This document shows, piece by piece, positions 1 to 32,000 of a DNA stretch of 32,000 bases (the first letter of the stretch is position 1; each line of letters begins with the position of its first letter). The notes under the pieces were generated by a model that was not told the origin of the DNA, did no database searches, and saw only the letters and a list, made by a program, of their open reading frames with translations. The stretch spans positions 450,001-482,000 of the forward strand of contig NC_014833.1 of assembly GCF_000179635.2 (NCBI RefSeq), read 5' to 3'. This DNA comes from Ruminococcus albus 7 = DSM 20455 (lineage in GTDB: Bacteria > Bacillota > Clostridia > Oscillospirales > Ruminococcaceae). Both the position numbers and the translations under genes were made by a program.

Positions 1-57
1 CTCAGCGAAAAGGACAAGCATCACCCATCACTGGCTGAATCTAAAATTGAATTTTAA
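1..57 (+). CDS. 3' end of an upstream CDS (start outside window), possibly dTDP-4-dehydrorhamnose 3,5-epimerase
   Basis: Frame 1 is open from base 1 to TAA at 55-57 (LSEKDKHHPSLAESKIEF*). It sits directly upstream of rfbB, and I recall an LSEKD-like motif near RmlC C-termini. The fragment is too short for certainty. Confidence 0.35.
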   Translation, partial: LSEKDKHHPSLAESKIEF

Positions 58-69
58 GGAGAATATACC

Positions 70-1098
70 ATGACAATATTTGTAACAGGCGGCGCGGGCT
101 TTATTGGCTCAAACTTCGTTTTCCATATGCTGGATACCTATCCTGATTATCGTATAGTATGTCTGGATAAACTGACCTATGCAGGCAATCTTTCCACACT
201 TGAACCCGTGATGAAGAACCCGAATTTCAGGTTCGTGAAGATAGATATCTGCGACAGAGAAGCTATATACAAGCTGTTTGAGGAAGAAAAGCCCGATATC
301 GTTGTGAATTTCGCGGCTGAATCTCACGTTGACCGTTCTATCGAGAACCCCGAGATATTCCTGCAGACCAACATTCTCGGCACACAGGTGCTGATGGACG
401 CTTGCAGAAAGTACGGCATACAGAGATATCATCAGGTATCCACCGATGAAGTTTACGGCGATCTGCCCCTTGACAGACCCGACCTGTTCTTCACCGAGGA
501 GACACCCATACACACTTCTTCACCCTATTCGTCTTCAAAGGCGGGTGCTGATCTGCTGGTTATGGCTTATCACAGAACTTACGGTCTGCCTGTGACTATT
601 TCCAGATGTTCCAACAACTACGGTCCCTATCACTTCCCCGAGAAGCTGATACCCCTGATGATAGCAAATGCACTGGCTGACAAGCCCCTGCCTGTATACG
701 GTGAGGGTCTGAATGTCCGCGACTGGCTGTACGTTGAGGATCACTGCCGCGCTATCGACCTGATAATCCACAAGGGAAAAGTCGGCGAAGTTTACAATGT
801 CGGCGGACACAACGAGATGAAGAACATCGACATAGTAAAGCTTATATGCAAGGAACTTGGCAAGCCCGAAAGCCTTATCATACACGTTGAGGACAGAAAG
901 GGTCACGATATGCGTTACGCTATCGACCCCACAAAGATACACAACGAACTGGGCTGGCTGCCCGAGACTAAGTTTGCGGACGGTATCAAGAAGACTATTG
1001 ACTGGTACCTGAACAACCGTGAATGGTGGGAAACAATAATAAGCGGAGAATATCAGAACTACTACGAGAAGATGTACGGTAATCGTGCGGAGGTCTGA
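70..1098 (+). CDS. rfbB: dTDP-glucose 4,6-dehydratase
   Basis: 342 aa. N-terminal Rossmann motif TGGAGFIGSNF, an STDEVYG motif and YSSSK (the YxxxK catalytic motif of extended SDRs). The overall sequence is typical of RmlB. AAGGAG RBS upstream. Confidence 0.95.
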   Translation: MTIFVTGGAGFIGSNFVFHMLDTYPDYRIVCLDKLTYAGNLSTLEPVMKNPNFRFVKIDICDREAIYKLFEEEKPDIVVNFAAESHVDRSIENPEIFLQTNILGTQVLMDACRKYGIQRYHQVSTDEVYGDLPLDRPDLFFTEETPIHTSSPYSSSKAGADLLVMAYHRTYGLPVTISRCSNNYGPYHFPEKLIPLMIANALADKPLPVYGEGLNVRDWLYVEDHCRAIDLIIHKGKVGEVYNVGGHNEMKNIDIVKLICKELGKPESLIIHVEDRKGHDMRYAIDPTKIHNELGWLPETKFADGIKKTIDWYLNNREWWETIISGEYQNYYEKMYGNRAEV

Positions 1099-1099
1099 G

Positions 1100-2179
1100 A
1101 TGTCCGCAAAGCGCAATTATTCAACCGATTTACTTCGTTGTATACTGATGATAATGATAACTGCGCATCACATTATCGTTCATACATTAGATCTTAAAGC
1201 GCTTGGGACAGGCAGTGTTGCGGCCGACAGGTTCGATTTTTCACTGTTTTTGCTGAACTCATTTTGTATTATAGCTGTTAACGCATTTTTCTTCATAAGC
1301 GGTTATTACTCAATTAAACTTAAATCAAAAAAAATAGTCTTACTGTACGTTGAAATGGTGTTCTACCTGTTCTTATGGTACCTTGTCATGCTTTTGACAG
1401 GGCAGTTTCCTCTGAAATCGGGACAATCGCTCAAATATCTTTTCAATGTGGCGTTCCCTATCTCGACGTACTGGTTCATGGGCGCATATTTTCTGCTTTG
1501 CATACTTGCGCCTTTCATTAATGGATTTATAGATTCCCTTGATGCGGAAAAGCAGAAAAAACTGCTGATAACCCTTAGTGTCGTAGCTGTGATATACGGC
1601 TTTATATTCGACTGGGACGGTATCGGCAGAGGACACACGTTTTTGCACGGATTGTATATGTATTTCGTAGGTATGCTGTGCCGCAAGAACAGTGAAAAGC
1701 TTCCCAAGAACAAGCTGATATATCTGGGAATATATCTTGCAACTTCGGGGGCTGTTGCTTTTGCGGCTTTTGTGATGTACAGACATTCACATTCCACGCT
1801 GGCATGGTATATTTACAGCTACAACGATCCGCTGATAGTAATAGGTGCTGTGGCACTTTGCCTGCTGTTTATTTTCTGGGATTCATACGGACCTGTATCG
1901 GAATTTTCAAGCAGGATATCAAAATATGTGCTTTCTGTCTACCTTATAACGGTAAACCCGACATTTGTTTTTTATCCCGTAAAGAGATTCATGGAGACAC
2001 ACAACAGTCAGCCTGTTGTCATCTCCTCGATAGTCGTATATTCGATAGCGCTTTTTGCTGTATGTATAGTTATCGATCTTCTCAGGGAAAAGCTGTTTGC
2101 ATTTTTAGGCAGAGTACTTCATTTGGAGGATTTATATGAAAATATTTGTAACTGGTATTGGTGGTCAACTCGGTTATGA
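1100..2179 (+). CDS. Acyltransferase family 3 (OafA/YrhL-like) integral membrane O-acyltransferase
   Basis: About 10 predicted TM helices. The N-terminal motif (RCILMIMITAHHI) is typical of acyltransferase-3 proteins. I prefer ATG 1100 (GGAGG at 1089-1093) over the track's GTG at 1085. The 3' end overlaps rfbD by 44 nt. Confidence 0.8.
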   Translation: MSAKRNYSTDLLRCILMIMITAHHIIVHTLDLKALGTGSVAADRFDFSLFLLNSFCIIAVNAFFFISGYYSIKLKSKKIVLLYVEMVFYLFLWYLVMLLTGQFPLKSGQSLKYLFNVAFPISTYWFMGAYFLLCILAPFINGFIDSLDAEKQKKLLITLSVVAVIYGFIFDWDGIGRGHTFLHGLYMYFVGMLCRKNSEKLPKNKLIYLGIYLATSGAVAFAAFVMYRHSHSTLAWYIYSYNDPLIVIGAVALCLLFIFWDSYGPVSEFSSRISKYVLSVYLITVNPTFVFYPVKRFMETHNSQPVVISSIVVYSIALFAVCIVIDLLREKLFAFLGRVLHLEDLYENICNWYWWSTRL

Positions 2180-3023
2180 TGTTATAAACGAACTGAAAAA
2201 GCGCGGTCATGAGGCTGTGGGTTCTGATATTTTCGACGGTGTTGAACAGGATGTTGAGTACAGAAAGCTTGACATCACCGACAAAGAAGCAGTCGAAAAA
2301 ACGCTGACGGAAGTAAGACCCGATGCTGTGATACACTGTGCCGCATGGACTGCTGTTGACGCGGCAGAGGATGAGGAAAATCTCCCGAAAGTACGGGCGA
2401 TAAATGTTGACGGCCCGCAGAATATCGCAAATGTCTGCAAAAAGCTGGACTGCAAGATGATACAGATATCCACCGACTATGTTTTCAACGGACAGGGCGA
2501 AACTCCCTGGCAGCCCGACTGCAAGGACTACGCACCGCTGAATGTTTACGGTCAGTCGAAGCTTGACGGCGAACTTGCGGTAGCCAACACCCTTGAAAAA
2601 TATTTCATCGTCAGGATAGCATGGGTATTCGGCGTGAACGGAAATAACTTCATCAAGACCATGCTGAATGTGGGCAAAAAGTACCCAGAGGTACGTGTGG
2701 TAAACGACCAGATAGGTACACCCACCTACACCTTCGACCTTGCACGTCTGCTGGTGGATATGGCTGAAAGCGATAAGTACGGATACTACCATGCTACCAA
2801 CGAGGGCGGATATATAAGCTGGTATGACTTCACCTGCGAGATATTCAGACAGGCGGGTTATGATACGAAAGTCACCCCTGTGACAACTGCGGAGTACGGA
2901 CTTTCCAAGGCGGCACGTCCTTTCAACAGCAGACTTGACAAGTCCAAGCTTGCAGAAAACGGCTTTGAGCCTCTGCCGACATGGCAGGACGCAGTAGCCA
3001 GATATCTGAAAGAAATTAAATAA
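2136..3023 (+). CDS. rfbD: dTDP-4-dehydrorhamnose reductase
   Basis: 295 aa. MKIFVTGIGGQLG Rossmann start, STDYVF and YGQSK motifs typical of RmlD. GGAGG RBS at 2123-2127. Confidence 0.93.
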   Translation: MKIFVTGIGGQLGYDVINELKKRGHEAVGSDIFDGVEQDVEYRKLDITDKEAVEKTLTEVRPDAVIHCAAWTAVDAAEDEENLPKVRAINVDGPQNIANVCKKLDCKMIQISTDYVFNGQGETPWQPDCKDYAPLNVYGQSKLDGELAVANTLEKYFIVRIAWVFGVNGNNFIKTMLNVGKKYPEVRVVNDQIGTPTYTFDLARLLVDMAESDKYGYYHATNEGGYISWYDFTCEIFRQAGYDTKVTPVTTAEYGLSKAARPFNSRLDKSKLAENGFEPLPTWQDAVARYLKEIK

Positions 3024-3039
3024 TCGGGTGGTCATATAA

Positions 3040-4104
3040 ATGTTTGACAATAATATAAAAAATGTTTTTGTTACAGGTGCGGCAGGATTTATCGGCTCGA
3101 ATCTGGTAACAAAGCTGTTCGGTATGCTTGACGGTGTATGTATCATCGGTCTTGACAATATGAACGATTACTACGATGTAAGCCTGAAAGAGTACCGCAT
3201 AGCAGAGATAGAAAAGGCTGAAAAGAACAGCAAGTGCACTTTTAAATTCTATAAAGGCGACCTTGCTGACAAGGCACTTATCACGAAGATATTTGAGGAA
3301 CACAAGCCTGAGATAGTTGTGAACCTTGCGGCGCAGGCAGGTGTGAGATATTCTATCGAGAACCCCGATGCTTACATAAATTCCAATATGATCGGCTTTT
3401 ATAATATCCTTGAAGCCTGCCGTCATAATCCTGTGGAACATCTTGTTTATGCAAGTTCTTCCAGCGTTTACGGCGGAAACAAGAAAGTTCCATTCAGCAC
3501 TGATGATATGGTAGACCACCCTGTTTCACTGTATGCGGCTACCAAAAAGAGCAACGAACTTTTTGCCCACGCATATTCAAAGCTGTACAATATCCCAACA
3601 ACGGGCCTTCGTTTCTTTACCGTTTACGGCCCTGCGGGTCGTCCCGATATGGCGTATTTCGGATTCACCAACAAGCTTGTTAACGGCGAAACAATAAAGA
3701 TATTCAATTACGGAAACTGCAAGCGCGATTTCACTTTTGTTGACGATATCGTTGAGGGCATAGTCCGTGTTATGCAGAAAGCTCCCGAAAAGAAAAATGG
3801 TGAGGACGGTCTGCCTGTACCGCCTTATGCGCTGTACAATATCGGCGGCGGCACTCCCGAAAATCTGCTGGATTTCGTGCATATACTCAGCGAGGAACTT
3901 GTCCGCGCAGGGGTACTGCCCGAGGATTATGATTTTGATGCGCACAAGGAACTAGTACCGATGCAGCCGGGAGATGTCCCCGTGACTTACGCGGACAGCA
4001 CCGCACTTGAGCGCGATTTCGGTTTCAAACCGACAATCGACCTGCGCACAGGTCTGCGCCGTTTTGCGGAGTGGTACAAGAATTTCTATATGGGAGGAAA
4101 GTAA
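3040..4104 (+). CDS. NAD-dependent sugar epimerase, UDP-glucuronate 4-epimerase-like
   Basis: 354 aa extended SDR with [20 protein letters not shown] and YAATKK motifs. It resembles Cap1J/LpsL-type UDP-GlcA 4-epimerases and lies immediately upstream of ugd. Substrate is inferred, not proven. Confidence 0.75.
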
Positions 4105-4105
4105 T

Positions 4106-5338
4106 ATGAAGATCGCAGTTGCGGGTACAGGATATGTGGGACTTTCGCTGGCGGTATTGCTGGCGCAGTATAATTCTGTTACCGCTGTTGACATCGTACC
4201 CGAAAAGGTGGACATGATAAACAGTAAAAAATCGCCCATTCAGGACGATTACATAGAGAAATATCTTGCCGAAAAAAAACTCGACCTCACTGCAACTCTT
4301 GACGGCGAGAGCGCATATAAGGACGCTGAATTTGTTATAATCGCAGCCCCCACCAACTACGACCCGAAGAAAAATTTCTTCGATTGCAGTGCGGTTGAAG
4401 CAGTTATCGGACTTGTACAGAAAGTCAATCCCGATGCGATAATGGTCATAAAATCCACCATACCTGTTGGATATACCAAGAGCGTGCGCGAGAAGTTCGG
4501 TACAAAAAACATAATTTTCAGCCCCGAGTTTCTGCGCGAAAGCAAGGCACTTTATGATAACCTCTATCCCAGCCGTATCATTGTCGGTACCGATATGGAG
4601 GATGAGCGTCTTGTAAAAGCAGCACATACCTTTGCTGCACTGCTGCAGCAGGGCGCAATAAAAGAGGATATCGACACTCTGTTTATGGGCTTCACCGAGG
4701 CTGAGGCTGTAAAGCTGTTCGCAAATACTTATCTTGCACTGAGAGTAAGCTATTTCAACGAGCTTGACACATACGCAGAGATGAAAGGTCTTGATACCCA
4801 GCAGATAATCAACGGTGTTTGTCTTGACCCTCGTATAGGTACGCATTATAATAATCCTTCCTTCGGCTACGGCGGATATTGTCTGCCCAAGGATACCAAG
4901 CAGCTGCTTGCGAATTATGCTGATGTTCCGCAGAACATGATGTCTGCTATAGTTGAATCCAACAGGACGAGAAAGGATTTCATCGCAGACAGAGTTCTCG
5001 AAAAGGCAGGATACTATTCGTCGAACAGTTCGTGGGATTCTACCAGTGAAAAGAATGTTGTTATAGGCGTTTATCGTCTGACAATGAAATCCAACAGTGA
5101 TAATTTCCGTCAGAGTTCCATACAGGGCGTTATGAAGCGTATCAAGGCTAAGGGTGCAACAGTTATAATCTACGAGCCCACCCTGAAGGACGGCGAAACA
5201 TTCTTCGGAAGTCAGGTCGTGAATGACCTTGAAAAATTCAAGGCTGAGTCTGCGGCTATCATCGCCAACAGATATGACAGCTGTCTTGATGATGTGCAGG
5301 AGAAGGTCTACACCCGTGACCTTTTCAGAAGAGATTGA
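4106..5338 (+). CDS. ugd: UDP-glucose 6-dehydrogenase
   Basis: [14 protein letters not shown] Rossmann start and the catalytic-Cys motif [10 protein letters not shown]. The true start is ATG 4106 with GGAGG upstream. The track's 4007 start is only an in-frame read-through extension overlapping the previous gene. Confidence 0.93.
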
Positions 5339-5344
5339 TGTGAT

Positions 5345-5376
5345 AAAGGCACTTCTGTGTAAGGAGTGCCTTTTTG
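5345..5376 (+). terminator. Rho-independent terminator after ugd
   Basis: AAAGGCACTTC / GGAGTGCCTTT stem (about 11 bp including one G-U pair), 7-nt loop, followed by TTTTT. Confidence 0.7.
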
Positions 5377-5441
5377 TTTGTGATATTTGACTATTTTGCG
5401 AATTGAGATTTGTACTTTCTGCTAAAAATAATAAGAAATTA

Positions 5442-5470
5442 TTGAAAAATTTGGGATAATCTGTTATAAT
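5442..5470 (+). promoter_or_regulatory. Sigma-A type promoter for the lipoprotein gene
   Basis: TTGAAA (5442-5447), 17-nt spacer, TGT-TATAAT (extended -10; TATAAT at 5465-5470). Confidence 0.55.
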
Positions 5471-5547
5471 CAAGACGTTGGAAAATAAGGTGGGTGACAC
5501 CGCGACAGAATTAGGGTATATCCCGGATTCAGAAAGGTTGGGTTTTA

Positions 5548-6480
5548 ATGAAAAAAGTTCTCGCATTGACTCTCGCACTGACAATGTCTGCTATGATGTT
5601 TGCTTCGTGCGGTGATTCTAAGGATGAAAGCAAAGCTGATGCGTCTTCAAAGGCTGCAGCATCGGAGGCTGCGGAGGGACAGGCTGATGTGTCAGAGGCA
5701 GCTGAGGAGTCGGAAGCAGCTGAAGAAACAAGCGCTCCCGAAGTGACAGAAGAACCTGCCGAAAGCGAGGCAGAGGCTGCACCTGAGATTGCAGAATTTG
5801 ACAGAACAAAGGTGATAGGCTACGATGAAACAGCAACCGAAACTGTTATCGAGCTGACAGACCAGATATCGGATGCATGGACAAACGGTCTGGGTTCATA
5901 TTCTGTTGAAGGCGGCAGCGGTGATAACTATGTCGACGGCAGATGCTTTGACAGAGATAAGGATGTACACATGGTAGTTGAGTTTGAGTACACCGAGAAG
6001 TTCAATCAGATGATCGAGGAGGATATCACAGATCAGCACAAGCAGCAGATCGTTATAGGTCCCGGTCACGCTAACGGCTGGAACAAGTTCGGTGAGACAT
6101 TTGAGGGACTTATTACCGACTATCCTGCAGTGAATGATCCGAACCTGAAAGATTACGTGGTAGCTAACGGTGAAGATCTGGCAACACCCGAAACCAAGGA
6201 TGAAGCATCCAAGACGGATCAGGTATGGCCTGATGTATTCGTTAAGTCTGACGGATTCATAAAGATAGGCAATCACGATGTAAAGTCTGTTGAGTTCACT
6301 ATCCCCGCGGCTGAGATCAATGCACTTATCGACAATTCCACACTCGATCCCGATGATCCCGAGAAGTGGGGCGATGGTATAATGTTCCAGATCGGCGGCA
6401 ATATGTACATTACCAAGATCACCATAGATCAGGGCAACGTTTTCCTGAAATCTCAGATCGCTGAAAGCGGAATGGCATGA
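5548..6480 (+). CDS. Secreted lipoprotein with an acidic Glu/Ala-rich linker, function unknown
   Basis: Signal peptide with lipobox (MMFASC, Cys21). About 70 aa of low-complexity E/A/S-rich sequence, then a roughly 220-aa globular domain that I cannot assign to a family. Confidence 0.75.
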   Translation: MKKVLALTLALTMSAMMFASCGDSKDESKADASSKAAASEAAEGQADVSEAAEESEAAEETSAPEVTEEPAESEAEAAPEIAEFDRTKVIGYDETATETVIELTDQISDAWTNGLGSYSVEGGSGDNYVDGRCFDRDKDVHMVVEFEYTEKFNQMIEEDITDQHKQQIVIGPGHANGWNKFGETFEGLITDYPAVNDPNLKDYVVANGEDLATPETKDEASKTDQVWPDVFVKSDGFIKIGNHDVKSVEFTIPAAEINALIDNSTLDPDDPEKWGDGIMFQIGGNMYITKITIDQGNVFLKSQIAESGMA

Positions 6481-6502
6481 TCGTAAATAATTAGCTGAAA
6501 TA

Positions 6503-6532
6503 AGCGGATAGCTTTGTGCTGTCCGCTTTTTG
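6503..6532 (+). terminator. Rho-independent terminator
   Basis: AGCGGATAGC / GCTGTCCGCT stem (10 bp, one mismatch), loop TTTGT, followed by TTTTT. Confidence 0.7.
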
Positions 6533-6592
6533 CTATATCTATAGTCTATAAGAGTGACAAAAAGACCGTCGCAGAAACGACGGTCCGAATGG

Positions 6593-7558
6593 TCATATTC
6601 TGTTATCAAGGAATGCAAGGGTCTTTTCATCATAGACCATATCCTGTGCTGCCATGTTCTCCTCCATCTGCCAGAGCTTTGTAACGGCAAATACAGATGA
6701 TACAAAGAATGGCTGGCTGTTCAGGTAGCCCAGAGGAACTACCGCAGGAGGTGTGCCTGTTTTATCGCATAGCTGTTTTACTCTTGCAAGACGTGCAAGG
6801 TTCGCTGTAGAAGCAAACTGGCTTTCCGGCAGATTTGTAGCTGCATCACCTCTCGCAAGCTTTGCGAAAAAGCCTTTAGCCTGGGGCGAGAATGCCATCA
6901 CAGGGAAATTGTGTCGTCTGTACCACCCGAATTCCCTTGTATCCATGCATACGAGTGTTTTATCACCGAGTATATCGGTGCTTGCGTGTGCGAGTGAATA
7001 GTTTATCTGGCTGATGCGGATAGGTTCAAGTCCATTCTCGCGGGCATAGCGGTTGGCTTTTTCGATACGTGCGGTAGTCCAGTTAGATACACCTATGAAA
7101 TGTATCTTCCCGGATATATACATTTCGTTCAGTATAGGCATTATTTCTTCAACGGGAATATGCGGATCATCGCGATGAAGAAAATAAATATCTACGTAGT
7201 CAGTTTTAAGACATTCAAGACTCTTTGCAAGGTCTGCTTCAAGGCTTGCCCTGTCAAGACGGGACTCGCCTGTTTCGAGGTCGTGATGACCACCCTTTGT
7301 GGAGATGATAACCTTGTCACGACATTTTCTGGATTCCAGCCATCTGCCGATAACAGATTCGCTTGAATCAGCACCGCCTTCGATCCATTCACAGTAAACG
7401 CGGGCAGTGTCTATACACCAGCCGCCAAGCTCGATATATTTATCCAGGCAGGAAAAATAAGCATCATCATTATCGTGTCTTTCAAAATTAGCCGTGCCAT
7501 ATGTCAGGCATGGTATCTTTATCTCGTATTTTTCGTTCTTCAGTGTGCAGGTCAGCAT
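6593..7558 (-). CDS. Aldo/keto reductase family oxidoreductase
   Basis: 321 aa. The AKR catalytic tetrad context is visible: DTARVY (Asp, Tyr), STKGG (Lys), FLHRDD (His). GGAGG RBS. Confidence 0.9.
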   Translation of the reverse strand: MLTCTLKNEKYEIKIPCLTYGTANFERHDNDDAYFSCLDKYIELGGWCIDTARVYCEWIEGGADSSESVIGRWLESRKCRDKVIISTKGGHHDLETGESRLDRASLEADLAKSLECLKTDYVDIYFLHRDDPHIPVEEIMPILNEMYISGKIHFIGVSNWTTARIEKANRYARENGLEPIRISQINYSLAHASTDILGDKTLVCMDTREFGWYRRHNFPVMAFSPQAKGFFAKLARGDAATNLPESQFASTANLARLARVKQLCDKTGTPPAVVPLGYLNSQPFFVSSVFAVTKLWQMEENMAAQDMVYDEKTLAFLDNRI

Positions 7559-7681
7559 CTTGTCATAACCTCCTCTTGTTTCATTATATATCCCTACTAA
7601 TCATTATCCTTAAAGTATAACATATAAATCGCGTGATTTATATAATAAATTGTAAAATTTTATGTTTTTGTTCTGAGCCCC

Positions 7682-7710
7682 TTGACAAACAGAGAAAAGT
7701 GTTATATAAT
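7682..7710 (+). promoter_or_regulatory. Sigma-A type promoter of the ylxM-ffh operon
   Basis: TTGACA (7682-7687), 17-nt spacer, TATAAT (7705-7710). Perfect consensus hexamers. Confidence 0.65.
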
Positions 7711-7821
7711 AGGTGATGTTGTAAAGCTGAGAAACTTTACAGGTATCCAAAAAAGTTCGCAGTACCTTGTGAAGGACAGCGGACAATTATGGAAGAACCT
7801 GCAGAACAGGAGGTCTATGGT

Positions 7822-8223
7822 ATGGCTAAGAGCTTTGAAATGTATATTCTGCTCGATTTGTACGGCAGGCTCCTGACAGAGAAGCAGTTCAATATCATGG
7901 ATCTGTATTATAATGATGACCTCAGTCTTGGTGAGGTCGCAGCAGAGTGCGGTATCTCCCGACAGGGCGTACACGATGCTGTCAAGCACTGTGAAAAGGC
8001 GCTTGAAGAGTACGAAGAAAAGCTTGGTCTGCTGAAGGCACAAAAGGCTTATGTTGAGGAACTGAAGGAATTCAAGGCGCAGGCGCTGGATATATTCAAC
8101 GAGTGTAAGCGCATCAGTCTTTCAAGACCTATCGCTGAAAAGACGATAGTACTGCTTGAAAATCTTGACAGCAAGCTGGCCGAATACGAAACTGAAGAAA
8201 TTATTGATGAAGCCGCAGAATGA
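7822..8223 (+). CDS. ylxM: YlxM/UPF0122 helix-turn-helix protein (SRP-associated)
   Basis: Sequence typical of YlxM (LLDLYGRLLTEKQ...YYNDDLSLGEVAAECGISRQGVHD) and the conserved position directly upstream of ffh. Start chosen at ATG 7822 (GGAGG at 7809-7813). The track's ORF begins at 7789. Confidence 0.85.
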   Translation: MAKSFEMYILLDLYGRLLTEKQFNIMDLYYNDDLSLGEVAAECGISRQGVHDAVKHCEKALEEYEEKLGLLKAQKAYVEELKEFKAQALDIFNECKRISLSRPIAEKTIVLLENLDSKLAEYETEEIIDEAAE

Positions 8224-8262
8224 CGGCATTTACATACACACCACGGACAGGGAGGCATACTT

Positions 8263-9639
8263 ATGGCATTTGAAGGATTGAGCGAAAAGCTCGGCGGCGT
8301 TTTCAAAAAGCTTAAAGGCAGAGGAAAACTTACCGAGGCAGACGTCAAGGAGGCTATGAAAGAAGTCAAGATGGCTCTGCTGGAGGCTGACGTAAGCTAT
8401 AAGGTGGTCAAGGATTTCGTGGCTAACGTCACCGAGAGAAGTGTCGGTGAGGACGTGCTGAAAAGCCTAACTCCCGCACAGCAGGTGATAAAGATAGTTA
8501 ATGAGGAGCTTGTCAAGCTGATGGGCGAGGCAAACTCAAAGATAAATTTCCCCAGCAAACCGCCTTGTGTTATAATGATGTGCGGCTTGCAGGGTTCAGG
8601 TAAGACTACTCATGCAGCAAAGCTGGCTAAGATGTTCAAGCGCCAGGGCAGCAGACCTCTGCTGATAGCTGCGGACGTCTACAGACCTGCAGCTATCGAT
8701 CAGCTGAAGATAGTAGCAGAGAAGGCGCAGGTGCCTGTATTCGAGATGGGTCAGATCGATCCCCGCAAGATAGTTAAGGAAGGTCTTAAACAGGCTAAGG
8801 ACTACGGCAACGATATGGTCATAATCGATACCGCAGGTCGTCTGCACATTGATGAAGAGCTCATGGATGAGCTGAAGGATATCAAGAAGATAGCAGAACC
8901 CAGCGAGATCATGCTGGTAGTCGATGCGATGATCGGTCAGGATGCCGTCAAGGTGGCTTCAAGCTTTGATGAGGCACTGGGTATAGATTCGGTCATACTG
9001 ACAAAGCTCGATTCAGATACACGTGGCGGTGCTGCGCTGTCAGTGCTGGCTGTTACAGGTAAGCCTATCAAGTTCGTGGGCATGGGCGAAAAGCTTGACG
9101 AGTTCGAGCCTTTCCACCCCGAGAGAATGGCTTCAAGGATACTGGGCATGGGTGATATGCTCACTCTTATCGAAAAAGCGAGCCAGACGGTTGATGAAGA
9201 GGAAGCTGAGAAGCTTGCAAAGAAGATGCAGGAGGAAGGCTTCGACCTGAATGACCTCTTGGAACAGATGAAGCAGATCCACAAAATGGGCAGTATCAAG
9301 AACATCATCTCGATGCTTCCCGGTGCAAATAAAGTATCCGATGAGGATCTTGAAATGGGCGAGGCTGCACTGAAAAAGACCGAGGCTATGATTCATTCCA
9401 TGACCAAGGCTGAACGCAAGAAGCCTGCGATAATAGATCCTAAGCGTAAAAGACGTATCGCTGCGGGCAGCGGCACACAGGTATCAGATGTTAATCAGCT
9501 TCTGAAGCAGTATGAGGATATGAAGAAGATGATGAAACAGTTCGGTATCGGCGGCGGTGGACTTCTCCACGGCAAGGGAGCAAGACGCAAGAGAGCTGCA
9601 CTGCTGAAAGGTCTGGGTGCAGGAAAACAGCCTAAATAA
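8263..9639 (+). CDS. ffh: Signal recognition particle protein Ffh
   Basis: 458 aa. GLQGSGKTT P-loop, DTAGR and TKLD GTPase motifs, a Met-rich M domain and a basic C-terminal tail. Confidence 0.97.
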   Translation: MAFEGLSEKLGGVFKKLKGRGKLTEADVKEAMKEVKMALLEADVSYKVVKDFVANVTERSVGEDVLKSLTPAQQVIKIVNEELVKLMGEANSKINFPSKPPCVIMMCGLQGSGKTTHAAKLAKMFKRQGSRPLLIAADVYRPAAIDQLKIVAEKAQVPVFEMGQIDPRKIVKEGLKQAKDYGNDMVIIDTAGRLHIDEELMDELKDIKKIAEPSEIMLVVDAMIGQDAVKVASSFDEALGIDSVILTKLDSDTRGGAALSVLAVTGKPIKFVGMGEKLDEFEPFHPERMASRILGMGDMLTLIEKASQTVDEEEAEKLAKKMQEEGFDLNDLLEQMKQIHKMGSIKNIISMLPGANKVSDEDLEMGEAALKKTEAMIHSMTKAERKKPAIIDPKRKRRIAAGSGTQVSDVNQLLKQYEDMKKMMKQFGIGGGGLLHGKGARRKRAALLKGLGAGKQPK

Positions 9640-9661
9640 GGCTGATACGTGAGGTAACAGA

Positions 9662-9871
9662 ATGAGCAATACGATAGCAGCAATATTTGGGTTTGCGGCA
9701 GGTTTCTTCTGTATATTCTGTGCGTACAAGGACTACGACTGGTTCATGAACAGCAGCAAAGCACGTTTCTGGGTAAAGGTGCTCGGCCGTGACGGCGCAA
9801 GAAAGTTCTATATGGGACTCGGTGCGTTCATAATCGCTGTAGGTGCTGTACTTTGTTTTACGGGAGCTTAG
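9662..9871 (+). CDS. Small two-TM membrane protein, unknown function
   Basis: 69 aa with two hydrophobic helices. GAGG RBS 7 nt upstream. Lies between ffh and rpsP. I recognise no family. Confidence 0.5.
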   Translation: MSNTIAAIFGFAAGFFCIFCAYKDYDWFMNSSKARFWVKVLGRDGARKFYMGLGAFIIAVGAVLCFTGA

Positions 9872-9991
9872 TTGAAGATCCTTGCTGGGATGCATCCCGG
9901 AGGAAGTTGATCGGTATTGTTTTATATAATGTTTTCAATGCGGAGTTCCCCGCTTTGATATATTAAGGAAAGTTTATGGAGGTGAATACAA

Positions 9992-10234
9992 ATGGCAGTT
10001 AAGATCAGACTGAGAAGAATGGGTGCTAAGAAGGCTCCTTTCTACAGACTTGTTGTTGCTGACTCCAGATATCCCAGAGATGGTAGATTTATCGAGGAGC
10101 TGGGCTATTATGATCCTACCAAGGAGCCTTCCCTGGTAAAGGTCGATGACGAAAAGGTTAAGAGCTGGATCGCTAAGGGCGCACAGCCTACCGACACAGT
10201 AAAGGCTATCCTGAAGAAGAACGGCACACTGTAA
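9992..10234 (+). CDS. rpsP: 30S ribosomal protein S16
   Basis: [26 protein letters not shown] is the canonical bS16 N-terminus. GGAGG RBS. Confidence 0.96.
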
Positions 10235-10329
10235 TCGGGAATCAGGCACAAACAACTCTGATCGGTAAGGTAACAGTATCCCGCATCTGCCTTACCGATA
10301 ACTTTTGCGGGAGGTAAGGAGTTTTAGCG

Positions 10330-10563
10330 ATGGAAGAATTACTGAAAACTATCGTGACCGATCTGGTCGAGGACAAGACAGCTGTCGAGGTCAGTGTTGA
10401 CGAGCCTAACGATGAAGGTGTTATCGTATATCATCTTCACGTAGCACAGGATGACATGGGAAGAGTAATCGGCAAGCAGGGCAGGATCGCAAAGGCTATC
10501 CGCGTTGTTATGAGAGCGGCTGCTTCCAAGCTCGGACAGAAGATTATGGTCGAGATCGACTGA
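10330..10563 (+). CDS. khpA: KH-domain RNA-binding protein (YlqC/KhpA family)
   Basis: 77 aa with the VIGKQGRIAKAIR KH (GxxG) motif. Conserved location downstream of rpsP. Confidence 0.88.
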   Translation: MEELLKTIVTDLVEDKTAVEVSVDEPNDEGVIVYHLHVAQDDMGRVIGKQGRIAKAIRVVMRAAASKLGQKIMVEID

Positions 10564-10592
10564 TAGGTACGATCAACATAAATAGTTTATCC

Positions 10593-10626
10593 ACACCCTC
10601 GGCTTAAACGCGGCGAGGGTGTTTTT
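10593..10626 (+). terminator. Rho-independent terminator after the KH-protein gene
   Basis: ACACCCTCG / CGAGGGTGT 9-bp stem followed by TTTTT. Confidence 0.7.
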
Positions 10627-10694
10627 ACTTAATTGAACGATCTACAAAAGTAAAGACCGTTTTGAGTGGATATATCAATAAAGGAGAAATGGCT

Positions 10695-11135
10695 ATGAAA
10701 AAACCAGACTTTATGAAAGGGCGTTACGGCTTTGATATGCTGTTTTTCGCAGTGACTGTGGTCTGCCTGATAATAGTTCTGCTGACAAATACTCTGCTGT
10801 GTCGCATACCGCACATATCTGTCAGCGGTATAATGGGAGTGACCGGGCTGGCTATGATAATCAATACATCCCGTGTGTTTTCAAAGCAGATAAGCAGACG
10901 TCAGGCTGAAAATATCAGGTTCATACTCTTTCTGAATAAGCTGACAGGTAAAAATGGCAAGCCCGGTAAGTATGTTACTGATAACAGAGGGTACACGCCC
11001 CTTAGTCAGCTGAAAAAAAGTGCACCTGAAGGACTTCGATGCCGGTGTGGAAAGCTGCTTGATGTGCCGCCTGACAAAGGCAGTCATATAGTTATCTGCC
11101 CGAAGTGCGGAGAAAGACTGTATATAAAGAAATAA
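10695..11135 (+). CDS. Membrane protein with a C-terminal zinc-ribbon, unknown function
   Basis: Two predicted TM helices, then CRCG...(17 residues)...CPKCG, a four-Cys zinc-ribbon pattern. The start is ambiguous (10662, 10689 or 10695). 10695 gives the best spacing to AGGAG at 10682-10686. Confidence 0.55.
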   Translation: MKKPDFMKGRYGFDMLFFAVTVVCLIIVLLTNTLLCRIPHISVSGIMGVTGLAMIINTSRVFSKQISRRQAENIRFILFLNKLTGKNGKPGKYVTDNRGYTPLSQLKKSAPEGLRCRCGKLLDVPPDKGSHIVICPKCGERLYIKK

Positions 11136-11150
11136 CGATAGCGGCGGGAC

Positions 11151-11179
11151 TTGACATTCCGTGGAAAATCGGTTATAAT
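11151..11179 (+). promoter_or_regulatory. Sigma-A type promoter of the Rrf2 regulator gene
   Basis: TTGACA (11151-11156), 17-nt spacer, TATAAT (11174-11179). Confidence 0.6.
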
Positions 11180-11229
11180 AAAATCATATTACAACCATAG
11201 GATTACTAAACCAACTAAGGAGGGAAGCT

Positions 11230-11664
11230 ATGAAGATCTCCACAAAGGGAAGATATGCGCTCAGATTAATGACTGATCTTGCTGAACATAAGGATGATGG
11301 CTATATACCTATAAAGGTAATAGCTGAAAGACAGAACATAAGTGATAAATATCTGGAACAGATTATTTCTATACTCAGCCGCTCAGGCTATGTGCGCAGT
11401 GTCAGGGGCGCAGGCGGCGGCTATACGCTGGCTTATCCGCCTGAAAAGTACACAGTAGGTATGATACTGCGGCTGACAGAGGGCAGCCTTGCACCTGTTG
11501 CCTGTCTTGAAACGGATGAAAATCTGTGTCCTCGTGCTAAAGCCTGCCCTACATTATTTATCTGGGAGAAGCTGTATTCTGCCATAAATTATGTAGTAGA
11601 CGGTATAACTATCGCGGATATCGTTGCACGCGATTTTGATGAAGCTGATCTTTACAGTATATGA
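11230..11664 (+). CDS. Rrf2 family transcriptional regulator (IscR/CymR-like, probable Fe-S binding)
   Basis: MKISTKGRYALRLMTDLA is the hallmark Rrf2 winged-helix N-terminus. The Cys triad C-x8-C-x5-C (CLETDENLCPRAKAC) is typical of cluster-ligating members. Confidence 0.9.
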   Translation: MKISTKGRYALRLMTDLAEHKDDGYIPIKVIAERQNISDKYLEQIISILSRSGYVRSVRGAGGGYTLAYPPEKYTVGMILRLTEGSLAPVACLETDENLCPRAKACPTLFIWEKLYSAINYVVDGITIADIVARDFDEADLYSI

Positions 11665-11670
11665 TATTAC

Positions 11671-11698
11671 GCTGCTGCCTGCGGGCGGCAGCTTTTTT
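11671..11698 (+). terminator. Rho-independent terminator
   Basis: GC-rich hairpin (GCTGCC...GGCAGC) followed by TTTTTT. Confidence 0.6.
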
Positions 11699-11711
11699 GT
11701 GGGCTGCAAGA

Positions 11712-11740
11712 TTGACAACTATCTGCAAAAATGCTATAAT
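11712..11740 (+). promoter_or_regulatory. Sigma-A type promoter of the alaX-like gene
   Basis: TTGACA (11712-11717), 17-nt spacer, TGC-TATAAT (11735-11740). Confidence 0.6.
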
Positions 11741-11860
11741 TTTTTCATATCATCATTTTCGTAGGTCTGGTTTATGGACATAGATGAAAACAGGATAGCA
11801 GATCTTGATGAGCATACTCATATCAAGCTGATACTTGAAAAGATATAGAGGGGTAATTAT

Positions 11861-13015
11861 ATGACGGAGAAACTGTTTGATAACGGCACGCTGTTTGCTT
11901 TTGATGCGCAAGTGACAGCCTGTGCTGAAACTGAAAAGGGATATGAAGTCATACTCGACAGAACGGCTTTTTTTCCTGAAGGCGGAGGACAGGCAGGCGA
12001 TGCAGGTACTCTTGACGGAGTAAAGGTAACAGATACCTATGAAAGAAACGGTGAAGTCATTCACCTGTGCAGGTCATCGCTGGAGGTCGGTAAAAAGGTA
12101 TACGGTGAGATAGATGCGGATATACGTATCAGAAGGATGCAGAACCATTCGGGGGAGCACCTTCTTATGGGATTTATCCATAATATGACGGGCTATGAGA
12201 ACGTAGGATTCCACATGGGCTCGGAGGAAGTGCTTCTTGATCTTGACGGTGTCATATCGGCTGAGGATATAAGGATATGCGAACAGAAAGCCAATGAGGC
12301 TGTTGCCGCTGATGTACCTATCACCATAAGCTATCCTGATGGCGAGGAGTTATCCTGTATGGAATATCGCAGCAAGCTGGAAATGACCGAAAATGTCAGG
12401 ATAGTGACCATTGAGGGCATTGACCGCTGCGCCTGCTGTGCGCCACATTTTCCTTCAACGGGAAGTATAGGTATAATAAAGGTCATATCCGCTGAGAGCA
12501 ACCGCGGCGGAACAAGGCTGCATATAATATGCGGACTGGATGCGCTTGATCTGATAAGGCAGAGGATGGAAAGTAATGCTGCTATATCGCGTATGCTGTC
12601 TGCTAAGCCTGAAAAAACTGCAGATGCTGTTGAAAAGCTGCTTGGCGAAAACGCAGCGCTTAAAAAACAGCTTGCGGAAAACGAGCGCCGTGCGGCAGAG
12701 GATATCATCGGAAGCATAAAAAATGACAGCAGAAAAAGCTTCTGCGTATTCACAAGAGGTATCGGCAGGAACAATATGCAGAAGATAGCCAACCATGCTG
12801 TAAAGCTTACTGACGGTGCGGTGGCTGTGCTTTCGGAGGATGCGGCAGGCTTTGGCTATATCATAGCATCCGAGAAGCTGCCGCTGCGTGCCATGGCTAA
12901 GGATATCAACTTGGCTCTGGGCGGAAAGGGCGGAGGCTCGGATCAGATGATACAAGGAACTTTTACAGCACCAAAGGAAGCTATCGAAAGCTACTTTAAA
13001 GCGATGCAGATGTAA
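11861..13015 (+). CDS. alaX: Alanyl-tRNA editing protein, AlaX-L type (tRNA synthetase second additional domain plus DHHA1-like C-terminus)
   Basis: 384 aa. Zinc-binding editing-site motifs HSGEHLL and CCAPH are characteristic of the AlaRS/ThrRS editing (SAD) domain. The N-terminal FFPEGGGQ motif is also typical. Confidence 0.85.
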   Translation: MTEKLFDNGTLFAFDAQVTACAETEKGYEVILDRTAFFPEGGGQAGDAGTLDGVKVTDTYERNGEVIHLCRSSLEVGKKVYGEIDADIRIRRMQNHSGEHLLMGFIHNMTGYENVGFHMGSEEVLLDLDGVISAEDIRICEQKANEAVAADVPITISYPDGEELSCMEYRSKLEMTENVRIVTIEGIDRCACCAPHFPSTGSIGIIKVISAESNRGGTRLHIICGLDALDLIRQRMESNAAISRMLSAKPEKTADAVEKLLGENAALKKQLAENERRAAEDIIGSIKNDSRKSFCVFTRGIGRNNMQKIANHAVKLTDGAVAVLSEDAAGFGYIIASEKLPLRAMAKDINLALGGKGGGSDQMIQGTFTAPKEAIESYFKAMQM

Positions 13016-13042
13016 GACGATCAGAATATAAAGGTAACATAA

Positions 13043-13075
13043 AAGGGACAGCTGTGAACAAGTCAGCTGTCCCTT
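13043..13075. terminator. Bidirectional terminator between the convergent alaX and corA genes
   Basis: Perfect 12-bp stem AAGGGACAGCTG / CAGCTGTCCCTT with a 9-nt loop, A/T-rich on both sides. Confidence 0.65.
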
Positions 13076-13088
13076 AAATAATGTCATA

Positions 13089-14006
13089 TCAAAGCCATTT
13101 TTTCCTTTTGAAGAATATGAGGCTGAAAATTACTATAACTATACTGAGCGCGATAACGATAGGATAGGATATCTTATACTCAAGCTCGGGCATATATTTG
13201 AAGTTCATGCCGTACCAGCCTGCTATCAGTGTAAGCGGCATGAATATAGAGGTGATAACCGTGAGCAGAGTCATTATCCTGTTCTGCTTGATATCGAGTC
13301 TTGACTGATACAGGTCGCGTATCTGTATGGAATAATCGCGCAGAGAGGAGGTCATATCGTGCAGACGGGATATGCGCTGATTGAACAGGTGGAAATATCT
13401 TACATTATCCTTTTTGAAGAAGTCGTTCTCATTTTCCTCAAGTTCCTGTGCCAGATCCTGAAGCTGTTCGTAATGGATGCGAAGATCTCTGAGGTCACTG
13501 CGTATATGGTTGACCCTTGGCGTCGGATCAGCTTCTGAGCCTGAAAGTATATCCGATTCAATGGTATCAAGCTCCTTGTCATACTTTTCCAGCATGGCCT
13601 GATCACCGGTGACAAGTTGTTCCAGAAAATCGTATATGAATCTTTCAAGACTTGGCAGTGCCCATTTTTTAGTGCGTATGATACTTTGCAGGATCTTTTC
13701 GACCATACCGCTGTCATCAATGAATACTATACCCTTCTCATCCAGTGCGAAGGCGAAATTTGTATTTGTGCCTGAGAGGTTTCTGCGGTCAGGGACAGAG
13801 AAGGTACCTGTCAGTGAATCGTAGTTGACCTCGGCTTTGGTTGAATGGACAGCCGAAAGATCAATGTCCATCTCAATGCCCATATCGAAAGTATCCTTGA
13901 ACTCCATCCATTCTGCAGAAGTAAGTACAGCTACGTATTTAGCGCCCTGCTTGCCGCTGATGGTTTCCTCTGCCTTTTCAAGAGTGCTCTTAATATAGTA
14001 TAACAT
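13089..14006 (-). CDS. corA: CorA family magnesium/cobalt transporter
   Basis: 305 aa. Two C-terminal TM helices with the signature GWYGMNF (GMN motif) between them. GGAGG RBS. Confidence 0.9.
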   Translation of the reverse strand: MLYYIKSTLEKAEETISGKQGAKYVAVLTSAEWMEFKDTFDMGIEMDIDLSAVHSTKAEVNYDSLTGTFSVPDRRNLSGTNTNFAFALDEKGIVFIDDSGMVEKILQSIIRTKKWALPSLERFIYDFLEQLVTGDQAMLEKYDKELDTIESDILSGSEADPTPRVNHIRSDLRDLRIHYEQLQDLAQELEENENDFFKKDNVRYFHLFNQRISRLHDMTSSLRDYSIQIRDLYQSRLDIKQNRIMTLLTVITSIFMPLTLIAGWYGMNFKYMPELEYKISYPIVIALSIVIVIFSLIFFKRKKWL

Positions 14007-14035
14007 TTTTGACCTCCTGTATGTTTGATAAGTAT

Positions 14036-14064
14036 ATTATAACACCGGATACCCGAAATTGCAA
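14036..14064 (-). promoter_or_regulatory. Sigma-A type promoter of corA
   Basis: On the minus strand: TTGCAA (14064-14059), 17-nt spacer, TGT-TATAAT (14041-14036). Confidence 0.55.
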
Positions 14065-14094
14065 CAACAAAATAAAGCGGGAAATATAATTCAT

Positions 14095-14250
14095 GGTTAT
14101 CCCTTTAACACACCATTAAAAAGTGCTATATAACAATGAATCATCGTGTTGATGTTATCCTTCCCCCGCCGCAGGCGGGGGAAGGATAACCGCCGAGTAT
14201 TTCTAGTTCTTATATTACACCAAATTAATTGGTGTGTAAACGGGATAATC
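14095..14250. repeat. About 156-bp foldback (MITE/REP-like) palindromic element
   Basis: Imperfect 21-bp terminal inverted repeats, matching 18/21: GGTTATCCCTTTAACACACCA at 14095-14115 and TGGTGTGTAAACGGGATAATC at 14230-14250. A central perfect 17-bp stem with 3-nt loop lies at 14154-14190 (GTTATCCTTCCCCCGCC-gca-GGCGGGGGAAGGATAAC). The arms in between are partly complementary. Confidence 0.6.
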
Positions 14251-14414
14251 AGAATATAATTTAATTGCCTGCACAGCGAAGCGTATTTATAACGTAAAAC
14301 TGCGTTTAGATATTTGACCTTTGTATAATATCTGCAATAGTTTTCAAGAATGACGATTAAAATACAGCGCTATTAACGAAGTGAAAAAAACTCAAAAAAA
14401 ATCAAAAAAAACTA

Positions 14415-14443
14415 TTGACAAATGGGGTGATATGGTGTATAAT
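14415..14443 (+). promoter_or_regulatory. Sigma-A type promoter of the tRNA cluster with an A-rich UP-like region
   Basis: TTGACA (14415-14420), 17-nt spacer, TGT-TATAAT (14438-14443). Preceded by long A-tracts at 14385-14410. Confidence 0.65.
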
Positions 14444-14499
14444 AGATACTGTTGTGAGGGACGAAACGAAAACGAAACGAACTTCACAGGAAAGAATAT

Positions 14500-14572
14500 G
14501 GGGGTTTAGCTCAGCTGGGAGAGCATCTGCCTTACAAGCAGAGGGTCACAGGTTCGAGCCCTGTAGTCCCCA
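14500..14572 (+). tRNA. tRNA-Val (anticodon TAC)
   Basis: Hand-folded canonical cloverleaf: acceptor GGGGGTT/AGTCCCC, D arm GCTC-AGCTGGGA-GAGC, anticodon arm TCTGC-CTTACAA-GCAGA, T arm ACAGG-TTCGAGC-CCTGT. No encoded CCA. Confidence 0.93.
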
Positions 14573-14618
14573 TCAGTCAGATGTGTGCAGAACTTATCTG
14601 CACACGACTCTCTGACAC

Positions 14619-14692
14619 GGCCCGGTAGTTCAGTTGGTTAGAACGCCGCCCTGTCACGGCGGAGGTCGTGAGTTCGAGTCTCATCCGGGTCG
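14619..14692 (+). tRNA. tRNA-Asp (anticodon GTC)
   Basis: Acceptor GGCCCGG/CCGGGTC, anticodon arm CCGCC-CTGTCAC-GGCGG, T arm GTGAG-TTCGAGT-CTCAT, discriminator G. Confidence 0.93.
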
Positions 14693-14699
14693 CTTATAT

Positions 14700-14775
14700 G
14701 CTTCTGTAGCTCAGTCGGTAGAGCAGGGGACTGAAAATCCCCGTGTCGGTGGTTCAATTCCACTCGGAAGCACCA
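14700..14775 (+). tRNA. tRNA-Phe (anticodon GAA), CCA encoded
   Basis: Acceptor GCTTCTG/CGGAAGC, anticodon arm GGGGA-CTGAAAA-TCCCC, T arm GGTGG-TTCAATT-CCACT, discriminator A followed by CCA. Confidence 0.93.
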
Positions 14776-14778
14776 TTT

Positions 14779-14851
14779 GCGGATTTAGCTCATCTGGTAG
14801 AGCGCCACCTTGCCAAGGTGGAGGTAGCGAGTTCGAGCCTCGTAATCCGCT
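14779..14851 (+). tRNA. tRNA-Gly (anticodon GCC)
   Basis: Acceptor GCGGATT/AATCCGC, anticodon arm CCACC-TTGCCAA-GGTGG, T arm GCGAG-TTCGAGC-CTCGT, discriminator T. Confidence 0.93.
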
Positions 14852-14893
14852 CTCAGTATCCCGATGCTTAGGTATCGGGATACATTAATTAAT

Positions 14894-14967
14894 GCGGGTT
14901 TATTTCAACGCTAGAATACCTTTCTTCCTGAGAGGAGAAACTTGTTTAACTCAAGTGACCCGCTCCA
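14894..14967 (+). tRNA. Atypical tRNA-like gene with a Gly (UCC) anticodon, non-canonical D and T loops and encoded CCA
   Basis: Hand-folded cloverleaf. Acceptor GCGGGTT/GACCCGC, then T8 A9. D stem TTC/GAA with D loop AACGCTA (no GG). Anticodon stem CCTTT/AGAGG with loop CTTCCTG. Variable region AGAA. T stem ACTTG/CAAGT with T loop TTTAACT. Discriminator T, then CCA. Flanked by hairpins at 14856-14883 and 14971-14993. Not validated with a covariance model. Confidence 0.6.
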
Positions 14968-14970
14968 CTG

Positions 14971-14998
14971 AATGCCGATAGTTTATCGGCATTTTTTA
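14971..14998 (+). terminator. Terminator-like hairpin plus T-tract inside the tRNA cluster
   Basis: AATGCCGATA / TATCGGCATT stem followed by TTTTT, ending only 4 nt before tRNA-Gly(CCC). It may act as a partial terminator or a processing/stability element. Confidence 0.5.
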
Positions 14999-15001
14999 TA
15001 T

Positions 15002-15074
15002 GCGGATTTAGCTCATCCGGTAGAGCGCCACCTTCCCAAGGTGGATGTGGCGAGTTCGAGTCTCGTAATCCGCT
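15002..15074 (+). tRNA. tRNA-Gly (anticodon CCC)
   Basis: Near-identical paralogue of the GCC gene: acceptor GCGGATT/AATCCGC, anticodon arm CCACC-TTCCCAA-GGTGG, T arm GCGAG-TTCGAGT-CTCGT, discriminator T. Confidence 0.92.
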
Positions 15075-15078
15075 TATC

Positions 15079-15115
15079 GCCCCTGTCGCGTATGGCGCGG
15101 CGGGGGTCTTGTTTT
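15079..15115 (+). terminator. Rho-independent terminator ending the tRNA cluster
   Basis: Long GC-rich hairpin (CCCCTGTCGCG-tatgg-CGCGGCGGGG) followed by a T-rich stretch CTTGTTTT. Confidence 0.6.
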
Positions 15116-15269
15116 ATATCACTATGATACGTATATCAGTATGGTTGTATCCTGTTAAAGAACTTTTTGTATAATTTAATAGCGATTCTAACATTTTAAT
15201 AAAAAACACGAAAACTTTATCCTTATTTTTGTCAATTGAGAAAAATGTCGTAAGTTGCATAAAATGTTC

Positions 15270-15298
15270 TTGACAATCATCTCAATGTTTGTTATGAT
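15270..15298 (+). promoter_or_regulatory. Sigma-A type promoter of the CNNM/CorC-type gene
   Basis: TTGACA (15270-15275), 17-nt spacer, TGT-TATGAT (15293-15298). Confidence 0.55.
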
Positions 15299-15381
15299 AT
15301 ATGTTAGCAAAGTGTATCAAAGTGTGTATTTTTTTGTATACTAAAATTACGTACCTGTTATGAAGAAAGGAATTTGATTTG

Positions 15382-16698
15382 ATGGACGTTCCCGAACCGG
15401 CGCTTATGGGTGTAGCTTTACCCCTTATATGCAGCGTGTTTATATGGGTTTTTCGTGCCTGTGAATGCTGTGCTGCCGAAATACCCGACTCGCGCCTGAA
15501 AAAATTGGCGGAAAATGATAAACGAGCCCGAAATGTACTTATAATATTGGAACATTCCGGCAGATATACTGCACTTGATATTATCTCGCGTATTGTACTG
15601 ATATCGGTACAATTTGCCTGTGTATTTGTGTGGGACTATTTCCCCATTAAGAAAATGTTCACTAATTGGTTCGGCGGTGGAAACGCTGCAGGCGGGATCT
15701 GTGCTGCCGCTGTTATCGTTCTTGTTATGACAGTCTGGGTGGCTGCTGTATGCCTTAATGTACCGAAAAAACTGTGTTCTGCCGGTAAGGTGGGTGAGCG
15801 TTTCCTGCTTAGGACAGCCGGGATATACCGAGGCTGGCTCACATTATTCATGCCGCTGGAGATTATATGCCGCGGTGTGACATCTGCTTTGCTGAGGCTT
15901 TTTGGCGTGAAAAATGTCAATGCAGAGGACCATGTCACCGAAGAAGAGATACTGATGATGGTGGATGCCGTTAACGAAACAGGCGGTATCGGTGAAAGTC
16001 AGGCGGAGATGATCAGCAATATCTTCGAGTTTGACGATATCGGTATAGATGAAGTGATGACCCACCGTACTGAGGTAGCTGCTATAGACGAAAGTGCGCC
16101 TATACGTGAGGCTGTTGAACTGGCGATAGAAAGCGGATTTTCGCGCATACCTGTTTATAAGGACAGTATAGACGATATACAGGGCGTTATCTATGCTAAG
16201 GATCTCCTTACACTTGTGTTCCATGAGAGTGCAGAGGACAGGACAGTAAAGGATTTTATGCGTGAGGTAATATTTGTACCCGAGAGCCGCAAGTGCGGAG
16301 AGCTTTTCAAGGAGCTCACTGCCAAAAAAGTACAGATGGCGGTCGCTGTGGATGAATACGGCGGCACTGCCGGTGTTGTTACACTTGAAGACCTTATAGA
16401 AACTATTGTGGGCGATATCGTAGACGAATACGACGATGAGAGTGAGGAGATAACAAAGATCTCCGACGGCGTTTTTGAGATAGAAGGTAATGCGGGTTAT
16501 GAGGACGTTATGGAAGCCCTTGGCAAGGAACCCGATGAGGATTCACCCTTTGAAACGATAGGTGCTATGGTGATAGAACTGCTTGGTCATATACCAGATG
16601 ACGGTGAAAGACCGTCTGTAAAATGGGAGAACATCAAGTTCACTGTGACTGAGGCAGAGGATAGAAGGATAGGCAAGATACGGGCAGAGCTTTGCTGA
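15382..16698 (+). CDS. CNNM/HlyC-CorC family transporter (DUF21 TM domain, CBS pair, CorC_HlyC domain)
   Basis: About 438 aa with four N-terminal TM helices. It shows the conserved MTHRTEV motif at the start of a CBS pair and a C-terminal transporter-associated domain. ATG 15382 is preceded by an in-frame TTG at 15379, which is the track's start. Confidence 0.88.
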   Translation: MDVPEPALMGVALPLICSVFIWVFRACECCAAEIPDSRLKKLAENDKRARNVLIILEHSGRYTALDIISRIVLISVQFACVFVWDYFPIKKMFTNWFGGGNAAGGICAAAVIVLVMTVWVAAVCLNVPKKLCSAGKVGERFLLRTAGIYRGWLTLFMPLEIICRGVTSALLRLFGVKNVNAEDHVTEEEILMMVDAVNETGGIGESQAEMISNIFEFDDIGIDEVMTHRTEVAAIDESAPIREAVELAIESGFSRIPVYKDSIDDIQGVIYAKDLLTLVFHESAEDRTVKDFMREVIFVPESRKCGELFKELTAKKVQMAVAVDEYGGTAGVVTLEDLIETIVGDIVDEYDDESEEITKISDGVFEIEGNAGYEDVMEALGKEPDEDSPFETIGAMVIELLGHIPDDGERPSVKWENIKFTVTEAEDRRIGKIRAELC

Positions 16699-16737
16699 CG
16701 GCACAGGCTCTGTGGAGCTTTGAAGGAGTGGATTTCT

Positions 16738-18051
16738 TTGAGCGGAAAGATTTTGGTGGCTGTTACGAGCCTGGCACTGCTTCTGGCGGCGGCGGGCGGA
16801 GGCTACTATGCCTACAGGACGCTTGACGACAGGAAACCTGTTGTTATATCCGGCAAGGATGAGGGCAGGTTAGTTACCCGAAAGAGCAAGGTAGATCTTC
16901 CCGGTGCTGGCGGAGAGGTCGTGGTCAAGGAGGAGATATCCTCAGAAACTGAGGACCTTTCTATCAGTGATGACGAGGCGGCTGAGATCGGTCTTCCTTA
17001 TGCGGTCAACTATTTTGCAAAACAACTCACTGATGACGAGCAGACTGTCTGTCGGCAGATATACAAGGGTCTTGCTGATATGGAAGAGGAGATATACATC
17101 AAGAAGGATGTTGTCAGCTCGGCTGATATCTGTCAGCTTATGGTAATGTGCGTAACAAGTGCGCCTGAGATAGACTATATAGATACGAACTACTCGGTCC
17201 AGGTGGATGCTGACGGCTATGCTTCGGCATTGTTCGTAACGTATACCAAAACAGCTGAAGACCGTGAGATGCGCCGCATACTTACTGATCAGGCAATAGA
17301 TCATATATGTGCGGGCATAAATCCCGAGTGGACTGATTTTCTGAAATACAGGCACATACATGATGCGATCGTAAACGGATGCCTGTACTACGAGGCTGAC
17401 AGCGACTGTTACACAGCCTACGGATGTCTTGTGGGCGGAAATGCTGTGTGCGAGGGCTATTCAAAGGCGCTTATGATGCTGTGCGACAGGATGGATATAC
17501 CATGCCTGCCTGTTGTTGGTCAGGGCGTAAACGAGGACGGCACCTCTCAGGGGCATATATGGAACAAGGTGATGCTTGACGGCGAGTGGTATGCCTGCGA
17601 TGTCACCTGGGATGATCCTGTGTTTGAAAGTGCAGAGGACTATCTGCGCTATGATTACTTTTCTGTCACAGATGAGGAGATGGGTAGAAACCATATCCCC
17701 GATGAAAACAAGTATATAAACGAACCTGTCTGCACTGCCATGGAAAATGATTTTTACCGCTATTACGGTTATTTTGCGCAGGAGTCCGATAATGCTGAGG
17801 CAGCCTTCCGCCGTGCTGTATGGAATGCTATGTCAGCAGGGGATGAGTACGCAAGGATAAAGTGCGCTGACAGGGAATGCTTTGATCAGACACTGAACTG
17901 GGTGTTTGGGAACGGTTCCGGCAACGAAAGTCTGTTTTCTATTATAAGACACGGGGCTGAGATGAATCCCGATGCAGGCTATGATCCATCGGGATATTCG
18001 GTGATAAACAACTCTGTAACCTATAATATATCCATAAGGCTGAAGAAATAG
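16738..18051 (+). CDS. Membrane-anchored transglutaminase-like (papain-fold Cys-His-Asp) domain protein
   Basis: N-terminal signal anchor. The core CEGYSKALMMLCD...QGHIWNKV...ACDVTWDD matches the Cys/His/Asp arrangement of transglutaminase-like enzymes. TTG 16738 with AAGGAG at 16723-16728 is preferred over TTG 16720. Confidence 0.8.
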   Translation: MSGKILVAVTSLALLLAAAGGGYYAYRTLDDRKPVVISGKDEGRLVTRKSKVDLPGAGGEVVVKEEISSETEDLSISDDEAAEIGLPYAVNYFAKQLTDDEQTVCRQIYKGLADMEEEIYIKKDVVSSADICQLMVMCVTSAPEIDYIDTNYSVQVDADGYASALFVTYTKTAEDREMRRILTDQAIDHICAGINPEWTDFLKYRHIHDAIVNGCLYYEADSDCYTAYGCLVGGNAVCEGYSKALMMLCDRMDIPCLPVVGQGVNEDGTSQGHIWNKVMLDGEWYACDVTWDDPVFESAEDYLRYDYFSVTDEEMGRNHIPDENKYINEPVCTAMENDFYRYYGYFAQESDNAEAAFRRAVWNAMSAGDEYARIKCADRECFDQTLNWVFGNGSGNESLFSIIRHGAEMNPDAGYDPSGYSVINNSVTYNISIRLKK

Positions 18052-18114
18052 TTCAAATAGTCAAATTTTTCCTTGCTGTGACAAAAAATAATAGTGAAAA
18101 ATCAGTGAACAAGG

Positions 18115-18143
18115 TTGAAATTTCAGAGCAGATGTGTTATAAT
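18115..18143 (+). promoter_or_regulatory. Sigma-A type promoter
   Basis: TTGAAA (18115-18120), 17-nt spacer, TGT-TATAAT (18138-18143). Confidence 0.55.
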
Positions 18144-18202
18144 AGAGTTTAGTGATTTCAGATTTTTGCTTTTGCTTATATAAATGAAAGGAATGTTGAA
18201 AA

Positions 18203-19366
18203 ATGGGAGCTGTCTCCACAAGTAAGAAGTCGAGTGCGGGCAAGAACGTACTGGTGTTCTTCATCGTATTCATTATATTGGAAATGCTGGTGATATTCGG
18301 CATTGGCAAGGTGTTCAAGAACAAGGACGTTACACCCAGCGTTATGGGCTACAGCCTGTTCATGACAAAAGAAGACCTGGTGAAGGCCGATAAAGACGGT
18401 ACTGTGGTTGTTCCGAAGAATGTGCTGGTAATAGCCCGCGATGGTCTGACCGAGCCTAAAAATAAGATCGGTTCTGCGATACTCTGTGAGGATGTTGATG
18501 GTGTTGGCACAGGCGTTTTCTGGCTGGATAATCTCGAATCAAAGGATGAAGAGAACGGCGTAGATTATATTGTTACTAACGGAAATCAGAGTCATGTTAT
18601 AAGAAGCGGAAATATCGTAGGTGTATGCGCAAGCTATTTTGTTACTGCAGGCAAGGTAATTAACTTTGTCACACAGAAGTTCGGTATGATCTGCTGCGCA
18701 GTAGTACCTCTGTTCCTGCTTGTACTTATTGAGCTTATTATAGCAATAGCTAATCATTCACCTGAAGAGTATGAAGAAGATGAAGAGGAAGAAGAAAACG
18801 TCAAAAGCGTTGAACTTGATGATTTCCTTTTCGGCGGCAAGGGCGAAAGTGAGCAGATAGCTAAACGCAGGAAAAAGCAGTCTTCTTCTGAGGATGAAGA
18901 GTTTGAAGAAGAGGATGAGCTGACAGTAAGAAAGGCTGCTTCAAATACTCAGGCAGCATCTGAAAGCGACGTTGACTTTGATTTTGATGTTAACAAACTC
19001 AAAAAGCCTGCAGCTGCTGAACGTGACTTCGGTGAGGCTATTGGTTTTGGCAGCAATACACAGAAGTTCAAAGCGGCAAAGGCAGATGATATATCTGATG
19101 ATATCAATGTTCCTGCTCAGAACAATGAGGCGCCTGCTGACAACGGAAGCCTGCGTCTGAAAGATGATGAGTACTACGAGAAGGCATCACAGCTGGTAGA
19201 AGGCAGTAACGCTGCAAGACCTGCAAGACGTCCTGCCGGAGGACAAAGACGCAGAAGACGTCCGGTATCCTCTGCTGCAAATGGTGTAGACAGCGGAGCA
19301 TCTCTGGAAGATCTGATGAAGCTGATGGAAGAAGAACAGAACAAACTCAAGAATCAGATCAAGTAA
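18203..19366 (+). CDS. Two-TM membrane protein with a long disordered, highly charged cytoplasmic tail, unknown function
   Basis: 387 aa: N-terminal TM helix, about 130-aa extracytoplasmic domain, second TM helix, then about 200 aa of acidic runs (EEYEEDEEEEE, EDEEFEEEDE) and an Arg-rich patch (RPARRPAGGQRRRRRP). The topology vaguely recalls SipW-type signal peptidases, but no catalytic motif is clear. Confidence 0.6.
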   Translation: MGAVSTSKKSSAGKNVLVFFIVFIILEMLVIFGIGKVFKNKDVTPSVMGYSLFMTKEDLVKADKDGTVVVPKNVLVIARDGLTEPKNKIGSAILCEDVDGVGTGVFWLDNLESKDEENGVDYIVTNGNQSHVIRSGNIVGVCASYFVTAGKVINFVTQKFGMICCAVVPLFLLVLIELIIAIANHSPEEYEEDEEEEENVKSVELDDFLFGGKGESEQIAKRRKKQSSSEDEEFEEEDELTVRKAASNTQAASESDVDFDFDVNKLKKPAAAERDFGEAIGFGSNTQKFKAAKADDISDDINVPAQNNEAPADNGSLRLKDDEYYEKASQLVEGSNAARPARRPAGGQRRRRRPVSSAANGVDSGASLEDLMKLMEEEQNKLKNQIK

Positions 19367-19378
19367 AAGCAATTATCA

Positions 19379-19414
19379 AAAAGCACTCCTGTGAAAATCA
19401 GGAGTGCTTTTTTG
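19379..19414. terminator. Bidirectional rho-independent terminator
   Basis: AAAAGCACTCCTG / CAGGAGTGCTTTT stem with a 7-nt loop, an A-run before and a T-run after. Confidence 0.75.
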
Positions 19415-19420
19415 CATATA

Positions 19421-19534
19421 TCACTTGGATTTGACAAGTTCAAAATTTCCGCCGAATACTGTCAGGACCAGTACTATTGAACCTACAATGACAAGTCCGG
19501 CGATAACGATGCCTATGATCGTATTGCGGGTCAC
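19421..19534 (-). CDS. Possible 37-aa single-TM small protein (below the ORF-track length cut-off)
   Basis: A GTG-initiated ORF reads (M)TRNTIIGIVIAGLVIVGSIVLVLTVFGGNFELVKSK*. It starts 10 nt after the ribU stop and ends just before the terminator. The TM-like composition is the only support, and no clear RBS is present. Confidence 0.25.
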   Translation of the reverse strand: MTRNTIIGIVIAGLVIVGSIVLVLTVFGGNFELVKSK

Positions 19535-19544
19535 TGTGAAGCCG

Positions 19545-20123
19545 TCATCGCGGCGGCTGAGCATATGAATGCTTTTTCAATGCCTGAGATATTGGCTTAT
19601 ACAGCATAAAACATATAGCTGCATTCAGTGCGCTTTTGATAAGGTTGAATGGCAGCAGGAGAGGCATTATCATGCCTATTACCTCGTCAATGGTGGTATG
19701 TGCATATATCGGTGTGATGAACAAATTCATCACCAGCATAACGGCAGTCATGCTGAACATGGCGGCGATAAGACCAATTACTGCGCCCTTGAAACTTTTG
19801 TTGTACTTGTATATCAGCGATGCTGTAACGGCAAATGCGGCGCTTCCGCCAAAATTCATAACCGCCCCGAGAAATCCTGTGTCGGACAGTGTTACCATCT
19901 CCAGCAGAGATTCTGCCAAGGCTACACCCAAAGCAGCCAATGGCCCGAAAACAAATCCTGCCATTGTGATGAACACGTCTTTGAATTCGAGGGTGAGGAA
20001 GCTGACTTTGAATCTGAAAACGAACAGACACAGATAACCAAGTGCGGTGAACATCGCCAGTATCGTCATTTCCTTGACATCCATTTTTTTGGAAGAGGAA
20101 GCACCCGCTGTTTTTGTACTCAT
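19545..20123 (-). CDS. ribU: ECF transporter S component, riboflavin-specific (RibU-like)
   Basis: 192 aa, about 6 TM helices, typical ECF S-component architecture. Substrate is assigned from the FMN riboswitch directly upstream. Confidence 0.8.
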   Translation of the reverse strand: MSTKTAGASSSKKMDVKEMTILAMFTALGYLCLFVFRFKVSFLTLEFKDVFITMAGFVFGPLAALGVALAESLLEMVTLSDTGFLGAVMNFGGSAAFAVTASLIYKYNKSFKGAVIGLIAAMFSMTAVMLVMNLFITPIYAHTTIDEVIGMIMPLLLPFNLIKSALNAAICFMLYKPISQALKKHSYAQPPR

Positions 20124-20151
20124 TCTGATTCCCCCAGATAATAATTATATT

Positions 20152-20194
20152 CGTAAACAAATGATAAAGCCCCCAAGAAAAACTCGGGGGCTTT
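20152..20194 (-). terminator. Expression-platform terminator of the FMN riboswitch
   Basis: Minus strand: AAAGCCCCCGAG-ttttt-CTTGGGGGCTTT hairpin followed by the U-rich ATCATTTGTTT, located between the aptamer and the ribU RBS. Confidence 0.7.
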
Positions 20195-20209
20195 GATTTT
20201 TATGATGTC

Positions 20210-20349
20210 GTTTCTTTCATCCGGACTATACCGTCGGTACGGGTTTCTCACCCGTTCGGCGCCGGGCACACTGGCGAGGCGTTCGAGGACTTACAGCATA
20301 ACAGAAACTGCTGCTCACCTCCGGTGTGGACTTTCACCACCCCTGAAAC
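20210..20349 (-). promoter_or_regulatory. FMN riboswitch (RFN element)
   Basis: The minus strand reads GTTTCAGGGGTGGTGAAAGTCCACACCGGAGGT...GCCGAACGGGTGAGAAACCCGTACCGACGGTATAGTCCGGATGAAAGAAAC. This matches the conserved RFN cores (GGTGAAA-TCC, ACCGG-GGT, CCGACGGTATAGTCCGGATG-AGA) with a closing P1 of GTTTC/GAAAC. Confidence 0.9.
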
Positions 20350-20388
20350 TAATTTATAGATATATGCCCTGTAACAGATCGCAGGATA

Positions 20389-20805
20389 TTATTCCTCGTC
20401 CTCATCCTCGGAGAAATCAAATTCAAGACTCTCTCCACAGTTCGGACATTCTATCGAACCGCTCTCGACCATTTTATCGTCCATTACGATAGTTTCGCCG
20501 CATGTGGGGCATACGCACTCATAAAGAGTGTCATCATCCGGATCGTAGTCATAATCTTCGTCATCATCATCGTCACCGTAGAACTCATTGTAGAAGTCGT
20601 CCTCCAGATCGGAAAGATCGTCGCTTATGCTGTCAACTACATCAACAGTTTCATCAGCAAGTACTGTAACGTCCTCGATAGCCTTAGCCATCTCCTCCAT
20701 CAGTTCAGCCATTGCCTTCAGTACCTTGCCCTGATCGGTAGTTTCATCGATCTTCATGCCTTCCATAAGACCCTTGATATAAGCTGCCTTGTTAGTAAGC
20801 TCCAT
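20389..20805 (-). CDS. Highly acidic small protein with a C-terminal zinc-ribbon, unknown function
   Basis: 138 aa. Helical N-terminus, Asp/Glu/Tyr-rich middle (GDDDDDEDYDYDPDDD), then CPTCG...(16 residues)...CPNCG. AAGGAGG RBS. Lies 45 nt downstream of efp on the same strand. Confidence 0.7.
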   Translation of the reverse strand: MELTNKAAYIKGLMEGMKIDETTDQGKVLKAMAELMEEMAKAIEDVTVLADETVDVVDSISDDLSDLEDDFYNEFYGDDDDDEDYDYDPDDDTLYECVCPTCGETIVMDDKMVESGSIECPNCGESLEFDFSEDEDEE

Positions 20806-20850
20806 TAAAGCCGCCTCCTTTTCAGGTTATGATGTTATTGATACTATGAC

Positions 20851-21408
20851 TTATGCACGCTCCATGTACTCGCAGGTACGTGTATCGATCCTGATCCTGT
20901 CACCGGTGTTGATGAACAGAGGAACTCTGATCTCAGCGCCTGTTTCAACAGTCGCAGGCTTTGTAGCATTAGTAGCGGTGTTGCCCTTCTCGCCGGGCTC
21001 GGTCTCTGTAACTTCGAGATCTACGAAGAAAGGAGGCTCAACGCCAAATACCTGACCCTTGTAAGAAAGGATCTTACATACCATGTTCTCCTTAACGAAC
21101 TTGAAGTTGTCGGAAAGCTCGCTCTTGTTTACGGGGATGAGCTCGAATGTCTCAGAATCCATGAAGTAGTAGAGATCGCCGTCACTGTAGGAATATTCCA
21201 TATCCTTTCTCTCAACATAAGCGGTAGGGAACTTTGCTGTGGGGTTGTAAGTCTTTTCAATTACAGAACCTGTAATAACGTTCTTTACCTTTGCTCTTAC
21301 AAAAGCAGCACCCTTACCGGGCTTAACGTGCTGGAATTCAACGATCTGCATTACGTTGCCTTCCTCTTCAAATGTCATACCATTTCTGAAATCGCCCGCT
21401 GTTACCAT
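20851..21408 (-). CDS. efp: Elongation factor P
   Basis: 185 aa. The N-terminus ([38 protein letters not shown]) is the canonical EF-P KOW domain, including the modified-Lys loop KPGKG. Confidence 0.97.
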
Positions 21409-21481
21409 ATTTTTAGTACCTCCATTATTTTATATGCTAAAAATTCATGCCCAAATCACGTTTGCACATTTTCATATCATA

Positions 21482-21510
21482 ATCATACCATATTTCGCGC
21501 TCCATTTCAA
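21482..21510 (-). promoter_or_regulatory. Sigma-A type promoter of efp
   Basis: Minus strand: TTGAAA (21510-21505), 17-nt spacer, TATGAT (21487-21482). Confidence 0.55.
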
Positions 21511-21748
21511 GTCTTTTAAAAAACTTTTTAAAATTTGTTAGCATTCTTTTTGGCGCATGAGCTTAATATTCCCATGATACACACTTACACCGTTAATAAC
21601 AGTACAAATTTTTGTGAAAAACGGAAAAGATTATTAATATTTGAAATTGCCTATTTTATTTGAAATCAAAATGTGCTATAATTTTTGTTGGAAATGCGGA
21701 GTGGTGTCCGCAGATAATAAGGAAATAAGGATGTACGGAGGTATTCAA

Positions 21749-22951
21749 ATGAATATTGCAGTTGCTCAGTCGGGCGGACCGACCTGTGCGATCAACGCTT
21801 CTTTGCTAGGGGTATTCAAGGAAGCACTGAAAACTCCCGGGATAGACGCAGTTTTCGGTTCTATCAACGGTATCGAGGGCATGATCAAGGACGAACTCAT
21901 TGATCTTAAAATGGTGATAAGATCCAATGAGGATATGGAGCTTTTAAGGCAGACTCCATCGACGGTGCTCGGTTCATGCCGCTACAAGCTGCCTGCGGCT
22001 GACGCAGACGATGAGGTGTACCGCAAGATACAGACAAATCTTGAAAAACATCGTATCGAAGCTTTTTTCTATATCGGCGGAAATGATTCCATGGATACAG
22101 TGGATAAGCTTTCTGCTTTTCTGAGGTCTGCGGGTTCGGATATCAGGGTGATAGGTATACCTAAGACCATCGACAACGATCTTCCCGTTACCGATCATAC
22201 TCCGGGATTCGGCTCGGCTGCGAAATATGTGGCAGCCACCGTTCAGGAGATAATCAGGGACAGTTCTGTATACTCGGTGGATTCTGTTACCATTATTGAA
22301 GTAATGGGCAGACACGCAGGCTGGCTGACAGCTTCCACCTGTGTTCTCAGGGCTAACGATGAGATTGCTCCTCACCTTATATATCTGCCCGAATGCGATC
22401 TTGATGCTGACAAGTTCCTTGAAGATGTACGCATAATGCAGGCAAAGCACAAGGCAGTAATAGTTGCAGTATCCGAGGGTGTTCGCATACCCGAGGAGAA
22501 CAGGAAGGATATCGTTGTTGATAACTTCGGTCACGAATACCTTTCGGGCATCGGCAAGACTCTGGAGCAGCTGGTAAAGGAAAGGATAGGCTGCAAGGTA
22601 CGTTCTATCGAACTTAATGTTATGCAGAGATGTTCATCGCATATATGCTCAAAGACCGATATCGACGAAGCTGAGCTTATCGGCAGTGAGGGTGTTAAAC
22701 GCGCACTTGCCGGAGAAACAGGCAAGATGGTATACTTCAAGCGCCTGAGCGATGTACCCTATGTTATTACCGTTGAAACTACAGATGCTTCGCAGGTAGC
22801 TAACAAGGAGAAGTTCTTTCCGAAGAAGTGGGTAAATCATGCACGAAATGATGTTATGCCCGAGGCTGTAAAGTATTTCCTGCCGCTGATACAGGGCGAG
22901 GTAAAGATCGCCATGAAGAACGGTATGCCTGTTCATTTCAAACTTAAATAA
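21749..22951 (+). CDS. pfp: 6-phosphofructokinase with a PPi-type active-site signature
   Basis: Starts MNIAVAQSGGPTCAIN at ATG 21749 (GGAGG at 21736-21740); the track's 21641 start is an upstream extension. In GGNDS, Asp stands where ATP-PFKs have Gly. In PKTIDND, Lys stands where ATP-PFKs have Gly. Both follow the known PPi-PFK pattern. The Asn replacing the usual Asp before it leaves cofactor specificity uncertain. Confidence 0.88.
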   Translation: MNIAVAQSGGPTCAINASLLGVFKEALKTPGIDAVFGSINGIEGMIKDELIDLKMVIRSNEDMELLRQTPSTVLGSCRYKLPAADADDEVYRKIQTNLEKHRIEAFFYIGGNDSMDTVDKLSAFLRSAGSDIRVIGIPKTIDNDLPVTDHTPGFGSAAKYVAATVQEIIRDSSVYSVDSVTIIEVMGRHAGWLTASTCVLRANDEIAPHLIYLPECDLDADKFLEDVRIMQAKHKAVIVAVSEGVRIPEENRKDIVVDNFGHEYLSGIGKTLEQLVKERIGCKVRSIELNVMQRCSSHICSKTDIDEAELIGSEGVKRALAGETGKMVYFKRLSDVPYVITVETTDASQVANKEKFFPKKWVNHARNDVMPEAVKYFLPLIQGEVKIAMKNGMPVHFKLK

Positions 22952-23082
22952 TAAACGGCATAGATCGGGAGCTATACACTGACGTGCCGGGATGGGTGCT
23001 TTTGATCTCAGATGTTATCATAATATGTCGTGGCTTTTTAAGATATTAAGCCCTTCAATAATTGAATTAGGATATCACAAGC

Positions 23083-23117
23083 AAAGCGGTCAGCTATTAT
23101 GGTTGACCGCTTTTTTT
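23083..23117 (+). terminator. Rho-independent terminator (left boundary of the AT-rich operon region)
   Basis: AAAGCGGTCA / TGACCGCTTT 10-bp stem followed by TTTTTTT. Confidence 0.7.
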
Positions 23118-23427
23118 ACATTATCAATGATCTGCAAGCTTAACTGTTCAAAAATCACATTCCTGTTTATTGACGGTACATATATATTAATGAAGGAATG
23201 ATGCGAACCATTTTTACTGATAACAGACTTGTTTTGTATTAAGATAATTTGAAATTTAAACTAAGATGTCATTACTCCGGGTTGGAGAAATGGATTATAA
23301 TTAAACTACCATATGTTATTATTCTTTGTTGAAACAATGAATAAATCACAAATGAAAATACCGGGTCACAGCATATATTATACTGTGACAGAACATAAAA
23401 TAAACTTATAACAACAGGGGCAATAAT

Positions 23428-24577
23428 ATGATCAGTTTTAATGTACCGCCGGTAGTCGGTAATGAACTCGGATTTATAGCTGAAGCAGTGGAAAATAGAC
23501 GTATTTCAGGTGATGGTGATTTCACGAAGCGCTGCAGCAGGCTTATGGAAAAACGCTTTGATGCGCGTCACGTACTGATAACTACGAGCTGCACCAGTGC
23601 TCTTGATATGGCTGCACTTTTATGCGGTTTCAATGAGGGCGATGAGGTCATTCTTCCAAGCTATACCTTGCTATACCTTTTCCAGTACCGCCAATGCTAT
23701 TATACTTGGCGGTGCAGTGCCTGTATTTGTAGATGTTCGTCCCGATACCATGAATATCGACGAAACGAAAATAGAAGCAGCAATAACTCCGCGTACAAAA
23801 GCCATAACTGTTATGCATTACGGCGGTGTAGCCTGCGAAATGGATACTATAATGGATATAGCGCACAGGTATGGTCTTATGGTCATAGAAGATGCAGCTC
23901 AGGGAGTCATGAGCACCTATAAGGGAAAATATCTCGGTACTATAGGAGATTTTGGGTGCTATTCGTTCCACGAGACTAAGAATTACTCTATGGGCGAGGG
24001 CGGGGCGCTGCTCATAAATAATGATGCTTATCTTGAAAGAGCGGAGATACTACGTGAGAAAGGAACGAATCGTTCCAAGTTTTACCGCGGTGAGATAGAC
24101 AAATACACATGGGTAGATTTCGGAGACAGCTATCTTCCAAGCGAGATAAATGCGGCGTTTCTCTAGGGACAGCTGCAGATGCTTGATGAGATAAACAATG
24201 ATCGTCTTACAACTCACCGCATATACTCAGAAGCCTTTGGACCTCTGGTAAAAAAGGGACTTATAGAGATACAGAACATCCCGGATGGCTGCTGTCATAA
24301 TGCTCATCTTTTCTATATAAAGCTGCGTGATCTTGAACATAGGACAGAGTTCATAAAATATATGAAGGAAGCAGGTATAACTACGGTATTCCACTATGTA
24401 CCGCTGCATTCTGCTCCCGCAGGTATACATTACGGCAGATTCAGCGGAAAAGATATTTATACGACAAAGAAAAGTGAACGTCTGGTCAGGCTTCCTATGT
24501 ATTACGGAATGACAGATGAGGACAGGCATACTGTAACGGAAACTGTCTTGTCTTTCTTTGTGATGACGGAGGAATGA
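23428..24577 (+). pseudogene. WecE/RffA-like dTDP-4-amino-4,6-dideoxyhexose (DegT/DnrJ/EryC1 family) aminotransferase, disrupted by a frameshift and an in-frame stop
   Basis: Three consecutive ORF fragments (23428-, 23597-24166, 24179-24577) together align collinearly with my recollection of E. coli WecE. Matching motifs: FNVPPVVGNEL, SCTSALDMAALL, DEVILPSYT, VFVDVRPDTMNIDET, HYGGVACEMDTIM, EDAAQGVMSTYKG, FHETKNY, REKGTNRS, DKYTWVD, NAHLFYIKL, FHYVPLH. A 10-bp tandem duplication of GCTATACCTT at 23660-23679 shifts the frame. TAG at 24164-24166 replaces a Trp codon. Removing the duplication gives about 379 codons. Confidence 0.85.
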
Positions 24578-24580
24578 CTA

Positions 24581-26992
24581 ATGCCTGACGAAAAGAACAT
24601 GATCAAACACCCTTTACTTAAATTGTTTTTTACTTCTTTTTTCTTGTTTCTTGTCGGTATTTCTCCCATACTCATCATTTCAAAGGGCGTGTATATGTGG
24701 ACAGGAGACTATAATGAACAGACTATTGTATTTACCGAATATATAAGCAAGCTGCTGCACAGCGGTCAGGGATTCCCGGCTTTTGACTGGAATTCCTTCC
24801 TGGGTATGGATTTTCTTACCTCTTATCATGATCACATTTTTTCTCCGTTTGACTGGCTGATGTACGCGGTCCCGACCGGTGTTATGCCTTACATACATAC
24901 TGTTGTTATGGCATTGAAAGTCGGATTATCAGCAGTAACAGCTTATATTTACTGCCGTCAGTATGTCAAAAAAGATCAGAGCGCCTATTTATGCGGTCTG
25001 CTGTATGCTTTTTCCGGTTTTCAGCTGTTTGATCTGGTATATCAGTTTTCGGAAAGATATCTTATGTTTCCGCTGATGTTGTATTGCTTTGATCAGTTGG
25101 TGATAAACAGAAAGCCGTTCTGTTTTGCTGCACTTCTTGGAATTTATTGTCTTATAAGTCCTGTTTTTGCTTGGATGACGTGTCTGTTCCTGTTGATATA
25201 TTACATCGTCAGGACCGCAACAAAGAGTTTCCCGAAACTTGATCTGAAACTGTTCATGCGTCTGGCAATTGAAACCGGCTGCGGTGTTCTTATGAGTGCT
25301 ATGTTGATGCTGCCTTTCTATAGCGTTCTTTCGGGAAATGCCCGTGCAGACGGAAAGATATTCAGCCACAGTCTGATAGCTTATGAGAATCCCGGAGTAG
25401 TGCTGTGTATAATAAGATCAATGTTTTTTCCGCCGGCTTTATGTGCTAACGACTGGTATTTCAGGAACAGTCAGTTGAGTATATCTCCGCCGCTGTTGTA
25501 TATACCCCTGTTCTTGATACTGGGTGTATACATGATATTCAAGAAGGAAAAACGTGCGTGGTATAGTGTACTGTTGAAAGTATGCATCATATTTGCTTGT
25601 GTACCTGTTCTCAACAGTTCTTTTGCAGTATTCAATAACAGGTATTATGCGCGCTGGCTTTTTATGCCTCTGCTTGTTATGATAATGATGACCGGCAGAT
25701 ATATAGATAATATCGAAGATGCAAAGCCGAAAAAAGAACTTCGGATATGTGCGGCGATCGTAGGATTTATGATCGTATACGGTGTATATACGGCTTGCTT
25801 TGAAAAGCCGCGGATTTACGGGAATAGAGCCTGGATCATCATGGCTGCTGTTTCACTGTTTGGAATGATCGTGCTGTATCTTCTTCATTATCCTATGGAT
25901 AAGGTAAGCTTTATCTCTGTAAGAAATATACGTAAGCTTGTGTGTGTGTGCTGTGTTTTGCCATTTTTTGGTACGGCATTCTTTCTTGCACAGGAAAACT
26001 ATTTTGAAAGTATCCCAAAACAGAAAGACATTATGTGGAATGGCTCTGAACCTGTAGTGATAGATGATGATGAATTCTTCAGGACTTCATACTGCATGAC
26101 AAACACTAAAAACAAATCAATGATCTGGGGGTATCCCACAATAGCAACTTTTAACTCCATGATAACCGGAGATACCAGCAGTTTCCTGGGAGAAACAGGA
26201 AATAATTTTAACAAGAAGATCAATCTGACATTTGATACTGATAATTATGCATTGTGCAGCTTCCTTTCGGTGAAATATGATCTTTATTGCAACCTTCTTC
26301 TTACGGGAGGTATCGAAGTTGAACCGGAAGATCTGAATAAGCATATAGAGGGTTTTGAACAGGATAAGGTAATAAATCGTTATGTATTATATAAAAACAA
26401 GGCGTTTATACCTATGGGTTTTACCTATGACAACTATATCAGGATAGATGCGCAGCCTCATAATAGCGATGAGGATAGCAGGAAGATGTATGATGACAAG
26501 GTTGACAGGCAAAAACTTTTTCTGAAGGCTATATGGCTCACGGATGAACAGATAGAGAAATATGGTGATATATTACAGGAATTGCCCGAAGATAAATATA
26601 ATGATGTATCTGTTGAAACCTATTATCAGGACTGCCGCGACCGTGCTGCCAGCGCTTGCTACGAATTTGTGCCTGATAAGACCGGATTCAATGCACGTAT
26701 CGACCTGCCGAAGGATAATCTTGTATTTTTCTCAGTACCTTACAATAGATATTTTACTGCATATATTGACGGCAGCCCCACAGAGATCGAACGCGTATTC
26801 AACGGACTTTCGGCGGTATATGTACCGCAGGGAGATCACAGTATCTCGTTCAGGTACAGGATACCAGGGTTCAAGTACGGAGTTATCATTTCGTCTGTGA
26901 GTGCAGGGATACTGCTTATATATACGGCTGTCGATCTGATACTTAAACGCAGGATACGCAGTAAGGACGGAACGGCTGTGAATGAAGCATAG
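24581..26992 (+). CDS. YfhO-family GT-C membrane glycosyltransferase
   Basis: 803 aa. About 12-14 N-terminal TM helices, a large extracytoplasmic C-terminal domain and a final TM helix plus basic tail. This is the architecture of YfhO/GtlB-type lipid-linked sugar transferases. GGAGG RBS 8 nt upstream. Starts 4 nt after the pseudogene stop. Confidence 0.8.
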   Translation: MPDEKNMIKHPLLKLFFTSFFLFLVGISPILIISKGVYMWTGDYNEQTIVFTEYISKLLHSGQGFPAFDWNSFLGMDFLTSYHDHIFSPFDWLMYAVPTGVMPYIHTVVMALKVGLSAVTAYIYCRQYVKKDQSAYLCGLLYAFSGFQLFDLVYQFSERYLMFPLMLYCFDQLVINRKPFCFAALLGIYCLISPVFAWMTCLFLLIYYIVRTATKSFPKLDLKLFMRLAIETGCGVLMSAMLMLPFYSVLSGNARADGKIFSHSLIAYENPGVVLCIIRSMFFPPALCANDWYFRNSQLSISPPLLYIPLFLILGVYMIFKKEKRAWYSVLLKVCIIFACVPVLNSSFAVFNNRYYARWLFMPLLVMIMMTGRYIDNIEDAKPKKELRICAAIVGFMIVYGVYTACFEKPRIYGNRAWIIMAAVSLFGMIVLYLLHYPMDKVSFISVRNIRKLVCVCCVLPFFGTAFFLAQENYFESIPKQKDIMWNGSEPVVIDDDEFFRTSYCMTNTKNKSMIWGYPTIATFNSMITGDTSSFLGETGNNFNKKINLTFDTDNYALCSFLSVKYDLYCNLLLTGGIEVEPEDLNKHIEGFEQDKVINRYVLYKNKAFIPMGFTYDNYIRIDAQPHNSDEDSRKMYDDKVDRQKLFLKAIWLTDEQIEKYGDILQELPEDKYNDVSVETYYQDCRDRAASACYEFVPDKTGFNARIDLPKDNLVFFSVPYNRYFTAYIDGSPTEIERVFNGLSAVYVPQGDHSISFRYRIPGFKYGVIISSVSAGILLIYTAVDLILKRRIRSKDGTAVNEA

Positions 26993-27005
26993 TGAGGCGT
27001 AATAT

Positions 27006-27371
27006 ATGAAAGGATCCGATAAAAAATACTTTCTTCTTATGCATCTGATCGTGTTGGTGATGTCGTTCGGCGGGGTGTTTTCAAAAAAGGCTGCTGCAGA
27101 AAAGTTCTTGTCTTTGAAATGGATCGTCCTGTACGGAGCTCTGCTGCTGGTGCTTATGGTATATGCTGTGTTCTGGCAGCAGATATTAAAACACTTGAAA
27201 CTAAGTACTGCTTATGCCTGCAGATCGGTCACGGTCGTATGGGGAATGGTGTGGGGCATACTGTTCTTCAACGAACAGCTCACTGCCAAGCAGATCATCG
27301 GCGGCATGATAGTTATTGTCGGAGTGATATTTGTTTCGTCCGGAAAGGAGTATCATGACAAGGTTGACTAA
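27006..27371 (+). CDS. Small 4-TM DMT/SMR-like protein (EamA half-transporter, ArnE-like)
   Basis: 121 aa with four TM helices. C-terminal motif (GILFFNEQLTAKQIIGGMIVIVGVIFV) is typical of EamA/SMR-like domains. Confidence 0.75.
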   Translation: MKGSDKKYFLLMHLIVLVMSFGGVFSKKAAAEKFLSLKWIVLYGALLLVLMVYAVFWQQILKHLKLSTAYACRSVTVVWGMVWGILFFNEQLTAKQIIGGMIVIVGVIFVSSGKEYHDKVD

Positions 27372-27699
27372 ATATGCGCTTATTCTGGTGTTAAGTTCGC
27401 TGATATCGTCGTTTTCACAGATACTTTTGAAAAAATCGGCAGGAAAACAATACAGTTCAAAGCTGCGTGAGTATCTGAACATACCTGTGATGACCTCGTA
27501 TGGAGTGTTTTTTCTTTGTACACTGATCTCTATGTACGGACTGAAGGTCGTGCCGCTGTCCATGTCACCGCTGCTTGATGCTACGGGATATATTTTTGTT
27601 ACGATACTTAGTTTCCTGTTTTTTCGAGAGATACCTGAAAAAAAGCAAGTTTTCGGTCTTGGTCTGATACTGATCGGGATCATTGTATATGCGATATAG
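27355..27699 (+). CDS. Small 4-TM DMT/SMR-like protein (EamA half-transporter, ArnF-like partner)
   Basis: 114 aa from ATG 27355 (AAGGAG at 27345-27350), overlapping the upstream gene by 17 nt. Four TM helices with a C-terminal FFREIPEKKQVFGLGLILIGIIV motif. The paired arrangement resembles heterodimeric ArnE/ArnF. Confidence 0.72.
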   Translation: MTRLTKYALILVLSSLISSFSQILLKKSAGKQYSSKLREYLNIPVMTSYGVFFLCTLISMYGLKVVPLSMSPLLDATGYIFVTILSFLFFREIPEKKQVFGLGLILIGIIVYAI

Positions 27700-27731
27700 A
27701 GTTTATGAGTATGTAAAGGAATGATTATAGA

Positions 27732-28694
27732 ATGGATATATCGGTAGTGGTACCTGTATACGGCTGCCGCTCCGCACTGCCTGTGTTGTGTGAACGGCTG
27801 AACAACACGCTTTCTTCGATAGTGAATGAGTATGAGATCATACTTGTTGAGGATCACTGTCCGCAGGGTTCCTGGGAAAGCATAAAGGAACTGTGTGAAA
27901 ATGACAAGCGTATAAAGGGTATACATCTTTCACGTAATTTCGGACAGGCTAATGCGATCACAGCGGGTATTGATATATGTACGGGTGATTGGGTAGTCGT
28001 TATGGATTGTGATCTTCAAGATCCGCCGGAAGCGATCGTTGATCTTTATAAGAAAGCGCAGGAAGGGTATGATGTTGTATTTGCAAGGCGTATCCAAAGA
28101 AAGGATACTGCTGTCACACTTTTTCTATCAAGATCGTTCTATCGCGTGCTGAGCTATTTTACTGAGGAGGATATAGATCCTTCGATAGGTAATTTCAGTG
28201 TATCTCGCAGATCTGTTATTGAAAATTATTGCAGGATGAGAGAACAGAACCGTGCGTATCAGATGTTCATAAAGTGGCTCGGATTCAGACAGACTTCGAT
28301 AGATATCGAATGTGAAGAACGCTATGAGGGCAGATCGTCTTATAATATGCGGAAAAAGATACGGTTCGCAGTTTCTCTTATAACCACTCATTCCAATAAA
28401 CCTCTGAAGCTGTCTATTAAGCTGGGTTTCATTCTGTCATCTCTTGCTATGATATACATACTGGTGCTTATAATCCAGAAGATCATGGGACGTGACATAC
28501 TTGCCGGCTGGACGAGTATTATTGCAGCGGTAGTCATCATGGGTGGACTGATACTGATGATGCTGGGTATAGTAGGCATATATATCGGCAATATTTTCAA
28601 TGAGGTCAAGAACAGACCTATATATGTGATAAGTGAGGCTATCAATTGTGAAAACAGATATGGTGGGGATAGTAAGAAATGCAGCACAGATTAG
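27732..28694 (+). CDS. GT2 polyprenyl-phosphate glycosyltransferase (ArnC/GtrB/CsbB-like)
   Basis: 320 aa. A GT-A fold N-terminus (VVVPVYG, ILVEDHC, FGQANAITAG, DCDLQD as the DxD motif) plus two C-terminal TM helices. This is the signature layout of enzymes that load a sugar onto undecaprenyl phosphate. Confidence 0.85.
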   Translation: MDISVVVPVYGCRSALPVLCERLNNTLSSIVNEYEIILVEDHCPQGSWESIKELCENDKRIKGIHLSRNFGQANAITAGIDICTGDWVVVMDCDLQDPPEAIVDLYKKAQEGYDVVFARRIQRKDTAVTLFLSRSFYRVLSYFTEEDIDPSIGNFSVSRRSVIENYCRMREQNRAYQMFIKWLGFRQTSIDIECEERYEGRSSYNMRKKIRFAVSLITTHSNKPLKLSIKLGFILSSLAMIYILVLIIQKIMGRDILAGWTSIIAAVVIMGGLILMMLGIVGIYIGNIFNEVKNRPIYVISEAINCENRYGGDSKKCSTD

Positions 28695-29941
28695 TAATTA
28701 TCGGTTCTTTATACGAAAATGTTCAATTGGTCATAGAGGCAAAAAAGCGCGGTTATTATACGATAGTATGTGACGGTTATAAGAACGGACACGCGAAGAA
28801 TATAGCAGATAAGTATTATGATATTGATATACGTGATACGGAAAAAGTTGCTGAGATGTGTATCAGAGAAAAGGCTGATGGCATATTGGGATCATTTTCT
28901 GATCTTGTGTTTGAAAAAATAACTGAGATAGCACATAAAGCAGGTATTGAATGGTATGCTTCGGCAGATATGCTCAAATACTATAGGGATAAGAAACAGG
29001 CAAAGGATCTGCTGCGCTCTCTGGGTGTGAGCGTTCCGGAAAACAGGATCATAAACAAGGATTTTTCCGATGAGGATATCAAAGGACTGAGTTTTCCTCT
29101 TGTGGTAAAGCCCTCGAATGCATGGGGCTCAAAGGGGATATATGTGGTAAACAACAGCGAAGAACTTCGGCTGTATGCAGAAAAGTCGGCAGAGATCTCA
29201 CATTCAGAAAAGGTGTTGGTCGAGGAATACAGCAAGGGAGGAGAATACAATATCACCTCGTTTGTAGCGGAAGGAAAGGTCTATGTTATCAGCTGCGGAG
29301 ACCGTGAGAAGACCAGATGTGAAGATAAGTCCATACCAAGACTGAGCCGTATTTTTTACAATACCTCACGGCATGATGACATAATTGAAGCAGCAAGGGT
29401 GACGCTCCAGAAATTTGCAGATGCTGTCGGTCAGAAGTACGGCGTGCTGTCAATGCAGTGCTTTTTCTACAAAGGTACTCTTACAGTATGTGAGATAGCA
29501 GGAAGGATACTTGCATTTGAAAATGATATCATAGGCGCTCATTCTGGGCTGAGTATAAATCAGCTGCTGCTGGATTGTGTTTATGATAAAGCTGCTTTGA
29601 AAGAGAAACTGATACAAAGCAGGGGATACGTTCCTTCAAAATTATATGCAAGACTATATTTTTTTGCGTATGACGGACATATCATAGAAAATATGGATAA
29701 TGTGTACGAGCTATGTAAATATGATAAGCTCACTGATGATATCGTTTTTTATAATGAGGGAGAAAAAATAGATAACAGAAGTACCAGATCATATTTTGCG
29801 ACTTTCTCATTCACAGCAGATTCCATCGCAGATATGGATCGTACTACGGATCATTTTGCAGAAAAAATGAAAGTGTTTTCAACGGACGGCAAGAACATTA
29901 TCTGTCCGATCAATCTGGATAATGACCGTGATTATAAATAA
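28679..29941 (+). CDS. ATP-grasp domain carboxylate-amine ligase, substrate unknown
   Basis: 420 aa. A pre-ATP-grasp Rossmann-like N-terminus, then a KDLLRSLGVSVPE...FPLVVKPSNAWGSKGIYVV...VLVEEY pattern typical of ATP-grasp enzymes. Overlaps the GT2 stop by 16 nt, suggesting translational coupling. Confidence 0.8.
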   Translation: MQHRLVIIGSLYENVQLVIEAKKRGYYTIVCDGYKNGHAKNIADKYYDIDIRDTEKVAEMCIREKADGILGSFSDLVFEKITEIAHKAGIEWYASADMLKYYRDKKQAKDLLRSLGVSVPENRIINKDFSDEDIKGLSFPLVVKPSNAWGSKGIYVVNNSEELRLYAEKSAEISHSEKVLVEEYSKGGEYNITSFVAEGKVYVISCGDREKTRCEDKSIPRLSRIFYNTSRHDDIIEAARVTLQKFADAVGQKYGVLSMQCFFYKGTLTVCEIAGRILAFENDIIGAHSGLSINQLLLDCVYDKAALKEKLIQSRGYVPSKLYARLYFFAYDGHIIENMDNVYELCKYDKLTDDIVFYNEGEKIDNRSTRSYFATFSFTADSIADMDRTTDHFAEKMKVFSTDGKNIICPINLDNDRDYK

Positions 29942-30074
29942 AAATTGGTTATCTCTTTGGCACACCGATCTGAAAGCAGATGTGATATTGAGTATTTATT
30001 GAGATCACTGTAAAAGGGCTGTATTGCTTGGTGCGTCAGGGTGATAAAATATAATATTGAAAAGAGGAAAGATA

Positions 30075-31301
30075 ATGAGCAGAGATATGTCATATTTAAA
30101 AGGGATGCCTGTAGCGGTCCTTGGAAGTGGTGCAGTAGGTAAAACGATAGCTGCAGATTGTAAGCTGGCAGGTTCGGAAGTCAGACTATGGGGCAGTGAG
30201 GAGTATTACGAGAGTTCAATGAAGATACTTCATAAATCGGGGATACTTCTTGACGGCATTCAACGCAACAGGGACGGGTTTGAGCGCTCCGGCAAAGCTT
30301 ATCTTGATGTAATCTCTACTGATATGGCAGAGGTTGTAAAGGGTGCTGGAATAATATGCGTTGCTACTACTTCCTGGAGACATGAAGCTATGTTCAGGCA
30401 GCTGATACCTTGTCTTGAAGACGGACAGGTCGTAATGGTATTTACAGATAACTGGGCAAGTCTTCTGCTAAGAAAGATGATGAGAGAAGCAGGCTGCACT
30501 AAAGACGTTATAGTTGGCGGATGGTCTTCTGCTCCTTATGGTACAAGAATTGAAAAGATCAATGATTACTGGCTGCCTCATGTTGGCGTAAAGTACAGAG
30601 CTATCAGCCTCAGAGGTGCTGCTATGCCTGCAAAGGACAGCGATGATTTTATTGAAGCATCCAGATATCTTCCGGCTATGGACAGTGTTACACAAGGTGA
30701 TGGTCCTGTTAAGGGTGATACGATCCTGGATATTGATTTTGCTAATGTAAATCCGGTTATCCATGTCCCGGCATCTGTTCTTGGTGTATCAAGTATGGAG
30801 AACTGGGTACTTGTCTACGGAAATGCACCGGAGACATATTCAATGTATTCTCACGGACTATGCCCTTCTATTTGTGAGGTACAGTATCAATTCTTCAATG
30901 AAGAGATAGCACTTGCAAAGAAACTTGGTGTCGGATGTCCGAGGTACAAGAAGCAGATGTTCTTCTCCAGAAGAAGTGTTCTGACGCAGGAGTATATGGG
31001 TCTTGATAAAGACGGAAACGATAATGTCGTTTTTCCGCTTGATCAGCCTTCCGATGAGGGAAATGTCGGTCCGAACAACATAAATCACAGATACCTGACA
31101 GAGGATATCCCGGTAAGCTGTAAGCTGTATCATGACCTTGGCGTTGCATACGGAGTTCCGACACCTGTCATTGACGCTATGATCATTCTGGGCGGTGCAT
31201 TCCATCAGACTAACTATTTTGTTGATGACAGATATACGCTCGATTATATCGGTATAGGCGGAATGAGCATTGAGGAGCTTAATGATTATCTGAGAAACTG
31301 A
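30075..31301 (+). CDS. NAD(P)-dependent octopine/nopaline (opine) dehydrogenase family protein
   Basis: N-terminal Rossmann VAVLGSGAVGKT. The C-terminal HRYLTEDIPVSCKLYHDLGVAYGVPTPVIDAMI matches the conserved RY-x-x-ED-x-P...G-V-x-TP motif I associate with the Octopine_DH domain. ATG 30075 (AGAGGA RBS) is preferred over the track's TTG 30057. Confidence 0.75.
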   Translation: MSRDMSYLKGMPVAVLGSGAVGKTIAADCKLAGSEVRLWGSEEYYESSMKILHKSGILLDGIQRNRDGFERSGKAYLDVISTDMAEVVKGAGIICVATTSWRHEAMFRQLIPCLEDGQVVMVFTDNWASLLLRKMMREAGCTKDVIVGGWSSAPYGTRIEKINDYWLPHVGVKYRAISLRGAAMPAKDSDDFIEASRYLPAMDSVTQGDGPVKGDTILDIDFANVNPVIHVPASVLGVSSMENWVLVYGNAPETYSMYSHGLCPSICEVQYQFFNEEIALAKKLGVGCPRYKKQMFFSRRSVLTQEYMGLDKDGNDNVVFPLDQPSDEGNVGPNNINHRYLTEDIPVSCKLYHDLGVAYGVPTPVIDAMIILGGAFHQTNYFVDDRYTLDYIGIGGMSIEELNDYLRN

Positions 31302-31361
31302 TGATCCTGCGTTCGATTTGAACGACAGTGTGCTGATAGTATAAAGTACGACAAAAACTGA

Positions 31362-31394
31362 AAGGCTGCGTGCTCGTAAGGAACACGCAGCCTT
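31362..31394. terminator. Bidirectional terminator between the opine-DH-like gene and the convergent peptidase gene
   Basis: AAGGCTGCGTG / CACGCAGCCTT 11-bp stem. The minus-strand side is followed by TTTCAGTTTTTG. Confidence 0.65.
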
Positions 31395-31446
31395 ATAATT
31401 ATGTTTGATTCTGTTTGGATCCGTTTAAATATGTCAGACCCGATCG

Positions 31447-32000
31447 TTATAAGCAGATAAGCTCTTTTCTTGCGAGAGTCATATTCTCGCAGCCGTTATT
31501 TTTTACAACCGCGAAGTCCTCTATCCTCACACCGAACTCACCTTCAAGGTATATGCCCGGTTCAATGGTGATAACGGAATTTTCGGGTATAAGTGCCTGA
31601 GAAACAGGTGACCCGTAGGGTTCTTCGTGTATCTCAATACCTACACCGTGACCCAGTGAATGTCCGAAATTATCGCCGTAGCCTGCAGCGGATATGATAT
31701 CTCTTGCGGCAGCATCAAAGTCCTTGCCGGAGATATCCGCTTTAAGTGAGTCTATGCCTGCCTGCTGGGCTTTCAGGACTATGTCGTAAACCTTGCGCAT
31801 CTTGTCGGCAGGTTCGCCCACGCATACTGTCCTTGTCATATCGCTGTGATAGCCGTCAACAACTGCGCCGAAGTCCATAAGTACGAACTCGCCCTTCTGC
31901 ACTTTTCTGTCCGAGGGCACACCATGAGGAAGAGATGTATTTGGACCGCTCAGCACTATCGTATCAAAGCTGAGAGCTTCCGCACCGTGGGAAAGCATGA
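31447..32000 (-). CDS. M24B family Xaa-Pro aminopeptidase/dipeptidase (C-terminal part, start outside window)
   Basis: Pita-bread fold metal ligand motifs are present: DFGAVVDGYHSDMTRT, GHSLGHGVGIEIHE and EPGIY...GVRIED. The ORF is open to the window edge. Confidence 0.9.
   Translation of the reverse strand, partial: MLSHGAEALSFDTIVLSGPNTSLPHGVPSDRKVQKGEFVLMDFGAVVDGYHSDMTRTVCVGEPADKMRKVYDIVLKAQQAGIDSLKADISGKDFDAAARDIISAAGYGDNFGHSLGHGVGIEIHEEPYGSPVSQALIPENSVITIEPGIYLEGEFGVRIEDFAVVKNNGCENMTLARKELICL

Follow-up and report, generated by a model that had tools for sequence, protein, structure and literature searches.

Between two ordinary glycine tRNA genes in a tRNA operon of Ruminococcus albus 7 lies a 74-nt stretch in which a first-pass annotation, made from the letters alone, had drawn a tRNA-Gly(UCC)-like cloverleaf. 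Is this element a gene and, if so, what would such a tRNA be for? The window analysed here is the whole stretch of 32,000 nt (contig NC_014833.1, positions 450,001 to 482,000), and all coordinates refer to it. Read in its cloverleaf segments the element is GCGGGTT TA TTTC AACGCTA GAAT A CCTTT CTTCCTG AGAGG AGAA ACTTG TTTAACT CAAGT GACCCGC T CCA.

The bacterial glycyl-tRNA synthetase (GlyRS) identity set consists of G1-C72, C2-G71, G3-C70, U73, C35 and C36. The element has all of it, together with U8, U33 and an encoded CCA, as had been annotated. With a canonical bacterial elongator tRNA-Gly(UCC) it shares the cloverleaf, the length of 74 nt, an acceptor of the form GCGGG.../...CCCGC, U73, CCA, U8, U33, the anticodon UCC, a 7-nt D loop and a 4-nt variable region. 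It differs from that tRNA in a U10·U25 mismatch, the absence of G19, U56, a pyrimidine at position 37 (a T in the window, as first noted), a potential C32:G38 pair and a T stem predicted to be weak for EF-Tu. The element has lost features that efficient decoding requires: G19 and C56 are gone, position 37 is not a purine, 32/38 is not open, and G10-C25, G49·U65 and G51-C63 are missing.

Standard tools are blind to it. ARAGORN and Rfam RF00005, which the first-pass annotation had proposed to run over the locus, both leave the element undetected: ARAGORN does not call it, and RF00005 gives no match to it in 14840-15010 either at its gathering threshold of 29 bits or at E <= 10. The five neighbouring tRNAs score 62.9-69.3 bits with RF00005. 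Matches to FTHFS and STnc430 in the same interval (Rfam, E <= 10) represent unrelated families at chance level and were rejected. A canonical tRNA has the elbow pairs G18-U55 and G19-C56, leaves 32/38 unpaired and carries a purine at 37; the element departs from this pattern with one D-loop G, U56, U37 and C32 facing G38. Minimum free energy folding recovers three of the four arms (z = -2.96), with C32:G38 closed. A covariance model (R1) built from 13 mobile-element tRNAs only scores the element at 69.8 bits (E ~3e-16), and the adjacent canonical tRNA-Gly genes at 41.1 and 39.8 bits. The cloverleaf as drawn is confirmed by fold, R1 and covariation.

Table 1. Features of the tRNA operon and of the tRNA-Gly(UCC)-like element, in window coordinates
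Feature	Position	Strand	Basis and remarks
Sigma-70-type promoter-like site, TTGACA-17-TATAAT	14415..14443	+	Consensus 12/12; sequence match only; upstream of the tRNA operon
tRNA-Val(TAC), tRNA-Asp(GTC), tRNA-Phe(GAA), tRNA-Gly(GCC)	14499..14852	+	ARAGORN; RF00005 64.7-69.3 bits
tRNA-Gly(GCC), canonical, upstream neighbour of the element	14779-14852	+	ARAGORN
Stable hairpin 3' of tRNA-Gly(GCC), upstream of the element	14856..14883	+	dG -21 kcal/mol, z = -7.5; no T run after it
tRNA-Gly(UCC)-like element	14894-14967	+	Sequence, fold, model R1, covariation, conservation
Acceptor stem, 7 bp	14894-14900 with 14957-14963	+	Sequence
D arm, loop AACGCTA	14903-14917	+	Stem of 3 bp plus U10·U25 mismatch
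Anticodon arm, loop CTTCCTG	14919-14935	+	Stem of 5 bp, 6 bp if C32:G38 closes
Anticodon TCC	14926-14928	+	Sequence; T at position 37
Variable region	14936-14939	+	Sequence
T arm, loop TTTAACT	14940-14956	+	Stem of 5 bp
U73; encoded CCA	14964; 14965-14967	+	Sequence
Terminator-like hairpin and T run	14970..15000	+	Hairpin 14970-14994, dG -13.4 kcal/mol; ends 2 nt before tRNA-Gly(CCC)
tRNA-Gly(CCC), canonical, downstream neighbour of the element	15002..15074	+	ARAGORN; RF00005 62.9 bits
Terminator-like hairpin closing the array	15079..15107	+	13-bp stem, then T run

The setting of the element is that of a housekeeping operon (Table 1). Its position between tRNA-Gly(GCC) and tRNA-Gly(CCC) agrees with the ARAGORN calls, and the stable hairpins that had been noted on either side of it are borne out. 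The order Val-Asp-Phe-Gly(GCC) is common to all Ruminococcus relatives. The hairpin upstream of the element is kept with compensatory changes in two of them (L001 and L007); a separate lineage (L017 and L019) has no equivalent of it, and there the element follows tRNA-Gly(GCC) after 3-6 nt. The downstream hairpin looks terminator-like because a T run follows it; its equivalents in the relatives are diverged, with compensations, and L017 and L019 likewise have a terminator-like hairpin directly 3' of the element. The genes flanking the array vary among the relatives (CorA, AlaX-like, Hsp33, CNNM), so that linkage to the element is confined to the tRNA array. In L003, a strain sharing the CNNM protein, tRNA-Gly(CCC) stands by itself and has a promoter of its own. 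The element is part of the host core genome and has a host-like G+C content of 45%.

Eleven species-level Ruminococcus genomes, among them R. albus 8, KH2T6 and AR67, carry identical or near-identical copies. The window element shares 94.6% identity with that of L009, as against 66-81% for the spacers, and 81% with those of L017/L019, where the T and anticodon stems carry the compensatory changes that the first-pass annotation had suggested looking for in orthologous loci. It evolves faster than the canonical tRNAs beside it. All Ruminococcus copies have U33, a 7-nt loop and the anticodon UCC, while position 37 is U in one sublineage and C in the other. When 20 distinct members of the wider family described below are aligned, standard pairs occupy 96.4% of the pair cells, compared with ca. 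40% when the partners are slid; 13 of the 21 pairs show changes on both sides, and none of 500 shuffles matches the observed covariation score. The four-arm cloverleaf is thereby backed by covariation. Invariant over the same 20 members are the first four acceptor pairs, U73, CCA, C35 and C36, and with them the whole GlyRS identity set. The element is a real structured RNA gene, and it is under selection.

It is also a member of a tRNA-Gly family that occurs in phages, prophages and phage-plasmids. The signature of this family is a length of 74 nt with CCA, U8-A9, a D loop AACGNNA, an anticodon loop C-U-N-C-C-N-G, a 4-nt variable region and a T loop UU(C/U)AAYU, and every one of these features is present in the R. 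albus element. Its anticodon loop CTTCCTG is that of L024b, and its T loop TTTAACT is found in L024a, L048 and L052. The alignment modifies the first account of the elbow. Both G18 and G19 had been held to be missing from the D loop; G19 is indeed lost, but the single G (in AACG), which is nearly invariant in the family, aligns with G18. The claimed loss of C56 from the T loop holds for the Ruminococcus copies, which have U56, but most phage relatives keep C56, and U55 is retained. U56 is found as well in the enzyme-linked members L024a, L048 and L052, and some phage relatives (L045, L055) have TGC T loops. U10·U25 and U56 are the points at which the element is unlike most phage members.

Decoding is unconstrained in this family. 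Position 34 may be A, C, G or U, and there is no restriction at position 37; at position 33 L029 has G and L021 has A, and even the length of the anticodon loop varies, being 8 nt in L052-L054; C35, C36 and the acceptor are fixed. One member from a Propionibacteriaceae metagenome-assembled genome (L012) has a normal anticodon loop, and its locus contains neither a nearby enzyme nor a PHROG match. ARAGORN misses the R. albus copy and those of Gordonia phage Soos and Pseudanabaena phage Pan3; the copies in Soos, Pan3 and Arthrobacter phage Sicarius2 are unannotated in their records. Genes of this kind are overlooked by standard tRNA finders.

The first-pass annotation had offered a non-proteinogenic glycyl donor as one role for the element, and this has found strong comparative support, for the relatives adjoin GNAT enzymes, among them a true Mom homologue. 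A family tRNA lies upstream of the gene for a Dam-like/GNAT fusion in all 16 viral loci in which that region is covered, and tRNAs of the family also stand beside a Dam-like/GNAT gene in Oscillospiraceae prophages, Mycobacterium phage Jeon and Soos. Among the four non-Ruminococcus members found through the tRNA first, three adjoin such an enzyme: a Dam-like/GNAT gene in L024, an adjoining or overlapping ORF with a GNAT-phage-like domain in L021 (E = 2e-16; tblastn and Pfam), and a Mom homologue (PF25680, E = 1.4e-37) directly after the tRNA in L048. The unannotated tRNA-Gly-like genes of Sicarius2 and Pan3 abut Mom-like genes. Altogether a Mom-family, GNAT-phage-like or Dam-like/GNAT gene adjoins the tRNA in L021, L024, L029-L043, L045, L048-L050, L052-L056, L059 and L060. 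In two Mom phages, Mycobacterium phage Rohr and Microbacterium phage WaterT, no family tRNA was found within 1.5 kb, so the pairing of Mom with such a tRNA is frequent and not universal; a Peribacillus phage-plasmid (L051) gave no significant match either.

The commonest partner is a Dam-like domain (motif IV [Y/F]PPF) fused to a GNAT-phage-like domain, its gene being flanked by a DUF488-like and a ParB-like gene; none of its named carriers is a Ruminococcus. An alignment-based AlphaFold model of the fusion enzyme reached a pLDDT of 87.8 (32 for the single-sequence model), and in it the C-terminal domain has a GNAT fold, for which Mom (8bv8) is one of the best structural matches. Foldseek places the GNAT domain no nearer to Mom than to generic acetyltransferases, and for this reason we do not call the fusion enzyme a member of the Mom family. 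The PDB sequence search returned only uL30, a spurious match. The Mom protein of phage Mu transfers glycine from Gly-tRNA-Gly to the N6-adenine of dsDNA (Silva et al. 2026; PMC13219725); it uses all three host isoacceptors, and that study describes no dedicated tRNA for it (PMC13219725). The likeness to our family lies in a GNAT-fold enzyme, in the non-ribosomal use of Gly-tRNA-Gly and in the Mom homologue and Mom-like genes that adjoin family tRNAs. The differences are the use of three host isoacceptors by Mu, the other architecture of the commonest family partner, and the absence of a Mom or GNAT gene from the R. albus window.

A partner was sought in Ruminococcus itself. Pfam searches of 30 ORFs of the 32-kb window revealed no GNAT, Mom, Fem (PF02388) or other aminoacyl-tRNA transferase, nor did the ca. 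8 kb of sequence surrounding the other copies in Ruminococcus contain one. Dam-like/GNAT, DUF488-like and N6-methyltransferase proteins were used as tblastn queries against the window and 27 loci (25 of Ruminococcus type, L012 and L021), with no hit in the window or in any Ruminococcus locus.

A precedent is provided by the staphylococci. In the non-proteogenic (NP) tRNA-Gly species of Staphylococcus aureus an extra C:G pair closes the anticodon loop and G19 is lost, and NP3 has a U10·U25 mismatch (PMC13443448, PMC7826273); the NP lineage has been reported from staphylococci only (PMC7826273). The element resembles these tRNAs, with which it was compared through their descriptions and not by sequence, in being an extra operon-encoded tRNA-Gly(UCC) that keeps GlyRS identity, in its remodelled elbow with G19 lost, in a C32:G38 pair that can close the loop (C-UUCCU-G), in U10 and U25 being unpaired as in NP3, and in lacking G49·U65 and G51-C63 (PMC7826273, PMC12256121, PMC13443448). 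It differs in detail, since the NP tRNAs lose G18, G19 and U55 (T loop TGC or TGT), whereas in the element U55 and one G of the D loop are retained and it is C56 that is missing. The systems differ as well: the element belongs to Ruminococcus, no Fem gene was seen in the window or in ca. 8 kb around the other copies, leaving the Fem/peptidoglycan pathway that had been put forward as a precedent unsupported here, and the enzymes paired with its sequence relatives are DNA-modifying GNATs. The element is a variant of the staphylococcal idea, probably serving a different pathway. Another chromosomal, tRNA-shaped RNA thought to stand outside ordinary decoding is the Bacillus cereus pseudo-tRNA 'tRNA-Other', which differs from the element in its Trp/Lys-related identity and in having no known GNAT link.

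Weak binding of EF-Tu by altered arms had been cited for the staphylococcal tRNAs, and for the element the model of T-stem energies predicts a weakened contribution. With the values of Table 2 of PMC3239215, the element is predicted at -9.8 kcal/mol as against -11.2 for canonical tRNA-Gly genes, its contribution being 1.4-1.9 kcal/mol weaker than those of its canonical tRNA-Gly neighbours in the operon. Where the strong EF-Tu determinants G49·U65 and G51-C63 would be, it has A49-U65 and U51-A63. The AU-rich character noted at these two pairs is true of the window but not of L017 and L019, which have G-C and G·U.

We consider that the element is best explained as a specialised glycine-carrying tRNA working outside ribosomal translation, a reading that we hold with about as much doubt as conviction. 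It would be transcribed together with the operon from the promoter near 14415 and matured as tRNAs are, and the host GlyRS would charge it with glycine; EF-Tu and the ribosome would bind it poorly, and its glycine would be passed to a tRNA-dependent GNAT-fold transferase. For the mobile-element relatives the acceptor would most likely be N6 of DNA adenine, in a Mom-type 'momylation', with the Dam-like adenine-binding domain or the ParB-like partner presumably responsible for targeting. The R. albus transferase would be encoded outside the 32-kb window.

Other explanations have to be set against this one. The element could be the working tRNA-Gly(UCC) of the genome, reading GGA (and GGG) despite its odd elbow and simply missed by gene finders, which we think unlikely. 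GGA makes up 22% of the glycine codons in the 32-kb window, so that some UCC decoder must exist, and none of the Ruminococcus loci examined contains a canonical tRNA-Gly(UCC); these loci cover a few kb per genome, and its absence from them therefore means little. UCC, U33 and the 7-nt loop in every Ruminococcus copy, the place between two glycine tRNAs in a strong tRNA operon, a conservation that is tRNA-like and the proof from L012 that members of the family can have a normal anticodon loop all speak for a decoder. Against it are the pyrimidine at 37, which is U in one sublineage and C in the other, a C32:G38 pair that can shrink the loop to 5 nt, U10·U25, the absence of G19, U56, the deficit in predicted EF-Tu contribution relative to the neighbouring tRNA-Gly genes and a faster evolution than that of the canonical neighbours; in addition, the loops of its closest relatives are clearly not those of decoders, and these relatives stand beside GNAT enzymes. 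The idea that we see instead a decaying tRNA-Gly(UCC) copy, which had been listed among the possible roles, or the neutral relic of a past phage insertion is hardly credible. The silence of the tRNA finders, the D-stem mismatch and the lone tRNA-Gly(CCC) behind its own promoter in L003 would suit such a relic, but we reject it because the element is conserved and its stems change compensatorily: it has been kept in 11 species-level genomes while the spacers diverged, the T and anticodon stems show double compensatory changes, and the acceptor, C35 and C36 are invariant.

Two further readings accept that the RNA is functional and assign it another task. As a cell-wall tRNA of the staphylococcal type it would donate glycine to a Fem transferase for a glycine-containing cross-bridge in R. 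albus. This is quite unlikely: a role in the cell wall would be well served by the constitutive expression to be had from a housekeeping tRNA operon, and the anticodon UCC, the extra C:G, the missing G19 and the lack of G49·U65/G51-C63 are common to NP1-3, with U10·U25 as in NP3, but there is no Fem (PF02388) gene in the window, the enzymes beside its sequence relatives are Mom-type or phage GNATs and not Fem, and the element keeps U55 and one D-loop G where the NP tRNAs do not. A literature search gave no evidence of glycine cross-bridges in R. albus, though the search was uninformative. Very unlikely, to our minds, is a tRNA mimic kept by the host for regulation or defence, for example as a decoy to which phage Mom-type enzymes, GlyRS or a T-box would bind unproductively. 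In its favour, the element stands in the host core genome, at 45% GC, although the other carriers of its family are phages of the same bacterial order; no partner enzyme lies nearby in the Ruminococcus loci examined, and U10·U25 and U56 set it apart from most phage members. The proposal is purely inferential, we know of no precedent for such a decoy, and U56 also occurs in the enzyme-linked L024a, L048 and L052; moreover, conservation of the GlyRS identity set and CCA suggests that the element is charged, which counts against a mimic.

Until now non-proteinogenic tRNAs have been looked upon as something peculiar to staphylococci and connected with pentaglycine bridges. The same logic, with GlyRS identity kept and fitness for the ribosome and EF-Tu lost, is now met in a core tRNA operon of a major cellulolytic genus of the rumen and gut, where it had gone unannotated. 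Tentatively, and still with more reservation than confidence, we propose that Mom-type systems and Dam-like/GNAT fusions carry their own translation-insulated tRNA-Gly, forming a hitherto unrecognised non-proteinogenic class in phages of Actinobacteria, Firmicutes and Cyanobacteria, and that the R. albus clade has fixed one of these in a core operon, where it may feed a host glycyl transferase (possibly acting on DNA adenines) or interfere with phage enzymes. The use of Gly-tRNA by Mom-type enzymes was established only in 2026. If the proposal is true, many phage DNA-modification systems would bring their own tRNA co-substrate, some of the 'orphan' tRNA-Gly genes of phages would be explained, and nucleic-acid modification that depends on tRNA could be recognised in genomes by a simple marker.

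The tRNA-Gly(UCC)-like element (74 nt) reads, in cloverleaf segments, GCGGGTT-TA-TTTC-AACGCTA-GAAT-A-CCTTT-CTTCCTG-AGAGG-AGAA-ACTTG-TTTAACT-CAAGT-GACCCGC-T-CCA. Its acceptor, anticodon and T stems are recovered in the thermodynamic fold (z = -2.96), where C32:G38 is closed to leave a 5-nt anticodon loop. Sequence and fold agree with the cloverleaf drawn in the first-pass annotation, whose observation of a tRNA-like element between tRNA-Gly(GCC) and tRNA-Gly(CCC), bracketed by hairpins, is confirmed: ARAGORN and Rfam both call the five other array tRNAs, and both hairpins are present. Neither calls the element, and a permissive Rfam search of 14840-15010 gave no tRNA match. The annotation had also held that both partners of the elbow contacts were missing. 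This was correct for G19 and for C56 (here U), and too strong for the D loop, which has a single G aligned with G18; U55 is also kept.

Coordinates of the features (window positions unless a locus is named)
Feature	Position	Remark
AlaX-like protein (tRNA_SAD + DHHA1)	11861-13015	free-standing
Promoter	14415-14443	putative; perfect consensus match
tRNA array	14499-15074	Val(TAC), Asp(GTC), Phe(GAA), Gly(GCC), element, Gly(CCC)
Hairpin 5' of element	14856-14883	very stable, -21 kcal/mol
Element	14894-14967 (+)	
Terminator-like hairpin and T run 3' of element	about 14970-15001	
ECF-transporter S component	19545-20123 (-)	
FMN riboswitch	20205-20354 (-)	89.5 bits
DegT/DnrJ/EryC1-type aminotransferase	23428-24577	ORFs 23428-23922, 23597-24166, 24179-24577
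Duplicated tRNA block, R. albus 8	L016 1772-2827	
Duplicated tRNA block, L010	L010 1954-3029	
Family tRNA, Propionibacteriaceae MAG	L012 6944-7017 (-)	anticodon loop CUUCCAC
Enzyme-linked family tRNA	L045 2570-2641	T loop UGCAAAU
Enzyme-linked family tRNA	L055 3902-3974	T loop UGCAAAC
8-nt-loop tRNAs	L052-L054 3862-3936	T loop UUUAACU, as in the element
Phage module	L024 2986-5256	
Phage module	L052 3339-6276	
Phage module, Mycobacterium phage Jeon	L050 1425-4716	
Phage module without a significant family-tRNA hit, Peribacillus phage-plasmid	L051	
tRNA-Gly-like, Gordonia phage Soos	L049 2321-2394	35.9 bits; abuts Dam-like/GNAT gene
tRNA-Gly-like, Arthrobacter phage Sicarius2	L059 2086-2159	abuts Mom-like gene
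tRNA-Gly-like, Pseudanabaena phage Pan3	L060 2092-2160	reduced D arm; abuts Mom-like gene

The 32-kb window is ordinary chromosome (44% GC), assigned to Ruminococcus by homologues of its CNNM protein. Besides the tRNA array and the AlaX-like protein, it has rhamnose and sugar-nucleotide genes, ffh, rpsP, an Rrf2 regulator, CorA, CNNM/CorC, a transglutaminase-like protein, the FMN riboswitch with its ECF transporter, efp, pfk, YfhO and a glycosyltransferase. None of its genes encodes a Fem, GNAT or Mom protein or another aminoacyl-tRNA transferase. The AlaX-like protein, which may edit mischarged tRNA-Ala in trans, is encoded 1.5 kb upstream of the array, a linkage retained in the related locus L002 and not in L001. 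The S component downstream of the riboswitch is presumably a riboflavin transporter, and the aminotransferase, broken into three ORFs that occupy different frames, is either a pseudogene with frameshifts or the product of a sequencing error. Since the terminator-like hairpin ends 2 nt before tRNA-Gly(CCC) and leaves no space for a promoter, that tRNA would need read-through. A solitary tRNA-Gly(CCC) with a TTGACA...TATAAT promoter of its own is present in L003, which shares an identical CNNM protein with L001. Within the array the 3' CCA is encoded by tRNA-Phe and the element and is missing from the Val, Asp, Gly(GCC) and Gly(CCC) genes. R. albus 8 and L010 carry a second Val-Asp-Phe-Gly(GCC) block 3' of tRNA-Gly(CCC), yet have the element and tRNA-Gly(CCC) in single copy.

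Relatives were reached via the CNNM gene, and the array arrangement is kept in them. The element is identical in L001 and L002 (CNNM 86% identical), while in L007 (CNNM 71%) 4 of its 74 positions are changed, none of them paired, and the flanking hairpins show extensive, compensated changes. Scanning a single genome from each species, with a pattern fixing only the acceptor ends and T loop, located it in 11 Ruminococcus genomes, R. albus 8, KH2T6 and AR67 among them. Alignment of the orthologous loci revealed compensatory changes in a second sublineage (L017, L019, L025 and L026): the T stem ACTTG/CAAGT becomes GTGAG/CTTAC or CTTGC, and pair 31:39 goes from U:A to C:G. Position 37 changes from U to C; here the element lies 3-6 nt after tRNA-Gly(GCC), and a terminator closes the operon behind it. 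Between the window and L009 the canonical tRNAs are 100% identical, the element 94.6% and the spacers 66-81%; against L017/L019 the values are 83-84% for Asp, 89.5% for Phe, 92% for Val, 97-99% for Gly(GCC) and 81% for the element. These alignments mark the element as a functional RNA gene under somewhat weaker constraint than the canonical tRNAs beside it. A decaying tRNA-Gly(UCC) copy, one option of the first-pass annotation, is rejected on the conservation across species and the compensated stem changes, and a pseudogene is scarcely credible.

Outside Ruminococcus, the scans also turned up members: in MAGs of Propionibacteriaceae (L012) and Aminicenantes (L021), on a metagenome contig with two tandem family tRNAs (L024) and on a viral contig (L048). 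All share a frame of 74 nt with encoded CCA, G1-C72 to G4-C69, U73 and U8-A9, a 7-nt D loop (AACGNNA), an anticodon loop C32-U33-N34-C35-C36-N37-G38 (exceptions: A37 and C38 in L012, A33 in L021), a 4-nt variable region (3 nt in L021) and the T loop UU(C/U)AAYU. Over 20 distinct members, 96.4% of the cloverleaf pairs are standard, versus about 40% with slid partners; 13 of 21 pairs show double-sided changes, and none of 500 shuffles reached the observed covariation. The GlyRS-required positions are invariant and G19 is absent throughout, whereas the decoding-only positions are free: 34 and 37 may be any base, some members have G or A at position 33, and L052-L054 have an 8-nt anticodon loop (C-A/G-C-A-C-C-U-G). 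A covariance model (R1) built from 13 mobile-element members, the element not included, scored the element at 69.8 bits (E about 3e-16), the canonical tRNA-Gly neighbours at 41.1 and 39.8 bits and tRNA-Val at 36.5 bits. Because this independent test ranks it above its neighbours, the element is, on covariance-model evidence, a member of the mobile-element tRNA-Gly family and not an ordinary tRNA. The stand-alone L012 tRNA, with a normal anticodon loop and neither a GNAT nor phage-like genes nearby, may be a decoding-competent or cell-wall-related variant.

In L024 a DUF488-like protein precedes the two tRNAs, which are followed by a 468-aa protein with a phage Dam-like (PF22555) and a phage GNAT-like (PF22559) domain. 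This protein fetched 19 viral loci, and a family tRNA lies upstream of the enzyme gene in all 16 that cover upstream DNA, in most cases with the 3' end of the tRNA about 75 nt ahead of the start of that gene. The recurrent module, annotated as hypothetical in all records examined, consists of DUF488-like (phrog_2450), tRNA-Gly-like, Dam-like/GNAT and ParB-like genes, usually just upstream of terminase, as in Oscillospiraceae prophages (L052-L056). The Jeon record lists the tRNA as tRNA-Gly(tcc), gene 67; in Soos it is unannotated and not called by ARAGORN. The enzyme's named carriers are Dysosmobacter, Oscillospiraceae, Provencibacterium and Clostridia, together with actinophages and Streptomyces and Peribacillus replicons; none is a Ruminococcus. 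The ORF just 3' of the tRNA is a standalone GNAT-phage-like protein in L021 (E = 2e-16) and a Mom-family protein in L048 (PF25680, E = 1.4e-37), the latter matching Mom-like genes in 259 phage records. Among four cultured Mom-carrying phages, an unannotated tRNA-Gly-like gene abuts the Mom-like gene in Sicarius2 and Pan3, and not in Rohr and WaterT. In the predicted structure of the fusion enzyme (pLDDT 87.8) the C-terminal domain folds as a GNAT and has Mom (8bv8) as one of its best structural matches (prob 1.0, TM 0.48-0.54), though it lies at least as close to generic acetyltransferases. In the Dam-like domain the residue before an invariant PPF is Tyr or Phe, not Asp or Asn, and the domain would bind adenine without classical methyl transfer.

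S. aureus non-proteogenic tRNA-Gly lack G18-G19, U55, G49·U65 and G51-C63, are hypomodified and close the anticodon loop with an extra C:G pair; in NP3, U10 and U25 are unpaired (PMC7826273, PMC12256121, PMC13443448). Compared by these published descriptions, the Ruminococcus element shares the extra C:G, G19 loss, weak T stem and, with NP3, the U10·U25 mismatch, but keeps U55 and one D-loop G. The staphylococcal TGC T-loop triplet also occurs in two phage members, L045 and L055. A Fem-type cell-wall donor is nevertheless quite unlikely, with no Fem transferase in the window. That the element decodes GGA in this genome is unlikely too, even though a UCC decoder must exist because GGA makes up 22% of glycine codons in the window. 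A decoy or regulatory mimic we consider very unlikely.

The T-stem pairs that set the EF-Tu energy (values from Table 2 of PMC3239215) are predicted at -9.3 to -10.2 kcal/mol in family members and -9.8 in the element, and at -11.2 in the operon's canonical Gly(GCC) and Gly(CCC), which have G49·U65 and G51-C63. The GNAT Mom of phage Mu moves glycine from Gly-tRNA-Gly onto the N6 of adenine in dsDNA and accepts all host isoacceptors, with no dedicated tRNA described (Silva et al., Nat Commun 2026, PMC13219725). For a tRNA-Gly family linked to Mom-type GNATs, no description was found in the searchable literature. The non-proteinogenic glycyl donor proposed in the first-pass annotation is partly supported: the comparative link to Mom-type GNATs favours it, and the lack of a partner enzyme in the window or near other Ruminococcus copies counts against it. 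With GlyRS positions fixed, decoding positions variable, G19 lost and a weak T stem, we therefore see an even chance that the element is a dedicated non-ribosomal glycyl donor, whose partner would probably be a Mom-type or phage-type GNAT.

Follow-up and report, generated by a model that had tools for sequence, protein, structure and literature searches.

In the Gram-positive three-component systems of the CsbB/GtcA/YfhO type, a GtrB-class GT2 supplies the C55-P-linked sugar that a YfhO-family GT-C transfers extracellularly (PMC7389260). These systems, found in B. subtilis, S. aureus and Listeria, and the GtlA/GtlB system use common UDP-sugars (GlcNAc, Gal) together with a GtrA-family flippase. 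The systems that add pentofuranose side chains to the O-antigen of Citrobacter youngae combine a synthase of the lipid-linked donor with a small 4-TM EmrE/ArnE-like flippase and a GT-C; three-component modules of this type are widespread and paired with varied GT-C families (PMC11127046). Their donor is made from PRPP via a phosphoribosyl synthase, with no amino sugar and no tailoring by a ligase or dehydrogenase. Protein O-glycosylation by the Pgf system of Streptococcus mutans involves PgfS, PgfM1, PgfE and PgfM2.

The Arn (Pmr) system of E. coli and Salmonella is made up of ArnB, ArnA, ArnC, ArnD, ArnE/F and ArnT. Its logic, as predicted from the genes, is repeated in a gene cassette of about 8 kb from the rumen bacterium Ruminococcus albus 7: a DegT-family 4-aminotransferase, a step that N-acylates the amino sugar nucleotide, a GT2 that loads undecaprenyl phosphate (Und-P), a pair of small 4-TM SMR-like flippase proteins and an extracytoplasmic GT-C. 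A literature search found no description of this gene combination. The cassette probably encodes a Und-P-linked, three-component-type extracytoplasmic glycosylation system for an N-acylated 4-amino-4,6-dideoxyhexose.

The window analysed is a 32,000-nt stretch of R. albus 7 DNA, in which the cassette occupies positions 23289..31365 (+ strand, 8.08 kb). It is 98.7% identical to a copy in R. albus SY3 (blastn of the window against locus L002, and boundary alignments). The genomic surroundings of the cassette differ between the two strains, and the SY3 copy is flanked at both ends by exact 15-bp direct repeats, GGGGCTGCAACAGCC. All cassette ORFs are on the + strand at the positions listed in the initial annotation, and profile searches of each ORF (Pfam/NCBIfam) returned the families that it had named: the aminotransferase, YfhO, the EamA pair, GT2, ATP-grasp and opine dehydrogenase (ODH). 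Its description of tightly packed genes up to the ATP-grasp gene also agrees with the spacing found, with gaps of 3, 13 and 32 nt and overlaps of 16 to 41 nt. The gap between the ATP-grasp and ODH genes is 115 to 133 nt, and in other strains a repeat element sits there. A palindrome flagged by a stem-loop scan in the operon leader, GTCACAGCATATATTATACTGTGAC (23365..23389, +), is kept in SY3 and in locus L003; possible roles are those of an operator or a leader hairpin. The stem-loop scan and boundary alignment place a stem-loop terminator (31362..31394, −), shared with the convergent pepP gene, at the right end of the cassette.

The R. albus 7 copy is damaged, as had previously only been implied. 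Its aminotransferase gene is a pseudogene (23428..24577, +) with two lesions. The first is a 10-bp tandem duplication, GCTATACCTT x2 (23660..23679, +), which causes a +1 frameshift; the extra 10 bases are missing from the aligned alleles L002, L003 and L005. The second is an in-frame nonsense codon, TGG>TAG, at Trp243 (24164..24166, +; G>A at 24165). Between them, the duplication and the TAG leave the window with no intact aminotransferase reading frame. In the remnant promoter (23288..23301, +), a −10 box comes after the junction that a 72-bp deletion has left between AATGGATT repeats. The SY3 and L003 promoters align as TTGACC-17 nt-TATAAT; in R. albus 7 the TATAAT box is kept (23296-23301), but the −35 box TTGACC has gone with the deletion, and a promoter scan of the window found no matching site at this position. 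The lesions are also seen in independent read sets and are therefore not assembly errors. With two aminotransferase lesions and a promoter deletion, the pathway is switched off in R. albus 7. Intact alleles are present in R. albus SY3 and in metagenomes, and against these alleles the six intact genes of the window have dN/dS values between 0.05 and 0.14, which shows that they are under purifying selection.

The genes of the cassette were expected to co-occur in other genomes, and they do. The survey was anchored on homologues of the ATP-grasp protein and covered 80 loci, 51 of which had at least 6 kb of sequence on both sides. Among these well-flanked loci, the EamA pair is present in 50, the GT2 in 49 and the aminotransferase in 42; all four, counting the ATP-grasp anchor, are found together in 41. 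Since the four-gene core is complete in 41/51 loci, the adjacency of the genes is not due to chance. The conserved core across Clostridia is the aminotransferase, the EamA pair, the GT2 and the ATP-grasp protein. Core loci span Blautia, Lachnospiraceae, Gemmiger, Lactonifactor, Allofournierella, Solobacterium and Eggerthellaceae, and relatives of the cassette are frequent in gut Clostridia.

The initial annotation identified the first gene as a WecE-type aminotransferase, and this identification stands on the intact SY3 allele. The 379-aa SY3 protein passes the WecE equivalog with 604.7 bits against a cutoff of 375 (NF008687), and a second WecE-model score is 601.2 against 434.85 (NF008687/TIGR02379 class). 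The three fragments left in the window match the same WecE models and DegT_DnrJ_EryC1. The protein is 31% identical to ArnB. Its substrate had been traced to rfbB, which lies outside the cassette at 70..1098 (+) and is confirmed as a dTDP-glucose 4,6-dehydratase by the TIGR01181 equivalog (497.4 bits against a cutoff of 365.1). The rfbB enzyme would supply dTDP-4-keto-6-deoxyglucose to the cassette pathway; rfbB homologues adjoin the module in 6/80 of the ATP-grasp-anchored loci.

The GT2 (27732..28694, +; Glycos_transf_2, PF00535, 99.5 bits) is a predicted polyprenyl-phosphate glycosyltransferase of the GtrB/ArnC class. It matches GtrB (5ekp) over its full length, TM helices included (residues 2-303, E 2.4e-60), and the ArnC structures 9bhc and 8vxh (9bhc over residues 3-307, E 2.3e-39). 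Identity to E. coli ArnC is 29%, and a DxD motif is present as DCD in VVMDCDLQDP. The two C-terminal TM helices attributed to it earlier appear as hydropathy peaks at 231-249 and 263-281. With 165.6 bits, it does not reach the cutoff of 529 of the ArnC equivalog NF007986. This GT2 is the protein that would put the amino sugar on undecaprenyl phosphate.

Two overlapping genes encode small EamA/SMR-like membrane proteins of 121 and 122 aa, each with 3 to 4 hydrophobic segments by hydropathy and each a putative flippase subunit: protein 1 at 27006..27371 (+; EamA, 37 bits) and protein 2 at 27331..27699 (+; EamA, 36 bits), the latter with an alternative ATG at 27355. They had been described as resembling the ArnE/ArnF flippase, a likeness that holds in part. 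The two are adjacent paralogues (hhalign between the two families, 96.9% probability), and both are homologous to ArnE by hhalign (94.9% for protein 1 and 87.9% for protein 2). Protein 2 has an invariant SQxLLK motif, the Gln of which is common to ArnE and ArnF. However, the top NCBIfam matches, ArnF for protein 1 (28.4 bits against a cutoff of 99) and ArnE for protein 2 (26.2 against 92), miss the cutoffs, and the proteins score similarly on the models of the drug-exporter SMRs EbrA/EbrB.

These scores, 26 to 28 bits and no better than those for EbrA/EbrB, would also suit a metabolite transporter, carrying for instance the opine or its precursors, with an unlinked protein flipping the lipid-linked sugar. 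Most members of the EamA and SMR families transport small molecules, and in one relative a TRAP transporter comes after the module. Such a role is nevertheless decidedly improbable. The central Glu of proton-coupled SMR exporters occurs in 0/126 members of the pair: within 8 residues on either side of the EmrE Glu14 column, Asp or Glu is found in 0/61 members for protein 1 and 0/65 for protein 2. In the lipid-flippase SMR subtype, a non-acidic residue replaces the central TM1 glutamate of the proton-coupled SMRs (PMC9574504), and the absence of this glutamate supports a resemblance of the pair to that subtype. Furthermore, the linkage of the pair to a polyprenyl-phosphate GT2 is near-universal (50/51 well-flanked loci). 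No GtrA-family protein is called in three annotated related loci, so the EamA pair is the sole flippase candidate there. Flipping of the Und-P-linked sugar is therefore the role that we infer for the pair in the cassette.

The YfhO-family GT-C (24581..26992, +) matches PF09586 with 224 bits against a cutoff of 28.5 over residues 36-657. By hydropathy it has 11 or more hydrophobic segments, and residues 461-762 form a long non-hydrophobic region. Sequence searches found no homologue of solved structure. Asp43, just past the first N-terminal hydrophobic segment, is invariant in 6 homologues that adjoin related modules (19 to 57% identity), and, by analogy with GT-C enzymes in general, it is the putative catalytic residue. 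Only a minority of loci have YfhO itself beside the module. The big membrane proteins next to related modules are YfhO, DUF2142, PMT_2 and DUF6057, all GT-C-type or candidate GT-C families, and this variety fits a fixed donor module with interchangeable transferases. In R. albus, the YfhO protein would carry out the extracytoplasmic sugar transfer.

The same machinery might instead modify protein: in such a Pgf-like O-glycosylation, the YfhO-type enzyme would add the sugar to Ser/Thr-rich stretches of surface proteins. Among the enzymes of the YfhO family, some glycosylate teichoic acids and others proteins, and the top NCBIfam matches are S. mutans PgfS for the GT2 and PgfM2/PgfM1 for the YfhO protein. 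All of these matches are far under cutoff, however (PgfS, 233.6 against 500 bits; PgfM2, 80.4 against 1500; PgfM1, 45.9 against 1400). In addition, the modules of several relatives lie inside polysaccharide loci with GT4s, Wzx, LicD and pyruvyl transferase, and the cassette encodes neither an acceptor gene nor a candidate acceptor protein. A protein target is thus unlikely, although it carries some weight.

The ATP-grasp gene (28679..29941, +) overlaps the GT2 gene by 16 nt and encodes a carboxylate-amine ligase similar to L-amino-acid ligases (ATP-grasp_4, PF13535, 37.6 bits against a cutoff of 27). It had been set down as an extra tailoring enzyme. That view is overturned by the survey: the gene belongs to the recurrent four-gene set found in 41/51 loci and is therefore a core member. 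Its conserved linkage, and the absence of any other acylase, make it the likely N-acylating enzyme of the 4-amino sugar, as predicted from sequence, and the sole such candidate in the cassette.

What the ligase adds may be judged from its fold. Profile searches match 4dim and the L-amino acid ligases 3vot (E 4e-19, ranked second) and 4wd3 (ranked ninth). The AlphaFold model (pLDDT 92.9) has the L-amino acid ligase 3vot as its top fold match (TM 0.78 to 0.83); YwfE/BacD and RizA rank near the top too. The formate-dependent N-formylase PurT is close as well (TM 0.70 to 0.74), and the PurT and PurK NCBIfam models match the protein. The enzyme could accordingly be PurT-like and join formate, acetate or another small acid to the 4-amine, without an amino acid; it would then correspond directly in function to the ArnA formyltransferase, and the ODH would be otherwise employed. 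Both the better fold match and the profile ranks point to amino acid ligases rather than PurT, and the adjacent ODH needs a primary amine to act on, and an amino acid supplies one. A PurT-like activity is for these reasons distinctly unlikely, and an amino-acid-derived acyl group is the preferred reading.

The last gene encodes an NAD(P)H opine dehydrogenase (30075..31301, +; Octopine_DH, PF02317, 102.6 bits against 30), a predicted accessory tailoring enzyme. The ORF runs from 30057 to 31301, and the true start is likely the ATG at 30075, which is preceded by a ribosome-binding site. The protein has an N-terminal Rossmann domain (NAD_Gly3P_dh_N, 31.5 bits), and residues 18-405 give a full-length match to the N-(1-carboxyethyl)-L-norvaline dehydrogenase CENDH (1bg6, E 7e-18). 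At E <= 0.01, a search of the PDB returned nothing beyond CENDH and octopine dehydrogenase. An NPVIHVPA motif is invariant in 27 homologues. Here the label of extra enzyme is apt, as the ODH is found in only 4/80 ATP-grasp-anchored loci. Seen from the other side, ODH homologues directly adjoin an ATP-grasp gene in 26/80 metagenome loci. Homologues with 66 to 70% identity lie directly beside ATP-grasp genes in a Fibrobacter isolate, in Lachnospiraceae and in metagenome glycan loci, the order in the Fibrobacter glycan locus being Wzx-DegT-ATP-grasp-ODH-Wzz-Wzy. In about 30/80 ODH loci the partner is an MmgE/PrpD-like gene, not ATP-grasp, and ODH homologues also serve outside glycan tailoring.

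This wider distribution raises another explanation, namely that the ATP-grasp protein and the ODH form a separate small-molecule pathway, producing a free opine, a dipeptide or an opine-type metallophore, and are mere neighbours of the glycosylation system. The amino sugar would then be left free or receive its acyl group from an enzyme whose gene lies elsewhere. Whatever its neighbours, the ODH family keeps 66 to 70% identity across phyla; in Faecalispora, the ODH adjoins a LysR regulator, a glutamate symporter and a PrpD-like gene, without glycan genes; and an intergenic gap lies upstream of the ODH. Against this, the ATP-grasp gene both overlaps the GT2 gene and joins the aminotransferase, GT2 and EamA pair in the conserved core, and ATP-grasp-ODH pairs recur within glycan loci. 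In addition, no nicotianamine-synthase-like (CntL) family is matched in the cassette, and the PDB matches of the ODH (E <= 0.01) are confined to CENDH and octopine dehydrogenase. We consider a separate pathway very unlikely and place both enzymes in the glycosylation system.

The proposed pathway begins with the WecE-type transaminase, which would aminate dTDP-4-keto-6-deoxyglucose to a dTDP-4-amino-4,6-dideoxyhexose, presumably of the Fuc4N or Qui4N type. The ATP-grasp ligase would then link the 4-amine of the sugar to an amino-acid-derived carboxylate as an amide, a step that would take the place of Arn-pathway formylation and of the acetylation seen when ECA is made. The ODH would turn the acyl group into an alanopine-like opine of the N-(1-carboxyalkyl)amino acid type. 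Most likely, the free opine would be made first and then ligated; alkylation of the aminoacyl sugar afterwards is less likely. The GtrB/ArnC-class GT2 would load the sugar on undecaprenyl phosphate, the two ArnE/F-like 4-TM proteins would flip the lipid-linked sugar, and the YfhO GT-C would move it to a putative envelope acceptor: a wall polysaccharide, a teichoic-acid-like polymer or a protein.

A cationic, Ara4N-type charge modification, as originally envisaged, is unlikely given the ATP-grasp and ODH enzymes. Their presence implies a 4-amine in amide linkage to an amino-acid- or opine-type acid, and therefore a zwitterionic or anionic substituent. No ArnD-type deformylase family is found among the operon products, and the acyl group is therefore probably retained. 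The product would thus be a 4-amino-4,6-dideoxyhexose acylated with an opine rather than a free cationic amine.

Compared with the Arn system, the cassette shares components and the Arn/Gtr-type lipid-carrier logic, and to this extent the earlier Arn-like reading stands; an intact system, an ATP-grasp enzyme that is merely extra and a cationic product do not. A set of Arn orthologues was considered and rejected. The ArnC, ArnE and ArnF equivalog cutoffs are missed, the gene products of 23428-31301 give no ArnA, ArnD or ArnT family match (Pfam/NCBIfam), and in alignments with E. coli ArnT no operon protein reaches a meaningful E-value. The predicted donor is a dTDP-6-deoxyhexose (WecE type), whereas Arn uses UDP-Ara4N; the predicted N-acylation is by an ATP-grasp enzyme instead of a formyltransferase; the GT-C is YfhO instead of ArnT (PMT_2); and the target is a Gram-positive envelope instead of lipid A.

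With the CsbB/GtcA/YfhO and GtlA/GtlB systems, the cassette has the GT2 and GT-C Pfam families in common. It differs from CsbB/GtcA/YfhO in its dedicated amino-sugar branch (WecE, ATP-grasp, ODH) and in the ArnE/F-like pair that replaces GtcA. The Pgf system supplies the closest NCBIfam models for the GT2 and YfhO proteins, but the cassette lacks the PgfE epimerase, has a single YfhO, and encodes an aminotransferase, an ATP-grasp protein, an ODH and EamA proteins besides.

For the predicted type of product, precedent comes from Gram-negative O-antigens that carry Qui4N with alanopine or an aminoacyl group (Providencia alcalifaciens O35; E. coli O123 and S. dysenteriae type 7). As the reference lists in PMC10609480 and PMC7685785 indicate, the O35 antigen has alanopine N-linked to 4-amino-4,6-dideoxyglucose, and the Qui4N of other O-antigens is substituted with Ala, Gly or Asp. 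PMC10609480 and PMC7685785 name no enzymes that would install the aminoacyl or opine group. In these polymers the substituted Qui4N sits inside the O-antigen repeat unit, whereas the sugar of the cassette would be delivered singly, via Und-P.

Profile searches identify every gene of the cassette on the + strand: a DegT/WecE aminotransferase in three fragments (23428–24577), a YfhO protein (24581–26992), two small EamA/SMR-like proteins, EamA1 (27006–27371) and EamA2 (27331–27699), a GT2 glycosyltransferase (27732–28694), an ATP-grasp protein (28679–29941) and an opine dehydrogenase (ODH; Octopine_DH, mechanical ORF 30057–31301). The true start of ODH is likely the ATG at 30075, which has a ribosome-binding site ahead of it. 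The YfhO protein is identical to ADU20987 of R. albus 7 (= ATCC 27210 / DSM 20455), the ATP-grasp protein to ADU20991 and ODH to ADU20992. All the ORFs named in the initial annotation were recovered on the + strand at matching coordinates, and every family assigned to them was upheld. That annotation had also pointed to rfbB (70–1098) as the source of a 4-keto sugar, and its product passes the equivalog cutoff for dTDP-glucose 4,6-dehydratase.

The rfbB gene belongs to a second glycan-related group (70–5338) that includes an Acyl_transf_3 membrane acyltransferase, rmlD, an NAD-dependent epimerase/dehydratase and a UDP-glucose 6-dehydrogenase. Some 18 kb of housekeeping genes lie between this group and the cassette. 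An Rfam scan of the whole window found nothing in the operon, and an FMN riboswitch and tRNAs elsewhere. The riboswitch (89.5 bits; 20205–20354, − strand) precedes the gene for an ECF-transporter S component (19545–20123, − strand), probably a riboflavin transporter, and five tRNA genes are clustered on the + strand at 14500–15074. A promoter/terminator scan was relied on for terminators only; promoter-like sites were not enriched in it (26 observed, 25.8 expected).

The locus is dead in R. albus 7, in which it carries three lesions. Two affect the aminotransferase: a 10-bp tandem duplication, with GCTATACCTT present twice (23660–23679), and a G>A change that converts Trp243 from TGG to TAG (24164–24166). 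R. albus SY3 and two metagenome contigs encode the intact 379-aa protein, the two contigs in the shared pfp…pepP context. The third lesion is in the promoter. Upstream of the intact alleles is a perfect sigma-70 promoter (TTGACC–17 nt–TATAAT), from which strain 7 has lost the −35 box by a 72-bp deletion between AATGGATT repeats, so that only the TATAAT is left (23296–23301). Since contigs from four other read sets are 100% identical to the window sequence, the lesions are a property of the strain and not assembly errors. The six genes downstream of the aminotransferase are intact. Compared with their SY3 and metagenome counterparts, they have dN/dS of 0.05 to 0.14; they are genuine genes, and the locus was inactivated recently. 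SY3, with an intact cassette, and strain 7, with its three lesions, make up a natural mutant pair.

Downstream of the −10 box and ahead of the start codon, the operon leader contains a conserved palindrome, GTCACAGCATATATTATACTGTGAC (23365–23389; 11-bp arms), which may serve as an operator or form a leader hairpin. Decay hits different genes of the same cassette in other Ruminococcus contigs: ODH is broken into two ORFs in two of them (L097 4577–5881; L098 2179–3483), and in one metagenome-assembled genome YfhO is in pieces of 474 and 319 to 344 aa.

The cassette is mobile. Positions 23289–31365 are 98.7% identical to the SY3 copy, but the strain 7 copy sits between pfp and pepP, while that of SY3 sits among transposase, WYL and integrase genes. 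The edges of the 8.1-kb SY3 cassette are exact 15-bp direct repeats, GGGGCTGCAACAGCC (L002, the SY3 locus, 5476–5490 and 13632–13646), each a palindromic hairpin in its own right. No recombinase gene is present within the cassette, and megablast of the cassette against plasmid and phage collections gave no match. Between corA and the tRNA cluster is a separate intergenic repeat element of about 180 bp (14082–14261), and copies with about 93% identity are inserted between the ATP-grasp and ODH genes of two R. albus-like contigs (L003 12205–12384; L005 8951–9130). It contains a perfect 17-bp hairpin (14154–14190) that is preserved through a compensatory change between copies.

The window proteins were searched against 80 genome loci fetched with the ATP-grasp profile, and co-occurrence was counted in the 51 of them that have 6 kb or more of flank on each side. 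The EamA pair is present in 50 of these 51, the GT2 in 49 and a WecE-type aminotransferase in 42, and all four components, ATP-grasp included, occur together in 41. The ATP-grasp gene is consequently part of the core of the module by its co-occurrence with the other three, and not the extra tailoring enzyme that it had been taken for. ODH is found in only 4 of the 80 loci, and a YfhO resembling that of the window in near relatives only. Elsewhere, the large membrane proteins beside the module are divergent YfhO, DUF2142, PMT_2-like or DUF6057 proteins, which fits a fixed donor module combined with interchangeable GT-C transferases. The hosts include Blautia, Lachnospiraceae, Gemmiger, Lactonifactor, Allofournierella, Solobacterium and Eggerthellaceae. 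In 51 of the 80 related loci, the GT2 and ATP-grasp genes flank a gene for a soluble protein (about 332 aa; e.g., L090 8958–9956); the protein has no match in Pfam, NCBIfam or PDB and no counterpart in the window.

The AlphaFold model of the ATP-grasp protein (pLDDT 92.9) is closest in fold to the L-amino acid ligase 3vot (TM 0.78 to 0.83), followed by YwfE/BacD and RizA, with PurT also high among the matches. It is the only candidate in the cassette for N-acylation of an amino sugar. Some metagenome loci have the order DegT–ATP-grasp–ATP-grasp–ODH, with two different ligases in tandem (L137 2165–7060; L147 27–4926), which hints at a two-step, dipeptide-like acylation.

On the WecE equivalog model (cutoff 375), the intact aminotransferase allele reaches 604.7 bits. 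Over its whole length, the GT2 aligns with polyprenyl-phosphate glycosyltransferases of known structure (GtrB, E = 2.4e-60; ArnC, E = 2e-39), and it has two hydrophobic helices at its C-terminus. By the curated cutoffs, orthology of the GT2 with ArnC or PgfS and membership of the cassette in the Pgf system are both rejected. YfhO has at least 11 hydrophobic segments and an Asp43, in the loop behind the first of them, that is invariant in divergent homologues; it matched no PDB sequence.

EamA1 and EamA2 are paralogues (hhalign 96.9%), and E. coli ArnE matches them with probabilities of 94.9% and 87.9%. According to a review of the SMR family, the lipid-flippase subtype is missing the central TM1 glutamate, and near that position all 61 EamA1-type and all 65 EamA2-type sequences are free of acidic residues. 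A Gln that is invariant in EamA2 is also shared by ArnE and ArnF. On the ArnE and ArnF models, the scores of the pair are under the curated cutoffs and comparable to those of drug exporters. The pair is best described as a putative flippase with an ArnE/F-like function, and orthology to ArnE or ArnF is rejected on those cutoffs. No GtrA-type flippase was called in three annotated related loci.

ODH belongs to a family with 931 homologues, with 66 to 70% identity among Firmicutes, Fibrobacter, Treponema and Synergistaceae, and N-(1-carboxyethyl)-L-norvaline dehydrogenase (CENDH) is its full-length structural relative. Its loci are varied: Wzx–DegT–ATP-grasp–ODH–Wzz–Wzy in Fibrobacter, and phosphoglycosyltransferase–epimerase–ATP-grasp–ODH–glycosyltransferases–Wzx in Lachnospiraceae. 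Among 80 metagenome loci, an ATP-grasp gene is directly beside ODH in 26, almost always upstream, and an MmgE/PrpD-like gene in about 30, often directly downstream, with or without ATP-grasp (L143 6791–10730 and many within L096–L175; likewise L093 8001–10602). Five have both, one of them a polysaccharide locus with a pyruvyl transferase, a GT4, a WecG-type transferase and a polysaccharide deacetylase. A Faecalispora locus has ODH and a PrpD-like gene without glycan genes, and a Faecalimonas ATP-grasp module (L089 11366–12721) has a 61%-identical PrpD-like gene, then a TRAP transporter, in place of ODH. This suggests that the ODH/PrpD/ATP-grasp triad acts on one acid class.

ODH could either produce a free opine for attachment by the ligase or alkylate an amino acid already on the sugar. 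The free opine is somewhat the more probable of the two, because conservation of ODH is high even where the ligases and aminotransferases that accompany it have diverged to 20 to 28% identity. A staphylopine-like metallophore was considered and rejected, as a CntL-like gene is absent from the cassette and ODH matches only CENDH and octopine dehydrogenase. Opine-bearing sugars are known chemically. Providencia alcalifaciens O35 has alanopine N-linked to 4-amino-4,6-dideoxyglucose, and other O-antigens have Qui4N bearing Ala, Gly or Asp. The O-antigen literature searched names no enzyme for the amino-acid or opine substituent step, and the ATP-grasp–ODH linkage provides concrete candidate genes for it.

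The best-supported pathway follows from the enzyme families observed; its substrates and acceptor are predictions. RfbB would make dTDP-4-keto-6-deoxyglucose, which would be transaminated by the WecE-type enzyme and N-acylated by the ATP-grasp ligase with an amino-acid or opine acid, its carboxyalkyl group coming from ODH. The GT2 would move the sugar onto undecaprenyl phosphate (Und-P), the EamA pair would flip the Und-P-linked sugar, and YfhO would transfer it to an envelope acceptor. It is possible, and proposed here tentatively, that the Clostridia module (WecE-type aminotransferase, L-amino-acid-ligase-like ATP-grasp, ArnC-like GT2 and ArnE/F-like pair) delivers aminoacylated 4-amino-4,6-dideoxyhexoses via Und-P to interchangeable GT-C proteins, and that the ATP-grasp–ODH pair, sometimes with an MmgE/PrpD-like partner, is the as yet unassigned genetic basis of opine-bearing glycan sugars (alanopine-type, carboxyethyl-lysine-type) in Gram-positive and Gram-negative bacteria. 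Clostridia of the human gut and the rumen, such as Blautia, Lachnospiraceae and Gemmiger, commonly carry the module, which probably shapes surface epitopes relevant to phage, immune and fibre interactions.

Three-component Und-P glycosylation is already known, and small ArnE/EmrE-like flippases have been proposed for the three-component systems of Gram-negative O-antigen modification. An amino-sugar branch tailored by an ATP-grasp ligase and ODH, with an ArnE/F-type pair in Firmicutes, was not found in the literature searched. Searches on ODH with ATP-grasp and glycosyltransferase, on YfhO with ATP-grasp, and on R. albus with YfhO or opine returned nothing relevant. The Arn-like interpretation of the initial annotation was largely right, except that the locus is dead, the ligase is core and the predicted product is an acylated sugar; the free cationic amine it foresaw is unlikely. 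The cassette shares its logic with the Arn pathway but differs in the sugar, the acylation chemistry, the GT-C family and the target, and it lacks a deformylase. With CsbB/GtcA/YfhO it has the GT2 and GT-C families in common, but it differs in having its own dedicated amino-sugar branch and another type of flippase.

Follow-up and report, generated by a model that had tools for sequence, protein, structure and literature searches.

Gene content and boundaries of the cassette

We analysed a 32,000-nt stretch of the genome of the rumen bacterium Ruminococcus albus 7 = DSM 20455 (GCF_000179635.2, contig NC_014833.1, positions 450,001-482,000 of the forward strand), hereafter the window, in which an ATP-grasp ligase and an opine-dehydrogenase-family enzyme (OpDH) are encoded by the final two genes of a seven-gene cassette of ~8.1 kb (23289-31365). 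The cassette comprises genes for a WecE-type aminotransferase, a YfhO protein, two SMR/EamA proteins, a GT2 glycosyltransferase, the ATP-grasp ligase and OpDH, and the relevant features of the window are as follows.

70-1098, forward strand: RmlB-type dTDP-glucose 4,6-dehydratase, outside the cassette and 22 kb away
23083-23113, forward strand: terminator-like hairpin closing the upstream pfk gene
23352-23389, forward strand: candidate promoter 5' of the first gene, by consensus match only; promoter-like hexamers at 23352-23381, which overlap a 25-nt palindrome at 23365-23389
23428-24577, forward strand: WecE-type dTDP-4-keto-6-deoxyglucose 4-aminotransferase, first gene of the operon, a pseudogene in the window
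24581-26992, forward strand: YfhO-family (GT-C type) membrane glycosyltransferase, 803 aa (PF09586, 224 bits)
27006-27371, forward strand: first small EamA/SMR membrane protein, ArnE/ArnF-like, with ArnE/ArnF matches below the cut-offs
27355-27699, forward strand: second small EamA/SMR membrane protein, ATG start
27732-28694, forward strand: GT2 glycosyltransferase of the polyprenol-phosphate type (like PgfS, ArnC and CsbB; PF00535, 99.5 bits)
28679-29941, forward strand: ATP-grasp ligase, 420 aa (PF13535, 37.6 bits against a cut-off of 27)
29942-30074, forward strand: 133-nt spacer between the ligase and OpDH genes, with a modest predicted RNA fold (z -2.26)
30075-31301, forward strand: OpDH, 408 aa (PF02317 Octopine_DH, 102.6 bits against a cut-off of 30)
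31362-31394, no strand assigned: hairpin with a 14-bp stem where the OpDH and M24 peptidase genes converge, at the operon end

The cassette is horizontally mobile. Similarity to the cassette of other strains is limited to 23289 on the left and 31365 on the right, and R. albus SY3, near-identical metagenome contigs and one relative with an 87% identical OpDH all keep the seven genes intact and in the identical order. On the left, the transcription unit is bounded by the hairpin at 23083-23113. Among the membrane-associated products, the GT2 carries two hydrophobic segments at its C-terminus and matches the NCBIfam models for PgfS (233 bits, the best match) and ArnC (166 bits), both under the equivalog cut-offs. 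The first EamA/SMR protein is presumed to be a flippase subunit for a lipid-linked sugar; the open reading frame of the second was listed from a TTG at 27331, while the ATG at 27355 agrees with the 114-aa gene called in relatives. YfhO is presumed to act as an extracytoplasmic transferase onto an acceptor polymer or protein. Taken as a whole, the cassette probably puts a modified amino sugar on the cell surface.

The aminotransferase gene is broken in the window

The aminotransferase gene carries two lesions in the window, namely a 10-bp tandem duplication (GCTATACCTT, 23660-23669) that causes a frameshift, and the conversion of W243 into a stop codon (TAG, 24164-24166). Its status as a pseudogene was missed in the original prediction. 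Intact versions of 379 aa (L084, L088 and L168) reach 602 bits against the WecE models, whose cut-offs are 375 and 435, and match PDB 4piw at E 1e-155. Since the aminotransferase of the window is dead, this copy of the cassette probably makes no product unaided and is probably non-functional unless another aminotransferase provides the amino sugar.

The ATP-grasp ligase belongs to an amino-sugar module

The ligase gene overlaps that of the GT2 by 16 nt (28679-28694), which confirms the translational coupling originally proposed, and a Shine-Dalgarno-like motif (GGTGGGGA) lies 5' of its ATG. The structure model (pLDDT 91) finds its best fold matches among the L-amino-acid ligases 3vot, YwfE/BacD and RizA (TM 0.77-0.82), and PylC is the second-best NCBIfam match, and the best among those that are amino-acid ligases. 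The enzyme is presumed to link the 4-amino group of a sugar by an amide bond to an amino-acid-type carboxylate.

We surveyed 61 homologues of the ligase, of which 29 lie in well-flanked loci. A GT2 and an SMR protein were present at all 29 (29/29 for each) and a WecE-like aminotransferase, 64-83% identical, at 19/29, whereas Ugd was found at 0/29. This co-occurrence places the ligase in an amino-sugar module and argues for an amino sugar as the partner, which had been one of the two options offered at the outset. The other option, a uronic acid supplied by ugd and the epimerase at 3040-5338, did not hold. Under that reading the ligase would activate the C6 carboxylate of GlcA or GalA and couple an amino acid to it, which OpDH would then carboxyethylate; an N-epsilon-(1-carboxyethyl)lysine-GalA is known chemically from Providencia and Proteus (PMC10609480), and the two genes do lie inside the same window. 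Against this, ugd is absent from the mobile cassette and is located 18 kb off, behind ffh, tRNA genes, efp and pfk, and the cassette itself encodes an amino-sugar-forming enzyme, so that we regard amidation of a uronic acid as very improbable.

OpDH directly follows the ligase in only 3/61 of these homologues and is therefore dispensable for the module; it is an accessory to amino-acylation rather than part of the core. In five close relatives without OpDH, a GltS-like transporter is encoded downstream of the ligase, and along its whole length it shares ~50% identity with the transporter found in operons that combine OpDH with PrpD. The shared transporter type ties the acid substrate of the ligase to the substrate or product of OpDH.

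OpDH is a member of the opine dehydrogenase family

The open reading frame of OpDH extends from 30057 (TTG) or 30075 (ATG) to 31301, and a GAGGAA 5 nt before the ATG favours 30075 as the start. The gene thus encodes 408 aa and not the 409 aa given originally, while its strand and the 133-nt spacer stand as described. Its assignment to the opine dehydrogenases, rather than to glycerol-3-phosphate dehydrogenases or ketopantoate reductases, was borne out by PF02317, by the best sequence match, N-(1-D-carboxyethyl)-L-norvaline dehydrogenase (CENDH, 1bg6; E 6.8e-18), which aligns over the full length, and by the eleven best fold matches, all of which are opine dehydrogenases (CENDH, octopine dehydrogenase and yersinopine/pseudopaline dehydrogenase), although the structure model is only moderately confident (pLDDT 71). 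The protein carries GSGAVG at positions 17-22 and invariant H230, R339 and D344, which align with the catalytic residues of octopine dehydrogenase and CENDH.

We considered whether OpDH could be a plain NAD(P)H oxidoreductase, perhaps a 2-oxo-acid or 4-keto-sugar reductase, in which case the acyl group would be a hydroxy acid or another non-opine acid. Ketopantoate reductases and D-mandelate dehydrogenases, which share the superfamily (6PGDH-like C-terminal domain), are among the weaker fold matches; there are weak N-terminal matches to glycerol-3-phosphate dehydrogenase and ApbA; and N-acyl groups such as 3-hydroxybutanoyl are known on 4-amino-4,6-dideoxyglucose (Qui4N) (PMC10609480). However, the best full-length matches are genuine opine dehydrogenases with the His/Arg/Asp set conserved, the fold matches to ketopantoate reductase are ~7 orders of magnitude weaker, and ATP-grasp enzymes of the L-amino-acid ligase type use amino-acid carboxylates, all of which makes a plain oxidoreductase rather unlikely. 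An opine-type metallophore, or some other secreted small molecule with no tie to the glycan, was the alternative raised originally; it appears more remote still, and we give it hardly any weight. The dehydrogenases for staphylopine, pseudopaline and yersinopine share the fold family of OpDH and are among its fold matches, but no Cnt-type dehydrogenase matched OpDH in sequence at E <= 1, neither the operon nor its relatives contain a CntL-like (nicotianamine-synthase-like) enzyme, a CntK-type gene, a racemase or a metallophore exporter or importer, and the ligase is translationally coupled to the GT2.

Pairing with the ligase marks separate OpDH clades

From the OpDH side, the 80 best genome loci were inspected and 72 related OpDH genes were compared. 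An ATP-grasp gene lies directly upstream of OpDH, at -4 to +40 nt, in 14 of the 80 loci, which gives 15 pairs with the window. These further pairs come from Bacillota, Bacteroidota, Spirochaetota, a Dialister, an alphaproteobacterium and a Gastranaerophilales MAG, and 14/14 are located in glycan loci with DegT aminotransferases, GT2s, a Bac_transf priming transferase or flippases. The co-occurrence of the pair with glycosylation genes, suggested as a check on the original prediction, was hence seen for every pair found, the window included, while the OpDH family overall lies mostly outside glycan loci (55/72).

The paired OpDHs group in clades of their own, apart from a larger "metabolic" clade associated with LysR, PrpD and transporters, and the consistent differences between paired and metabolic sequences amount to four alignment positions only, one of them the Asp that ends beta2 at the cofactor-specificity site. 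This Asp occurs in 55/55 metabolic sequences and in CENDH, which is NADH-dependent; the remaining 17/17 have G-S or S-R instead (Gly40-Ser41 in the window). An ATP-grasp gene is immediately upstream of 15/17 OpDHs without the Asp, compared with 0/55 with it (Fisher p = 1.2e-13). Judging from the alignment, such a loss would be expected of a biosynthetic copy of the enzyme that performs the same opine chemistry with a leaning towards NADPH. In the clade of the window, the residues after beta2 are G-S-E-E, and as the nearby Glu could still bind NAD, the argument for a cofactor switch is weaker here than in the S-R clade.

These distributions bear on a further reading, in which OpDH is a small-molecule enzyme of opine fermentation or catabolism that merely lies downstream of the glycosylation operon, and the ligase adds a plain amino acid. 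It would accord with the metabolic context of most family members, with the 65-81% identity that is retained across contexts, and with the lack of OpDH in most ATP-grasp modules. In addition, the spacer of the window is the widest found, so that OpDH may be expressed independently, and its 133 nt could fit a promoter of its own. Yet the close pairing recurs in the other 14 loci across several phyla, is clade-specific and coincides with the loss of the beta2 Asp, and the paired genes are without a LysR regulator, PrpD or transporter. As originally noted, the spacer holds no terminator-like site, strong hairpins being restricted to 23083-23113, before the operon, and 31362-31394, 3' of OpDH. On balance we consider an unconnected small-molecule role for OpDH unlikely.

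A proposed route to an opine-decorated amino sugar

The gene content, order, translational coupling, protein families, conservation and phyletic co-occurrence of the cassette are observed, and from these we infer its chemical steps, the kind of amino acid and oxo acid used, and the acceptor. We hold it somewhat likely that dTDP-Fuc4N receives an acyl group, either an amino acid or an opine, before lipid-linked transfer to the wall. The RmlB-type dehydratase could provide the 4-keto-6-deoxy substrate, its link to the cassette being a presumed one. The aminotransferase, where intact, would convert dTDP-4-keto-6-deoxyglucose to dTDP-4-amino-4,6-dideoxygalactose (Fuc4N), and the ligase would activate an amino-acid-type carboxylate as an acyl phosphate and join it to the 4-amino group, a step that would replace N-acylation by WecD or ArnA. 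OpDH would reductively condense an amino group with a 2-oxo acid, which would make the acyl group an N-(1-carboxyalkyl) amino acid (opine); it may act on the free amino acid before ligation, which we slightly favour, or on the aminoacyl-sugar afterwards. The GT2 would then transfer the acylated sugar to undecaprenyl phosphate, the SMR/EamA pair would flip it across the membrane, and YfhO would hand it to a wall polymer or surface protein. The idea that the pair serves opine-type decoration of a sugar thus stands with regard to the OpDH family and the pairing in glycan loci, and has to be amended with regard to the uronic-acid route, the dead aminotransferase of the window and the accessory place of OpDH.

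Comparison with known systems

A close parallel in overall logic and layout is the Arn system (PmrHFIJKLM), which puts 4-amino-4-deoxy-L-arabinose on lipid A. There too an aminotransferase produces a 4-amino sugar nucleotide that is N-acylated, an ArnC-like GT2 loads undecaprenyl phosphate, a small SMR/EamA heterodimer flips the product, and the transfer outside the cell falls to a GT-C enzyme. Against ArnC the cassette GT2 scores E 1.4e-48, and the SMR proteins reach E 1e-5 to 1e-6 against ArnE/ArnF; none of the Arn equivalog cut-offs is attained. The cassette differs in its predicted sugar, a dTDP-4-amino-4,6-dideoxyhexose (WecE-type) rather than UDP-Ara4N, in N-acylation by an ATP-grasp ligase rather than a formyltransferase, in the lack of a deacylase, in having YfhO in place of ArnT, and in its Gram-positive host.

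Within Bacillota, the three-component CsbB/GtcA/YfhO and Pgf systems have a similar layout: a GT2 to charge the lipid carrier, a small flippase, and a transferase of the YfhO family that decorates teichoic acids or adhesins. They transfer plain hexoses or GlcNAc, and we know of none with an aminotransferase, an ATP-grasp ligase or an opine dehydrogenase. In the cassette, an ArnE/F-like pair takes the place of GtcA as the flippase.

The two enzymes at the end of the cassette have separate counterparts. OpDH shares the two-domain fold and the catalytic His/Arg/Asp with CENDH and octopine dehydrogenase (3c7a) (TM 0.64 query-normalised, 0.74 target-normalised), but at ~22% identity, without the beta2 Asp of the NADH-dependent CENDH, and in a glycan operon. 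The ligase resembles the L-amino-acid ligases (BL00235 = 3vot, YwfE/BacD, RizA) and PylC, ATP-grasp enzymes in which an amino-acid carboxylate is activated as an acyl phosphate and then joined to an amine; it is 16-19% identical to them, and its presumed nucleophile is the amine of a nucleotide sugar instead of an amino acid. To our knowledge, no characterised member of this type is encoded in a GT2/YfhO operon.

Regarding the product, Fuc4N-Asp occurs in Treponema medium (PMC10609480), and the Providencia alcalifaciens O35 O-antigen is described as carrying alanopine amide-linked to Qui4N (Ovchinnikova et al. 2013, as relayed in PMC10609480). Going by that account, N-(1-carboxyethyl)alanine on the 4-amino group of a 4-amino-4,6-dideoxyhexose is the kind of product predicted for the cassette, although in P. 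alcalifaciens the sugar is the Qui4N of a Gram-negative O-unit made by a Wzx/Wzy route. We found no report in the literature of the biosynthetic genes for the O35 alanopine sugar. The ATP-grasp ligase and OpDH offer the first plausible genetic basis for opine-decorated sugars, which have so far been known only chemically.

Organisation of the operon and its surroundings

The ORF list bears out the coordinates that the original prediction gave for the genes of the GT2 glycosyltransferase and the ATP-grasp ligase (420 aa), which overlap by 16 nt, and the ATG of the latter is preceded by a purine-rich GGTGGGGA motif. The gene for the opine-dehydrogenase-family protein (hereafter OpDH) does follow on the same strand after a spacer of 133 nt, but its product has 408 and not 409 aa when read from the ATG at 30075, which has GAGGAA ahead of it; the stop codon ends at 31301, and an alternative upstream start, TTG at 30057, would give 414 aa. 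The seven genes that make up the cassette (23289-31365) are as follows.

Genes of the cassette in the window
23428-24577: DegT/WecE-type aminotransferase, first gene of the cassette
24581-26992: YfhO (PF09586, 224 bits)
27006-27371: small EamA/SMR protein 1, weakly similar to ArnE/ArnF
27355-27699: small EamA/SMR protein 2, weakly similar to ArnE/ArnF
27732-28694: GT2 glycosyltransferase (PF00535, 99.5 bits; best NCBIfam matches PgfS and ArnC)
28679-29941: ATP-grasp ligase (PF13535, PF07478)
30075-31301: OpDH, an Octopine_DH protein (PF02317)

One operon holds the three components of a YfhO-type system, namely the YfhO GT-C enzyme, a GT2 with C-terminal membrane segments (its translation shows two hydrophobic ones) and small membrane flippase candidates, the two EamA/SMR genes being placed between those for YfhO and GT2. 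That no terminator separates the ATP-grasp and OpDH genes also held, as a pattern scan found no terminator-like site in the spacer (29942-30074) and strong hairpins only at 23083-23113, 3' of the upstream pfk gene, and at 31362-31394, 3' of the OpDH gene. Rfam searches detected no known RNA in the operon leader or in the spacer, the only matches in the window being at 14500-15074 and 20205-20354, and the fold of the spacer, which is somewhat better than that of shuffled sequence (z -2.26) and has no T-run, was judged unremarkable. The window's spacer is the widest of its kind, with all 14 other ATP-grasp/OpDH pairs lying -4 to +40 nt apart. Outside the cassette, the following features were recognised.

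Other features of the window
70-5338: separate sugar-nucleotide block encoding RmlB, an Acyl_transf_3 membrane acyltransferase, RmlD, an epimerase/dehydratase and Ugd
14500-15074, plus strand: cluster of five tRNA genes
20205-20354, minus strand: FMN riboswitch, upstream of a 192-aa minus-strand ORF (19545-20123)
20389-20805, minus strand: small protein with a LysW-like zinc ribbon, adjoining efp

The ugd and epimerase genes (3040-5338) adjoin those for RmlB and RmlD, and between them and the operon lie ffh, an Rrf2 regulator, CorA, the five tRNA genes, efp and pfk. The Ugd ORF as listed, with a TTG at 4007 as its start, shares 98 nt with the epimerase gene, and its profile match begins at residue 34; its true start is probably near 4106. 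The ORFs at 5548-6480 (310 aa) and 18203-19366 (387 aa) gave no Pfam match.

OpDH groups with the opine dehydrogenases

Glycerol-3-phosphate dehydrogenase (G3PDH) and ketopantoate reductase had been named in the original prediction as the families to which OpDH might belong instead, and both its sequence and its modelled fold place it with the opine dehydrogenases. The Octopine_DH helical domain (PF02317) covers residues 215-376 at 102.6 bits (cut-off 30), and the N-terminal domain, which matches PF01210, carries the Rossmann motif GSGAVG at residues 17-22; in the structural model, which is of moderate confidence (pLDDT 71), beta1 and beta2 comprise residues 13-16 and 36-39. The closest solved relative is N-(1-D-carboxyethyl)-L-norvaline dehydrogenase (CENDH, PDB 1bg6), matched over its full length at E 6.8e-18 and followed by octopine dehydrogenase, whereas G3PDH was matched at E 0.2 only. 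When the model was compared with known folds, ranks 1-11 were taken by opine dehydrogenases (CENDH, octopine, yersinopine and pseudopaline dehydrogenases) and ranks 14-15 by staphylopine dehydrogenase, while ketopantoate reductases entered the list at E 7e-11, about seven orders of magnitude weaker.

The catalytic residues of octopine dehydrogenase are H212, R324 and D329, and CENDH has the equivalent set, with which three residues of OpDH align. H230 within NVNPVIH aligns with NVNAVMH of 1bg6, R339 and D344 within HRYLTEDIP align with NRYLTEDIP of octopine dehydrogenase (3c7a), and all three residues are invariant among 12 diverse homologues. This conserved opine-dehydrogenase catalytic set makes it decidedly unlikely that OpDH is a plain reductase. 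Judged by its sequence, the 408-aa protein is a genuine opine-dehydrogenase-family enzyme, with a condensing activity that is a prediction.

Two genomic contexts of OpDH and a change at the cofactor site

The OpDH family is unusually conserved, with 65-81% identity across 281 species representatives, nearly all from gut or rumen, which include Bacillota, Bacteroidota, Spirochaetota, Synergistota, Desulfovibrionaceae, Fusobacterium, one alphaproteobacterium and one Gastranaerophilales MAG. Neighbouring genes were clustered in the best 80 loci, and in 48 of these a LysR regulator adjoins OpDH, usually in divergent orientation; such loci often add an MmgE/PrpD protein as well as Na+/glutamate-type, Na+/alanine or TRAP transporters, which is a small-molecule context. 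A homologue of the window's ATP-grasp ligase is encoded immediately upstream of OpDH in 11 of the best 80 loci, and a more divergent one in three further loci (L029, L047 and L072, where L-numbers denote homologous loci from our genome and metagenome searches). As the original prediction implied, the pair is found in glycan loci. All 14 are of this kind, and the genes seen among them encode DegT aminotransferases, GT2s, Wzx-type flippases, a priming transferase (Bac_transf) and a PIG-L deacetylase. The ATP-grasp-linked OpDHs form two clades in a neighbour-joining tree, distinct from the single large LysR-linked clade (the metabolic clade).

The two OpDH groups share the same residue, at least 90% conserved, at 184 of the 408 positions, and only four positions discriminate the glycan-type from the metabolic enzymes. 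The clearest of these is residue 40, directly after beta2, which is Asp in 55 of 55 metabolic-clade sequences and also in the NADH-dependent CENDH (...AWD...), while all 17 other sequences lack it: those of the window's clade read Gly-Ser at this site, and those of the Bacteroidota/Spirochaete clade read Ser-Arg together with a deletion of three residues. An ATP-grasp gene is adjacent in 15 of the 17 cases without the beta2 Asp versus none of the 55 with it (p = 1.2e-13). It is an established rule for Rossmann folds that an acidic residue at the end of beta2 goes with NAD, and its loss, especially to Ser-Arg, with NADP. The change thus looks, at the sequence level, like a switch from a catabolic or fermentative to a biosynthetic enzyme whose active site is otherwise the same; Glu residues stand two positions further on in the window's clade, where NAD may still be used.

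These patterns bear on two other accounts of the gene. OpDH could be an unrelated metabolic enzyme that merely lies downstream of glycosylation genes, which is unlikely in view of a pairing with the ligase that is tight, clade-specific and cross-phylum. It could also serve a metallophore pathway, a barely credible reading since all other parts of such a pathway are absent: neither a nicotianamine-synthase-like CntL enzyme nor dedicated transporter domains, as in Cnt-type systems, were found in the operon or its syntenic relatives.

Several further observations concern the family. Two OpDH genes without the beta2 Asp (L061, 8664-9674, and L074) are not preceded by an ATP-grasp gene; in L061, which was tested against Pfam, the preceding gene is that of a GGGtGRT protein (PF14057, a family of unknown function), and in L074 it is an ORF of 248 aa. 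Conserved genes of about 290 aa without a family match occur inside related cassettes (L081, 11268-12143; L005, 7844-8713). In L081-L083 they follow the OpDH gene, in L005 they precede that of the ATP-grasp ligase, and the cassette of the window has no counterpart. The NAD-type clade (L007, L013, L024, L027, L063, L071 and about 45 further loci) is very conserved and occurs in Oscillospiraceae, Peptoniphilus, Desulfovibrionaceae, Fusobacterium and others, and its neighbours are LysR, an MmgE/PrpD-family protein, GltS-like and Na+/alanine symporters, TRAP permeases and a class-I glutamine amidotransferase. The arrangement suggests an uncharacterised operon with which gut anaerobes would use or ferment opines or imino acids, and that it might degrade carboxymethyl- or carboxyethyl-lysine is speculation. 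A tblastn search of plasmids returned only distant OpDH homologues (at most 46% identity), with no informative context.

The ATP-grasp ligase belongs to an amino-sugar glycosylation module

The ligase matches PF13535 (37.6 bits, cut-off 27) and PF07478 (34.3 bits, cut-off 24), and its residues K144, E182, E183, E272 and R276 are invariant in 18 homologues; lysine and acidic residues of this kind bind ATP and Mg in the ATP-grasp superfamily. Its model (pLDDT 91) has a three-domain fold closest to amino-acid ligases, with 3vot (BL00235; TM 0.77-0.82) leading the comparison, followed by 4dim, an Anaerococcus structural-genomics ATP-grasp protein deposited as phosphoribosylglycinamide synthetase, and then by YwfE, RizA and BacD. 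Among the NCBIfam matches PylC ranks second, and first among those that are amino-acid ligases themselves. BL00235, YwfE/BacD, RizA and PylC all activate an amino-acid carboxylate. The modelled fold suggests a mechanism similar to that of the L-amino-acid ligases, which is a statement about mechanism rather than a claim of family membership, and from its genomic context the nucleophile is expected to be a sugar amine.

Metagenomes scanned with the alignment of the 18 homologues yielded 461 relatives, the best 80 of which were analysed. Within these 80, a GT2 gene ends no more than 1.2 kb upstream of the ATP-grasp gene in 52 of the 58 loci with enough upstream sequence. Of the 29 loci in which 5 kb or more was available to each side, every one contains a GT2 and an SMR protein, 19 have a WecE-like aminotransferase 64-83% identical to the window's, one has YfhO, one has OpDH and none has Ugd; a DUF2142 membrane protein takes the place of YfhO in many of the analysed loci. 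From this co-occurrence (GT2, SMR and WecE-like proteins, no Ugd) it follows that the ligase belongs to an amino-sugar, lipid-carrier glycosylation module, to which OpDH is an occasional add-on. The original prediction had also allowed ugd and the epimerase gene at 3040-5338 to supply uronic acids, a proposal that does not survive their distance from the operon, the cassette boundaries and the lack of Ugd from all 29 loci. With the same zero co-occurrence, it is highly improbable that the pair amidates a uronic acid.

Within the window's clade of the ATP-grasp tree, OpDH-linked and OpDH-less genes are interleaved. In five close relatives without OpDH (L091-L093, L097 and L098), the ATP-grasp gene is followed by that of a GltS-like transporter, which along its whole length shares about 50% identity with the transporter of the OpDH-PrpD operons. 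What comes next to the ligase is thus either OpDH itself or a transporter found beside OpDH in other loci, and the simplest reading is that the acid used by the ligase is the product or substrate of OpDH, made in the cell or imported. The transporter link and the nearly identical active sites of the two OpDH groups slightly favour an opine that is made free and then ligated over an amino acid that is ligated and then carboxyalkylated.

As a separate observation, a conserved protein of about 320 aa is encoded between the GT2 and ATP-grasp genes in 53 mostly human-gut loci (L104-L167; e.g. L147, 465-1427); it has no Pfam or NCBIfam match, and in sequence it bears a loose resemblance to DegT-type PLP enzymes.

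A mobile cassette with a broken aminotransferase gene

Positions 23289-31365 of the window are 98.7% identical in DNA to metagenome contig L084, and the window's ATP-grasp ligase is 99% identical to RASY3_00820 of R. albus SY3. Strain SY3 (L168, JEOB01000001.1) has the same seven genes in a different neighbourhood, flanked upstream by a DDE transposase and a SUKH-3 gene and downstream by WYL, LRR and phage-integrase genes, and therefore the unit moves as a block of about 8.1 kb. Similarity stops at 31365, within the terminator hairpin, and the G+C content of the cassette (0.385-0.43) is slightly lower than that of its flanks.

The aminotransferase is intact, with 379 aa, in L084, L085, L088 and SY3. 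The window copy carries a 10-bp tandem duplication (GCTATACCTT, 23660-23669) that causes a frameshift, as well as a TGG-to-TAG change at codon 243 (W243 stop, 24164-24166); after removal of the duplication in silico, its other differences from L084 are five substitutions, all 3' of the stop codon. Sequencing error was ruled out as the cause by the two independent lesions, the six intact genes and the clustering of amino-acid changes after the stop, and the first two of these points indicate a real pseudogene. The WecE equivalog assignment applies to full-length proteins and does not extend to the broken window copy; the intact L084 orthologue scores 602.5 bits against a cut-off of 375 and about 602 on a second WecE model (cut-off 435), and matches E. 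coli WecE (PDB 4piw) at E 1e-155. By these comparisons the assignment holds for the cassette but not for the window copy. Because of the orthologue's scores and the 4piw match, the amino sugar of the cassette is most probably dTDP-4-amino-4,6-dideoxy-D-galactose (dTDP-Fuc4N), and without a working aminotransferase the pathway of the window probably does not operate. Another decaying copy may be present in L089 and L090 (around 4706-5863), where OpDH is seemingly split into two ORFs (281 and 145 aa), the relative's ATP-grasp protein is 69% identical, and the upstream region showed no gene for an aminotransferase, an SMR protein or YfhO.

Possible opine-bearing glycans in gut bacteria

Chemists have known for decades that bacterial polysaccharides can bear opine-type substituents, for instance alanopine on Qui4N or carboxyethyl-lysine on GalA. 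Our full-text search, which covered few subscription-journal papers, found none in which glycan biosynthesis is attributed to an opine dehydrogenase or to this ATP-grasp family, and for opine-bearing polysaccharides it returned chemical precedents only, with no assigned genes; a review of E. coli O-antigen genetics (PMC7685785) mentions neither ATP-grasp enzymes nor opine dehydrogenases. Each component of the cassette is of a known kind, and opine-bearing glycans are known from chemistry. The cassette offers a concrete, testable gene pair for this old structural-chemistry puzzle, and would carry opine-glycan chemistry beyond the O-antigens of enterobacteria, to gut anaerobes that include Gram-positive ones. 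At the cell surface, charged, zwitterionic side groups of this type could alter phage adsorption, recognition by the immune system and the binding of cations, and the OpDH family also marks a widespread, uncharacterised opine-type metabolic operon in gut bacteria.

A joint reading of both OpDH branches is possible, if doubtful. Gut and rumen bacteria of at least five phyla might decorate their surface glycans with opines by means of the biosynthetic branch of one conserved OpDH, while the sister NAD-type branch (with LysR, MmgE/PrpD and GltS-like or alanine transporters, in Oscillospiraceae, Peptoniphilus, Desulfovibrionaceae and others) would import and degrade the same compounds, and some glycan loci, in which the transporter replaces the dehydrogenase, would serve to scavenge the opine. 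If true, the gut would have an economy of opine producers and consumers, and the first genes for opine-bearing polysaccharides would be at hand.

Proposed pathway and comparison with known systems

In the pathway that we propose, RmlB would provide dTDP-4-keto-6-deoxyglucose, which WecE would convert to dTDP-Fuc4N. The ATP-grasp ligase would then N-acylate this sugar nucleotide with an amino-acid or opine carboxylate, OpDH being the predicted source of the N-(1-carboxyalkyl) group. GT2 would place the sugar onto undecaprenyl phosphate, the SMR pair would flip the lipid-linked sugar, and YfhO would move it to a wall polymer or surface protein.

Such a cassette would work in the manner of the CsbB/GtcA/YfhO systems and also of the Arn pathway, of which it is not a member because all NCBIfam equivalog cut-offs were missed (score/cut-off: ArnC 165.6/529, ArnE 26.2/92, ArnF 28.4/99, ArnB 192/631). 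The GT-C enzyme is ArnT in the Arn pathway but YfhO in the cassette, and this Arn-like route would use an ATP-grasp ligase in place of the usual acyl- or formyl-transferase. With regard to the product, Fuc4N-Asp of Treponema medium is a related precedent (PMC10609480), and the alanopine-Qui4N that Providencia alcalifaciens O35 carries in its O-antigen, as described in the same source (PMC10609480), is an exact chemical precedent for what the cassette is predicted to make.
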